Made by a program: the position numbers and the translations under genes
Notes under the pieces: generated by a model
Seen by the model: only the letters and a program-made list of their open reading frames with translations
Databases searched by the model: none
What the model was told of the DNA's origin: nothing
IMG/VR virus record: IMGVR_UViG_3300045988_157277
Span: 1-41,821 of that record
Source: a virus
Direction: 5' to 3' (one strand)
DNA: 41,821 nucleotides
Shown: positions 1 through 41,821 of the stretch, in pieces
How the letters are laid out: every line of letters starts with the position of its first letter
Numbering within the stretch: the first letter of the stretch is position 1

Positions 1-119
1 ATCAAAGTGTATCATTTACAACTTCTGAACTAAATAATATTTATAATGCTATGTCAAATGTAACAAGTGCTACTTTTAAATTTGTAAATTCAACATATAG
101 TGGAGCAAATATTATAGGA
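1..119. repeat. Terminal direct repeat: nt 1-119 are identical to nt 41703-41821, a circular assembly overlap. The genome unit is 41,702 bp.
   Basis: Exact identity of the first and last 119 nt, read directly. The ORF reading into the 3' end continues in frame into the ORF at 51..1481. Confidence 0.9.
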
Positions 120-1481
120 ACATCTACTAAAACATCAACTGGTTCTATTAATGCAAATATAAAACCTAGTATTTCAAGTGTAGTATTATCAGAAGCAGTA
201 AGTGGAATTGCTACAAAATTTGGTGTTTATATTCAAAATAAATCTAAAATAAGTGGAGTAATAACAGCAAGTGCTGGAACTGGTTCTAGTATTGAAAGTT
301 GTATAACTACTATAAATGGATCAACATATACTTCAAGTAATTTTACAACAGAAATATTAACTAAAAGTGGTAGTAACTCATATTCAGTAACAGTAACTGA
401 TAAAAGAGGTAGAACTGCAACAAGTAGTGGAACTTTTAGTGTAACCGAATATAGCAATCCAAAAGTATCAAGTTTATCAGTAGTTAGATGTAATTCTGAT
501 GGAACTTTAAATGATAATGGTACTTATGTAAAAGTTAATGGAACTGCTTCAATAACTTCTTTATCAAATAAAAATGATAAAACATTTAAATTAGAATATA
601 AATTAAAAACCGATACAACATGGACTACAAATGAAACATATACAAGTTCATATACATATACAATAACAAATAAAATAATTAGTGGTATTAGTGCTGATAA
701 TGAATATGATTTTAGAATAACTGCAACTGATTATTTTGGAACACCTACAGCAAAAAGTTATCCTTTATCAAGTGGATTTACAATTCAAGATATTAATGTA
801 AGTGGAAAAGGTATTGCTTTTGGTAAAGTAAGTTCTAAAAATGCTATGGAAATAAATATGAATATTTATGATAGATTTGATACTTTAATAAATAATGGTT
901 TGTCATTATATAAAACTGGTGGTACTGATATAAATCCAAATACTACATTAGAAGAATTAATTTTGACTGAAACTAATACTCCTAGCGGTGGTTTTTGGTA
1001 TATAAGGACAATGTTTTATTCAACTAAAAGTGAAACATCTAATAGAACTCAAGTAGCATATCCTTATGCTTATAGTTCTTCATCTGTAAAAGGTACTGTA
1101 TATACAAGAATATATACAAGTGGAATTGGATGGAGTGAGTGGATGGCAACAGATATAGTTTCATTTACTCATACTGATGGAAGCGGAAGCATACAATTTG
1201 CAAATGGTTTGTTAATTCAATGGGGTAGAGTTTCAATTACACCTATTGCTGCTAATACCGTTACTAGTGTAACTGTTAACTTTCCAATTACATATGATGA
1301 AGTGCCAAAAGTTAATGCTGATCCTAATACATCAGTACCTAATGTTATTTCTTCTGGAGTAGGTGGAGGAACAACAACTGATGAATCTAAAAAAAGTATG
1401 ATTGTTTATATGACAAGAACTAATACTGTTGCAACAACTTTCCAATGGCTGGCGATTGGCTTTAAGAAGGTGGTGAGTTAA
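1..1481 (+). CDS. Tail or baseplate-associated protein, 3' continuation of the gene starting at 41153. Putative receptor-binding or host-specificity protein.
   Basis: Frame continuity across the junction. Large S/T/N/G-rich protein immediately after Tal in the tail module. Confidence 0.65.
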   Translation, partial: QSVSFTTSELNNIYNAMSNVTSATFKFVNSTYSGANIIGTSTKTSTGSINANIKPSISSVVLSEAVSGIATKFGVYIQNKSKISGVITASAGTGSSIESCITTINGSTYTSSNFTTEILTKSGSNSYSVTVTDKRGRTATSSGTFSVTEYSNPKVSSLSVVRCNSDGTLNDNGTYVKVNGTASITSLSNKNDKTFKLEYKLKTDTTWTTNETYTSSYTYTITNKIISGISADNEYDFRITATDYFGTPTAKSYPLSSGFTIQDINVSGKGIAFGKVSSKNAMEINMNIYDRFDTLINNGLSLYKTGGTDINPNTTLEELILTETNTPSGGFWYIRTMFYSTKSETSNRTQVAYPYAYSSSSVKGTVYTRIYTSGIGWSEWMATDIVSFTHTDGSGSIQFANGLLIQWGRVSITPIAANTVTSVTVNFPITYDEVPKVNADPNTSVPNVISSGVGGGTTTDESKKSMIVYMTRTNTVATTFQWLAIGFKKVVS

Positions 1482-3271
1482 TGAAATATATATTAAAAGA
1501 TGGTTATATAGATGAAGTTTCATTTGGTGGAACAATTGAATGTAAAAATCAAACATGTACTGAATACACTGGATCTATTCCTGATGGATATACATCTTTA
1601 GAAGAGTGGTTTATTGGTGAAGAAGGTAAATTAAATGCTTGGAAATTAGTTGATGGTAATCTAGTATTTGATAGTAATAAATATGAAACACTACAAGTAA
1701 AATGTGAAAAAGAAGCAGAAGATAATAGATATGTACGATACAAAGAAATAAGTAATATCAATAATATAATTAAAACTGATACATCAAACAATTATAAAAG
1801 AAGTACTACTGATTTATTAAACTTATTAGAAGTAATTGATAGTAATAAATTTTCTAGTGAGTATATTAAATTAATTGCTAATAAAACTATAACTAATAGC
1901 ATAACAATAAAATTTAATAATGGAAATCTATTAACCAATGATGCCACTTCTAAAACAGAAAGTGGTATTTCTTTTGAAGTAAATGTAGATAGAAGTATAC
2001 AAATTAGTGGTACTGCAATAGCAGATATTGAATTTAATATTGGAGGTACTAGCACAAATACTAAACCAATACTTGTATTAAAGAAAAATACCAACTATTA
2101 CTTATCATCAAATGATTACACAATAAAAATGTATGCCTATGATGGAACTGATAGAACAGAAGTATATAGTGGTATTGGTGGAATTATTAATTTAAGTAGT
2201 GATAGTAAAGTTACAAATATAGTTCTAGCAATAGCAAGTGGTGCAACAATAAACGACACCATATATCCAATGCTTAATTTAGGTACAACAGCAGAAGATT
2301 ATGTTACATATCAAGGTAACGAAAGTACAATATTTTTAGATGGTAATTCATTATATATTGGTGATTACATTAATATTGAAAATGGTTCGGTTATACTTCA
2401 AAATTCACCTTTTATTGGTGATGATTTAATAATTGGTGATAGTTTTATAATTGGTGGATCAACAATAATGTTAGATGATATTGGTATGCCTTATACATAT
2501 TTAAATAAAACATATATGTATGCTTATGAAGATGTTAAATTAATGGTTACATATCCTAATACTGAAAGAGATTTAGATTTATGTGGTTATGAAACACCTA
2601 ATAGTGGTTTTAGTATTGATGAAGAAGGAAATGCATACTTAAATAATGGGACATTTAGAGGTAATATATATTTCCCAAATAGTGATAGTAAAATTGTTGG
2701 TGGTGAAGGTCTATTATCAACTATGATTGTAAATGCTTCAATATGGAGCAAGAGTTTTCTAGGTGGACAAGGCTTTATGCCATTAGGTTTTGATGCAATA
2801 TCTGAAAGTGGAGTTGCACAAAGTCAAATGATAGAATTTGTTATACCTGAAAATTTTATACCTAAAAAAGCTTTTATTTATTTAAGACACATACCATTAA
2901 AACATTCGGGTAATTTTTCTGGAACAACAACAAAAGAAACTTATACTGGTTATTCAAGAAATATCAAAGCATATATATGTTCTGATGGATCGTTTGGTAG
3001 AAATATTTCTTATATAAATGAAGAACCCGAGATAACAGGCAATTATAGTGAAATAACTAATTGTTTTGGTGTAAATGGATTTACTGGTAATTCTAGTATA
3101 CTAACCGAAATAACATCTATAGACATAATAGATTATATAAAGAACGCTGGCACATATTCAATAAAATTAAAAAGCGGTGCTACGGCTCCAAGTGGATTTC
3201 AAAATATATATGAATACACTGGAAGTGTATTAGCACAATTGTATATTATAGGATATACAAATTTAGAATAA
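1481..3271 (+). CDS. Tail fiber or receptor-binding protein (596 aa)
   Basis: Start ATGA overlaps the upstream stop, with RBS GGTGGTGAG. Large N/G/S/T-rich beta-rich protein in the distal tail module. Confidence 0.55.
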   Translation: MKYILKDGYIDEVSFGGTIECKNQTCTEYTGSIPDGYTSLEEWFIGEEGKLNAWKLVDGNLVFDSNKYETLQVKCEKEAEDNRYVRYKEISNINNIIKTDTSNNYKRSTTDLLNLLEVIDSNKFSSEYIKLIANKTITNSITIKFNNGNLLTNDATSKTESGISFEVNVDRSIQISGTAIADIEFNIGGTSTNTKPILVLKKNTNYYLSSNDYTIKMYAYDGTDRTEVYSGIGGIINLSSDSKVTNIVLAIASGATINDTIYPMLNLGTTAEDYVTYQGNESTIFLDGNSLYIGDYINIENGSVILQNSPFIGDDLIIGDSFIIGGSTIMLDDIGMPYTYLNKTYMYAYEDVKLMVTYPNTERDLDLCGYETPNSGFSIDEEGNAYLNNGTFRGNIYFPNSDSKIVGGEGLLSTMIVNASIWSKSFLGGQGFMPLGFDAISESGVAQSQMIEFVIPENFIPKKAFIYLRHIPLKHSGNFSGTTTKETYTGYSRNIKAYICSDGSFGRNISYINEEPEITGNYSEITNCFGVNGFTGNSSILTEITSIDIIDYIKNAGTYSIKLKSGATAPSGFQNIYEYTGSVLAQLYIIGYTNLE

Positions 3272-3286
3272 AGGAGGAATAAAAAT

Positions 3287-3874
3287 ATGGCTTTAATAGA
3301 ATTTCAAGATGGAGTTACAAAAGGTAATGCAGAAACTTTTAATAATAATTTTAATGAATTAAATAATAATATAGGAGATTTATCAACATTAAAAACTACT
3401 GATAAAACTAGTTGTGTTGGTGCTATTAATGAAATAAATGATACAAATATATTAGAAATATGTTTAACAAAAAATCAAAATGTTTTAACTGATGTGTCTA
3501 CTAAAGTCGCATTTGATAGTATTTGTTATCAAAAGGGAGACAAATTAACTTTTACAGACAATGGTATTAAAATTGGCAAGGGTGTTAATACAGTAAGAGT
3601 TGATTTAAAATTGTGGTTAGAAAATAACACAAATACTAGTTATGCAGCATTTTATATTTTTAAAAATTTAAAAGAACTAACATATAATTTACAACCTTAT
3701 ATTGCAAATTCAACAAATTGGCAAACAGCAAATTCATACGTTTATGTAAATGTTCAAGAGGGAGATATGATTTATGCTAATGTTAGATTTAGTGCAGCGT
3801 CTGGTAGTGGAGATGCAAATAAAATAGCTGCATACAATCATGGAAGTACTCTTGCTGTACAAGTAATAGATTAG
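3287..3874 (+). CDS. Tail fiber-associated protein (195 aa) with an N-terminal fiber motif
   Basis: RBS AAGGAGGA. The N-terminal motif '...GDLSTLKTTDKTSCVGAINEIND' resembles N-termini of Firmicute phage fiber/RBP proteins. Confidence 0.45.
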   Translation: MALIEFQDGVTKGNAETFNNNFNELNNNIGDLSTLKTTDKTSCVGAINEINDTNILEICLTKNQNVLTDVSTKVAFDSICYQKGDKLTFTDNGIKIGKGVNTVRVDLKLWLENNTNTSYAAFYIFKNLKELTYNLQPYIANSTNWQTANSYVYVNVQEGDMIYANVRFSAASGSGDANKIAAYNHGSTLAVQVID

Positions 3875-3888
3875 GAAGGAGAATAAAA

Positions 3889-4101
3889 ATGGAAGCAATA
3901 ATAACAGCAATAATAGGAGGTGCGTGTGTAGCAGTGCCTTCTATCATAGCAACTTTAGTGGGTAATTCTAAAACTATTTATAGGATAGAACAATTAGAAA
4001 AGAAACAAGATAAACATAATACACTTATTGAAAGAACTTATAAACTAGAAGAAGATGTAAAGAATATTCAAGATGATATAAAAGATTTAAGGCACTCTTA
4101 A
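3889..4101 (+). CDS. Small membrane protein (70 aa): N-terminal transmembrane helix plus C-terminal coiled coil. Putative holin-associated or XhlA-like lysis accessory protein.
   Basis: RBS GGAAGGAGA. Hydrophobic stretch AIITAIIGGACVAVPSIIATLV followed by a charged coiled coil. Sits directly upstream of the holin. Confidence 0.4.
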   Translation: MEAIITAIIGGACVAVPSIIATLVGNSKTIYRIEQLEKKQDKHNTLIERTYKLEEDVKNIQDDIKDLRHS

Positions 4102-4115
4102 AAAGGGTGCTTTTT
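4088..4115 (+). terminator. Putative rho-independent terminator or attenuator between the small membrane protein and the holin
   Basis: GCACTCTT-aaaa-AGGGTGC stem-loop followed by TTTTTAT. Confidence 0.35.
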
Positions 4116-4140
4116 ATATTAATTAAAAGGAGGTGATAAT

Positions 4141-4341
4141 ATGAAAATTAAAAAATGGTTAAAAGCAGCAGGAATAAGAGCAATTAAAACAGTTGCACAA
4201 ACTGCAGTAGCAACTATTGGAACATCTGCAGTAATTGGTGAAGTAAATTGGAAAATGGTTTTATCTGCTTCATTATTAGCAGGTATTTTATCATTATTAA
4301 CATCTATTGCAGGTTTACCAGAAGTTAAGGAAGGAGAATAA
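4141..4341 (+). CDS. Holin (66 aa), LL-H/phi-LC3-like family
   Basis: RBS AAAGGAGGTG. N-terminus 'KKWLKAAGIRAIKTVAQTAVA' is typical of LL-H-type holins. Two hydrophobic segments. Immediately upstream of the endolysin. Confidence 0.65.
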   Translation: MKIKKWLKAAGIRAIKTVAQTAVATIGTSAVIGEVNWKMVLSASLLAGILSLLTSIAGLPEVKEGE

Positions 4342-4344
4342 TTT

Positions 4345-5217
4345 ATGAATAAAATAATGACATCAAAAGAATTATGTAATAAAGCTATTGATATAGCAAA
4401 AAATTATAAAACGTTATATGTAATGGGTTGCTTTGGTGCTCCTATGACAGCAAGCAATAAAAAAAGATATTGTAATAATCACTCATATAATAAACAAGCT
4501 GCTAGACAAAAAATGATTAATAATGCTAGTGCTGATACATTTGGTTTTGATTGTGTATGTTTGATTAAAGGTATCTTATGGGGTTGGAATGGCAATAAAA
4601 AAGCAGTTTATGGTGGTGCTAATTATGCTAGTACAATTCCTGATTTATCTATTCCAACTATGACTGGTAAGAAATATGCTACTGGTAATTCAACTAATTT
4701 TAATAATATAGTTGCTGGTGAACTCCTTTATATAGGAACAGGCCATATTGGTATTTATATTGGTAATGGTTTAGCAGTAGAATGTACCCCAGCATGGGAA
4801 AATAAAGTGCAAATTACAGCAGTAGGTAATATTGGTACTAAAAAAGGCTATAATACTAGATATTGGGACGCTCATTGTAAAGCAAATTTCATTGATTATG
4901 TAGCCGAACCAGTAGAACATAATAAAACTATTGAGGAAGTAGCACAAGAGGTTTTAGATGGCAAATGGGGAAATAATCCTGAACGTAAAGAAAGACTAAC
5001 TAAAGCTGGATATGATTATTCAAAAGTACAAACAAAAGTAAATGAATTAGTTAAGAAAAAGAATGATCCAATTGTCTACATAGTCAAAAAAGGTGATAGT
5101 TTATCTAAAATAGGTAAACAATATAATGTTAATTGGAAAGTAATTGCTAAAGATAATAATATTAAAGCACCTTTCTATATAATCAGAGTAGGTCAAAAAT
5201 TAATAATCAATAAATAG
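4345..5217 (+). CDS. Endolysin: NlpC/P60-type cysteine peptidase domain with a C-terminal LysM cell-wall-binding domain
   Basis: The FDCVCLIKG (Cys nucleophile) and GHIGIYIGNG (His) motifs fit the NlpC/P60 fold. The C-terminal 'YIVKKGDSLSKIGKQYNVNWKVIAKDNNI...IRVGQKLII' is a LysM motif. Confidence 0.75.
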   Translation: MNKIMTSKELCNKAIDIAKNYKTLYVMGCFGAPMTASNKKRYCNNHSYNKQAARQKMINNASADTFGFDCVCLIKGILWGWNGNKKAVYGGANYASTIPDLSIPTMTGKKYATGNSTNFNNIVAGELLYIGTGHIGIYIGNGLAVECTPAWENKVQITAVGNIGTKKGYNTRYWDAHCKANFIDYVAEPVEHNKTIEEVAQEVLDGKWGNNPERKERLTKAGYDYSKVQTKVNELVKKKNDPIVYIVKKGDSLSKIGKQYNVNWKVIAKDNNIKAPFYIIRVGQKLIINK

Positions 5218-5221
5218 GACT

Positions 5222-5250
5222 AGGGTTTACACTCTAGTTCTTTTTTTATG
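5222..5250 (+). terminator. Rho-independent terminator after the lysis cassette
   Basis: ACTAG-ggtttacact-CTAGT hairpin followed by TCTTTTTTTAT. Confidence 0.45.
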
Positions 5251-5331
5251 TAAACTAAATGGAAAAAATTGCCATAAATATTGATTTATGGAAATTATTG
5301 CCATATAATATTATTATGAAAGGAGGATATA

Positions 5332-5519
5332 TGAAATTAAATATCAAAAGAACTACTTTGTTCTTGCTGGGGGTGTTATGTGCTTCAATGTGTGTAACTG
5401 AATGGATAATAGTTTTATTTAAAGGTTCATTTACTTTATTTGGACTATTTGTAAATCTATTAGAGCTATTTATTGCTTATGGAATATATACATATTTTGA
5501 AAATTATTTAGAAAAATAG
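5332..5519 (+). CDS. Small membrane protein (62 aa from the ATG at 5332; the track ORF starts at 5259)
   Basis: RBS AAAGGAGGA 7 nt upstream of the ATG at 5332. Two predicted transmembrane helices. First gene after the lysis terminator, a position often taken by superinfection-exclusion morons. Confidence 0.5.
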
Positions 5520-5534
5520 GAAAGGGAAATAATT

Positions 5535-5969
5535 ATGATATTTTTTTATAAAAGAAAATATCAGGGGACTTTGGAAAAAATAAAAGAATTATCAGAAACA
5601 ATTGATAAAAAAGATAAAGAGATAGATAAACTTCAAAATGATATTACTAATAAACGTTGGGAAGAATTATGCAAACTAACTACTGAAACAAATAAAAATG
5701 CAAAATTAGTAAAAGATATAGAAAAACTTAAAGATATTAATAAAGATATATCTATAGAAAATGATGATTTAACAGCAAAAAACAACGAATTAAGAGCAGA
5801 AAATAAAGAATTAAATAAAAAGATAAAGTCATTAGAAAGAAGAATAGAAAATCTAAAGAAAACTCGTAAATTACCTAGCACTAAAGCACCAAACCAATTA
5901 ATTAGGGTTAAATTAGGTGCTTCTACTAAAAGTAATGTTAGAAACCATATTAAAAAGGAAGTTATATGA
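5535..5969 (+). CDS. Coiled-coil protein (144 aa), unknown function
   Basis: RBS GGAAAGGGA. Strongly heptad-like K/E/L-rich sequence. Confidence 0.5.
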   Translation: MIFFYKRKYQGTLEKIKELSETIDKKDKEIDKLQNDITNKRWEELCKLTTETNKNAKLVKDIEKLKDINKDISIENDDLTAKNNELRAENKELNKKIKSLERRIENLKKTRKLPSTKAPNQLIRVKLGASTKSNVRNHIKKEVI

Positions 5970-6094
5970 TTTTAGGAATAATAATTTTAATAGCAATGAT
6001 TATAATAACTGGGGTTTTAGTTATACTAGCAGATCATAAAGAAGAAATATGGGGGAGATTAGAATTTAAGGAGGAAAGCAATGAGCAAAGATAA
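5966..6094 (+). CDS. Small hydrophobic protein (42 aa), translationally coupled (ATGA overlap)
   Basis: ATG overlaps the upstream TGA. MILGIIILIAMIIITGVLVILA is a single transmembrane helix. Not in the supplied track. Confidence 0.35.
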   Translation: MILGIIILIAMIIITGVLVILADHKEEIWGRLEFKEESNEQR

Positions 6095-6452
6095 ATATGG
6101 AGAAATAATAAATGGGGAAAGTACATATAGAACTATCGCTGATGAATTAATAGAAGGTAAAAGTGTAATCATAGGTTGGACTGATGAGAAATACGATCAT
6201 AGAGATATATTATTTACTTTTAGACCTCAAAAATATGGTACTTTACAACGAGGTTTAAATTTTCCTAGTCATTTATACATATCAATAATGGATTTTAGTT
6301 GTATGGGTTTCTTAATAGAAGATGATACTGATAATATAAAACATCCTAGTTATATAAAAGAAAAATTAAGATTAAGTGATAATAGTTGTAATGACAAGAT
6401 ATGTGAACTAATAAATGGTGTTATCGAATACATAGATTTAGCAAGGAAGTGA
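6081..6452 (+). CDS. Hypothetical protein (123 aa)
   Basis: RBS AAGGAGGAAAG. Tight ORF packing. Confidence 0.5.
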   Translation: MSKDKYGEIINGESTYRTIADELIEGKSVIIGWTDEKYDHRDILFTFRPQKYGTLQRGLNFPSHLYISIMDFSCMGFLIEDDTDNIKHPSYIKEKLRLSDNSCNDKICELINGVIEYIDLARK

Positions 6453-6457
6453 TAGTA

Positions 6458-6739
6458 ATGAATAAAGAAGAATTAATAGGAAAACTACAAATGGTATATG
6501 TAGGAGATATAAATGCTTTAAATGAATTAATTGGTTATTATGATGGATTAAAACAAGAAATTGAAATAGTACAACAACAAAACCAAAAATACAAAGAAGT
6601 AATTGATAGAGCAACAAAAAATGAAGAAGAAATAATGTATTTAGCAAATAAAGTTGCTATAACAACTCAAAATTTAGAAATCAAAGCAGTTAGAGATAGA
6701 TTAGAAGAAATTTTTAAAATATTAAAAGAGGTGGAATAA
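6458..6739 (+). CDS. Member of a paralogous small coiled-coil family (MNKEE- start)
   Basis: ATG 6458 with RBS GGAAG. Shares the 'GTGATAGTAATGAATAAAGAAGAA' start context with 7353 and the 'AAAACCAAAAATACAAAGAAGT' block with 7550. Confidence 0.5.
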   Translation: MNKEELIGKLQMVYVGDINALNELIGYYDGLKQEIEIVQQQNQKYKEVIDRATKNEEEIMYLANKVAITTQNLEIKAVRDRLEEIFKILKEVE

Positions 6740-7057
6740 ATGAAAAAATATGAAGATGTAAAAAGCTATCTTGATAGAAATTCTAATAAGTGTGCAGATG
6801 ATTTTGATAATATTTCAGATTATCATTTGATGGTTAGAATAGGTCAAATGTATAGAGAATTAGAACAAATTAAATTATCTTATGAGAGAGTGCTAAAAAA
6901 AGAATTTAAAGGTGAATTAATAAGACAAGCTTCTCAAGCAAGACAAACTTTATATAATACTAGAAGTGGTAATCCTAGGAAGCAAGATTTAATAAATGGT
7001 ATCAATTATGCAATAAAAGATTTAGATAAAATTCTAGTTTTAAAAGAGGTGGAATAA
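6740..7057 (+). CDS. Paralogous small protein (105 aa) ending ...LKEVE
   Basis: RBS AAGAGGTGGAATAAATG is identical to the junction at 7040-7060. C-terminal -LKEVE shared with the upstream gene. Confidence 0.5.
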   Translation: MKKYEDVKSYLDRNSNKCADDFDNISDYHLMVRIGQMYRELEQIKLSYERVLKKEFKGELIRQASQARQTLYNTRSGNPRKQDLINGINYAIKDLDKILVLKEVE

Positions 7058-7360
7058 ATGAAAGCAGATTATGTTCATAAAGATACTTTAACAGCAACCG
7101 ATTATGTTGAACTAAACAAAAATAATGAACTACTTATGAGTTATAATCAAGCATTATTAAAAGAAAATCAAGAATTAAAAAAGATGGTTGAACTGTATAG
7201 TAAGTCTTTATATAATGCCGAATTAACTAAATGCAAAGAAGTAATTGATAAGGCAATAGAATACATAAAAAGTTACAAAATCGATTACAGTCCTTATGAA
7301 TTAAGTGATTACAATGTAAGACAAATATTAGAAATATTAAAAGGTGATAGTAATGAATAA
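7058..7360 (+). CDS. Paralogous small protein (100 aa) ending ILKGDSNE
   Basis: Same AAGAGGTGGAATAAATG junction. C-terminal ILKGxxNE shared with the 7598 ORF. Confidence 0.5.
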   Translation: MKADYVHKDTLTATDYVELNKNNELLMSYNQALLKENQELKKMVELYSKSLYNAELTKCKEVIDKAIEYIKSYKIDYSPYELSDYNVRQILEILKGDSNE

Positions 7361-7586
7361 AGAAGAAATAGCAACCACTTATAAAGAATATAAAAATGGT
7401 TTTAAACTAGTAGCAGGTTTAGGAAGATTATCTTGTTATCAAGGATTAGATTATTTAGAAAAACTACTTGAAAAAGATAAATATTATTCAGAACAATTAG
7501 AAGATACTATTGTGTTTATTGAAGGTTATATAAATCGTATTGAAAAAGAAAACCAAAAATACAAAGAAGTATTGATAAAGCAATAG
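7353..7586 (+). CDS. Paralogous small protein (MNKEE- start)
   Basis: Duplicate of the 6458 start context. Internal ENQKYKEV motif shared with the 6458 gene. Confidence 0.45.
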   Translation: MNKEEIATTYKEYKNGFKLVAGLGRLSCYQGLDYLEKLLEKDKYYSEQLEDTIVFIEGYINRIEKENQKYKEVLIKQ

Positions 7587-7597
7587 AGTGGGTTTAT

Positions 7598-7702
7598 ATG
7601 GTGCAACAAAATAAAGATAATAAGCATTTAGAACCTATTATATGTACTGATGAATTAGATGAATTATTAGATATTTTAAAAGGAAGTGAAATAAATGAAT
7701 AA
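7598..7702 (+). CDS. Short ORF (34 aa) ending ILKGSEINE, overlapping the next start
   Basis: Conserved C-terminal motif and conserved junction (GGAAGTGAAATAAATGAATAAAGAAGAA). Not in the track. Confidence 0.3.
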   Translation: MVQQNKDNKHLEPIICTDELDELLDILKGSEINE

Positions 7703-8105
7703 AGAAGAAATAACAGTAAGTGCAGAAGTAAAGACTTATCTAATGGATTTATATAGCCAAATTGAATATGAATTACAAGAGCAATATAATGATGAAGTTC
7801 AAAAATTACAGCAAGAAAATCAAGAATTAAAAAGAAACTGCAACATAGGAAATGAAAATCTTAATTTTTATAGAGAAGAAAATAAAAAATTAATTAATCA
7901 ACAAAAAGAGTTTATAGATTATATGGAAAACGAAATAAATAAATTCAAAGAACTAGAAAAATTTGCAAGAGAAGTATTTGATAATAACAAAATAATTAAT
8001 ATTGGACTAGCACAAAAAACGATAGAAGAAAATAATTTATTGATTTCAAATTTCAATATAATCTTATCAAAATACAAAAGTATTATAGGTGTTAGCGATG
8101 AATAA
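7695..8105 (+). CDS. Paralogous coiled-coil protein (136 aa; MNKEE- start)
   Basis: Same start motif. QENQELK repeat shared with 7058. Confidence 0.5.
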   Translation: MNKEEITVSAEVKTYLMDLYSQIEYELQEQYNDEVQKLQQENQELKRNCNIGNENLNFYREENKKLINQQKEFIDYMENEINKFKELEKFAREVFDNNKIINIGLAQKTIEENNLLISNFNIILSKYKSIIGVSDE

Positions 8106-8505
8106 TGAAATATGGAAACCAATTAAAGGATATGAGGGAAAATATCAAGTAAGTAATTTAGGTAGAGTTAAATCATTAAATTATAATAGAAGTGGCAAAG
8201 AAAAGATATTAAAACCAATATTATCTCATAATGGATATTTACTAGTTAAACTATCAAAGAATGGTAAAACTAAAAATTTTAGAATTAATAGATTAGTGGT
8301 AGAAACATTTATACCTGACAAGAACAATTTCAAGTCAATGCCTGATGAAGATAGAAACAAGATTAATTTAAATAATTTAAAAGTAAATCATATAGATGAA
8401 AACATCAAAAATAATAATATTGAAAATTTAGAGTGGTGTACACATAAATATAATATGAATTATGGAACAATAAATCAAAGAAGAAAGAGAAAGAGTGGTA
8501 AATAA
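8098..8505 (+). CDS. Free-standing HNH homing endonuclease (NUMOD4 + HNH_3)
   Basis: 'EIWKPIKGYEGKYQVSNLGRVKS' is the NUMOD4 motif. '...VNHIDENIKNNNIENLEWCT' is an HNH_3 core. Confidence 0.7.
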   Translation: MNNEIWKPIKGYEGKYQVSNLGRVKSLNYNRSGKEKILKPILSHNGYLLVKLSKNGKTKNFRINRLVVETFIPDKNNFKSMPDEDRNKINLNNLKVNHIDENIKNNNIENLEWCTHKYNMNYGTINQRRKRKSGK

Positions 8506-8954
8506 TGAAATCAATAGAAGAAATAAAGAAAACACCTAATTTATTTATTGAAGCAGAAGCAGAAAATGATGGAATGGGTGGCTATTACTATGACAGAATA
8601 AATAATAAAAAATTAAATTTTATATTTAGTTATCAAATGGGTTGGGAACATTTATCTGTAAGTATGCCTAGTAGAACACCTAGTTGGGATCAAATGTGTA
8701 TGATGAAAGATATATTTTGGAATAAAGATGAAGCATGTGTAGAATATCATCCAAAAGAAGAAGATTATGTTAATATGCATAAACATTGTTTACATATATG
8801 GAAACCTACAGAAGAACATTTACCTACACCACCACATATTTTAGTAGGCTTTAAAAATGAAGAAGAAAAACAAGCATTTTTGCAAATGGCTAGTATATTT
8901 GGTGTAGAAATAAATAAATGGAATTATAACAAAAGAAATAAGGAGGATAAATGA
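8505..8954 (+). CDS. Hypothetical protein (149 aa) with Cys/His-rich motifs
   Basis: ATGA-coupled to the HNH. Conserved-looking 'GWEHLSVS...RTPSWDQMC...HKHCLHIW' block. Confidence 0.45.
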   Translation: MKSIEEIKKTPNLFIEAEAENDGMGGYYYDRINNKKLNFIFSYQMGWEHLSVSMPSRTPSWDQMCMMKDIFWNKDEACVEYHPKEEDYVNMHKHCLHIWKPTEEHLPTPPHILVGFKNEEEKQAFLQMASIFGVEINKWNYNKRNKEDK

Positions 8955-9370
8955 AAAAGACAATGACACTAATTGAGTTATTCAATAAAAAAGCAGATGG
9001 AGAAGATGCACCAGAAAAATTTATATATGATAACTATACTTTTATATCAAATGATATAGGTCAATATGTAGATGAAGATGGAGATAGTATATTAGACCAT
9101 ATATGCCTTGATTTAAGCAACCTAGATGATGTAATAGAAATAATTAGTGATGAAGAAGAATTTGAAGATATAACTGAACTAGATGTTGCATTATTAAGAC
9201 AATGCGATAATTGGTTAAGATGTCCTACAAATGAAGTAACAAAACAAGATATAGAATTAAATCCATATATTATAAATAATATAAGATTAGGATTTCAACA
9301 TAAAATAAACCAATTAATCAAAAATCAAAAGAAGATAATAGAAAGGATAAATAATGAACAAAAGAATTGA
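8951..9370 (+). CDS. Highly acidic protein (139 aa). Possible DNA-mimic or anti-restriction protein.
   Basis: Very high D/E content with spaced acidic clusters. Sits in the moron region. Confidence 0.3.
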   Translation: MKKTMTLIELFNKKADGEDAPEKFIYDNYTFISNDIGQYVDEDGDSILDHICLDLSNLDDVIEIISDEEEFEDITELDVALLRQCDNWLRCPTNEVTKQDIELNPYIINNIRLGFQHKINQLIKNQKKIIERINNEQKN

Positions 9371-9605
9371 TGAATTAGGTCGTTTATGTATTCCAAAAGC
9401 AATGAGAAATGAATTAGGAATAAATGATAATGATCTAGTTAATATTGAATGTAAAGATAATAAAATAATAATATCAAATGCTAAAGAAATTCGCTCTAGA
9501 GAAGAAATAAAGAACTTTCTAGAAAGATTAAAAGCAAATGATGATGATTTATCAAAAGGAATGAAAACAGCTCTAGAATGGTGCTTAAAAGAGGATACAA
9601 AATAG
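9354..9605 (+). CDS. AbrB/MazE/SpoVT-family DNA-binding protein (83 aa)
   Basis: N-terminus 'IDELGRLCIPKAMRNELGINDNDLVNIE' matches the swapped-hairpin AbrB/MazE N-domain (compare AbrB 'VDELGRVVIPIELRRTLGI'). Confidence 0.65.
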   Translation: MNKRIDELGRLCIPKAMRNELGINDNDLVNIECKDNKIIISNAKEIRSREEIKNFLERLKANDDDLSKGMKTALEWCLKEDTK

Positions 9606-9617
9606 TATTCTTTTTTT

Positions 9618-9653
9618 GTTTCAAATAGAAACATATCATTTTACTTTTGAAAC
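9618..9653. promoter_or_regulatory. Operator copy 1: GTTTCAAATAGAAACAT-N12-TTGAAAC
   Basis: Inverted heptamers GTTTCAA/TTGAAAC with 22-nt spacing. Same architecture at 12354 and 13087. Confidence 0.55.
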
Positions 9654-9717
9654 ATTATATTGTATAATAATATATGTAAGGTAGTTAATACAAATAAACA
9701 ACAAAGGGGAAAACAAA

Positions 9718-9927
9718 ATGAAAAACATCTATCGTAAATTAACAAAAGAACAAAATGAAAGAGGAGTTATTTTCAGTAGTGTATTAGCAAATGATCTAAA
9801 TCAATATGATGAAGATATGGTACATGAAGTATTTGAAGATACTTATAAAAAAGAATTGGTAATTGAAAGATTATCAAATGCAGATTTCTTTAGTGAAGCA
9901 TACAAATATAACATTATTAGAAAATAA
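9718..9927 (+). CDS. Hypothetical small protein (69 aa)
   Basis: RBS AAAGGGGAAAACAAAATG. Followed by a hairpin terminator. Confidence 0.45.
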   Translation: MKNIYRKLTKEQNERGVIFSSVLANDLNQYDEDMVHEVFEDTYKKELVIERLSNADFFSEAYKYNIIRK

Positions 9928-9933
9928 AATAAT

Positions 9934-9960
9934 GGGAGAATTTTTTCTCCCTTTATGTTT
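9934..9960 (+). terminator. Rho-independent terminator
   Basis: GGGAGAA-tttt-TTCTCCC followed by TTTATGTTT. Confidence 0.5.
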
Positions 9961-9992
9961 CAAATAGTAAAATATAAAAGGGGTAATGAATA

Positions 9993-10148
9993 ATGAAAGT
10001 TTTTAGCAAAGAGAAGTTTATTGAAATAGAAGGTTATGAAGTTTATCAGAAATGTAAAGATTGGGTAGATGTTATAGATGGTAAAAGAGTGGAAAAAGGT
10101 GAAGTTGATGGTTGGTTATCAGATAAAGCTTGGGAGGTTGAAAAATGA
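9993..10148 (+). CDS. Small ORF (51 aa), plus strand, not in the track
   Basis: RBS AAAGGGG. Preceded by the operator-like motif GTTTCAAATAGTAAAAT at 9957-9973. Favoured over the minus-strand ORF 10072..10317. Confidence 0.4.
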   Translation: MKVFSKEKFIEIEGYEVYQKCKDWVDVIDGKRVEKGEVDGWLSDKAWEVEK

Positions 10149-10311
10149 TAGCATTAGCAAAAGAACTACAAGAAGCATTTGATAAATATAATTGGTATGC
10201 ATGTGAAGATGACCAAGTAGGCTGGTATGAGATGTTAGATGAAATACAAGATCCTAGTGATGAAAAGGAAATAAGAGAAGTCATTAAAAACTTAAAAGCA
10301 GCTACAATATG
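10144..10311 (+). CDS. Small acidic ORF (55 aa), ATGA-coupled to the previous ORF
   Basis: Start overlaps the upstream stop. Ends just before the bidirectional terminator. Confidence 0.4.
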
Positions 10312-10315
10312 AAGC

Positions 10316-10348
10316 ATTAAAAAAGAACCTTAAGAGGTTCTTTTTTTT
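10316..10348. terminator. Bidirectional rho-independent terminator
   Basis: AAAAAAG-AGAACCT-taag-AGGTTCT-TTTTTTTT. Confidence 0.7.
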
Positions 10349-10419
10349 GTTGGTATTAAAACATATAATACTATGGTTCTGTACTATAAGTTCCATAGAA
10401 CTACAAGCAGTTACACCAA
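10348..10419. other. Candidate attP: ~72-bp imperfect dyad-symmetric region between two terminators, adjacent to the serine integrase 3' end
   Basis: Nested inverted repeats GTTGGT...ACCAAC and CTATGG...CCATAG share one centre at 10383/10384. Confidence 0.35.
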
Positions 10420-10420
10420 C

Positions 10421-10450
10421 AATAAAAACCCTTGAAAAACAAGGGTTTTA
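10421..10450 (-). terminator. Terminator of the integrase gene
   Basis: CCCTTG-aaaaa-CAAGGG flanked by an A-run and a T-run, immediately 3' of the int stop. Confidence 0.65.
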
Positions 10451-10454
10451 ACAA

Positions 10455-12308
10455 CTACATATAAATAGTTAATTCCATATCATCAGAATCATTTCTTCGC
10501 CAGTTCATCCTTTTTGTTTTTTTATAGACAATTTTTTCAATAAATGATTTTAATAATTCGTTTTTATCTGATATACTTGCAAGTGTATTATATTGATTGA
10601 TGCAGTTTGCCAAAATGGGAACTGCTTTTTTATATTGTATTATAATCTCTTCTTCATCTTTGTTAGAAAGTTTATCTTTTTCTTTTGATAATTCATCAAT
10701 TTGTGATTCATAATAATTTTTATCTTCTAAATATTCTTCATAACTAAATTTTTCTTCGTTATAATCTCTACGAGCATTTCTTAAAGCAACTTTAAATTTG
10801 GTTAATTTATTTTCAATTTGTTTCAATCTTTTTTCATTGTTTGTTTTTTTCTTTTTTGCTTCTTGCTCATAATTATCAAGAAAGTATTTATAATCATTTA
10901 ATGTTTGCTCTAATTTGTTTAATATAGCCGCTTCAACTTTATCTAATGTACTTGATACATTTTTACAATTTAGATCAGGACATTGCAGCATATCTTTTCT
11001 TGGTTCAGGTTCTTTATATGTTGTTATTACTTTATCAAACTTATTATCTTTAATATTTAAAAGTGTTTTTAATTCAGGCCATTTTTGAGTAAAAACATCA
11101 GAATAAATTATTTTTTCTTCTTTTTTTCTAAACCATCCAGCAACTAATGCTTTTGTAATATTTAATTCATTTGCAATATCTTGAAGTGATAAATTTGTTT
11201 GATTTTTATGTTCTGTTAAATATTGTGATAATTCAAGTTTATTAATTTCGTAAACTCTTACTTTTTTTCTTTCGTGTTTTCTAGTACATGGATTTCTTAC
11301 AAGTGATCTACCACAATAATGACAAAATACTACACCAGCTAAAGGATTTTTTAATTCTCTATTTAATCCAGTTCTTGAATTAGGATTATTCTTTATTTTT
11401 GCTTGTGCTAGTTCATACATCTCTTTAGAAATTAATGGCTCATGTAATCCTTTAACAATTAAATAATTTTCTTGCCTAGGTCGTGTTTTAACAATTCTTT
11501 CACCATCAATTAACTTTTTTAAGACTTTTCTTTTTTCATTTACTAAAACACCATAATAAGTTTCATTTTCAAGTATGTTGTTTACCATACCATAATTCCA
11601 TGGAGTTTTAGTTCTTGATTCACATCCTTGTTGATTTAAGTAATTTGCTAATTCATGGCTGCTCATACTTTCAACAAATAATTCAAACATCATTTTAACA
11701 ATTGGTGCTTCTACTGGATGTGGAACTAATTTAAAACCTTTATCAAGTTTTTCCCTATCATATCCAAAAGGAGCGGTTGAATAAATGTATTTGCCTTCTT
11801 CTAAACTTATCTTCTTACCTCTTTTTAAAATGGTTTTAGTGTATTCAAGGTATTCATTACCTTGAGTTAATTCCATTTCAAATATTTTTCGGTCAAATTT
11901 ATTATTTAAATCGTAAGTTTTAGATAAAGTTATGCATAGTGTCTCACTATATCTAAATACATTTACTACACGCCCACAATCCTCCATATCTCCCCTAGAT
12001 AGCCTTTGAGGTTCTACAACTAATACTGCTTTAATATCATCATCAGCTAATTTATTAAATACTTTCTTAATTTCAATTCGATCATCAATTGTTTCACCAG
12101 ATACAACTTCACGAAAAATATTTTCTTCTGGTATTCTTTCACCAAAATTTCTTATTGCATAATCTTGCAGCATCTTTTCATGTCTTGCTAAAACAACTTG
12201 TAGATCCTCTTTTTCTTCATTTCTTGATTTCCTTAAATAAATTATTATTTGATGTACTTTAATAGTTGATAAAACATTAAAAAGTTGTTCTATGTTACCG
12301 ATTTCCAT
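10455..12308 (-). CDS. int: Large serine recombinase (phage integrase, 617 aa)
   Basis: N-terminal resolvase catalytic domain with 'IIIYLRKSRNEE' (the nucleophilic Ser context). A recombinase domain, a Cys-containing zinc ribbon (CHYCGR...C) and a C-terminal coiled coil typical of large serine integrases. Confidence 0.85.
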   Translation of the reverse strand: MEIGNIEQLFNVLSTIKVHQIIIYLRKSRNEEKEDLQVVLARHEKMLQDYAIRNFGERIPEENIFREVVSGETIDDRIEIKKVFNKLADDDIKAVLVVEPQRLSRGDMEDCGRVVNVFRYSETLCITLSKTYDLNNKFDRKIFEMELTQGNEYLEYTKTILKRGKKISLEEGKYIYSTAPFGYDREKLDKGFKLVPHPVEAPIVKMMFELFVESMSSHELANYLNQQGCESRTKTPWNYGMVNNILENETYYGVLVNEKRKVLKKLIDGERIVKTRPRQENYLIVKGLHEPLISKEMYELAQAKIKNNPNSRTGLNRELKNPLAGVVFCHYCGRSLVRNPCTRKHERKKVRVYEINKLELSQYLTEHKNQTNLSLQDIANELNITKALVAGWFRKKEEKIIYSDVFTQKWPELKTLLNIKDNKFDKVITTYKEPEPRKDMLQCPDLNCKNVSSTLDKVEAAILNKLEQTLNDYKYFLDNYEQEAKKKKTNNEKRLKQIENKLTKFKVALRNARRDYNEEKFSYEEYLEDKNYYESQIDELSKEKDKLSNKDEEEIIIQYKKAVPILANCINQYNTLASISDKNELLKSFIEKIVYKKTKRMNWRRNDSDDMELTIYM

Positions 12309-12353
12309 AATTTTTCTATTCCCCTTGATGAAATTATTTGATTAAATAAAATT

Positions 12354-12389
12354 GTTTCAAATAGTAAAATTAGTTCGTATGATTGAAAC
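12354..12389. promoter_or_regulatory. Operator copy 2: GTTTCAAATAGTAAAAT-N12-TTGAAAC
   Basis: Same 36-bp architecture and spacing as 9618 and 13087. Lies between the int start and the 12440 ORF. Confidence 0.55.
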
Positions 12390-12439
12390 AAAAGCATTGT
12401 TTTTATATAACTACATATATTGTTTTGAGGTGATTTTTA

Positions 12440-12594
12440 TGAAAGTAAAAGTTATTATGCAACCACCAACAAAAGAAAAATTAAAAATCATTTATGATGT
12501 ATGCAACAAAATTTTTCGTGATAATGAAGATGTATTTTACACAAAAGAACAAGTTAAAGAACTAAAAAAAGATACGTCAAATATCTTTTTGTAA
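12440..12594 (+). CDS. Small ORF (51 aa) convergent with and overlapping the cI 3' end
   Basis: RBS GAGGTGA 8 nt upstream of the ATG at 12440 (the track ORF starts earlier, at 12352). Confidence 0.35.
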
Positions 12595-12942
12595 ATCATC
12601 TTTAGCCTTTAAAAACATTCTAAATATTTGTTCTTGAAGTTCATATTTTTCTTCAAGAGGTATAGAATTATTTTCAAAAATCATTCTAGCTCTTTCCAAC
12701 AATTCGATTGTTTCAATTTCTTCGCTAACAACTCCAAGTGTAGCAAGACTAACACCAAAATAATCTGCTATTTTTTTGATTTGTTGGATGTTTAAATTAC
12801 GTTTACCGTTTTCTAAATTGCTCCATTGTGAACGTGAAACACCAATTATTTCAGAAGCCTGTAATTGATCCATACCTCTTGCTTTTCTTAATTCTTTAAT
12901 TCGTTTACCTATATCCTTTGTATCTAAAGGCTTGTTATTCAT
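12577..12942 (-). CDS. cI: XRE-family HTH repressor (CI-like, 121 aa)
   Basis: 'IGKRIKELRKARGMDQLQASEIIGVSRSQWSNLENGKRNLNIQQIKKIADYFGVSL' is a canonical Cro/C1-type HTH. Divergent from a cro-like gene. Confidence 0.8.
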   Translation of the reverse strand: MNNKPLDTKDIGKRIKELRKARGMDQLQASEIIGVSRSQWSNLENGKRNLNIQQIKKIADYFGVSLATLGVVSEEIETIELLERARMIFENNSIPLEEKYELQEQIFRMFLKAKDDLQKDI

Positions 12943-13034
12943 TTATACAACTCCTTTTGTTTTTTTATACAATAGTAATTTTATCTTATATTATTCAAAA
13001 AGTAAAATAATATGTTTATTATGTAAAATATGAG

Positions 13035-13062
13035 TTGACTTTTTAAATTATTCTAGTATAAT
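13035..13062 (+). promoter_or_regulatory. Sigma-A-type promoter for the cro-direction early transcript
   Basis: TTGACT, 16 nt, TATAAT. The operator copy lies downstream in the leader. Confidence 0.5.
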
Positions 13063-13086
13063 TTTAATTGAGAATAGTTTTATGAT

Positions 13087-13122
13087 TATTCAAATAGTAA
13101 AATATGAAGATATTGTTGAAAC
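13087..13122. promoter_or_regulatory. Operator copy 3: (A)TTCAAATAGTAAAAT-N12-TTGAAAC in the cro leader
   Basis: Identical spacing to copies 1 and 2. Confidence 0.55.
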
Positions 13123-13134
13123 GGAGGTGATTAA

Positions 13135-13335
13135 ATGAAAAGATTGAATCTATTGTTATTTAGAAAGAAAAAAGGATTAAATCAAAAACAGATGGCCGAC
13201 AAATTAGAAATTACAAGGCAACATTACAATAGATTAGAAAATGGTATTGGTCAGCCATCAATACAACTATTAGAAAAATTTGCAATTGAATTTTCTGAAA
13301 TTGATGATATGTGGGAACTTTGGAAAAAAAGTTAG
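13135..13335 (+). CDS. cro: Cro-like XRE HTH protein (66 aa)
   Basis: 'GLNQKQMADKLEITRQHYNRLENG' HTH. RBS GGAGGTGA. Divergent from cI. Confidence 0.75.
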   Translation: MKRLNLLLFRKKKGLNQKQMADKLEITRQHYNRLENGIGQPSIQLLEKFAIEFSEIDDMWELWKKS

Positions 13336-13411
13336 TCAATTTTGTGAAATACTTAACAAGGGAACGTATGTACTGTATATTTTACTTATCAAATTGAAAT
13401 GAGGTAATTCG

Positions 13412-13612
13412 ATGAAATCTGATAATATTGTAGCAGTAATTGAAAAGCTTGGAGAAATCATTATACATAACAAAAATGACATTTCATATTTAGAATATGA
13501 AAATGAAAAATTAAGAGAAGAAATTGCAAAAATTGAAGAAAAAATTAGTTATTACATAGAACAATTAGAACAAAATGTTACGGATAGTGATTATAAAGAA
13601 AATATTAAATAA
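13412..13612 (+). CDS. Small coiled-coil protein (66 aa)
   Basis: RBS GAGG. Heptad-rich sequence. Confidence 0.4.
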   Translation: MKSDNIVAVIEKLGEIIIHNKNDISYLEYENEKLREEIAKIEEKISYYIEQLEQNVTDSDYKENIK

Positions 13613-13719
13613 TACATATAATGTTTCAGATAGTAAACAAAATAAAATTTATTGAAAAATTATGTTTTTCTTAAAAAAATAAAAATTGCTGAAAAACATA
13701 AAATAAAGGAGGTGAATAG

Positions 13720-13953
13720 ATGAAAGAATTTGATAAATATGATTTAAAAATGATAACAATAAATAAGATGATGAAAGAACCTAAAAAATTATTAAATGGA
13801 TTATTCAGTATTGGATTTGATTTTTCAAAAGGTAAAGATCATTGTTGTTTAATAGTTGCTCAACCAAGAGGAAATTCAGAAGTAATGATTATCAATGAAT
13901 TTTATGATGAAGAAGCAGATGAAATGTTCAAAAAATTAGTTGGAAAATCATAA
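13720..13953 (+). CDS. Hypothetical protein (77 aa)
   Basis: RBS AAGGAGGTGAATAGATG, the shared junction motif. Confidence 0.45.
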   Translation: MKEFDKYDLKMITINKMMKEPKKLLNGLFSIGFDFSKGKDHCCLIVAQPRGNSEVMIINEFYDEEADEMFKKLVGKS

Positions 13954-14017
13954 AAAGTATTTTACATAAAAAATAAGACTTAAAGCCTTATAGAATAAGG
14001 GAAAAATCAATATTGAT

Positions 14018-14058
14018 ATGGTGCAATATAATATAAAGGTTATGTTGCATTAAATATA
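14018..14058. promoter_or_regulatory. 40-bp palindrome-containing element, copy A (TGGTGCAATATAAtATAaaGGTTATGTTGCATTaAATATA)
   Basis: 36 of 40 nt identical to 19088-19128. Internal dyad TGCAATATAA/TTATGTTGCA. Sits ~20 nt before the RBS of the first gene of an early operon. Confidence 0.5.
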
Positions 14059-14078
14059 TAGAGAAAAGAGGTGAAAAA

Positions 14079-14399
14079 ATGGAATTGTGGATAAAAAATC
14101 AAGATAAAACAATATTACAAAAAGTTGATAATTTACTTATAAGTAATGGAATAAATGAAAAAAAAACATTTAATATTTATACAAATAATATTAATTTTCA
14201 AAACGTTTTAGGTGAATATAAAACAAAAGAAAGAGCATTAGAAGTATTAGATGAAATACAAAATTATATTATAGATAAAAATGTTATTTATAATTGTAAT
14301 TCTATATTAACTTTAGTAAATAATAAAAGTTTAAATGATGCTGCAGAAATTTTAGAAAGAGTAGAAAAAACATCAGTTTATGAAATGCCAAAGGAATAG
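14079..14399 (+). CDS. Hypothetical protein (106 aa)
   Basis: RBS AAAGAGGTGAAAAAATG. Confidence 0.5.
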   Translation: MELWIKNQDKTILQKVDNLLISNGINEKKTFNIYTNNINFQNVLGEYKTKERALEVLDEIQNYIIDKNVIYNCNSILTLVNNKSLNDAAEILERVEKTSVYEMPKE

Positions 14400-14407
14400 G
14401 AGGAAAT

Positions 14408-15016
14408 ATGAAAATTGAAGATATAAAAAATTTACTTGATGAAATAGGACTTGATGAAGATGGTTATGGATATATAGATTGTACGACTGCTACTGAATAT
14501 ACAGATAATAATCAATATGAAAGAATAGTTGCAGCTATAAAACAAAATATAGTATTGCAACAAGAAAATACAGCATTAACAAAAAAAATAGAAGAAGTTG
14601 AAAAGCAAGGTATGGAATCGTTAATACAAGTTGAGAAATTAGCAAAAGAAAAAGATGATATAAAACAACAATTTCTAGTGTTTATGAGTGAGTTATGTGA
14701 TTATTTTTCAAAAACAAAAGATATGGAATTTCCAATAAGAATAGGTGATTATAAATTTGAAGTATTAGGTAATGATTTGTTGGTTTATAATTATGATCCG
14801 ATACAAAAACCTGAACCAATTGAATTAAAAATTAAAATAACTGAAAATTTAGACAAAGTAGAGTGTCCACTTTGCGGTAATCCGTTAGGAAAATATCCAG
14901 CAATATCAAGAAAAGATAATAAAACTAAAATTTGTAGTAATTGTGGAACATTAGAAGCATTAGCAGCATTTAAAGAATCACTAAAGGATGATAAAACAAA
15001 TGAAGAAAACATTTAA
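14408..15016 (+). CDS. Hypothetical protein with a C-terminal zinc ribbon (202 aa)
   Basis: RBS AGGAGGAAAT. C-terminal 'CPLCGN...CSNCG'. Confidence 0.5.
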   Translation: MKIEDIKNLLDEIGLDEDGYGYIDCTTATEYTDNNQYERIVAAIKQNIVLQQENTALTKKIEEVEKQGMESLIQVEKLAKEKDDIKQQFLVFMSELCDYFSKTKDMEFPIRIGDYKFEVLGNDLLVYNYDPIQKPEPIELKIKITENLDKVECPLCGNPLGKYPAISRKDNKTKICSNCGTLEALAAFKESLKDDKTNEENI

Positions 15017-15161
15017 GGATCAATGTGATGTATGCAAAAAAATGGATTATTGTAAAGGATATAAAGGATTAGTGCTATGCAATAAATGTATTAAAAAAGA
15101 AGTTTCTAAAGCACCAAAGATAATAGGTGATAAAAATGGACAAACAAGATTTAATTTCTAA
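15000..15161 (+). CDS. Small Cys-rich ORF (53 aa; CxxC...CxxC), not in the track
   Basis: 'DQCDVCKK...YCKG...LCNKCIKK'. Weak RBS. Overlaps both neighbouring genes. Confidence 0.2.
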   Translation: MKKTFKDQCDVCKKMDYCKGYKGLVLCNKCIKKEVSKAPKIIGDKNGQTRFNF

Positions 15162-15996
15162 ATTAGATGATTGGTTATTGGAACTTAAATATGATGAAAA
15201 GGCTGCTAATACATTAAAGCAATATAAAAATAATGTTATGAAGTTTATAGATTGGCTTCCTGATGATGATAAACCAATAACTAAAGTTACTACTATGGAT
15301 TATAAAGAATATTTAAGAACAATCACTCAAAGTCCTAAAAGTATGAATGTATGGATTGTATCATTAAATAAATATTTAAGATGGTTAGGCCATAACGATT
15401 TAACTATTAAAAAATATAAAATGCAAGAGCAAAGTAGTAATGAAGAATCATTAACTATAGCAGATTTCAAAAGATTATTAAGAATTGCAAATAGGATTGG
15501 TAATGAACAGCTTTATTACATAATTAAAGTATTAGGTATGACAGGCTGCAGAATTGGAGAATTGAAATATTTTACAGTTGAAAACCTAGAAAAAACACCT
15601 AGAAAAAATATTAAAGTTTATAACAAAGGAAAAGATAGAGAAATTGTTATAAGGCAAGATTTATCAAGAGAACTAAAACATTTTTATAAAAAAAGAGGAA
15701 TTGAAAGTGGTTTTATATTCTTATCAACTGATCCAAAATGTAAAGACAAAATGCCATGTGTATCAACTATATGGAGGCAAATGCAAAAAGTTGCTGGATT
15801 AGCAAGAATAAATAAAGAAAAAGTACATCCTCATAATTTCAGACATTTATTTGCTCAAGTATTTTTAGATACATATCCTGAAAATGTTTTAGATCTAGCG
15901 GATTTATTAGGCCATAACGATTTAAAAACAACTAGGATATATACTAAAACATCAGGTGAACAAAAGAGAATTAAATTAGAAAAGGTTAAATTTTAA
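15127..15996 (+). CDS. Tyrosine recombinase, XerC/XerD-like phage integrase family (289 aa)
   Basis: N-terminal SAM-like core-binding domain. C-terminal catalytic motifs '...MTGCRIGELKYF...', 'HPHNFRHLFA', 'LGHNDLKTTRIYTKT' (R...H-x-x-R...Y). Confidence 0.8.
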   Translation: MIKMDKQDLISKLDDWLLELKYDEKAANTLKQYKNNVMKFIDWLPDDDKPITKVTTMDYKEYLRTITQSPKSMNVWIVSLNKYLRWLGHNDLTIKKYKMQEQSSNEESLTIADFKRLLRIANRIGNEQLYYIIKVLGMTGCRIGELKYFTVENLEKTPRKNIKVYNKGKDREIVIRQDLSRELKHFYKKRGIESGFIFLSTDPKCKDKMPCVSTIWRQMQKVAGLARINKEKVHPHNFRHLFAQVFLDTYPENVLDLADLLGHNDLKTTRIYTKTSGEQKRIKLEKVKF

Positions 15997-16006
15997 AGGA
16001 GATTAT

Positions 16007-16552
16007 ATGAAAGATGAATTTATAGAATTATTAAAAATAACTAAAAGAAAAGGAATAAATAATTTAATACATTGGTTAGAAAATGAAACTGATTTTTTTA
16101 CTGCACCAGCAAGTACAAAATATCATTTATCAAAAGAATCAGGATTATTAGAACATAGTTTAAATGTATATGATGAATTAGTAAGTGAATATGGAATATC
16201 TGATAATATAAGTAGTTTGATAATAGTTGCCTTATTACATGATATATGTAAAGCAAATTATTATTCAATTAGTGAAAGAAATGTAAATAAAAATGGTAAA
16301 TGGATTAAAGAACCTTATTATACAGTAAACGATCAATTTCCATTAGGACATGGTGAAAAATCAGTAATATTAATTCAAAGATATATTGATTTAACTGATG
16401 AAGAAATAGCTGCTATTAGATGGCATATGGGAGCATATGAACCAAAAGAAAACTATTCTACATTAGGAAATGTATTTAATAAGTATCCGCTTGCTTTATA
16501 TCTACATATAGCGGATTTAAAAGCAACATACATAACAGAAAAAGAGGTATAG
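16007..16552 (+). CDS. HD-domain phosphohydrolase (181 aa)
   Basis: 'TKYHLSKESGLLEHSLNV' (H...H) and 'VALLHDICK' (the HD motif). Confidence 0.65.
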   Translation: MKDEFIELLKITKRKGINNLIHWLENETDFFTAPASTKYHLSKESGLLEHSLNVYDELVSEYGISDNISSLIIVALLHDICKANYYSISERNVNKNGKWIKEPYYTVNDQFPLGHGEKSVILIQRYIDLTDEEIAAIRWHMGAYEPKENYSTLGNVFNKYPLALYLHIADLKATYITEKEV

Positions 16553-16555
16553 ATA

Positions 16556-16792
16556 ATGAAAAATAATTTAAATGATGTAAATAATTATTTATTTGAAGAA
16601 TTAGAAAGATTAAATGATGATGAAACTTTAGAAAGTGAAGATAACTTTAAAAAGGAAATACAAAGAGCAAAAGCAGTATCATCAATATGTTCTACAATAG
16701 TATCAAATGCAAACTTAATATTAAATGCTAAAAAATATGCTGATGAATTAGGAATAAATGAAAAAGAAGTATTGCAGTTAAAGGAAAAATAG
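16556..16792 (+). CDS. Hypothetical protein (78 aa)
   Basis: Tightly packed, with RBS GAGG. Confidence 0.4.
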   Translation: MKNNLNDVNNYLFEELERLNDDETLESEDNFKKEIQRAKAVSSICSTIVSNANLILNAKKYADELGINEKEVLQLKEK

Positions 16793-16793
16793 T

Positions 16794-17411
16794 ATGCATA
16801 GATACAGTGAAGAACAAAAGAAATTTATTATTGATAATTATTATGGTAAATATTCCAAAGAATTAGCGGATATGTTTAATAAACAATTTAACACAAATAT
16901 AACCGCTAGAGAAATAAAGAGTTATAAAGAAAATCATAAATTAAATAGTGGTTTATCAGGCCAATTTCAAAAAGGACATGTATCTCATAATAAAGGTAAA
17001 AAGCAAATTGAATATATGAGTAAGGAAGCTATAGAAAGGACAAAAGCAACAAGATTTAAAAAAGGAAATATACCTTCTAATAAAGTTCCAGTTGGAACGG
17101 AACGAATTAAAAAAAATGGGTATATTGAAATCAAAATTAAAGATGGCAATCTTAATAAGAATTGGCAGCCAAAACATAGATATATATATGAAAATCATTA
17201 TGGATTAATTCCGAAAGGACATAAAGTGATATTTGCTGATGGAAACAATAGAAATTTTGATATAAATAATTTAATTTGTGTATCCAATAGTGAAGAATTA
17301 ATTATGAATAGATACAAATTAAAAACTAAAGATATTGAATTAACTAAAACGGGGTATTTAGTAGCGAAAGTTATTGATAAAACAAATAAGGTTAAAAATG
17401 AAAGACTATGA
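16794..17411 (+). CDS. HNH_3-like endonuclease homolog with an N-terminal HTH-like domain. The catalytic dyad appears degenerate.
   Basis: 'KHRYIYENHYGLIPKGHKVIFADGNNRNFDINNLICVS' aligns with the HNH_3 core, but the D-H/H-H position reads F-A. Confidence 0.5.
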   Translation: MHRYSEEQKKFIIDNYYGKYSKELADMFNKQFNTNITAREIKSYKENHKLNSGLSGQFQKGHVSHNKGKKQIEYMSKEAIERTKATRFKKGNIPSNKVPVGTERIKKNGYIEIKIKDGNLNKNWQPKHRYIYENHYGLIPKGHKVIFADGNNRNFDINNLICVSNSEELIMNRYKLKTKDIELTKTGYLVAKVIDKTNKVKNERL

Positions 17412-17568
17412 ACAATTATATTATGATCTACTTTATGAACATAAAAAAGCATTAAAAAAAATTAAAGATTTAGAGCAAGAACTAGAAACTTTATCAAAGT
17501 ATAAAGATATTGAAATAAAAAAAATATTGGTAGAACAATTAATTAAATTTAAAAAGAAAAGTAAGTAA
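17398..17568 (+). CDS. Small coiled-coil protein (the track ORF starts at 17374)
   Basis: Overlaps the 3' end of the upstream gene. K/E-rich. Confidence 0.3.
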   Translation: MKDYEQLYYDLLYEHKKALKKIKDLEQELETLSKYKDIEIKKILVEQLIKFKKKSK

Positions 17569-17659
17569 ATAAATTTATTTACTAAATGAAACATTATTCG
17601 ATGGTTATAAAAAGAATAGTAAAAATAAATTTACTATTTGAATTAAAGGAGGATAAATA

Positions 17660-17800
17660 ATGAATCAATATGAAAGAAGATTTTATGAAGATATTCATAA
17701 ATTAGTAATTATTCAAGAAAAAATATTAAAAGAATTAAAAAAGATGAATGAACCAATTATTGAGTATAAAGAAAAGCCAAAAGATAAGGAGAGTGAATAG
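17660..17800 (+). CDS. Small ORF (46 aa), not in the track
   Basis: RBS AAGGAGGATAAATAATG. Stop overlaps the next start in the conserved GGAGAGTGAATAGATG junction. Confidence 0.4.
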   Translation: MNQYERRFYEDIHKLVIIQEKILKELKKMNEPIIEYKEKPKDKESE

Positions 17801-18058
17801 ATGGAAAATAAAGAATATACAGTAACAATACCAGTAGAAGATTATAAAGAGTTAATACAAGCACAAAATGAATTAGATAATCTCATTAATTATATATTTG
17901 GTTTATATGATTATAATGGAATGGATATGTATTTTGATGAACAAGCATTATATTTATTAACTATATATTTAAAAAATATATGGAGTTATACATATTATAA
18001 AACATTTACTAAATTAAAAAATGATTATGATAAAGAGAAAGCAATAAAGATCGAGTAG
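17801..18058 (+). CDS. Hypothetical protein (85 aa)
   Basis: Conserved junction RBS. Confidence 0.45.
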   Translation: MENKEYTVTIPVEDYKELIQAQNELDNLINYIFGLYDYNGMDMYFDEQALYLLTIYLKNIWSYTYYKTFTKLKNDYDKEKAIKIE

Positions 18059-18070
18059 GAGAGTGAATAG

Positions 18071-18358
18071 ATGATAGAAAGAATATTAGATAAATATTAT
18101 AAAAAGAAGTTGATGTATTATATAGAGCATCATGGAACATTTATGATAAATAATTTAGTAGTTAAGTTTGAAGAAGAATTAGGAACTATTCTTATAAAAA
18201 TTAAGCATAATGCATTAAAAGAAGATAGATATGAATTTTTGTTTCACATTAATGAAAAAGATATATTTTTTTACTTATGCAATATAAAAATATTAGATGA
18301 AAAAATTGCAGAAAATACAAAAGCTTATCTTGAATATAATAAATGTAATGTTATCTAA
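18071..18358 (+). CDS. Hypothetical protein (95 aa)
   Basis: Conserved junction GGAGAGTGAATAGATG. Confidence 0.45.
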   Translation: MIERILDKYYKKKLMYYIEHHGTFMINNLVVKFEEELGTILIKIKHNALKEDRYEFLFHINEKDIFFYLCNIKILDEKIAENTKAYLEYNKCNVI

Positions 18359-18370
18359 AAGGAGGAATAG

Positions 18371-18565
18371 ATGAAACAAACAATTACATTAGAAGAAATA
18401 AAAAAACTATATGAAGAAATGGATAATAGAGAATGTGGAGATAGTTATTTTACTAAATACGATGGTACAAGAATCTCTATCGATACTGGATATGCATTTA
18501 GAGGTATAGAATTATTTATTGAAGAATTAGAGCATAAATTAGAAATAAAAAAGGAGAGTGAATAG
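18371..18565 (+). CDS. Hypothetical protein (64 aa)
   Basis: RBS AAGGAGGAATAGATG. Confidence 0.45.
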   Translation: MKQTITLEEIKKLYEEMDNRECGDSYFTKYDGTRISIDTGYAFRGIELFIEELEHKLEIKKESE

Positions 18566-18778
18566 ATGACAAGAGAAGAAATATTAGAAAAAATTGAAGA
18601 ATTAGAAGAACAATTATATCAAACAGATGAATTACAAGAAGAATTAGAAGAATATAGAAAACAGGCAAATAAGAGTGCCAAGTGTATGAAAATAATGATT
18701 GATGAATTTGAAAAAGAAGGATTTACAAGAGAATTTGCTATTGAATTAATGAAATTAAGTATAGGAGGAAATAGATGA
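18566..18778 (+). CDS. Hypothetical acidic coiled-coil protein (70 aa)
   Basis: Conserved junction GGAGAGTGAATAGATG. Confidence 0.45.
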   Translation: MTREEILEKIEELEEQLYQTDELQEELEEYRKQANKSAKCMKIMIDEFEKEGFTREFAIELMKLSIGGNR

Positions 18779-19023
18779 AAAGAGTTAATATTACAAGTGC
18801 TGATATTGTTAAATGCATGGATAATAATCAAAAAGATTGGTTAACAAAAAAATGTTTAGCAGATGGAATTGAACCTGAACCGCTTCTTGATACAATGTCA
18901 AAAATAACAACAGCAGCAGTTAATTGTTGTATAGATCTTGTGAATGTTTATTTTGAAAGTCCAGCTGGAAAAGAATATTTAAATATGAGAAAAAAGATAG
19001 AAAATATAGGTCAAAAATTATAA
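18775..19023 (+). CDS. Hypothetical protein (82 aa)
   Basis: ATGA-coupled. Confidence 0.45.
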   Translation: MKRVNITSADIVKCMDNNQKDWLTKKCLADGIEPEPLLDTMSKITTAAVNCCIDLVNVYFESPAGKEYLNMRKKIENIGQKL

Positions 19024-19087
19024 AAACTATTTTAGATAGTAAATAAGGCTTTAAGCATTGATATATATAGGTTTGTGTAGTATTGTG

Positions 19088-19128
19088 TTGGTGCAATATA
19101 ACATAGTGGTTATGTTGCATTGAATATA
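19088..19128. promoter_or_regulatory. 40-bp palindrome-containing element, copy B
   Basis: 36 of 40 nt identical to 14018-14058. The whole ~125-bp intergenic region is homologous to 13954-14078. Confidence 0.5.
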
Positions 19129-19149
19129 CATAATGAAAGGAGGTTGAAA

Positions 19150-19344
19150 ATGAAATATTATGCACTCTATAAAGGAGATGAATTATTAACTGTAGGAACA
19201 AAAAAAGAATTAGCAAAATATTTAAATGTTAGTGAGAATACTATCCGTTTTTATGCATCTCCTACATATCAAAGAAGAAATAAAAAAGGAAATGGATATC
19301 TAGTTGTAAAGGTAGAAGATGATGAAGAAAAAGAAGTAATATGA
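19150..19344 (+). CDS. Small HTH DNA-binding protein (65 aa from the ATG at 19150; the track ORF starts at 19120)
   Basis: RBS AAAGGAGGTTGAAAATG. 'KKELAKYLNVSENTIRFY' is a helix-turn-helix. Confidence 0.5.
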   Translation: MKYYALYKGDELLTVGTKKELAKYLNVSENTIRFYASPTYQRRNKKGNGYLVVKVEDDEEKEVI

Positions 19345-19613
19345 TAAAAATAAAAAATGATGTTTATTTTAAAGAATTATATAAATATGGTTTCAAAATG
19401 AGTGATGGAAATACCTTTATGTATAAACCAAGAAAATATACTGATATACCTCTAATAACAATAGATGTAAAAACAAAAATAATTAGTATTCAAGGAATTT
19501 GTGATATGCATAACACTGTTGAAGATACTTTATATAGTTTATTTAAAGATGATTTGGTAGAAGAATTTAAAGTTGAAATTGATGTTTCAAATAGTAAATT
19601 TAAAAAGGAGTAA
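19341..19613 (+). CDS. Hypothetical protein (90 aa)
   Basis: ATGA-coupled. Confidence 0.45.
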   Translation: MIKIKNDVYFKELYKYGFKMSDGNTFMYKPRKYTDIPLITIDVKTKIISIQGICDMHNTVEDTLYSLFKDDLVEEFKVEIDVSNSKFKKE

Positions 19614-19619
19614 TGTAAA

Positions 19620-19736
19620 ATGTTTAAAGTTTTATTAACTTTAGGTGGAGCATTAATTATAGGAATATTTGCAATGTATTTATTACAAATTAATAGATAT
19701 GAAAAAATTGAAAGGGATAGTGAGAATGAAAAATAA
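19620..19736 (+). CDS. Small membrane ORF (38 aa), not in the track
   Basis: RBS AAAGGAG preceded by the GTTTCAAATAGTAAATT motif. MFKVLLTLGGALIIGIFAMYLL is a transmembrane helix. Confidence 0.35.
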   Translation: MFKVLLTLGGALIIGIFAMYLLQINRYEKIERDSENEK

Positions 19737-20031
19737 TTTATATTATACAGAAAAAATTGTAGAAAAAGTATTAAGACAACATATAGATACTAGATCAGAT
19801 GACTTTATATTAATTTATAGAGTATTTAAAGAAATTAATGAAAATGTAGTTATTCGTTTACCATTTTTTGAAGTAATGTTAAATCATAAAGAATATGGTT
19901 TACCTGCTATTGCAAGCATAATGAGGGCAAGAAGAAAAGTATATGAAAGATATCCTTACTTAAACCCTAAAAAAATTAAGGAATTAAGAAAAGAAAAAGA
20001 AGAAGAATATAAAGAATATAGTAAGAGTTAG
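19729..20031 (+). CDS. Hypothetical basic protein (100 aa; the track ORF starts at 19669)
   Basis: RBS AGGGATAGTGAGAATG. Overlaps the upstream small ORF. Confidence 0.4.
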   Translation, partial: KNNLYYTEKIVEKVLRQHIDTRSDDFILIYRVFKEINENVVIRLPFFEVMLNHKEYGLPAIASIMRARRKVYERYPYLNPKKIKELRKEKEEEYKEYSKS

Positions 20032-20042
20032 GAGATGAAAAC

Positions 20043-21014
20043 ATGGCGATTTTTAGAAATGTAAATATGAGTTTTTGGACTGATCCAAAAGTAGTTGATG
20101 ATTATACACCAGAAGATAGATATTTTATGTTATATGCTTTAACTAATAACTATACCAATATAATAGGTTGTTATGAAATAAGTATAAAGCAAATGAGTAA
20201 TGATTTAGGATATAACAAAGATACTGTAGAAAAAATAATAAATAGATTTAAAGAAATACATAAAACAATTGATTATGATTTTGATACAAAAGAATTATTA
20301 GTAGTTAATTGGTACAAATACAATTGGAGTGCTTCACCAAAATTAGATAATCCATTATATGTAGCAATAGAAAAAGTAAAGAGTGATTTATTCCATGATA
20401 AATTAGCAACTATTTACAATAATAGAGAAAGTGTAATAAAAGAAAAAGATACCATATCTATACCATATCGATATGGTATAGATACAACTATTACTATTAC
20501 TAATACTATTCCTATTTCTATTCCTATTTCTAATTCTATTTCTAATAATAATATATATAATAATAATATTAATAATATTAATAATAATGAACTAGAAGAA
20601 GAATTTAATATTATCTGGACAAATTATCCTAGAAAGCAAGGAAAAGCAAAAGCATTAAAATCATATATTAAAGCTCGAAAAAAAGGTGTAACTAAAGAAA
20701 TTATATATAATGGTTTAAAAAATTATTTAAGATATATTGAAATTGGAAAAGTTGAAACACAATATATAAAACAAGGTTCAACGTGGTTTAATCAAGAATG
20801 TTGGAATGATGATTATTCAATTAATAATAATTCAAATACATACAAAAGAAATGAAGTAGTTCCAGATTGGCTTAATAAAAATATAAAATATGAAACTGCT
20901 AGTCCTGAAGAAATAAAAGAATTAGAAAATTCATTGAGTGAATTTAAAGATCCTGATTTTGAAGAAAGAAAAGCAGCTCTACAAGAAAAATTAAAAAATA
21001 AATATAAAAAATAA
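20043..21014 (+). CDS. Replication initiation protein or replisome organizer (DnaD-like N-terminus plus the conserved C-terminal 'WxxYPRKxGKxxAxK...W(F/L)NQExW' domain)
   Basis: 'FNIIWTNYPRKQGKAKALKSYIKARKKG...QGSTWFNQECWNDDY' is the hallmark C-terminal motif of Firmicute phage replication initiators. A low-complexity central linker is encoded by iteron-like DNA. Confidence 0.65.
   Translation: MAIFRNVNMSFWTDPKVVDDYTPEDRYFMLYALTNNYTNIIGCYEISIKQMSNDLGYNKDTVEKIINRFKEIHKTIDYDFDTKELLVVNWYKYNWSASPKLDNPLYVAIEKVKSDLFHDKLATIYNNRESVIKEKDTISIPYRYGIDTTITITNTIPISIPISNSISNNNIYNNNINNINNNELEEEFNIIWTNYPRKQGKAKALKSYIKARKKGVTKEIIYNGLKNYLRYIEIGKVETQYIKQGSTWFNQECWNDDYSINNNSNTYKRNEVVPDWLNKNIKYETASPEEIKELENSLSEFKDPDFEERKAALQEKLKNKYKK
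20500..20590. repeat. Candidate ori inside the rep gene: (T)ATTCCTATTTCT/CTATTTCT iterons followed by an AT-rich AATAATATT repeat tract
   Basis: tattcctatttctattcctatttctaattctatttct, then aataataatatatataataataatattaataatattaataataat. Confidence 0.45.
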
Positions 21015-21029
21015 AAAGGTGGTGTTATT

Positions 21030-21461
21030 ATGAAAAATTATATAATTACATCTAATGAATTAGATATAGTAAATAGAAGATTATTCAGATTATATGCAAG
21101 AAAACAAAAATTAAATGAAGAAATAACTAATTGTAATAGTCATTTAAAAGAGATAGTTACAAGTGGTGGTGTAGTTAGTGATAAAATGACTAATTATGTA
21201 GCCGAACTTGAAGAAGTAGATAATGAGATATTAGAACTTGAAAATCAAGCAAAAGAATTAAAAACAGATCTTGATTATATGGATAGTAGATTATCGAATA
21301 TAAATGAAATAAAGGAGCAAGTATTTGTAATGTACTTTATAAGAGGGTTAAAGCCTTTACAAATTGCTCCTAAAATTCCATGTGGTAAGTCAAGTGTATA
21401 TAGATACATTGATGAAATCAATAAAGAACGTGCAAGTTGGGAAAAAATAAGAAAAATTTGA
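21030..21461 (+). CDS. Putative late-gene transcriptional regulator (sigma-70 region-4-like HTH, ArpU/RinA-like; 143 aa)
   Basis: C-terminal 'VFVMYFIRGLKPLQIAPKIPCGKSSVYRYIDEI' resembles a region-4 HTH. N-terminal coiled coil. Located after the replication genes and ahead of the late region. Confidence 0.4.
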   Translation: MKNYIITSNELDIVNRRLFRLYARKQKLNEEITNCNSHLKEIVTSGGVVSDKMTNYVAELEEVDNEILELENQAKELKTDLDYMDSRLSNINEIKEQVFVMYFIRGLKPLQIAPKIPCGKSSVYRYIDEINKERASWEKIRKI

Positions 21462-21745
21462 TGTTATAATATAAACGTAGGAAACTACAAAATCCATGAA
21501 TTTCATCTTGCATCGGCTTTATAGCCGATGTGGAAGATAATACACAAGTTACTATTCTTGATAAAAATAGAAGCCGATAACAGTTAGTAATAAAGTATTT
21601 AAAACTCATTTACGTCCTTTTAATTCTTTTTAATGTATTATCTTGCACATTGTCTATAAAGTTTAAAAGCCAATGGGGAAGCAACCTTAAATTTAGGGTT
21701 GTTTTTTTATATTAAAAAGGATGGTGAATCAATCTGATATATAAA
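21462..21745 (+). promoter_or_regulatory. 280-bp non-coding region with a perfect hairpin (CATCGGCT-ttat-AGCCGATG), a second AGCCGATA copy and a terminal terminator-like hairpin. Candidate late promoter/leader and/or cos region.
   Basis: No credible ORF. Hairpin at 21510-21530. GCAACCTTAAAT/TTAGGGTTG followed by TTTTTTT at ~21680-21710. Confidence 0.4.
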
Positions 21746-22123
21746 TTGTGTAGAAGATGCAAAAAAGTAATTATTCATCCTGCTGCTTATTGTGAAGAAT
21801 GTCAAAAAATAGTTGATATGAAAAATGAAGAATTGCAAAGAGCAAGAGATAGAAAATATAACAAACAGCGAGATCCAAAATATAAAAATTTTTATAATAG
21901 TAAAGATTGGTACATTTTAAAAGAAAAAAAGCTTCAAGATGAACAATATAGATGTGAATTTAAAGGCTGCAATAAATTAGCAGTAGATGTTCATCATAAA
22001 ATACCAATTCAAACTCCTGAAGGTTGGGAATTAAGACTTGATTATAATAATTTAGAAGCATTATGTATAGAACATCATAATTACAGGCATGGCCGATTTA
22101 AAAAAAGAAAGGTGGTGAAATAA
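21746..22123 (+). CDS. HNH endonuclease, terminase-associated (cos-type packaging) family (125 aa)
   Basis: Zinc-binding CxxC...CxxC and 'DVHHKIPIQT...NLEALCIEHHNYRHG'. Confidence 0.7.
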   Translation: MCRRCKKVIIHPAAYCEECQKIVDMKNEELQRARDRKYNKQRDPKYKNFYNSKDWYILKEKKLQDEQYRCEFKGCNKLAVDVHHKIPIQTPEGWELRLDYNNLEALCIEHHNYRHGRFKKRKVVK

Positions 22124-22362
22124 TGAAATTAAGACAAATAGTTTGTGATAAAACTGAATTAACATTAACTAAAGAAAAAAAGCAAATTAAATATGGTGAT
22201 ATTTTTGAAGTATCAGAAGAAAGAGCAAAAGAAATTTTAGCAGCTACTTTCAAAGGTAAACCAGTTGCAGAAATAGAATATGAAAAAGCAACTGATGAAT
22301 CAGAAAATTCAATTGAAAATAAAAAAGAAAAAACTACTGCTAAAACAAAAAGCAAGAAATAA
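22123..22362 (+). CDS. Hypothetical lysine-rich protein (79 aa)
   Basis: ATGA-coupled. Confidence 0.4.
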   Translation: MKLRQIVCDKTELTLTKEKKQIKYGDIFEVSEERAKEILAATFKGKPVAEIEYEKATDESENSIENKKEKTTAKTKSKK

Positions 22363-22373
22363 GGAGGTGTTTC

Positions 22374-23228
22374 ATGATAATTGATATAACTTTAAATGAT
22401 TTTAAAGAAATTACATCCAATAGTGATTTTATTGGTAAAGTATCTGAAAATAAAGCAACGATATTAAAATTTCATTTAACTGAAAAACTATCAAAATATA
22501 ATTTTTATTTAGATTTTGAAAAGCCTAATGGATCTAAATTTACTACTCAAAAATTAAATATTGTTGATAATACAGTTGAATATGAAATAACAAATAGTTT
22601 ATTAGATGAAAATGGATATTTATTACTTGAAGTTGTTTTAACAAATGATAATGAAAAAATAATTTATCCTTCATTAAACTTCAAAATAGAAACATCTATA
22701 AATGCTACTAATGAATTAGCACCTGAAAATAAAACATTAATATCTGAAATTGAGGATGTATTAAATAAAATTGATACTACTGGAAATGGAGATAAATTTT
22801 TAAGCGATGATGGCACATATAAAAACGTAAGTAGTTCAGGTGGAACAACTGATTATGATGATTTAACTAATCAGCCTATAAAAAGATTAGTTAGTATGGA
22901 TCAAACTAATCCAATTGTATTAAGAAATTTAGATAGTGGTATTTATTGTTTACATGGTTATATATTACCTTTTGATGGTTCTACTGATTTATTTGTAGCA
23001 CAAACTCCAATATCAGTTAATATTGCAAAATCAAGTAGTATTTCATTTATTCAATTATTTTTTTCATTTGGCAATCAACTACAATACTTTGAAGTAACTG
23101 ATAGCAATTATACACTTAATACAATCTCATTTAATAATTTAGCAACTAAAGAATATATTGATAATGTTGTTGGAAGTATTAACACCGAATTAGCAACATT
23201 AACAACTGTTAGTGAGGTTAGTGAATAA
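22374..23228 (+). CDS. Tail-fiber-like protein (284 aa) with a 'GDKFLSDDGTYK' motif
   Basis: RBS AAGGAGGTG. The G-x-KFL-x-DDGT-W/Y-K motif is common in Firmicute phage fiber/RBP proteins. Confidence 0.5.
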   Translation: MIIDITLNDFKEITSNSDFIGKVSENKATILKFHLTEKLSKYNFYLDFEKPNGSKFTTQKLNIVDNTVEYEITNSLLDENGYLLLEVVLTNDNEKIIYPSLNFKIETSINATNELAPENKTLISEIEDVLNKIDTTGNGDKFLSDDGTYKNVSSSGGTTDYDDLTNQPIKRLVSMDQTNPIVLRNLDSGIYCLHGYILPFDGSTDLFVAQTPISVNIAKSSSISFIQLFFSFGNQLQYFEVTDSNYTLNTISFNNLATKEYIDNVVGSINTELATLTTVSEVSE

Positions 23229-24415
23229 TGGCAACTACAACAGATTACATAAATCAATTAAAAACAGATAAGCAAACACTAGCAAATAATTTAGTTGCAA
23301 AAGGTATTGAAGCAACAAATGATGAAACTTTTACTTCTTTAGTTCCAAAAGTATTAGATATACAAACTGGAATAACACCTAGTGGCTCTATTGATATAAC
23401 GGAAAACGGAACTTATGATGTAACTGATAAAGAAAGTGCTATTGTAAATGTTCCTACTAAAACATTAGGAACTAAAACAATAACTGCAAATGGAACATAT
23501 AAAGCAAGTGATGATAATTTAGATGGTTATAGTGAAGTTGAAGTTGATACTGGTAAATATGCACCTAGAGCAAAAATAAGTTTTGAAAATTATACTGGTA
23601 CAGAATTAGATTATGAACTTGCTAATTTAGATACAAGTAATATTACTTTAATGAATAGTATGTTTTCTAATTGTAAAAATTTAACAAGTTTAGATGTAAG
23701 TAATTTTGATACTTCAAAAGTTACTAGATTAGATTATATGTTTAATTATTGTGAAAAATTAACAAGTTTAGATGTAAGTAATTTTGATACAAGTAATTGT
23801 ACTGCAATGTACGATATGTTTGAAAGATGTTCAAATTTAAAAACATTGGATTTAAGTAATTTTGATACATCAAAGGTTGATAGAATGAACCAAATGTTTT
23901 ATTTTTGTTCATCTCTAATAAGTTTAAATTTAAGTAATTTTAATACAAGTAATGTTACTACTATGGCATCAATGTTTTCGAATTGTGCAAATTTAGAAAC
24001 AATAAAAATAAATTCATTTGATACATCAAAAGTTACTAATCTTAGCAGTACTTTTAATAATTGTATGAAATTAGATACAATACCTCAATTAAATGGTAAT
24101 AATATAAATAATTTAAGTAGTTCTTTCTTTAATTGCAATAATTTAACTAATTTTAATGGTATTACTAATTTAGGACAAGCATATAGTACATCACAAAGTG
24201 CAAATTATTCATATTATAAATTAATATTATCTAGTTGTACTAAATTAACAGAACAAAGTTTAATAAATATATTAAATAATTTATATGATATAGCAACTAA
24301 AGGTTGTAATACTCAATCGGTAGTATTAGGAAGTACTAATTTAGCAAAATTAACTAGTGATGAAGGACAACTTGCATTAGATAATGCAGCTACTAAAGGT
24401 TGGGCAGTATCATAG
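23228..24415 (+). CDS. BspA-type leucine-rich-repeat (LRR_5) surface/adhesin-like protein (395 aa)
   Basis: About 8 tandem ~26-aa repeats 'LTSLDVSNFDTSKVTxLDYMFNYCEKL'. Confidence 0.65.
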   Translation: MATTTDYINQLKTDKQTLANNLVAKGIEATNDETFTSLVPKVLDIQTGITPSGSIDITENGTYDVTDKESAIVNVPTKTLGTKTITANGTYKASDDNLDGYSEVEVDTGKYAPRAKISFENYTGTELDYELANLDTSNITLMNSMFSNCKNLTSLDVSNFDTSKVTRLDYMFNYCEKLTSLDVSNFDTSNCTAMYDMFERCSNLKTLDLSNFDTSKVDRMNQMFYFCSSLISLNLSNFNTSNVTTMASMFSNCANLETIKINSFDTSKVTNLSSTFNNCMKLDTIPQLNGNNINNLSSSFFNCNNLTNFNGITNLGQAYSTSQSANYSYYKLILSSCTKLTEQSLINILNNLYDIATKGCNTQSVVLGSTNLAKLTSDEGQLALDNAATKGWAVS

Positions 24416-24431
24416 AAAGGAGGGATTAAAT

Positions 24432-24698
24432 ATGTATGATATTCCAGAAACAGCAACATTGTTAAAAGAAGGCTTATATGTTGATTATTACACTTATCCT
24501 AGTGGCAATGTTCAAACGAGATTATATGCAGATGAAGGTTGGGCTATATATCATATAAATTCTGTTGAAGGTGAGGATAGAACATATCATTATAGAGTTT
24601 ATCTAGCATATAACGATAGTGTAGATAATTATAATGTATGTCAAGTAACACCTGATATGGAAGTAGTAGGTATGCCTAAAGAAGAAGAAGTAATATAA
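24432..24698 (+). CDS. Hypothetical protein (88 aa; the track ORF starts at 24384)
   Basis: RBS AAAGGAGGGATTAAATATG. Confidence 0.45.
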   Translation: MYDIPETATLLKEGLYVDYYTYPSGNVQTRLYADEGWAIYHINSVEGEDRTYHYRVYLAYNDSVDNYNVCQVTPDMEVVGMPKEEEVI

Positions 24699-24711
24699 GA
24701 GGTGATAATAT

Positions 24712-24891
24712 ATGATCTTAGTTGAAAATAATTTAACTAGTACAAGTACCACAAATGCTTTAAGTGCAAATATGGGAAGAATTTTAAATGAAGCTATTGA
24801 AACTCTTGAATTAAGAGTTATTGCAATAGAAGGTACTACACTAGATATTAGTGCATTATCTAGTGAAGAAATTTTAGAAATTATAGAGTAA
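24712..24891 (+). CDS. Short tail-fiber-motif protein (59 aa), not in the track
   Basis: RBS AGAGGTGA. 'ENNLTSTSTTNALSANMGRILNEAIE' matches the 'NLTSTSTTDALSAxQGKxL' motif of Firmicute phage fibers. Confidence 0.4.
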   Translation: MILVENNLTSTSTTNALSANMGRILNEAIETLELRVIAIEGTTLDISALSSEEILEIIE

Positions 24892-24905
24892 AGGAGAGTG
24901 ATTAA

Positions 24906-25214
24906 ATGAAATTTCTAGATAGTACAGGTCTAACACAAGTTTGGACTAAAATAACAACATTATTAGGAGGAAAAGTTGATAAAGTTGATGGTAAAGGATT
25001 ATCAACAAATGACTTTACAACAGAAGAAAAAACAAAATTAGAAGGATTAAGTAATTATGATGATACAGCATTAGCTGGTAGAGTTACTGCTATTGAAGGT
25101 GCTGGATATCAAACATCTGCTCAAGTTCAAAGTGCTATTGATACTGCTATTGCTGGTGCAGATACTTGTCAACCATTAACAAGTGCTGAAATAACAGCTA
25201 TTATTGGCAGCTAG
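24906..25214 (+). CDS. Tail-fiber-motif protein (102 aa)
   Basis: RBS AAGGAGAGTGATTAAATG. 'KVDKVDGKGLSTNDFTTEEKTKLEGL' is the classic prophage tail-fibre repeat motif. Confidence 0.5.
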   Translation: MKFLDSTGLTQVWTKITTLLGGKVDKVDGKGLSTNDFTTEEKTKLEGLSNYDDTALAGRVTAIEGAGYQTSAQVQSAIDTAIAGADTCQPLTSAEITAIIGS

Positions 25215-25216
25215 TA

Positions 25217-26152
25217 ATGAAAGTATTAGATGAAAATGGTTTAGAAGTATTAAAGCAATATTTATTAGCTGAATTGCCATTAATTAACCCTAGTGATTGG
25301 GAACAATTAACATCTCCTGGAACAGCAACAATATATAAATTAAAAGTAATTAATAATCAATTAGTAGCACCAGCTTATAGACAAATGTATGCAACAGAAG
25401 ATGGAGAAAATTGGACATCAACAGCATACGGTAGTGCATTAAATGATGTGTGCTATTTTAAAGGAAATTATATAGTTGCTAGAACTGGTGGAGCATACAT
25501 AGGTACTGCATTAGATAATTTAACATATAGTGCTTTTTACAGCAGCATAGCAAATACATGTTGCACTGATGGAAATATAGTTGTTGTAGCTGGAAATGGA
25601 GGTGGGATATGCTATTCTACCGATGGTACAAACTTCATACAAGCAACATCTCCAGTAACAAACGATATATCAGCAAGTATTTACAATAATGGATTGTTTA
25701 TATTAGTTGGAAGAAGTGGAACTATATTGACAAGTGAAGATGGTGTAAATTGGGTAAAAAGAACGAGCAATATTACAACTGGATTAAACGATATTTTCTA
25801 TGATGGTAAAAAATATATAGTTGTAGGTAATAGTAAAGTAATACTAACATCCAATGATGGAATAACATGGACAAATATTACAACTAATCTACCATCAACA
25901 GATATACAAACAATCTATTATCAAGATAATTATTACATTATAACAGCAAGTTCAAACACATTATATTATTCAAAAGACTTAACATCATTTACATCAGTAA
26001 GCATAGATAAAACATGTTATGCTATAGTATATTTTAAAGATCAATTATATATATCTGGAAGTAGTGGATATATTGCCAGAGCATCTATAACAGACCAAAA
26101 ATTAAATTTACAAGAAGTTGCTAATTACTTTCTGAACAAAATAAATAAATAA
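25217..26152 (+). CDS. BNR/Asp-box repeat beta-propeller protein (311 aa). Putative carbohydrate-binding or receptor-binding protein.
   Basis: Repeated S/T-x-D-G-x-x-W/F boxes: TEDGENWTST, YSTDGTNFIQ, TSEDGVNWVK, TSNDGITWTN, YSKDLTSFTS. Confidence 0.6.
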   Translation: MKVLDENGLEVLKQYLLAELPLINPSDWEQLTSPGTATIYKLKVINNQLVAPAYRQMYATEDGENWTSTAYGSALNDVCYFKGNYIVARTGGAYIGTALDNLTYSAFYSSIANTCCTDGNIVVVAGNGGGICYSTDGTNFIQATSPVTNDISASIYNNGLFILVGRSGTILTSEDGVNWVKRTSNITTGLNDIFYDGKKYIVVGNSKVILTSNDGITWTNITTNLPSTDIQTIYYQDNYYIITASSNTLYYSKDLTSFTSVSIDKTCYAIVYFKDQLYISGSSGYIARASITDQKLNLQEVANYFLNKINK

Positions 26153-26164
26153 ATAATCATTTTA

Positions 26165-26210
26165 AACACCATTTAAACACGATTTAAGAGGTGTTTTTAT
26201 TTTTGTGTAT
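26165..26210 (+). terminator. Rho-independent terminator after the RBP-like cluster
   Basis: AAACAC-gatttaagag-GTGTTT followed by TTATTTTTG. Confidence 0.45.
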
Positions 26211-26371
26211 AGTTTATCAAAATAAATAAAAACAAGCGAATAAACCATATAAAAATAACTAGGGGGAGGTAAAAAAAGTTTTTCTGAACCTCTAGGGAAC
26301 GGTGCAGGGGAGGTCTTTGTAGCAAAAACTCCCCAAATGTAAATTTGAAATGACTTCAAGGAGTGAATTTA

Positions 26372-27625
26372 ATGCAGATTGAATTAATCAACATTGATGA
26401 AATTATTCCTTATGAAAATAATGCAAAACTTCATCCGAAAGAGCAAATAGAACAAATTAAAAAATCTATTTTAGAGTTCGGCAATAATGATCCAATAGCA
26501 ATAGATAAAAATAATGTTATTGTTGAAGGTCATGGAAGATTATTAGCATTAAAAGAATTAGGTTATAAAGAAGTTGAAGTTATTAAACTAGGACATTTAA
26601 CTGATGAACAAAGAAAGGCCTATACACTTATTCATAATAAATTAACTATGAATACAGATTTTGATATTGAAATTTTAGAATCAGAATTAGCAGCAATCAA
26701 TATTATTGATATGAGTGATTTTGATTTTGATTTAGATATTGAAATGGAAGAATCAATAATTGAAGATGATTATGATGTAGAGGAAAAGTTAGAACAAATT
26801 GAAGAACCTAAAAGTAAGCTAGGTGATATTTATGAGTTAGGTGAACATAGGTTAATGTGTGGAGATAGTACGCAAAAAGAAGATGTTTTGCGTCTTATGA
26901 ATAATCAAGTTGCAGATATGCTTCTTACTGATCCACCTTACAATGTGAATATTTCTAATTCAGATGGAATGACAATTGAAAACGATAATATGTCAGATGA
27001 TAATTTTAAACAATTTTTAAATGCTGCTTTTCAAACCGCTAGTGCTTCACTTAAAAAAGGTGGAGCATTTTATATTTGGCATGGAGATAGCGAAACAGTT
27101 AATTTTAGAAATGCATGTGAAAATAATGAATTATCAGTTAGACAATGTTTGATTTGGGTTAAGAATGGATTTAATTTTGGTAGGCAAGATTATAAATGGA
27201 AACATGAACCTTGCTTATATGGTTGGAAAGAAGGAGCAAGTCATTATTTTATTGATGAATATAATAATCCTACTGTTATTGAAGATAATTTAAATATTGA
27301 TTTACTAAAGAAAGAAGAATTGAAAAAACTAGTTGAAGAATTGCTATCGGATAGAGTTCCAACAACTATAATTCATGAAGATAAACCATTAAAAAATGAT
27401 AAACATCCAACAATGAAACCAATAAACTTGTTATCATTTCAAATAAAAAATAGTAGTAAGAAAGAAGAAATAGTTCTTGATTTATTTGGTGGAAGCGGAT
27501 CAACGTTAATTGCTTGTGAACAATTAAATAGAAAATGTTACATGATGGAGTACGATCCGAAATATGTTGATGTAATTATTGATAGATGGGAACAATTAAC
27601 TGGAAATAAGGCGGTATTGCTATGA
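26372..27625 (+). CDS. DNA methyltransferase (N6-adenine/N4-cytosine type) fused to an N-terminal ParB-like nuclease domain
   Basis: N-terminal 'PYENNAKLHPKEQIEQIKKSILEFGNNDPIAIDKNNVIVEGHGRLLALKELG' is a ParB/Srx fold. 'LLTDPPYNV' is the DPPY catalytic motif. No restriction enzyme partner, so it is an orphan. Confidence 0.75.
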   Translation: MQIELINIDEIIPYENNAKLHPKEQIEQIKKSILEFGNNDPIAIDKNNVIVEGHGRLLALKELGYKEVEVIKLGHLTDEQRKAYTLIHNKLTMNTDFDIEILESELAAINIIDMSDFDFDLDIEMEESIIEDDYDVEEKLEQIEEPKSKLGDIYELGEHRLMCGDSTQKEDVLRLMNNQVADMLLTDPPYNVNISNSDGMTIENDNMSDDNFKQFLNAAFQTASASLKKGGAFYIWHGDSETVNFRNACENNELSVRQCLIWVKNGFNFGRQDYKWKHEPCLYGWKEGASHYFIDEYNNPTVIEDNLNIDLLKKEELKKLVEELLSDRVPTTIIHEDKPLKNDKHPTMKPINLLSFQIKNSSKKEEIVLDLFGGSGSTLIACEQLNRKCYMMEYDPKYVDVIIDRWEQLTGNKAVLL

Positions 27626-27756
27626 AAGAATTAAAACAATATAAAAAATATTTAACAAAGCAGCAATACAAAACATTAAAAGGTCAAATATTATCAGGTG
27701 ATAAAGAAGGAGCTAAAAAAGGATTAAATAAATTATTAAAAAAAACATGTAATTGA
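27622..27756 (+). CDS. Small basic ORF (44 aa), ATGA-coupled, not in the track
   Basis: Overlaps the MTase stop. K-rich. Confidence 0.3.
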   Translation: MKELKQYKKYLTKQQYKTLKGQILSGDKEGAKKGLNKLLKKTCN

Positions 27757-27788
27757 TGTTTCAAATTGTAAATTAAGGAGGTGATAAC

Positions 27789-28250
27789 GTGGCAAGGCCA
27801 AGACAACCTATTGAACTCATTGAAGCAAAGGGTAAAAAACATTTAACTAAGGCTGAAATTGAAATAAGAAAAAATTCAGAGTTAAAAGTTGATTTAAAAA
27901 ATGTATGTATACCTGATTATTTACCAGCAAAATTAAAAAGTGAATTTGAAGAAATTGCTTCAAAACTTTTACATGTTGGAGTTATGACAGAACTTGATGA
28001 AGATTGTCTTGCACGTTATCTACTTTCAAAACAAAGTTATCTTAAATATACAAGTATGCTTAATAAAGCAACTCAACAAAATAAGATACTGGAAATGGAA
28101 AAATTAATGACTATGCAAGATAAAGCATTTAAACAATGTCGAGCATGTGCTAATGATTTAGGATTAACAATTGCTTCAAGATGTAAACTGGTAATGCCTG
28201 AAACAAAAGAACCACCAAAAGAAAATAAATTTGCGAAGTTTGGTGGTTAG
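27789..28250 (+). CDS. terS: Terminase small subunit, P27 family
   Basis: GTG start with RBS AAGGAGGTGA. 'MARPRQPIELIEAKGKKHLTKAEIE' is the P27-family N-terminus. Directly upstream of TerL. Confidence 0.7.
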   Translation: MARPRQPIELIEAKGKKHLTKAEIEIRKNSELKVDLKNVCIPDYLPAKLKSEFEEIASKLLHVGVMTELDEDCLARYLLSKQSYLKYTSMLNKATQQNKILEMEKLMTMQDKAFKQCRACANDLGLTIASRCKLVMPETKEPPKENKFAKFGG

Positions 28251-28252
28251 TA

Positions 28253-29974
28253 ATGTCTAAAACAGATAGAGTTACTGAATATGCAGAAAGAGTTGTAAAT
28301 GGTGAAATTATTTGTGGACATCTTCATTATTTAGCATGTAAAAGACATTTAAATGATTTGCAAAGACAAAATACTAATGATTTTCCTTATTATTGGGATA
28401 TAAAAGCAAGTGAAAGAATACTTGAATATGCAGAAACTCTAACAATTGCTGAAGGTGGAATACCTAGACCAGTAAAATTAATTGGTTCACAAATTTTTGA
28501 TATTGGTTGTAGGTTCGGTTGGAAAAAGAAAAATGGCTTTAGAAAGTTTAGAAGAAGTTATAAGTCAGAAGCAAGACAAAATGGTAAAACATTTGAAAAT
28601 GGTATTATGGGTACTTACATTGGTAATTTTAGTGGTTATAACTATGGTAAATTATTTACTGTTGCTACTAAAAAAAGACAAGCACGACTTGCTTGGGAGG
28701 AAATGGCCAAATTCATTAAAGTTGATGAAGATTTACAAGAATTATTTGATGTTAAAGATTATAAATCAGTAATTGAATGTAATTTAACTAATTCAACTAT
28801 TGAAGCATTGTCGAAAGAAGCTGGTTTAGATGATGGTTTTAGATCTATATTCAGTTCAATAGATGAAATACACCAGCACAAAGATAATAGAATTTATAAA
28901 GCAATTTATAATGGTACTGGTGCATTAGATGAAACACTAGTAAGTATGATTACTACTAGGGGATTTGATATAAGTCCTGAAAGTTTTAGTTATGAAATGG
29001 ACAATTATGCAGTAAGAGTTTTAGAAGGTACAGTAACTGCAGAAGATCTTTTTGTAGACATATATGCACTTGATAAAGATGATGATATATGGGATGAAAC
29101 AAATTGGATAAAAGCCAATCCTTATTTAGCAAGTACTGAAAAAGGACTTGAAACATTAAGACAAGATGCACAAACTGCTAAAGATATGGGTGGTAGTGAT
29201 TTAAGAGATTTCATTACTAAACGTTTAAATAAATGGGCAAGAGATGAAGATACACAATTTATTGATTTAGAAAAATGGAAAGAATGTGAATCAACTAAAA
29301 CCCTAGAAGATTTTAGAGGTGAATCTTGTTATTGTGGAATAGACTTATCAAGCGGTGGAGACTTAACAAGTATTGCTTTAGAGTTTCATAAAGATAGTAA
29401 GTTTTATTTATACTCACATTCATTTATGCCAAAAGGAAGATTACAAGAGCATATTGAAAGTGATATAGCACCATATGATATATGGGTTAATAATGAATTA
29501 CTAACTGTTACTGGTGGAGTAAATGAATATAAGAATGATTATAAATTTATTATTGCTCATTTAAAAAAGATAATAGAAGAATATCAATTAAATGTTAAAG
29601 CTATAGGTTATGATCCTCATAATGCCGATGGCTTTTTAAGTGATTTAGAAGAATTGGGTATTCCGTTATTGGAAGTTACTCAAAGTGCTAAATTTCTAAA
29701 TGATGCTACTGTAGATATGCAATTAAATGTTAAATCAGGTGTAATTGAATATAACAAATTTAATGAATTATTATCATGGAGTTTTAGTAATGCAAAAGTA
29801 GTTGCTAACTCATTCGGAGAGATTAAAGTTGATAAAGAACCTAAAGCAAGAAACAAAAGAATAGATCCAGTTGATGCTTGTATAGATGCTCATGTTGCTT
29901 ACATGAAGTTTAAAGAAGATATAAATTTAGAAGCAGAGATGGAAAATTATTTAGAAGCTATGGGTTGGAATTAA
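28253..29974 (+). CDS. terL: Terminase large subunit (Terminase_1/HK97-like, 573 aa)
   Basis: Size, position and ATPase/nuclease architecture. Followed by the portal. Confidence 0.8.
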   Translation: MSKTDRVTEYAERVVNGEIICGHLHYLACKRHLNDLQRQNTNDFPYYWDIKASERILEYAETLTIAEGGIPRPVKLIGSQIFDIGCRFGWKKKNGFRKFRRSYKSEARQNGKTFENGIMGTYIGNFSGYNYGKLFTVATKKRQARLAWEEMAKFIKVDEDLQELFDVKDYKSVIECNLTNSTIEALSKEAGLDDGFRSIFSSIDEIHQHKDNRIYKAIYNGTGALDETLVSMITTRGFDISPESFSYEMDNYAVRVLEGTVTAEDLFVDIYALDKDDDIWDETNWIKANPYLASTEKGLETLRQDAQTAKDMGGSDLRDFITKRLNKWARDEDTQFIDLEKWKECESTKTLEDFRGESCYCGIDLSSGGDLTSIALEFHKDSKFYLYSHSFMPKGRLQEHIESDIAPYDIWVNNELLTVTGGVNEYKNDYKFIIAHLKKIIEEYQLNVKAIGYDPHNADGFLSDLEELGIPLLEVTQSAKFLNDATVDMQLNVKSGVIEYNKFNELLSWSFSNAKVVANSFGEIKVDKEPKARNKRIDPVDACIDAHVAYMKFKEDINLEAEMENYLEAMGWN

Positions 29975-29992
29975 AAAAGAAAGGTAGGTGAA

Positions 29993-31288
29993 ATGATGAA
30001 AATATTTAATAAATGGGAAATAAAAAAAGTTGAAAATAGTACTGGATATGATAAAACAGAGTGGATTAAACTTGCTGATTTTTTAGGTATTGATAAAGAT
30101 ATGGATAAAGATGCACGTTCAGAAGCAACATATTTTGCTTGTTTAAAAATATTAAGTGAAGCGGTTGGCAAACTTCCATTAAAACTTTTAAGAAAAACTA
30201 AAAAAGATGGTGTAATAGAAGCAACAAAGCATCCATTATACAATGTTGTAAGAAACAGGCCTAATAGGTTTATGACTTCAACAACATTCTGGAGTACCAA
30301 TGAATATTATAGAGATCATTTTGGAAATGCAGTATCAATGATTGTTGGATATGGTGCAAATATGCAGTTAATACCATTAGATTATTCAAAATTAGAAATT
30401 TGGTATGATGATGGAAAATTATTAAGTGAAATTCCTGATGTATGGTATTTATATAATACTGGTGAAAAATATTATAAATTATCGAGTGAGCAAGTACTAC
30501 ATTTTAAAACTTCAATAACTGAAAATGGAATAAAAGGTTTAAGTGTTAGAGAAATGCTAGAATCAACAATTGAAGGTAATCAAAAAGCACAGAAAATACA
30601 AAATACATTATATGATACTGGTTTCACTGCTAAAGCAGTAGTTCAATACACTGGTGCATTAAATGATGAAAATGTAAAAAAATTCCTTCAAAATATAGAA
30701 AATTATGCAAAAGGAAATGTTGATGTAGGAAAAGGAATAGTTCCAATTCCATTAGGTTCTACAATAACACCATTAAATACTAAATTAGCAGATAATGAAT
30801 TTTTAGAGTTAAAAAAATATAGTGCTTTACAAATTGCTGCAGCATTTGGTATTAAACCAGTGCAAATTAATGATTATTCAAAGTCAAGTTATGCTTCTAG
30901 TGAAAATCAAAACTTGGCTTTTTTAGTTGATACATTACTTTTTATATTGAAACAATATGAAGAAGAACTAAATTATAAATTATTGAGTGACTTAGAAATA
31001 AAACAAGGTTATTTCTTTAAATTTAATACTGGAATGCTATTAAGAGCGGATATGAAAACTCAAATAGAAAGTATTACTCAAGCAATTAGTAATGGACTAT
31101 ATACACCAAATGAAGGTAGAGCATTTTTAGATCTAGAAGCTAAAGAAGGCGGAGATAGTCTAATAGTAAATGGTTCAATGATTAGAGTTGAACAAGTTGG
31201 CTCACAATATGGAGCAAATAATAATAGTTCTATCGGTTCTAATGAACCTTTAGATAAAAATGCTAATGGTGAAGGAGGTGATGAATAA
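29993..31288 (+). CDS. Portal protein (HK97 family)
   Basis: 431 aa, between TerL and the prohead protease. Matches the HK97 portal motif order. Confidence 0.75.
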   Translation: MMKIFNKWEIKKVENSTGYDKTEWIKLADFLGIDKDMDKDARSEATYFACLKILSEAVGKLPLKLLRKTKKDGVIEATKHPLYNVVRNRPNRFMTSTTFWSTNEYYRDHFGNAVSMIVGYGANMQLIPLDYSKLEIWYDDGKLLSEIPDVWYLYNTGEKYYKLSSEQVLHFKTSITENGIKGLSVREMLESTIEGNQKAQKIQNTLYDTGFTAKAVVQYTGALNDENVKKFLQNIENYAKGNVDVGKGIVPIPLGSTITPLNTKLADNEFLELKKYSALQIAAAFGIKPVQINDYSKSSYASSENQNLAFLVDTLLFILKQYEEELNYKLLSDLEIKQGYFFKFNTGMLLRADMKTQIESITQAISNGLYTPNEGRAFLDLEAKEGGDSLIVNGSMIRVEQVGSQYGANNNSSIGSNEPLDKNANGEGGDE

Positions 31289-32166
31289 TGAATAAGAAGT
31301 TTTATGAGTTCAAAAACATAACTTCATCAGAGGCTGATTTGTTCATATATGGCGAAATAGTACAAGAAAAGTCTGTTGATTGGTGGACTGGAGAAGAAAG
31401 CAAAACTGATGTTGGATTAATGGATTTTAAAGAACAACTTGATAATATCGGTAATGTTCAAAAATTAAATATATACATTAATTCACCAGGCGGTGATGTT
31501 TTTACTGCTTCAACAATGATTAGTATGTTACAAAGGCTAAAAGATAAAGGAACAACTATTAATGCTTATGTAGATGGATTAAGTGCAAGTGCAGCTTCAT
31601 TTTTAATGATGGTTGCAGACAATGTTAATCTTTATAAAAATTCTACTGTAATGGTACATAAACCTATGTCATATGCGGTTGGAAATGCTAATGATATGCA
31701 AAAAACTATTGATGCATTAAATAAAATTGAAGAATCAGTAATGATGCCTATGTATATGAACAAGTCAAAAGTTAGTGAAGAAGAAATAAAATCACTAATT
31801 GATGCTGAAACTTGGTTAAGTGCAAATGAAATGGATAAATATTTCAATGTTACTTTACTAGATGAAGAAAAAACAGCAGTAGCAAGTATATCAAGTAATT
31901 TATTCAAAAATTACAAAAATGTACCTGATTTTATTAAAAATTCACTAAAAAAAGTGCAAAATGAGGAAAAAACCGAAGAAAATGCACAAAAAAATGAAGA
32001 AATAGTGCAAAATGAACCAATTCAAGAAGAAAAACCTATTGAAAATAGTGAAAATGAAACTATTTCAACAGAAAACCAATCAAAAGAACAAGAAATTAAG
32101 GCTAGATTAAAACTAGTCAATATCTCATTAAAATTAAAAGAAATAGAAGAAAGAGAGGATGATTAA
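31288..32166 (+). CDS. Prohead maturation protease (ClpP-like, S14)
   Basis: 'INSPGGDVFTASTMISMLQ' and 'MVHKPM' are ClpP-family catalytic Ser and His contexts. Confidence 0.75.
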   Translation: MNKKFYEFKNITSSEADLFIYGEIVQEKSVDWWTGEESKTDVGLMDFKEQLDNIGNVQKLNIYINSPGGDVFTASTMISMLQRLKDKGTTINAYVDGLSASAASFLMMVADNVNLYKNSTVMVHKPMSYAVGNANDMQKTIDALNKIEESVMMPMYMNKSKVSEEEIKSLIDAETWLSANEMDKYFNVTLLDEEKTAVASISSNLFKNYKNVPDFIKNSLKKVQNEEKTEENAQKNEEIVQNEPIQEEKPIENSENETISTENQSKEQEIKARLKLVNISLKLKEIEEREDD

Positions 32167-32168
32167 AT

Positions 32169-33287
32169 ATGAATAAAAAAATGAGAGAAATTAAAGCACA
32201 AATGGATGCATTAAATGAAGAAGCAAAATCTAAATTTGAAGCAAAAGATTATGAAGGAGCAGAAAGTATAGTTGCTGAAATAGAAGCACTTGAAAAAGCT
32301 TATAAAACTGCTGAAAAATTATTTCAAGGTGAAAAGGAAGAAGTAACTGATGAAGTAGTTAATAAAGCAAAATCAGTAAATAAAGTTAAAGCATTTGCTG
32401 ATAACATTAAAAAAATTAGAAATTCAATGAATGAAGGAACTGGAACTGATGGTGGTTATACAGTACCAGAAGATGTTTCAACTGATATTGAAAAATTAAG
32501 AGAGGCTAAATTCTCACTTGAACAATTAGTAAGTGTAGAATCAGTTTCAACAATGAGTGGTTCAAGAACTTACAAAAAGAGAAGTTCACAAACTGGATTT
32601 AGTAAAGTAGGAGAAGGTACTGCAATTGGTGCAAAAGCTACACCACAATATGATAGAATATCTTATACTATTGATAAATATGCAGGTATTTTACCAGTAA
32701 CAAATGAATTATTTGAAGATAGTGATGCTAATATCTATAACGAATTAACACAATGGATTGCAGATGAAAGTAGAGTTACAAGAAACAAATTAATTCTTGA
32801 AGCTATTAATACAAAAGAAGCAGTTGCATTAACTGGTTTAGATGATATTAAGAAAGCATTAAATGTAACTTTAGGTCAAGCATTTAAACCAACTTCAGTA
32901 ATCGTTACTAATGATGATGGATTACAATATTTAGATACTTTAAAAGATAAAGATGATAATTATGTATTAAGTGCTAGTCCAGCTGATCCAATGAAATTAG
33001 TTTTAGCTGCTGGTGCAACTACTATTCCAGTTAAAGTAGTTCCAAATGCTGATTTAGCAACTACTGATAATAAAGTTCCATTTATTATTGGAGACTTAAA
33101 AGAAGGTATTAAATTATTTGATAGAAAGAAATTAAATATCATGACTTCAAATACAGCAGCTGCTGGTGATTTAAATGCATTTGAACAAGATTTAACACTA
33201 TTCAGAGCAATTGAAAGAGAAGATGTTGTTGTTCGTGATGCACAAGCATTTGTTAATGGATATATTACTGTAACTGCATCTGCATAA
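32169..33287 (+). CDS. Major capsid protein (HK97 fold) with an N-terminal coiled-coil delta domain
   Basis: 372 aa immediately after the protease. Coiled-coil N-terminus then a capsid core. Confidence 0.75.
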   Translation: MNKKMREIKAQMDALNEEAKSKFEAKDYEGAESIVAEIEALEKAYKTAEKLFQGEKEEVTDEVVNKAKSVNKVKAFADNIKKIRNSMNEGTGTDGGYTVPEDVSTDIEKLREAKFSLEQLVSVESVSTMSGSRTYKKRSSQTGFSKVGEGTAIGAKATPQYDRISYTIDKYAGILPVTNELFEDSDANIYNELTQWIADESRVTRNKLILEAINTKEAVALTGLDDIKKALNVTLGQAFKPTSVIVTNDDGLQYLDTLKDKDDNYVLSASPADPMKLVLAAGATTIPVKVVPNADLATTDNKVPFIIGDLKEGIKLFDRKKLNIMTSNTAAAGDLNAFEQDLTLFRAIEREDVVVRDAQAFVNGYITVTASA

Positions 33288-33302
33288 TAGGAGGTGTTTT
33301 AA

Positions 33303-33581
33303 ATGCCTACAATAGATGAAATCAAAGACTATTTAGGAATTGATTATAATGATGATGTTTCAAATAGAAACATTAAAAAATATATGAGTGTCGCTGATAG
33401 TTGGTTAAAAGGTGCTATTGGAGAAAATTATCCTAAAAATGATGAAAGGGCTAAACAATTAGCTCTTTTTGTCATTGAGGATTTATATGATAGAGGTTCA
33501 TATTCTGTAAAAGAAAATAAGAACATTGAAAAAATGAAAAACGACTTTATAATGCAACTTCAATGTGAAGGTAGAAAGTAA
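33303..33581 (+). CDS. Head-tail connector (gp6-like)
   Basis: 'IDEIKDYLGIDYNDD' is the characteristic N-terminus. Confidence 0.6.
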   Translation: MPTIDEIKDYLGIDYNDDVSNRNIKKYMSVADSWLKGAIGENYPKNDERAKQLALFVIEDLYDRGSYSVKENKNIEKMKNDFIMQLQCEGRK

Positions 33582-33904
33582 TGGCTAGTTATAATACACC
33601 AATACTAATTCAAAAGTTAGATGTAGATACTGAAAAATGGAGTAATTATTATTCAACTCATGCAAATATTAATAAAGCAACTGGTAAGGAATATTTTAAT
33701 GCTTCATCAAATATAAGTAGTTCTACATATAATTTTAAAGTTAGATATTGTGAAAAAATAAAAGATTTATTATTTAATACTGAAATATATAGAGTTGTTT
33801 ATGAAAGTCGCTGCTATGATATTAAAAATGCTGATAGATATGCTGAAAATAAAACAGAAATAACTATTATAGGTGATTATAATGGCAAGACATACACCAA
33901 TTGA
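33581..33904 (+). CDS. Head-tail adaptor or head closure protein
   Basis: Position and size (107 aa). Confidence 0.45.
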   Translation: MASYNTPILIQKLDVDTEKWSNYYSTHANINKATGKEYFNASSNISSSTYNFKVRYCEKIKDLLFNTEIYRVVYESRCYDIKNADRYAENKTEITIIGDYNGKTYTN

Positions 33905-34274
33905 AAGAATTAGTGAAGAAATAAACAATGAACTAAAATTATATAGTTCAGAAGTTGTTGCTGGAATGAAAAAGGCTAATGATAAGTGCATGAAAGAATT
34001 TGTAGAAGATACAAAAAGAGATGCACCTAGAGGCCAAAGACAAAAATATTATAAAAATATTACTAGTAAAACAACTTTAGATACACCTAATCGAAAAGTC
34101 AATACATGGTATGTTAAAGATCCAGAATATCGCTTAACGCACTTAATTAAAAATGGCCATGCTACTAGAAATGGTGATAGAACTAAAAAGAATGATTTTA
34201 TTGATAAAAATTATGATAAATTAGAAAAAAATTTTGAAAAGGAAGTAAAGGAGGTTATTCAAAATGGACATTAA
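33882..34274 (+). CDS. HK97 gp10-like neck protein
   Basis: 'MARHTPIERISEEINNELKLYSSEVV...' is the gp10-family N-terminus. Confidence 0.55.
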   Translation: MARHTPIERISEEINNELKLYSSEVVAGMKKANDKCMKEFVEDTKRDAPRGQRQKYYKNITSKTTLDTPNRKVNTWYVKDPEYRLTHLIKNGHATRNGDRTKKNDFIDKNYDKLEKNFEKEVKEVIQNGH

Positions 34275-34596
34275 AAAATGGTTTGAAGATGGAACTAATT
34301 TAAAAATTAAAGAAAATCGTACTAGAAAAATAACCACTCTTCCTTACAATATTTTTATTGATGATAAATATTTTAGAGGTGCTGATGATAAGAATAATAT
34401 TATAGAGCATAATGTTACATTTGAACATTATAGTGAAACTATAAATACAGAAGATGAAACAATAATTGAAAACTTTTTAAATAAAGAAGCGATACATTTT
34501 GAAAAAAATAGAGAGTGGCTACAAGATGAAGAAATGTGGGTTACACTCTATGAATTAGACACATTTTTAGAAAAATTAAGAAAGGAAGGTAATTAA
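34264..34596 (+). CDS. Tail completion protein (putative)
   Basis: Position between the neck protein and the major tail protein. Confidence 0.4.
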   Translation: MDIKKWFEDGTNLKIKENRTRKITTLPYNIFIDDKYFRGADDKNNIIEHNVTFEHYSETINTEDETIIENFLNKEAIHFEKNREWLQDEEMWVTLYELDTFLEKLRKEGN

Positions 34597-34598
34597 AA

Positions 34599-35159
34599 AT
34601 GGGTAAAAGAAGTAATGAAACTATCACATTAGGTAGTGGTAAATTATATTGTATGGAATATCCATCAACTGGAATAATGCCAGAAGATACTGCTATTGAA
34701 ACAGAAGAAAATAGATTAGCTTGGATTAAAGGCGGTGCTTCACTTGAATATAGTGGTGAGTTCTACGATGCAAAAGATGATTTAGGAATGGTATCAAAAA
34801 GGAAATTAACAACAGAAGATGTAAAATTAAAATCAGGTATCATGACTTGGAACGGTCAAGTTCTTAAAAAATTATGTTCTACAGCAAGAGTATCAGAAGA
34901 AAGTGGTGTTAGAACTGTTAAAATTGGTGGAACTGGTAACGATGATGGAAAAGTTTATATTTTTCACTTCTTACATGAAGATCCAGTTGATGGTAATGTA
35001 AGAATTACTATGGTTGGACAAAATACAAGTGGCTTTACATTACAATTTGCTGCAGATGCTGAAACAGTTATTGATGCAGAAATTAGTGCTGTTGCTGGTA
35101 AACTTGATAATGCTGGTACACTAGTAATTCTTAAAGAAGAAATTGATGCTACTGCATAA
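34599..35159 (+). CDS. Major tail protein (186 aa)
   Basis: Position immediately upstream of the G/GT chaperones. RBS AAGGAAGGT. Confidence 0.65.
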   Translation: MGKRSNETITLGSGKLYCMEYPSTGIMPEDTAIETEENRLAWIKGGASLEYSGEFYDAKDDLGMVSKRKLTTEDVKLKSGIMTWNGQVLKKLCSTARVSEESGVRTVKIGGTGNDDGKVYIFHFLHEDPVDGNVRITMVGQNTSGFTLQFAADAETVIDAEISAVAGKLDNAGTLVILKEEIDATA

Positions 35160-35174
35160 TAGGAGGTATTTTAA

Positions 35175-35492
35175 ATGTTAGATCTAACAATTTATAAATC
35201 AAGATATTATCCAGTTAAAATTAGTGAAAATGAAATCATTAATGTTGAACCTCCAAAAAGAAAACAATTAAAAAAAATATTAGAATTAACTAAAAATATG
35301 AAATCTGAATCTTTAGATGAAAATGATATTGATAATTTATATGAAGCAATAACAATTGCAATTAACAAAAATAAAGAAAATAAAATACTTTCATCAGATA
35401 AAATTGATGATATTTTTAGTTTAAATGCTTTATATGCATTTTTCGAAGGTTATTATACTTGGGTTGCGGATAATCTTGATCAAAAAAACTAG
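35175..35492 (+). CDS. Tail assembly chaperone G (105 aa)
   Basis: Between the major tail protein and TMP. Ends at a slippery heptamer. Confidence 0.7.
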   Translation: MLDLTIYKSRYYPVKISENEIINVEPPKRKQLKKILELTKNMKSESLDENDIDNLYEAITIAINKNKENKILSSDKIDDIFSLNALYAFFEGYYTWVADNLDQKN

Positions 35493-35776
35493 AAATTCCT
35501 TACTATCCTAAAAAGAAAACTGATAGTAAGGAAAATCCGTACATAATAGAAACTGTAGAAGAAAAAACAATTTCTAAATATTTAAATATTCCGCTATTTG
35601 AAGTTGATGAATTAGATGTAGTTGAATATAAATTTTATTTGAGAGAAGCATTTATTTATAATTGTTCAATGACAGAAGAAGGAATTGAATATTTAATAAA
35701 TGCGAAAAGATTAGAAACAACAGAGCCTGAAAGAGATAAATTAAGAAAGAAGATTGAGGAGCAACAAACTAGTTAA
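35175..35776 (+). CDS. Tail assembly chaperone GT fusion, by a -1 programmed ribosomal frameshift at A_AAA_AAC (35483-35489)
   Basis: The -1 frame stays open for 94 codons (EIPYYPKK...EEQQTS) with no start codon of its own. X_XXY_YYZ heptamer at the end of G. Confidence 0.6.
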
Positions 35777-35797
35777 TAGTATTGCTCCTCTTTTTTT
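35756..35797 (+). terminator. Hairpin plus T-run (partial terminator or attenuator) between GT and TMP
   Basis: GAGGAGCAA-N17-TTGCTCCTC followed by TTTTTTT. Confidence 0.35.
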
Positions 35798-35817
35798 ATA
35801 GAAAGGAGGGCAAAAAT

Positions 35818-38799
35818 ATGGCAAGTAATAGAATAAAAGGTATTACAATTGAAATTGATGGTGATACCACAAAACTTGGAAAAGCATTAGATGGTGCAGA
35901 AAAATCTAGTAGAGATTTACAAAGTGAATTAAAAGGTGTTAATTCATTATTAAAATTAGATCCCTCAAATGTTGAATTGTTAAGACAAAAGCAAGAATTG
36001 TTAACACAAAGTATAAGTGCAACAGAACAGAAATTAAATACTTTAAAACAAGCACAAGCCCAAGTTCAAGCACAATTTGAACGAGGAGATATAACTGTTG
36101 AACAATATAGAGATTTTCAACGTGAAATAATTGCTACTGAACAAAAACTAAAAAGATTGAAAGATGAGCAAAAAGATTTTGGTAGTGTAGTAGAGCAGCA
36201 AATGAAAGTAGCTGGTAAGAAAGTTGAAGAATTTGGCGGTAAAATCGAAGATGCTGGTAAAAAGTTTTCTATTTTATCCGCTGGTGCTACTGCAGGTTTA
36301 GGATATGCTACTAAAACTGCTGGTTCGCTTGAAGGAGCAGTAAATAAAGTAACTGTTGCTACTGGAGCTAGTAAAGAAAGTACCGAAGGATTAAAAGAAG
36401 TATTAAAATCTATTCATGATAATAATTATGGTGAAGATTATAATGATATTGCTGAAAAAATGGCTTTAGTAAAGCAAAATTTAGGTGATATTTCTAATAC
36501 AGATCTTCAAAATATAACCGAAAGAGCATATATGTTAGAAGATGCTTTTGGTATGGACTTCAACGAAACCTTAAGAGGTATTAACGGACTTATGACCAAT
36601 ATGGGCTTAACTGCTGAACAGGCATTTGATTATTTAGTAGTTGGTGCTCAAAATGGTTTAAATAAATCTGATGAATTAGCTGATAACATTGCCGAATATT
36701 CTCAATTATGGGGACAAGCAGGTTTTAGTGCTGAGGAAATGTTTGTAATATTACAAAATGGATTAGATAGCGGTGCTTATAACCTAGATAAAGTTAATGA
36801 TTTAGTTAAAGAGATGGGAATATCTCTAACTGATGGAAGAATTGAAGAAAATTTAAGTTCATTTAGTAAAGAAACTCAAAATCTATTTAAAGAATGGCAA
36901 AAAGGTGGAGCAAGTCAAGCGGATGTTATTAAAAGTATTATTAATGATTTTTCTAATATGGAAAATGAACAAGAAGCATTAACACTTGCAGGTACTGTAT
37001 GGAGTGCATTAGGTGAAGATAATGCAATGAAAATTATTACTTCTCTAGGCAATGTAAATAATACTTATAAAGATGTAACTGGTTCTGTATCAGAAGCTAG
37101 TGAGCAAATGTATAGCGGTACTGGAGCAAAAGCAGAACAAGCAATGAAAAAAATACAAACTGCATTTCAAACAATGGGAGATGCAATACTTCCTATATTA
37201 ACACCTATTATAGAAAAGATAGCTGATTTAGCAACTAAATTTAGTAAGTTAAATCCTACAATTCAAAAGATAGTATTAGTTGTTATGGGATTAGTTGCAG
37301 CAGCAGGCCCAGTTCTAATTTTTGTTGGAAAAGTCATAACCGCAGTAGGGAAAATAATGCCTTTAATAACAAAACTAGGCGGTATTTTATCAAAAGCACC
37401 AGTTGTTTTAGGAGCAATAAAAACCGCTTTTATGGCAATCGTAGGTGTTTTAGGTTGGCCAGTAACAATAATAATGTCCATAATTGGTGTTTTAGTGCTT
37501 TTATATAATAAATGTGAGTGGTTTAGAGATTTAGTACATAAAATTTTAGATGGAATAGTATCTGGTATAAAATGGGTAGGTTCAATTTTGTCAAAAGCAG
37601 GAGTATGGATTTATGACAATGTTATTAAACCAATAGCTGATTTCTTTGTTGGATTATTTACAACAATAAAAGATGGATTAGTTGCAGCATGGAATTTTGT
37701 AACTGGTATTTTAAAAACAGTATCAGCGTGGATATATGATTATGTAATTAAACCTATTATAGTTATAATTCTTGCTTTAGGAACGTTACTTTATGAAGGT
37801 ATTGTTAAGTTATGGAATTTCGTTACTGGAATTTTAAAGACAGTAGCAAAATGGATATACGATAATGTAATTAAACCAGTAGTGGATTTCTTTGTTGGAT
37901 TATTTACAATAATAAAAGATGGAATAGTATCAGCGTGGAACTTCATAACTGGAATTTTAAAGACAGTAGCAAAATGGATATATGATTATGTAATTAAACC
38001 AGTTATAGATTTCTTTACAAAATGTTATGAAACAATAAAAAATGCATTTGTTACAACATGGAATTTTATAAAAAATATATTTAGTACAGTAGCAAATTGG
38101 ATTAATACTTATGTAGTACAACCTATAGTTAATTTTTTCACAAATTTATGGAATAGCATTAAAAATATATTTGGTAATGTTAAATCATTTTTCACTGATA
38201 AATTTAAACAAGCATATGATGGTATTAAAAGTGCATTTGGTGGTGTAAAAAATTGGTTTAATGAAAATGTATGGGGAAAAATTCAAAGTGTTTTTAGCGG
38301 TGCAAAAGAGAAAATGGCTGAAATCGGTGGTAAGATATGGAGCGGATTAAAATCTGCATTTAAAAATCCTTTAGGATTAAAAGTTACTTATGATACTAAT
38401 GTTGGTAAAGTCAAAAAGGCAATATATTCTGCTTTAGGATTAGATGGATGGCCTAAATTAAGTTTTGCAGCTAAAGGTGCAGTATCTCGTAAACCAACTG
38501 CATTATTAACTGGTGAATATCCTAATGCTGTTAATAACCCTGAAATAACAACTCCTCAAAGTATTATGAGAGATACTATGATGGATGCTTTAACATCATT
38601 TAATAATCAAAGATATCAAAATGGATCTAATGGAGATATTGGAGAATTAACAAGATTATTAAAACAATATATGCCACAAATAGTTGAAAACATGGATAGA
38701 GATATAAATCTTGATGGTCGCAAAGTTGGTAAACTAATTGCACCTACAATAAATAAGGAATTAGGTGTTTTAAGTGCTAAAGAACAAAGAGGATACTAG
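35818..38799 (+). CDS. Tape measure protein (994 aa from the ATG at 35818)
   Basis: RBS GAAAGGAGGG. N-terminal coiled coil, central hydrophobic segments, tandem ~34-aa repeats. Confidence 0.85.
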   Translation: MASNRIKGITIEIDGDTTKLGKALDGAEKSSRDLQSELKGVNSLLKLDPSNVELLRQKQELLTQSISATEQKLNTLKQAQAQVQAQFERGDITVEQYRDFQREIIATEQKLKRLKDEQKDFGSVVEQQMKVAGKKVEEFGGKIEDAGKKFSILSAGATAGLGYATKTAGSLEGAVNKVTVATGASKESTEGLKEVLKSIHDNNYGEDYNDIAEKMALVKQNLGDISNTDLQNITERAYMLEDAFGMDFNETLRGINGLMTNMGLTAEQAFDYLVVGAQNGLNKSDELADNIAEYSQLWGQAGFSAEEMFVILQNGLDSGAYNLDKVNDLVKEMGISLTDGRIEENLSSFSKETQNLFKEWQKGGASQADVIKSIINDFSNMENEQEALTLAGTVWSALGEDNAMKIITSLGNVNNTYKDVTGSVSEASEQMYSGTGAKAEQAMKKIQTAFQTMGDAILPILTPIIEKIADLATKFSKLNPTIQKIVLVVMGLVAAAGPVLIFVGKVITAVGKIMPLITKLGGILSKAPVVLGAIKTAFMAIVGVLGWPVTIIMSIIGVLVLLYNKCEWFRDLVHKILDGIVSGIKWVGSILSKAGVWIYDNVIKPIADFFVGLFTTIKDGLVAAWNFVTGILKTVSAWIYDYVIKPIIVIILALGTLLYEGIVKLWNFVTGILKTVAKWIYDNVIKPVVDFFVGLFTIIKDGIVSAWNFITGILKTVAKWIYDYVIKPVIDFFTKCYETIKNAFVTTWNFIKNIFSTVANWINTYVVQPIVNFFTNLWNSIKNIFGNVKSFFTDKFKQAYDGIKSAFGGVKNWFNENVWGKIQSVFSGAKEKMAEIGGKIWSGLKSAFKNPLGLKVTYDTNVGKVKKAIYSALGLDGWPKLSFAAKGAVSRKPTALLTGEYPNAVNNPEITTPQSIMRDTMMDALTSFNNQRYQNGSNGDIGELTRLLKQYMPQIVENMDRDINLDGRKVGKLIAPTINKELGVLSAKEQRGY
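37596..38160 (+). repeat. About 102-bp tandem repeats (5-6 units) inside the TMP gene
   Basis: Repeating 'KWIYD(N/Y)VIKP..DFFVGLFT.IKDG.V.AWNF.TGILKTVA' units at both DNA and protein level. Confidence 0.8.
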
Positions 38800-38814
38800 A
38801 AAGGAGGATTTTAA

Positions 38815-39456
38815 ATGAATGGAGTAAAGTTTGGTGATAAACATTCTATTACTGATTGGGATTTATTAATGACTTCTAAAACAATAGGAGATGCAGAACC
38901 TAAAATTATAACGGTTGAAATTCCAGGAAGTGATGGAGTGAAAGATTTAACAGAAGCATTTGGCGAAGTTAATTATAATAATAGAACCTTAACATTTAAT
39001 TTTGATTTATTTCAAAGTCCTTCCGACTGGTGGACTATAAAAGAAAAAATATCAAAGTACTTGCATGGAAAAAAACTTAAAATAATTTTAGATCAAGATC
39101 CTAATTATTATTATATTGGTAGGTGTAAAATAACTAATTTTTCAAATGATTATACTGTAGCTCATTTAACTATTGAATGTGATTGTGAACCTTATAAATA
39201 TAAATTAAATGAAACAGTAGTTGAAGAATCAGTAACAGCTGGAACAACATATACATATTCAAATTTATTTAAAAGTGTTATTCCTGCTTTAGTTTTAAGT
39301 GCAGATATGACATTAGAATTTGGAGGTAATACATATAGTTTATCCGCTGGTACTCAAAAAGTATTAGATATTAAATTTGTTGAGGGAAATAATAGTATTA
39401 AAGTTACTGCTGGAAGTGGAACATTAACTGTTAAATATCAAGAGGCTACATTATGA
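38815..39456 (+). CDS. Distal tail protein (Dit)
   Basis: 213 aa immediately after TMP. Confidence 0.65.
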   Translation: MNGVKFGDKHSITDWDLLMTSKTIGDAEPKIITVEIPGSDGVKDLTEAFGEVNYNNRTLTFNFDLFQSPSDWWTIKEKISKYLHGKKLKIILDQDPNYYYIGRCKITNFSNDYTVAHLTIECDCEPYKYKLNETVVEESVTAGTTYTYSNLFKSVIPALVLSADMTLEFGGNTYSLSAGTQKVLDIKFVEGNNSIKVTAGSGTLTVKYQEATL

Positions 39457-41153
39457 TGAAATACCAAATTAAATGTGATGATAAAATTTTATATGATTTA
39501 AGAGATAAAGAATTTTTTGTTGAAAGTCCTAACTTAAATTTAGAAATAAATAAAGTTGGGACTTTAACTTTTTCTATTTATCCTGATCATCCTTATTTTG
39601 ATAGTTTAAAAAAATTAAAATCAAGAATCATTGCTAAAAGAGGAAATAAGGATATTTTTAGAGGAAGAATTATAAGTGATGAACAAGGTATCTATAATGA
39701 AAAAAATGTTGAATGTGAAAGCAGTTTAGCATATTTAAATGATAGTATTTACAGGCCTAGTTCATTTACTGGTACACCAGAAGAATTATTTACTTTAATT
39801 TTTAGTAATCATAATTTGCAAGTAACTGATGACCAAAAATTAAAAGTAGGTAATGTAACAGTAACTGATCCTAATAATTATATTTCAAGAAGTTGGGAAG
39901 ATTATCTATCATCTTGGGATTTATTAAAAACAAAATTATTAGAACCTTTAGGAGGTTATCTTGTTGAAAGATATGAAGATGATGGTACATATATTGATTG
40001 GCTAGAAGATTTTACAAATAATGAAAGTTTAATTGTATCTACTCAAACAATTGAATTTGGTGAAAATCTTATTGATATACTAGCAAAAAACGATGCTTCA
40101 ACTACATATAGTGTAGTTATTCCTTTAGGTTATGAAATTGAAAATGAAGATGGTACTAAATCAAGATTAACAATTAATAGTGTAAATGATGATAAAGATT
40201 ATTTAGTTAATGAAACTGCATTAGCAGCTTATGGATGGAAGGTAGCACCAGTGAGTGAAACTACTTGGGATGATGTAACAGTAGCAAGTAATTTAAAAAC
40301 AAAAGGTCAAAAATGGCTAGATAATCAAGCGGTTATGATAGCAAGTACTTTAGAAATAACAGCTTTAGATTTAGCAGCAGTAGATCAAGATATAGAGTTT
40401 TTCTTTATTTATAAATATGTAAGAATAAAGAGTACTCCACATAATTTTAATAAAGTATATTTGTTAAAATCAATTAAAATTCCTTTTGACCATCCTGAAA
40501 GCACACAAATTACTTTAGGTGAAACATCTAATACTTTAACTGGTATTGAATTAGGAAATAAGCAAAAAATAGATGGTGTAATAACTAGAGTTGAAACGAT
40601 AGAAGCGGATTATGTAACTAATGAAGAAGTTGGAGAAGTTATTGAAAGTGAAATATCAAGCAATCCAAATATAACAAATATCATTAATGAAGTAGTTTCA
40701 AGTAATACTTCAATATTACAAAATGCAGAAAATATTATAATGACTGCATTACAAGACTATGTAGCAACAAGTGATTTTGAAACATTTCAACAAACTGTAT
40801 CAACTCAATTTCAACAAACTGCTAATGCATTTAATTTTAATTTTACTAATCTTACAAGCCAAATAAATAATTTAAATGGTAATACTCAACAACAATTTCA
40901 AGAAATAAGTAAATACATAAGATTTGAAGATGGAAATATTATTTTGGGTGAAGCTGGTAATGAAATAACCTTAAAAATAGAAAATGATAGAATTTCTTTC
41001 TTACAAAATAATAGTGAAGTTGCTTATTTAAGTAATAATAAATTAGTAGTAACTGATGGTGAATTTTTAAATAGTTTAATCATTGGAAATTTTGCTTGGA
41101 AACCTAGAGAAAATGGCAATTTAAGTTTAGTTAAAATTGGAGGTGGTAGTTAA
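39453..41153 (+). CDS. Tail-associated lysin/tail tip protein (Tal, 566 aa)
   Basis: Follows Dit. ATGA overlap. Confidence 0.6.
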   Translation: MMKYQIKCDDKILYDLRDKEFFVESPNLNLEINKVGTLTFSIYPDHPYFDSLKKLKSRIIAKRGNKDIFRGRIISDEQGIYNEKNVECESSLAYLNDSIYRPSSFTGTPEELFTLIFSNHNLQVTDDQKLKVGNVTVTDPNNYISRSWEDYLSSWDLLKTKLLEPLGGYLVERYEDDGTYIDWLEDFTNNESLIVSTQTIEFGENLIDILAKNDASTTYSVVIPLGYEIENEDGTKSRLTINSVNDDKDYLVNETALAAYGWKVAPVSETTWDDVTVASNLKTKGQKWLDNQAVMIASTLEITALDLAAVDQDIEFFFIYKYVRIKSTPHNFNKVYLLKSIKIPFDHPESTQITLGETSNTLTGIELGNKQKIDGVITRVETIEADYVTNEEVGEVIESEISSNPNITNIINEVVSSNTSILQNAENIIMTALQDYVATSDFETFQQTVSTQFQQTANAFNFNFTNLTSQINNLNGNTQQQFQEISKYIRFEDGNIILGEAGNEITLKIENDRISFLQNNSEVAYLSNNKLVVTDGEFLNSLIIGNFAWKPRENGNLSLVKIGGGS

Positions 41154-41821
41154 TGGCGAAAAGTGGATATAAAGATTTTGTAGTAACTAATGATGGTTAT
41201 ATTAAATTAAGATATTCATGGAGTGCTGGAACTCAAAACATAACAAATAACTTCACTCCTATTTCATGGGTATTGCAATTAATTAGTACTAATTCTAAAG
41301 CAAATATTAGTTCAAGTGTAAGTAAAAATTATTCGGTAACTACTGATAGTGCTACTTCAAGTGGTACTAATACAGTAGGTTTAAATGGTGGAGCAACTAA
41401 AACTTTAGCAAGTGGATCTAAAAACATATATCATGGTTCAGATGGTAAGAAAACATTTAGTTTCTCAATTAGTCAAGAATTTAATATTACTTATAGTGGT
41501 GTTTCTATAGGAACTATTACTGGTAGTGGAACTGGTACATTAGATGATATTCCTAGAAGTTCAGTATTAGGAACAATAAATAATTTTACAATAGGTAACG
41601 CAATTACAATACCTATTACTAAATATAGCGATAGTTTTAGTGATACTCTTAATATTTATGTAGGAGATACTTGGATAAAGAGAGTTGAAGGACTTACAAA
41701 TAATCAAAGTGTATCATTTACAACTTCTGAACTAAATAATATTTATAATGCTATGTCAAATGTAACAAGTGCTACTTTTAAATTTGTAAATTCAACATAT
41801 AGTGGAGCAAATATTATAGGA
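41153..41821 (+). CDS. Tail or baseplate-associated protein, 5' part. The gene wraps across the circular junction and continues to 1481, ~676 aa in total.
   Basis: ATG at 41153 overlaps the Tal stop (TAATG). The frame stays open to the window end and matches the frame of 51..1481. Ser/Thr/Asn-rich beta-type tail protein composition. Confidence 0.7.
   Translation, partial: MAKSGYKDFVVTNDGYIKLRYSWSAGTQNITNNFTPISWVLQLISTNSKANISSSVSKNYSVTTDSATSSGTNTVGLNGGATKTLASGSKNIYHGSDGKKTFSFSISQEFNITYSGVSIGTITGSGTGTLDDIPRSSVLGTINNFTIGNAITIPITKYSDSFSDTLNIYVGDTWIKRVEGLTNNQSVSFTTSELNNIYNAMSNVTSATFKFVNSTYSGANIIG

Follow-up and report, generated by a model that had tools for sequence, protein, structure and literature searches.

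Dispersed operators for a single phage repressor are known from the cluster A mycobacteriophages (L5 gp71, Bxb1, TipsytheTRex), in which one repressor recognizes more than 20 short asymmetric sites located at promoters and in short intergenic gaps, with an orientation strongly correlated with transcription, and in which the sites are proposed to halt transcription at the initiation as well as the elongation stage (PMC9283540, PMC1934351). The window analyzed here, a stretch of 41,821 nucleotides from an uncultured gut phage, is similar in that it harbors 11 copies of one motif, mostly intergenic and co-directional with the genes, including one in the leader of the first lytic gene. The two systems differ in their proteins: in the mycobacteriophages, a monomeric repressor of 183 aa carries two domains that bind DNA, an HTH and a "stoperator" domain, whereas the CI-like protein of this phage has 121 aa, a single Xre HTH followed by a two-helix hairpin, and no sequence relation to that repressor. 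In addition, the site is a 16-bp pseudo-palindrome here and a fully asymmetric 13-mer in the mycobacteriophages, the copies cluster in the early region instead of extending genome-wide, and the host is low-GC Firmicute-like rather than an actinobacterium. Multiple asymmetric, genome-dispersed operators, not one tripartite palindromic cluster, have also been described for C1 of coliphages P1/P7 and for Bacillus phage phi105 (PMC1934351). We liken these repressors to the present one by operator layout, not homology.

The lactococcal phage TP901-1 (CI/MOR; operators OR, OL, OD) and this phage both have divergent lysogenic and lytic promoters. In TP901-1, one operator lies at the repressor promoter and another past the lytic promoter, close to the first lytic gene, and the same arrangement is found here. 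Published work on TP901-1 CI describes a small HTH repressor without a LexA-like cleavage domain, acting through cooperative, looping-based repression (PMC7250872, PMC4941734). The CI of this phage is likewise a small HTH protein without such a domain; however, TP901-1 has three local palindromic sites against about 11 dispersed ones here, and its CI is a 180-aa, hexameric protein against 121 aa here.

The closest solved folds to the present CI are those of its best structural matches C.AhdI and C.BclI (HTH) and of SinR (HTH plus C-terminal helices), which aligns over 114 columns. C proteins bind as cooperating dimers to two adjacent pseudo-palindromic sites of about 35 bp (bipartite C-boxes), and SinR uses 7-bp half-sites in variable arrangements; the 36-bp paired sites described below resemble these layouts. 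SinR and the C proteins are host or restriction-modification regulators with one or a few targets and do not act as phage immunity repressors on dispersed sites, and the likeness is structural and by analogy only.

The motif and its copies

A motif search, proposed as a check in an earlier note on this DNA, bore out the repeat described there: TGTTTCAAATAGTAAA with up to two mismatches occurs at 10 sites of the window, far above the dinucleotide-shuffled background (0.28 ± 0.53 expected). A weight matrix trained solely on the sites of relatives recovered 11 sites in the window with scores of at least 16.5, the next best match scoring 11.3. The motif is the top non-RBS word in the intergenic DNA of the window, and nine of the 11 sites are intergenic, in a genome with roughly 10% intergenic DNA. 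The conserved unit is a pseudo-palindrome of about 15-18 bp centered on A9 of TGTTTCAAATAGTAAA (symmetric pairs T3/A15, T4/A14, C6/G12, and A8/T10), with a strong left half-site, TGTTTCAA, and a weaker yet conserved right half-site, AGTAAAAT. Its information content has sharp edges at the 16-mer, with weak signal only at +32 to +37, and in alignments with the related loci L082 and L035 the 17-19-mer is intact and the flanks carry substitutions and indels; purifying selection on the motif is thus demonstrated computationally. Nine of the 11 sites are co-directional with the genes, as are nearly all sites in at least nine lineages. Many copies lie 0-35 nt from ribosome-binding sites, and those away from the lysogeny switch are intergenic, gene-co-directional, and often immediately upstream of such a site.

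The copies listed in the earlier note were present at, or within 1-6 nt of, the positions given there, and the half copies at 9956, 13622, 19583, and 27757 (+ strand) and at 17578 and 17630 (- strand) are real; the one at 19031 is weak (3/15 mismatches), and two strong copies had been overlooked, at 12991-13006 (upstream of the lytic promoter) and at 33356-33371 (within a gene). The same note had also described three full copies of a 36-bp bipartite operator. The arrangement GTTTCAA-N22-TTGAAAC is exact at 9618-9653 and 12354-12389 (two matches against 0.00 expected), and the third copy (13087-13122) has the same 22-nt heptamer spacing but reads TATTCAA, with two mismatches in its left heptamer; a fourth near-copy, GTTTCAG-N22-TTGAAAA at 13623, had been omitted. 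As a conserved operator unit the 36-bp element fails, since conservation has its edges at the 16-mer and the downstream half is lost in relatives. The bipartite form is kept at only some of their sites, and in their cro leaders the downstream TTGAAAC has been lost and the 17-19-mer is intact, so the bipartite form is a feature of a subset of sites and not the unit itself. Three or four of the sites are accompanied, at a distance of ~21 bp (two helical turns), by a weaker site in inverted orientation, and the bipartite element looks like two neighboring operators with this spacing.

From left to right, the copies outside the switch begin with TGTTTCAAATAGAAAC at 9617..9632 (+; PWM 20.2), a near-perfect palindrome GTTTC-N5-GAAAC that corresponds to the first half of bipartite site 1 of the earlier note. 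Its inverted, weaker partner at 9638..9653 (-; reverse complement GTTTCAAAAGTAAAAT) overlaps the -35 hexamer TTTACT (9640-9645) of a moron promoter, TTTACT-17-TATAAT, at 9640-9668, and an operator and moron-promoter module of the 9638-9668 type is repeated three times in L098 and L035. An exact copy at 9956..9971 (+; PWM 27.5) lies 4 nt downstream of a terminator (9934-9951) and 21 nt upstream of the ATG at 9993. Another exact copy, at 12353..12368 (+), is located between the start of the serine integrase gene (12308, -) and a 51-aa ORF (12439, +), and it is possible that its bottom strand provides TTGAAA for a candidate int promoter; its half-conserved inverted partner at 12374..12390 (-) contains TTGAAAC at 12383-12389, the second half of bipartite site 2. 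TGTTTCAGATAGTAAA at 13622..13637 (+), directly downstream of the stop codon of gene 13412-13612, is followed with N22 spacing by TTGAAAA at 13652-13658. The two copies on the bottom strand are TGTTTCATTTAGTAAA at 17578..17593 (PWM 16.9), in an AT-only palindrome region, and TAATTCAAATAGTAAA at 17630..17645 (PWM 16.5), which belongs to a palindrome (17613-17638) and immediately precedes the RBS of the ORF at 17660. Further downstream, an exact copy at 19583..19598 (+; PWM 27.6) lies ~20 nt upstream of an RBS and ATG (about 19620), and TGTTTCAAATTGTAAA at 27757..27772 (+; PWM 19.2) lies 16 nt upstream of the GTG start of the small terminase gene (27789). Finally, the copy at 33356..33371 (+) is located within a structural gene (33303-33581), where it encodes VSNRN, and is probably passenger coding sequence. 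Its 15-mer is also present in the heteroimmune phage L289, which lacks the CI family of the window, and some copies therefore need not be functional.

Arrangement at the lysogeny switch

The CI-like repressor, our proposed binder, is encoded at 12577..12942 (-) and comprises 121 aa with an Xre HTH and a C-terminal two-helix hairpin. Its predicted promoter (P_RM-like, TTTACT-17-TAAAAT, 12978..13006, -) has its -35 within operator copy A, TTATTCAAAAAGTAAA (12991..13006, +; PWM 17.3), which lies 28 nt upstream of the -35 of the predicted lytic promoter P_R (TTGACT-16-TATAAT, 13035..13062, +; 11/12 matches). Copy B, TTATTCAAATAGTAAA (13086..13101, +), occupies about +17 to +32 of the cro leader, counted from the predicted start site, ahead of the first lytic gene, which encodes a Cro-like HTH protein (13135..13335, +). 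A TTGAAAC half-site at 13116..13122, 22 nt downstream of the TATTCAA of copy B, shows no conservation in the L082 and L057 groups. A degenerate copy, TGTTTATTATGTAAAAT (13012..13028, +), is 1 nt shorter, lies 21 bp from copy A, and abuts the -35 of P_R; its status is uncertain, and it is conserved in the L082 group.

This arrangement recurs among relatives. In 10 of 11 lineages, L368 being the sole exception, a -35-like hexamer is found on the bottom strand of copy A with a -10-like hexamer at a spacing of 16-18 nt, and the pair lies 24-42 nt upstream of the cI ATG (scripted for 10 lineages including the window, and assessed by eye for L367). In six lineages, 26-29 nt separate the end of copy A from the -35 of P_R. 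Seven lineages have copy B in the leader, beyond the lytic promoter, at +15 to +44 across lineages, and three distant lineages (L368, L370, and L371) have no leader copy; no strong copy covers the P_R core, and the proposed CI control does not account for how P_R would be silenced in those three. A fixed geometry at the switch is in this way demonstrated computationally.

Occurrence of the motif and its relation to CI

Among the contigs compared, the motif was seen only where the Xre/SinR-like CI family of the window is encoded. Among 43 loci found through Rep, the three with this family have 9-11 copies each and the 40 without it have none, although the three form one clade and this evidence for association is partly phylogenetic. 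In TerL-related loci (1.11 Mb), nothing matched except the in-gene copy, present in three family members, and a single stray, and the TerL-related DNA without the CI family (about 1.07 Mb) gave one match. L367 has only int, the 51-aa ORF, and cI in common with the window, its replication genes being unrelated, and carries the motif both at the switch and among its early genes. L289 and L252, in turn, have TerL (89%) and Rep (57%) in common with the window but not CI, and no motif was found in them besides the coding passenger. The motif thus follows CI into phages with otherwise unrelated early genes, and co-occurrence of the two is demonstrated computationally. These comparisons support the view that motif presence tracks the CI family and no other testable factor; the 51-aa ORF, for example, was not found in L369 and L372.

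Motif and protein also vary together. The recognition-helix residues R37, Q39, S41, N42, and E44 of CI are invariant, and so is the motif core TTCAAA(T/A). The right end of the motif is mostly ...AGTAAA(A) in lineages with CI at 54-100% identity, ...AGCAAAC in L371 (CI 54%), and ...A(C/A)GAAAC or ...ACAAAC in lineages at 39-48%, a change of the right half in distant CI lineages that demonstrates co-variation with CI. In the structural model, CI has a canonical 5-helix Xre HTH followed by the two-helix C-terminal hairpin, a fold compatible with that of SinR-type dimerising repressors and with a dimer on the pseudo-palindrome.

Proposed operator network and rival explanations

We consider it very likely, from the sequence comparisons above, that the motif is the operator of the phage's own immunity repressor CI (12577-12942). 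The earlier note had proposed a single regulator at dispersed early sites, with CI as the best candidate; the motif does track the CI family, and it is from this that we infer the identity of the binder. The same note had the sites controlling several separate transcription units, which does not agree with their placement, most being downstream of promoters or directly before ribosome-binding sites. Such placement suggests roadblocks rather than classical promoter occlusion, and that the dispersed copies stop elongation is a tentative proposal with nearly even chances. Taken as a whole, a CI operator network with stoperator-like roadblock sites appears likely.

In this network, a CI dimer would probably occupy each pseudo-palindrome, and two dimers on paired sites ~21 bp apart could bind cooperatively. 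Judging from their positions, copy A, over the cI promoter -35, would serve autoregulation; copy B, in the cro leader, would block P_R transcripts and may form a loop with copy A that encloses P_R; the pair near int would govern both int and the 51-aa ORF; and the pair at 9617-9653 would cover the moron promoter -35. The single copies before early genes and the small terminase gene, all directed with transcription, would act as elongation roadblocks and hold the prophage silent; in so AT-rich a genome, sequences resembling promoters are frequent by chance. Why the asymmetry of the site, and the way it faces with respect to transcription, should be so well conserved is not readily accounted for by a symmetric homodimer.

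The main binder could instead be the Cro-like protein (13135-13335) or another early lytic regulator that shuts down or times early lytic transcription. Cro is an HTH_3 protein encoded directly downstream of copy B, and in the classical switches of lambda and 434 the operators are common to Cro and CI. Yet no HTH Cro was found in L367, L369, L371, and L372, all of which bear the motif and have a non-HTH first lytic gene; only the L082 group and L048 gave homologues of the Cro of the window, and CI and Cro have no detectable pairwise similarity. We regard Cro as an unlikely main binder, although it may use the sites jointly with CI in this phage. Somewhat less likely still is an element of mRNA 5'-UTRs, recognized by an RNA-binding protein or nuclease and controlling translation or processing of early genes. 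The sense strand carries nearly all copies, and in many cases the gap to a downstream Shine-Dalgarno sequence is 0-35 nt, a proximity that an RNA-level role would likewise predict, but copy A and the int-proximal copy, the most position-conserved of all, lie upstream of rightward promoters and opposite leftward genes, and are unlikely to be part of sense transcripts. Moreover, folding of the bipartite sites is not significant (z-scores -2.0 to +1.1), the common form GUUUC...GUAAA pairs poorly, Rfam gave no match, and the motif co-occurs and co-varies with a DNA-binding HTH protein.

The placement of copies upstream of genes, in gene orientation, would also suit a promoter or activator site for the phrog_36, ArpU-like regulator that the phage encodes (21030-21461), for an alternative sigma factor, or for a phage RNA polymerase, the more so as some copies directly follow terminators (9956, L098 350, and L035 1845) and one precedes the small terminase gene, the usual place of the late promoter in Gram-positive siphophages. 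We nevertheless find this improbable: the motif can adjoin the RBS (TGTTTCAAATAGTAAAAGGAGG in L048), so that no space is left for a downstream start site; no -10-like element is conserved, and in distant lineages the right half becomes GAAAC; copy B lies within a transcript already driven by a strong predicted sigma-A promoter; no RNA polymerase gene was found in the phage; and the motif tracks CI, not the ArpU-like gene. Equally improbable are module-boundary sequences without direct regulation, either targets of the early XerC-like recombinase (15127-15996), a second, tyrosine-type recombinase of the phage, or microhomologies for cassette exchange. The copies do lie at gene boundaries, flanking genes vary among relatives, and moron cassettes of L098 and L035 carry identical operator-promoter-leader modules; however, no tyrosine recombinase homologue was found in the motif-bearing L041 locus and the L367 locus has no Phage_integrase domain, the two arms and 6-8-bp spacer of a tyrosine-recombinase core are missing from the sites, and their placement with respect to the cI promoter and P_R, fixed in 10 of 11 lineages, is a regulatory geometry. 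If recombination does occur at the sites, it could be a side effect and not their function. On this improbable reading, the int-proximal palindrome could even be attP.

The AbrB/MazE-like protein (9354-9605; 83 aa), named in the earlier note as an alternative binder, is the least probable of all, even with its AbrB-type DNA-binding fold and a gene that ends 12 nt upstream of the site at 9617. Its homologues are limited to the window's own clade (L035: 65% identity over 46 aa), and none was found in the motif-bearing L041, L048, and L057 group, whose loci are partial. The AbrB-like protein may have a local role at the moron promoter, and MazE-like genes lie near int in L368, L369, and L370.

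The repeated unit and its copies

The window carries an AT-rich genome (~25% GC) of temperate siphophage type. Because its ends share an exact direct repeat of 119 nt (1-119 and 41703-41821), we treat the record as a circular assembly of ~41.7 kb; the repeat is the k-mer overlap of that assembly, and the real genome measures ~41,702 bp. Metagenome assemblies contain the same contig and one near-identical contig. Megablast against GenBank phages returned no match, none of these phages being close at the DNA level, and the exact 17-mer of the motif gave unrelated single matches in genome contigs, none window-related among the matches listed. By TerL, the nearest cultured relatives are Clostridium and Fusobacterium phages (45-48% amino-acid identity).

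The early region comprises an AbrB/MazE-like gene (9354-9605), a large serine recombinase gene adjoining cI (10455-12308, minus strand), a 51-aa ORF between int and cI (12439-12594), the Xre-type CI-like gene (12577-12942, minus strand) and a Cro-like HTH gene (13135-13335). These are followed by plus-strand early genes, among them those for a DnaD-like replication protein (20043-21014) and an ArpU-like regulator (21030-21461), and then, from 27789 onward, by the genes for the small and large terminase. Besides the serine recombinase, the phage encodes a XerC/D-like tyrosine recombinase within the early operon (15127-15996, plus strand), which is 87-93% identical in some relatives and was not found in others. 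The 51-aa ORF is convergent with cI, overlaps it by 18 nt and is 57-90% conserved in most lineages sharing the int-cI arrangement; it could be an excision or directionality factor that is regulated through the operator. Within the DnaD-like gene, 20451-20588 is a likely replication origin, in which an inverted repeat with a 17-bp stem (20451-20488) precedes ~8.5 copies of the 12-bp iteron ACTAATACTATT; similar iterons occur in the related locus L245 at 10442-10531. Among the items at 16556-16792 and 23228-26152, a 78-aa ORF resembles a PHROG (E = 1e-21) that bears the label 'RNA polymerase beta subunit', and a DUF285/LRR protein and a BNR/beta-propeller-like protein are encoded between the early and terminase genes, an unusual location.

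Our analysis identified the 16-mer TGTTTCAAATAGTAAA as the repeated core, and as the commonest non-RBS word in the intergenic DNA of the window. Ten copies occur at ≤2 mismatches against 0.28 expected, which bears out the repetition noticed in an earlier note. A weight matrix trained on related phages only detected 11 sites scoring 16.5-27.6, the next candidate scoring 11.3. Nine are on the plus strand (9617, 9956, 12353, 12991, 13086, 13622, 19583, 27757 and 33356) and two on the minus strand (17578 and 17630); the earlier list of sites held in part, having overlooked 12991 and 33356 and included 19031, which is weak. Nine of the 11 sites are intergenic, and the same number are co-directional with transcription, as are nearly all sites in at least nine related lineages.

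The earlier note had described the element as a 36-bp bipartite operator, GTTTCAA-N22-TTGAAAC, present in three full copies. Two of these are exact (9618-9653 and 12354-12389; 2 against 0.00 expected), but the one at 13087-13122 starts TATTCAA. Relatives were collected by searching IMG/VR for exact matches. Alignment of the window with the related loci L082 and L035, in the cro leader and in the gap after the gene at 13412-13612, showed ATTATTCAAATAGTAAAAT and AATGTTTCA(A/G)ATAGTAAA intact amid flanks rich in substitutions and indels. The downstream TTGAAAC of the cro leader is absent in the L082 and L057 groups of relatives; it is retained in L041 and L048 with spacing one base shorter (N21), and the int-proximal site and the moron-promoter module have kept it too. 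Since the 16-18-mer stays intact among varying flanks while the downstream TTGAAAC is lost in some relatives, the alignments indicate that the 16-18-mer is the conserved unit, in place of the 36-bp element, and that the '36-bp operator' is a pair of copies. In agreement with these limits, the information content of 53 distinct family sites has sharp boundaries at both ends of the 16-mer, and no more than a faint signal is left at +32 to +37.

In each pair, a forward copy is accompanied by an inverted, half-degenerate one, with centres ~21 bp apart and the strong TGTTTCAA halves outermost. The 16-mer itself is a pseudo-palindrome about A9 (pairs T3/A15, T4/A14, C6/G12 and A8/T10), its most informative positions being the symmetric C6 and G12, and the variants GTTTCAAATAGAAAC (9617 and 33356) and ...AAATTG... 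(27757) approach the perfect palindrome GTTTCAA-A-TTGAAAC.

Two locations have further features. At 17563-17645, two AT-only palindromes made from the AGTAAA half of the motif, AGTAAATAAATTTATTTACT and AATAGTAAA-N6-TTTACTATT, contain the sole reverse-oriented copies, an arrangement kept in the relatives L098 and L049 and more loosely in L367. At 33356-33371, within a head-tail gene, an 18-nt stretch is identical to 9617-9634. This copy encodes VSNRN, and since the same 15-mer occurs in the heteroimmune locus L289, it is probably a passenger coding sequence kept by descent and not a working site.

Association of the motif with the CI repressor

The earlier note had named CI as the most plausible binder. 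We found that the motif tracks one protein family, CI, and on this co-occurrence we infer that the CI repressor controls the dispersed sites. Among 43 loci retrieved through the Rep protein, the motif playing no part in their selection, three encode the CI family and carry 9-11 copies each, and the remaining 40 have 0. The motif-free loci include L245 and L246, with Rep proteins 74% and 67% identical to that of the window (best tblastn segment). In TerL-related DNA (80 loci, 1.11 Mb), the sole matches were the in-gene copy in three family members and one stray.

The CI family comprises 63 clusters, and contigs of distant CI homologues showed that the motif accompanies CI into otherwise different phages. 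L367 (CI 63% identical) has replication genes of the SNF2, PDDEXK and D5 types, and carries the motif beside int, flanking the predicted lytic promoter (P_R) on both sides, and among the early genes. In lineages with CI of 39-48% identity, the left core TTCAAA(T/A) is kept and the right half changes to A(C/A)GAAAC or ACAAAC, these variants again being located at the switch and immediately 5' of early-gene ribosome-binding sites. Across the same range of CI proteins, no change is seen in the recognition-helix residues R37, Q39, S41, N42 and E44; an LDTKD extension at the N terminus is restricted to lineages with CI of at least 54% identity.

Four other proteins were considered as binders and set aside, each being absent from, or undetected in, one or more motif-bearing lineages. 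Homologues of the AbrB-like protein, the alternative raised by the earlier note, are confined to the clade of the window, the loci of other lineages being partial. The first lytic gene, at the position of cro, encodes a non-HTH protein in motif-bearing L367, L369, L371 and L372, and the 51-aa ORF is missing in motif-bearing L369 and L372. For the XerC-like recombinase, the L041 locus yielded no tyrosine recombinase and the L367 locus no Phage_integrase domain.

The CI protein (121 aa) matched only Xre-type HTH families in Pfam, with no S24 (LexA-like autocleavage) peptidase domain. Its AlphaFold2 model (mean pLDDT 81.6, HTH >90) has a five-helix HTH domain followed by a hairpin of two long helices (residues 74-90 and 96-119), and no second DNA-binding domain is present in the predicted structure. 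Among solved structures, the controller proteins C.AhdI and C.BclI match its fold best, with SinR aligned over 114 columns, and no mycobacteriophage repressor was found among the PDB sequence matches. Against GenBank phages, tblastn gave weak matches limited to the HTH region (<45% identity). The modeled architecture is compatible with pseudo-palindromic sites being bound by a dimer or by a dimer of dimers.

It should be noted that L098 (IMG/VR 3300045988_140876; region 1490-1790) derives from a close relative by natural deletion. This locus is without the integrase gene and, because the C-terminal half of cI is missing, its CI is truncated to 90 aa; every operator copy is kept. L098 may be a virulent or defective variant.

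Geometry of the switch and alternative readings of the motif

The Xre-type repressor gene is divergent from the cro-like gene, with motif copies in the intergenic region. In 10 of 11 lineages (L367 assessed by eye), the bottom strand of the first of these, copy A (12991-13006 in the window), forms a -35-like hexamer (TTTACT in the window) located 16-18 nt from a -10-like hexamer and 24-42 nt 5' of the cI start codon. In six lineages, 26-29 nt separate the end of copy A from the -35 of a strong promoter directed rightward; in the window this promoter, P_R, is predicted as TTGACT-16-TATAAT at 13035-13062. Copy B (13086-13101) lies in the cro leader; in seven lineages, the leader copy begins 21-50 nt beyond the -10. 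The P_R core is free of strong copies: these are found at about -79 to -64 and +17 to +32 from the predicted start, and a degenerate copy alone abuts the -35. An int promoter using the TTGAAA of the motif is predicted in the window, L082 and L367, and not in L041 or L371.

In heteroimmune L245, the layout recurs with another sequence: its putative operator AAATAACCCAA occurs twice at 9597-9712, 105 bp apart, flanking its own P_R. This operator is confined to the local pair, and no equivalent of the dispersed motif was found in L245 or in L246, which is likewise heteroimmune.

As a reading of the motif, an RNA element is disfavoured, since neither copy A nor the int-proximal copy falls within a sense transcript. 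An RNA hairpin or riboregulator is rejected: fold z-scores for the bipartite sites ranged from -2.0 to +1.1, most tested sites being no better than shuffles, and Rfam and tRNA searches returned no matches. An activator site is likewise disfavoured, and a promoter, whether sigma-70 or alternative, is rejected: the motif can abut the RBS, a spacing too short for a promoter, it is accompanied by no conserved -10 element, its right half differs between lineages, and at cro it stands 3' of a strong promoter. Promoter-like matches in the region were also not above shuffles (83 against 97).

In view of the repeated 5' ends of cassettes, a recombination or module-boundary role is possible as a by-product; it leaves the fixed promoter geometry unexplained. 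Nor do we favour the int-proximal palindrome as attP, because this arrangement is seen again at moron promoters and in the cro leader.

Relation to dispersed-operator repressors

Under the operator reading, binding of CI to copy A would block the promoter of cI itself, resulting in autoregulation, and CI at copy B would block P_R transcripts, perhaps also forming a loop with copy A. Two dimers may bind cooperatively to each of the pairs 12353-12390 and 9617-9653, the former pair controlling int and the 51-aa ORF, and the latter a moron promoter whose -35 falls within the inverted partner. Single copies, intergenic and co-directional, precede the genes at 9993, 13720 and ~19620 and the small terminase gene, at 0-35 nt (sometimes ~80 nt) from the next start. 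By analogy with stoperators, the dispersed and oriented repressor sites of cluster A mycobacteriophages, the best-supported reading of these single copies is that they would act as elongation roadblocks. Such roadblocks would be useful in a genome whose sigma-70-like sequences match shuffled DNA in frequency (83 against 97).

Many dispersed asymmetric operators have been described for P1/P7 C1, phi105 and the L5/Bxb1 repressors (PMC1934351). L5-type stoperators are intergenic and follow an orientation rule, and the cluster A mycobacteriophage repressor (L5 gp71 type) is a monomer with two DNA-binding domains, an HTH and a stoperator domain (PMC9283540). The window resembles the L5 type in its many copies of a short asymmetric site, intergenic and oriented with transcription. 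With regard to P1 C1 and phi105, the sites of the window are dispersed and of conserved asymmetry, and their control by CI is suggested by co-occurrence. In contrast to the two-domain monomer, CI is a 121-aa protein predicted to have a single Xre HTH and a two-helix hairpin; this modeled architecture places the system outside the L5 family, although it appears to work like the dispersed-operator repressors. The divergent Xre HTH repressor and cro-like gene with intergenic operators recall lambda and 434, from which the window differs in having no strong operator on the P_R core and a CI without an S24 domain. In TP901-1-type switches, one operator is located at the promoter of the repressor gene and a second one 3' of the lytic promoter, a layout resembled by copy A and copy B here. 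The paired 36-bp sites may additionally be likened to the C-boxes of C proteins.

We raise, as a possibility less likely than not, that stoperator-type genome-wide silencing of transcription has arisen independently in low-GC gut Firmicutes phages through a small dimeric Xre/SinR-like repressor in place of the mycobacteriophage two-domain monomer. According to this proposal, a dimer on a strong-half/weak-half site would form an orientation-dependent roadblock to RNA polymerase before the RBSs of early genes. A symmetric dimer leaves the conserved asymmetry and fixed orientation of the site unexplained. To our knowledge, whole-prophage control via many oriented sites is documented mainly in actinobacteriophages (L5, cluster A), P1 and phi105. 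If an Xre/SinR-like CI does likewise, the strategy would be convergent, on the most common repressor fold, and might be common among Firmicutes phages of high AT content, in which chance promoters abound. It would also supply a small portable repressor and 16-bp site for orientation-dependent transcriptional insulation, and a marker of immunity groups, computable from CI lineage and operator variant, in a family of uncultured phages from the human gut. If the sites are ordinary auxiliary operators, the result is routine phage annotation.

Finally, the moron promoter at 9617 belongs to a cassette with a common operator pair, a TTTACT-17-TATAAT promoter and a leader with RBS, followed by a differing small gene and a terminator. 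The window has one such unit (9617-10346), and three units each are arranged in tandem in L098 (1-1330) and L035 (1500-2830).

Follow-up and report, generated by a model that had tools for sequence, protein, structure and literature searches.

In Gram-positive siphophages, host range is set by peripheral adhesion devices, which are normally read off the TMP-Dit-Tal-RBP block. The locus described here raises the question of what genes with fibre motifs are doing far from the tail genes, at the opposite chromosome end. The window analysed is a 41,821-nucleotide stretch (the whole of IMG/VR virus record IMGVR_UViG_3300045988_157277) from a temperate, Clostridium-like phage. It is a circularly permuted genome with a terminal overlap of 119 bp, so that the canonical tail module, which had been predicted and was indeed found (TMP, Dit, Tal, a DUF859 protein and a 596-aa protein), wraps round the window ends. 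Our analysis indicated, with a probability of about 0.6, that the block at 22374–26152 works as an accessory module for a virion adhesion fibre and that HNH and g79, just upstream, belong to the same unit. The block is most likely an intact set of small genes for an extra, swappable host-binding fibre. It is best read as an accessory tail (or neck) fibre, a predicted virion component that would be expressed late, assembled non-covalently and fitted with exchangeable tips.

Map Position and Gene Content

The unit and its surroundings comprise the following features, in map order.

21510–21659, + strand: structured intergenic region between the late-regulator-like gene and the HNH gene
21673–21710, + strand: terminator-like hairpin with U run, 5' of the HNH gene (-16.8 kcal/mol, z -3.26)
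21746–22123, + strand: HNH endonuclease (Pfam HNH), first gene of the unit
22123–22362, + strand: g79, conserved 79-aa protein with a Lys-rich tail
22374–23228, + strand: ORF-A, BppU/FibU-type anchor protein
23228–24415, + strand: DUF285/PARCEL-repeat LRR protein (Pfam DUF285, NCBIfam TIGR02167)
24432–24698, + strand: g88, 88-aa orphan with a strong RBS
24712–24891, + strand: g59, 59-aa connector (Pfam Phage_fiber_rpt)
24906–25214, + strand: g102, 102-aa connector with at least 174 homologues
25217–26152, + strand: seven-bladed Asp-box-like beta-propeller (AF2, Foldseek)
26164–26196, + strand: terminator-like hairpin with U run, closing the unit (-10 kcal/mol, z -1.95)
26299/26300: probable cos cleavage point, right end of the virion DNA (...CTAGGGAA / CGGTGCAGGGGAGG...)

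The five ORFs named in the original prediction were all recovered on the + strand with exactly the same coordinates, as were its three fibre motifs (GDKFLSDDGTYK, NLTSTSTTNALSANMGRIL and KVDKVDGKGLSTNDFTTEEKTKLEGL) and the neighbouring genes (a late-regulator-like gene then HNH upstream; a ParB_N-N6_N4 methylase, P27-family TerS and TerL downstream). It had omitted g88 and also g79, which lies between HNH and the cluster. Its description of the location as ectopic was right on the physical map, where HNH and g79 are followed by the block, the last before cos and ~19 kb downstream of the last tail gene. Every ORF of the block has an RBS, and dN/dS across its genes is 0.15–0.63.

In cos-type packaging with a P27-family TerS, HNH is the customary partner. 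The contigs of L002 (IMG/VR) and L003 (NCBI MAG; L numbers denote the loci compared), which come from unrelated data sets, both end exactly at 26299/26300; this, together with HNH and the P27-family TerS, fits cos packaging with a probable cleavage at this point. The HNH gene itself (Pfam HNH E 1e-3, 19.7 bits, just under the gathering threshold of 21.4 bits) occupies the same position in relatives, at 80–84% identity, and g79, for which no significant family match was found, is conserved after it in L001–L005 and L099. Small proteins that resemble g79 by eye precede the fibre genes in L091 and L092.

The intergenic region at 21510–21659 contains a 28-nt inverted repeat (89% complementary) and folds at -32.7 kcal/mol (z -3.55), a value that none of 200 shuffles reached; it matched no Rfam family and is possibly the leader of the HNH/fibre transcription unit. 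No known RNA elements or tRNAs were found, and a sigma-70 promoter scan performed no better than on shuffled sequence. The closing hairpin is kept in sequence in L002, L003 and L004, while the L001 contig ends inside it. Late expression of the module as a unit of its own is probable, given that no other block separates it from cos and that terminator-like hairpins enclose it on the downstream side of the late-regulator-like gene.

In a search for close cultured relatives, neither the block nor ORF-A matched any of 50,697 deposited phage records (megablast, tblastn). The sole DNA match of the rest of the genome in these records was 49 nt long, to C. tetani phage capsid genes, and a search for the host among GTDB genomes returned three distant matches only.

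ORF-A as a Candidate Anchor

ORF-A is divided as follows.

22374–22697, + strand: Ig-like N-terminal domain (NTD), residues 1–108
22788–22823, + strand: GDKFLSDDGTYK, residues 139–150
22866–23138, + strand: beta-sandwich C-terminal domain (CTD), residues ~165–255 (AF2, confident)
23142–23225, + strand: variable C-terminal tail, residues ~257–284

The N-terminal Ig-like beta-sandwich matches the BppU NTD, the best five structural matches of ORF-A are all baseplate proteins, and FibU is its sole sequence-level match in the PDB. For the CTD, a confident AF2 beta-sandwich, no specific match to the BppU CTD was obtained, and the BppU likeness described here is that of the NTD. This anchor fold, together with the occurrence of like propellers in tail-fibre and baseplate proteins of other phages, bears out the fibre or receptor-binding relation originally proposed. 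Whereas a BppU/FibU/FibL-type anchor gene is expected in the tail module downstream of Dit/Tal, ORF-A lies between HNH and cos. The two canonical distal tail proteins that were tested yielded neither a BppU-type partner nor a BppU-like domain. An ORF-A-like protein of L096 (hhalign 92.5%, E 5e-7) is encoded in the stretch just upstream of the endolysin gene. A single ORF-A–propeller hybrid, P0031, was considered as a Rosetta-stone fusion and set aside, since its two parts meet at a 'DG' common to both, which suggests a deletion or a chimera made in assembly.

Two Candidate Receptor-Binding Tips

The product of 23228–24415 matched Pfam DUF285 (PF03382, 1e-38) and the NCBIfam PARCEL repeat TIGR02167 (1.5e-50), and its seven repeats are spaced by 26 aa (~78 nt in DNA), with 24 aa for the last one, which places it in the LRR clan as a DUF285/PARCEL-type protein. 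A BspA-type LRR of ~8 repeats had been predicted: the clan assignment holds, but the type is not BspA/LRR_5 proper and the repeats number about seven. Indeed, LRR_5 (PF13306, BspA type) was not among its matches; an LRR_5-type protein does occupy the corresponding position in L092. The N-terminal 46 aa constitute a conserved 'type-2 plug', a phage-type segment (phrog_35590) that is 85% identical to L091, compared with 37–38% mid-protein. The signal peptide or lipobox to be expected in a lipoprotein or secreted surface protein was not found in this LRR protein, which we consider a candidate receptor-binding tip.

The following gene, g88, is inherited together with the LRR gene; its product is 62–63% identical to the one encoded next to the LRR gene, on its 3' side, in L006 and L091, has only four representatives among 1.84 billion proteins, and may have an accessory or assembly role. 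A search for g88 as a fused domain of LRR proteins was uninformative (four representatives; one weak match, an Ig/cadherin-repeat adhesin).

The second candidate tip is the predicted propeller. AF2 modelled it with seven blades (pLDDT 90, pTM 0.87), and inspection of the sequence by eye showed an Asp-box-like motif, SxDGxxW, in five of them; the classical form, SxDxGxTW, is longer by one residue. Foldseek matched it to Ycf48 (5ojr, E 8e-11), to designed seven-bladed propellers and to propeller domains of phage baseplate and fibre proteins; in Pfam it matched DUF6242 (2e-7) and PSII_BNR (4e-5, below the gathering score). The predicted Asp-box/BNR beta-propeller was thus recovered in both fold and motifs.

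Connectors and Junction Motifs

The connector g59 contains NLTSTSTTNALSANMGRIL and matched Phage_fiber_rpt (PF22337) with E 4e-12 and 46 bits, above the gathering cut-off of 27; an N-terminal fibre repeat and a short helix are followed by a C-terminal 'socket', ALSSEEILEIIE. It is kept as a 59-aa gene in relatives, with a dN/dS of ~0.3. The connector g102, in which KVDKVDGKGLSTNDFTTEEKTKLEGL lies, consists of an N-terminal 'plug' (MKFLDSTGLTQVWTKI), a KVDKVDGKGLSTNDFT repeat and a C-terminal 'socket' (PLTSAEITAIIGS), and matched PHROG tail families at 1e-7 (dN/dS 0.15–0.26). Its family counts at least 174 proteins; among the 120 listed, all are stand-alone (57–180 aa) and 67 carry both end motifs. 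In other phages, such genes occur within or at the end of fibre-gene runs, as in the canonical tail module of L094, where TMP, Dit, Tal and others are followed, in this order, by a 591-aa gene, a 173-aa g102-family member and a 462-aa Peptidase_G2 protein. The small ORFs had been regarded as possible remnants of a broken larger gene, a claim that does not stand: they have the same lengths and their own RBS in all relatives examined, are under purifying selection (dN/dS 0.15–0.33), and include a member of a large stand-alone family.

The gene ends follow a recurring rule, whereby an "ITNxEIDxI"-type C-terminal end is followed, in the next gene, by an N-terminal "(F/Y)LDxxGLxxLWxKIK" start, the propeller's plug helix being MKVLDENGLEVLK. 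This rule held at 10/10 junctions from five lineages. Across 80 IMG/VR loci, a socket end was found in 35 of 38 non-redundant ORFs just 5' of a plug-type start, compared with 15 of 775 other ORFs, an association (Fisher p about 5e-46) to be read in light of motif patterns written after examples had been viewed and of loci related by descent, hence not independent. The end motifs recur in many other phages, the rule extending to hundreds from metagenomes, and no fused 'socket-plug' protein was found in ~1 Mb of loci. The boundary between the ORF-A tail and the LRR start is a second, 'type-2' junction, a conserved island with 78% nucleotide identity across the gene boundary.

Mechanistically, ORF-A would encircle the distal tail, or perhaps the neck, with a ring of its Ig-like domains, while its C-terminal part would carry the binding proteins, a docking suggested by the conserved junctions. 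Through the type-2 junction, the special tail at the ORF-A C-terminus would receive the LRR protein, for which g88 would be a putative accessory factor. In the same non-covalent manner, g59, g102 and the propeller would line up end to end as a chain, with the 'ITNxEIDxI-like' C-terminus of each protein against the '(F/Y)LDxxGLxxLW' helix that begins its successor. The fibre would thereby present two receptor-binding tips, the LRR protein and the propeller. Such end-to-end docking is read from motif adjacency, the structural models being those of monomers. Somewhat tentatively, the cluster may represent a free-standing case of a general phage-fibre assembly code, with a standard joint plus a second joint type linking a BppU-like anchor to an LRR tip; we found no earlier description of a code of this kind.

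Exchange of Cassettes Among Relatives

The gene set of the block follows HNH in L001–L005 and L099, where the LRR gene is absent; in close relatives, 23148–24712 is missing, with the breakpoint at the start of the ORF-A tail. The LRR gene follows ORF-A homologues in L006, L091, L092 and L096. Between the window and L091, the ORF-A tail (86%) and the LRR N-terminus are far more alike than the rest of both proteins (37–45%). The tip is exchanged in L004, where the propeller's place is taken by a 142-aa gene that is unrelated to it but has a plug of this kind, and in L005, where the tip gene is split into 45-aa and 96-aa ORFs. L096 shows a similar order, which runs from an ORF-A-like gene through DUF285, a small ORF, an ORF of 97 aa with a socket end and a g102-like gene to a tip and then the endolysin. 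The proposal of an exchangeable host-range cassette thus agrees with the relatives compared, which lack the LRR and 88-aa genes or bear another tip instead of the propeller. The LRR gene had been suggested as an insertion that may have broken a fibre gene: the indel is real, but it falls on a module boundary and brings a matching ORF-A tail, so that no gene is broken; the propeller, for which an insertion had also been suggested, is instead the gene with which the module usually ends.

With conserved junction motifs and differing bodies, recombination at gene boundaries can exchange tips and cassettes, which would explain the presence/absence and tip-swap variants. Invertible, shufflon-type switching was rejected, as none of the block's genes is flanked by long inverted repeats; the sole recombinase detected is a 617-aa serine recombinase ~10 kb from the block, which was taken to be the integrase.

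The boundary motifs may, with lower probability than the fibre reading, serve mainly as recombination linkers instead of docking surfaces, in which case the small proteins need not form one chain. In line with this, the mosaic boundaries at 23148 and 24712 coincide with junctions, the type-2 island spans a gene boundary at the nucleotide level, and the propeller is far closer to its relatives (dS 0.057) than its neighbouring genes are (0.3–0.8). By our reading, however, the motifs are kept at the amino-acid level in phages otherwise sharing little sequence, which argues for selection on the protein, and the plug is a predicted helix on the propeller model. The linker and docking readings are not mutually exclusive.

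Other Readings of the Block

A ring of ORF-A at the head-tail neck, which would make the module neck whiskers of the lactococcal neck passage type and not baseplate side fibres, seems rather unlikely. This alternative to a baseplate ring corresponds to the collar-whisker type (PMC10747895). It is at odds with the baseplate nature of the five best structural matches of ORF-A, and with the ORF-A-like series of L096, which lies in the stretch from a tail-fibre-like gene to the endolysin. Head fibres as such, another role originally suggested, found no support.

Since the module lies outside the tail operon with terminator-like hairpins on both sides, it may be a moron-like unit under separate regulation. 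That it is a lysogenic-conversion cassette of host surface adhesins expressed by the prophage is nevertheless very improbable, in spite of its position next to cos, its variability among relatives and the PARCEL/DUF285 repeats typical of bacterial surface lipoproteins. Export signals are absent: signal peptides, TM segments, lipoboxes and LPXTG are missing from every product, and the maximal 19-residue hydropathy is at most 1.08. Moreover, the fold of ORF-A is that of a virion anchor, the block shares the strand of the late genes and comes directly after HNH, and homologous series occur among tail-fibre genes of other phages.

Decay of a larger fibre gene split by insertions is the least credible reading: such motifs do occur inside long tail proteins (PHROG families), and the L005 tip gene is split, but it is contradicted by the identical lengths, RBS, dN/dS and family data presented above.

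Known Systems and Biological Meaning

Multi-protein or branched fibres of Gram-negative phages consist of several gene products, including the T4 long tail fibre (gp34–37) and the anchor/branch RBPs of G7C, CBA120 and Klebsiella phages. These are joined end to end or through short conserved N-terminal peptides, and their tips are exchangeable. The accessory fibre proposed here would be alike in architecture; its junction motifs differ and its genes are much smaller.

Compared with the baseplate tripod of TP901-1/Tuc2009 (BppU, BppA, BppL), with which the likeness is that of the BppU NTD, the genes lie at the other chromosome end and not downstream of Dit/Tal, the candidate tips are an LRR protein and a propeller instead of BppL-type heads, and there are extra short connector genes. 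FibU (gp68) and FibL (gp62) of Staphylococcus phage 80alpha share the NTD fold of ORF-A. The FibU fibre is accessory and not essential, its NTDs form a ring about the tail, and several ORFs separate its gene from other baseplate genes (PMC7048315); FibU is, however, a single polypeptide with a collagen-like shaft encoded within the late tail region, while here the fibre would be divided among several genes beside cos. In the side fibre of Brochothrix phage NF5, anchor and receptor-binding domain are fused, unlike the separate products found here. The lactococcal neck passage structure (collar/whiskers) resembles the block in its N-terminal ring, predicted to be of the same type as ORF-A, and as an accessory fibre, dispensable for assembly, that ends in binding modules; it differs in being a single long protein, located at the neck and encoded in the morphogenesis module.

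A complete second device, predicted to serve adhesion, can thus sit next to cos, away from the tail module, and annotation confined to that module would miss it. Its division into small genes with conserved joints would make modular fibre assembly and exchange testable, and the gene-end joints suggest natural cut-and-paste points for phage retargeting. If the assembly code holds true, its joints would let phages daisy-chain and swap receptor-binding modules, even from a locus outside the tail operon; fibre architecture would become predictable from gene order and end motifs alone, and the end motifs would offer ready-made splice points for host-range engineering.

Gene content and integrity of the cluster

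The genes at 22374-26152 are real and intact, and they are best explained as a candidate late accessory adhesion-fibre module of the virion. All ORFs and motifs of the original prediction were found where it had placed them, and two ORFs that it had missed were added, one of 88 aa within the cluster (24432-24698, g88) and one of 79 aa just ahead of it (22123-22362, g79). A strong Shine-Dalgarno sequence precedes each gene of this tightly packed, head-to-tail cluster:

22374-23228, + strand, ORF-A (284 aa), putative anchor protein
23228-24415, + strand, leucine-rich repeat (LRR) protein
24432-24698, + strand, g88
24712-24891, + strand, g59, short protein with a fibre motif
24906-25214, + strand, g102, short protein with a fibre motif
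25217-26152, + strand, beta-propeller protein

The fibre motifs were borne out by matches of 24712-24891 to Pfam Phage_fiber_rpt (4e-12) and of 24906-25214 to PHROG tail families. The product of 23228-24415 had been described as a BspA-type LRR protein of about eight repeats; it does belong to the LRR clan, but not to the LRR_5/BspA type, since it matches DUF285 (1e-38) and the NCBIfam PARCEL repeat (1.5e-50), and its repeats number seven, with a spacing of 26 aa save the last. The expected Asp-box/BNR propeller was recovered as a confident seven-bladed prediction (pLDDT 90, pTM 0.87) flanked by one N-terminal and one C-terminal helix, with Asp-box-like SxDGxxW, read from the sequence, in five blades; among solved structures, Ycf48 and designed seven-bladed propellers came nearest. 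Cyanophages and Caulobacter phages have propellers of this type in their baseplate and tail-fibre proteins, and others are found in fibre proteins that carry collagen or intramolecular-chaperone domains. A lysogenic-conversion adhesin, another role that had been proposed, is argued against by the lack of export signals: signal peptides, transmembrane segments, lipoboxes and LPXTG motifs were absent from all six products, which disfavours a secreted adhesin.

The series g79, ORF-A, g59, g102 and propeller directly follows the HNH gene (21746-22123) in the close relatives, namely IMG/VR contigs L001, L002 and L099, NCBI MAG contig L003, and ENA and Logan contigs L004 and L005, apart from exceptions at the tip (the candidate receptor-binding protein) treated under modular variation. 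Pairwise dN/dS was 0.29-0.33 for g59, 0.15-0.26 for g102, 0.34-0.63 for ORF-A and about 0.2-0.5 for the propeller, indicating purifying selection on all four. An origin of the short ORFs as remnants of a larger, broken gene was refuted: g102 has at least 174 homologues, and the 120 listed are all of 57-180 aa.

The two added ORFs were also compared. Only four representatives of g88 were found among 1.84 billion proteins, with one weak match (E 7e-4), to units that recur within a 2238-aa Big_9/cadherin-like adhesin, a hit hinting at a small beta-sandwich domain. The g79 product, Lys-tailed and kept after HNH in all relatives, shares 51% identity over its N-terminal 51 residues with part (L004:9292-9435) of a 124-aa ORF lying between the protease and capsid genes of L004, and similar small ORFs were seen by eye ahead of the fibre genes in two loci from other phages (L091, L092).

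A putative anchor

Family searches gave no match for the ORF-A protein itself. We collected 47 homologues, of which five matched Pfam BppU_N, and a profile of 28 of the 47 matched one solved protein, FibU of Staphylococcus phage 80alpha (E 0.0023). The AlphaFold model of ORF-A (pLDDT 80.7) contains two confident beta domains with a poorly predicted linker between them. The BppU/FibU-type fold forms a ring that fastens fibres or receptor-binding proteins onto the distal tail, and FibU, the upper fibre of 80alpha, is a dispensable accessory fibre (PMC7048315; PMC12917162); a ring of the same kind has been predicted for the TP901-1 neck passage structure (PMC10747895). On these grounds ORF-A, with its BppU/FibU-type fold, is a putative anchor protein of a virion adhesion device, the baseplate and the neck being candidate sites for its ring.

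Conserved junctions between successive genes

The C-terminus of g59 (...ALSSEEILEIIE) is followed by the N-terminus of g102 (MKFLDSTGLTQVWTKI), and the C-terminus of g102 (...PLTSAEITAIIGS) by the N-terminus of the propeller (MKVLDENGLEVLK); an alternative tip, in L004, starts with VKVLDQEGLGFYH. We call the conserved C-terminal end motif, "(A/S)(I/L)T(N)xE(I/L)(D/E)xx(I/L/M)", the socket, and the N-terminal start motif of the adjoining gene's product, "M..(F/Y)LDxxGLxxLWxKIK", located -4 to +34 nt after the socket gene, the plug. Four other, unrelated phages (L094, L096, L097 and L098) show the pairing again, at the junctions on both sides of their g102-family genes, and strict patterns found both end motifs in 67 of the 120 listed family members. 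An IMG/VR scan with g102 found at least 576 related stretches. In the 80 loci returned, which are related to varying degrees, and with patterns written post hoc from examples, 38 non-redundant ORFs ended shortly before a plug-type start and 35 of them had the socket, against 15 of 775 other ORFs (Fisher p ~5e-46). The motif strings did not occur in the literature searched. On our reading, with structure modelling that covered monomers, socket and plug would together make up a standard joint that links one fibre segment non-covalently to the next; being conserved, the motifs would double as recombination points.

A further type of junction was observed in the fibre genes of L091, L092 and L093, loci of other phages, where one gene ends with '...TKIW(E/T)..' and the next starts with 'MA(V/T)T.VNGI.VNKIT', a sequence pattern which suggests that several parallel joint codes exist.

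Modular variation among relatives

L001 and L002 have nothing corresponding to window segment 23148-24712, which holds the LRR gene and g88 together with the last ~27 codons of ORF-A, and L003-L005 and L099 likewise lack the LRR and g88 genes. The left breakpoint coincides exactly with the start of the ORF-A C-terminal tail (...KEYIDNVVGSINTELATLTTVSEVSE). The order ORF-A, LRR, g88 and g59-like gene is found again in L006 and L091, from a distant phage lineage of ~51 kb; between the window and L091, identity reaches 86% in the ORF-A tail and 85% in the N-terminal 46 residues of the LRR protein, with 37-45% over the remainder of the two proteins.

The tip varies as well. An unrelated 142-aa gene takes the place of the propeller in L004, and the propeller of L099 is only 46% identical to that of the window. 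Between the window and L001-L003, propeller dS is 0.057, beside 0.3-0.8 for the neighbouring genes, a mosaic signature; this sequence comparison points to a recent replacement of the propeller gene by horizontal transfer. Both the LRR+g88 cassette and the tip at the end of the module are best explained as exchangeable.

In L005 (11288-11716), the L004-type tip gene is broken into ORFs of 45 and 96 aa, an apparent inactivation in one relative. A protein from a 36 kb contig, P0031 (341 aa), has ORF-A residues 1-147 joined, at a shared 'DG', to the propeller from 'NIVVVAGNGG'; either the connectors were deleted naturally or the hybrid is a chimera of assembly.

Genome setting and map position

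The window, of ~26% G+C, has no close relative at the DNA level among deposited phages. Its bases 1-119 are repeated exactly at 41703-41821, which makes it a complete genome, circularly permuted, with a length of 41,702 bp; a DUF859-type distal tail gene (~675 aa) spans the junction, from ~41153 to 1481. From the probable cos, the + strand order is ParB_N/N6_N4 methylase, P27-family TerS, TerL, portal, ClpP-type protease, capsid, TMP, Dit, Tal, the DUF859 protein, a 596-aa protein, a small fibre-like protein and an NlpC/P60-CW_7-LysM endolysin; then come a 617-aa serine recombinase on the - strand, taken to be the integrase, the replication genes, a sigma/ArpU-like late regulator at 21030-21461, HNH and the fibre cluster.

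L002 and L003, from unrelated data sets, both end at window nucleotide 26299 (...CTAGGGAA|CGGTGCAGGGGAGG...), in a G+C-rich intergenic region 63 nt upstream of the methylase gene. Together with the HNH gene and the P27-family TerS, these shared ends are most simply read as a probable cos end at 26299/26300. The module would thus close the linear virion chromosome, ~19 kb downstream of the final tail gene; in the circular form, the packaging genes follow it directly. The methylase (26363-27625), first gene past the probable cos, has an N-terminal ParB_N-like domain; many IMG/VR contigs open with related methylases, and two related contigs, L015 and L016, have near-identical starts 136 and 164 nt upstream of theirs.

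Terminator-like hairpins occur at 21673-21710 and 26164-26196, the latter conserved in relatives, and the first is preceded by a strongly structured 150-nt intergenic region (21510-21659; 28-nt arms, z -3.55) between the late-regulator-like gene and HNH, which matched no Rfam family and may be a regulatory leader. Given these elements, HNH, g79 and the fibre genes may form their own transcription unit under the neighbouring late regulator. In L001 (10940-11105), and also in L002, L003 and L004, an extra element of ~150-190 nt with long inverted repeats (ACACTAACACTTAATAGTTAGTGTACTGATGATATAT ... ATATATCATTAGTACAGTATCTATTAAGATACT) separates the last fibre gene from the terminator; the window does not carry it.

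The map placement of the module recurs in L091, whose fibre genes are intermixed with TerS-like and HNH/AAA genes ahead of TerL, and in another phage, L098, the g102-like gene and its tip come after early genes. The L091 region (6911-17370) includes a TerS-like HTH protein, an HNH-AAA_33 fusion protein and TerL, and its fibre genes encode a collagen-like 638-aa protein, an ORF-A-like protein, DUF285, g88, a g59-like product, two further fibre proteins and a 280-aa fibre-repeat protein.

Evidence tying the module to the tail comes from other phages. L094 has a g102-like gene inside a canonical tail module, with TMP, Dit, Tal and others followed by a 591-aa gene, a 173-aa g102-family member and a 462-aa Peptidase_G2 protein. 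L096 carries, between a tail-fibre-like gene and the endolysin, a series ordered similarly to that of the window: an ORF-A-like protein (hhalign probability 92.5%, E 5e-7), a DUF285 protein, a small ORF, a 97-aa ORF with a socket end, a g102-like gene and a tip with the plug motif.

The candidate module would comprise an anchor of the BppU/FibU type, a pair of short connectors and two distinct tips for binding, the LRR protein and the propeller. This kind of device is already known; the variant features here are its split into many small genes, its conserved joints and its site beside cos, outside the tail operon.
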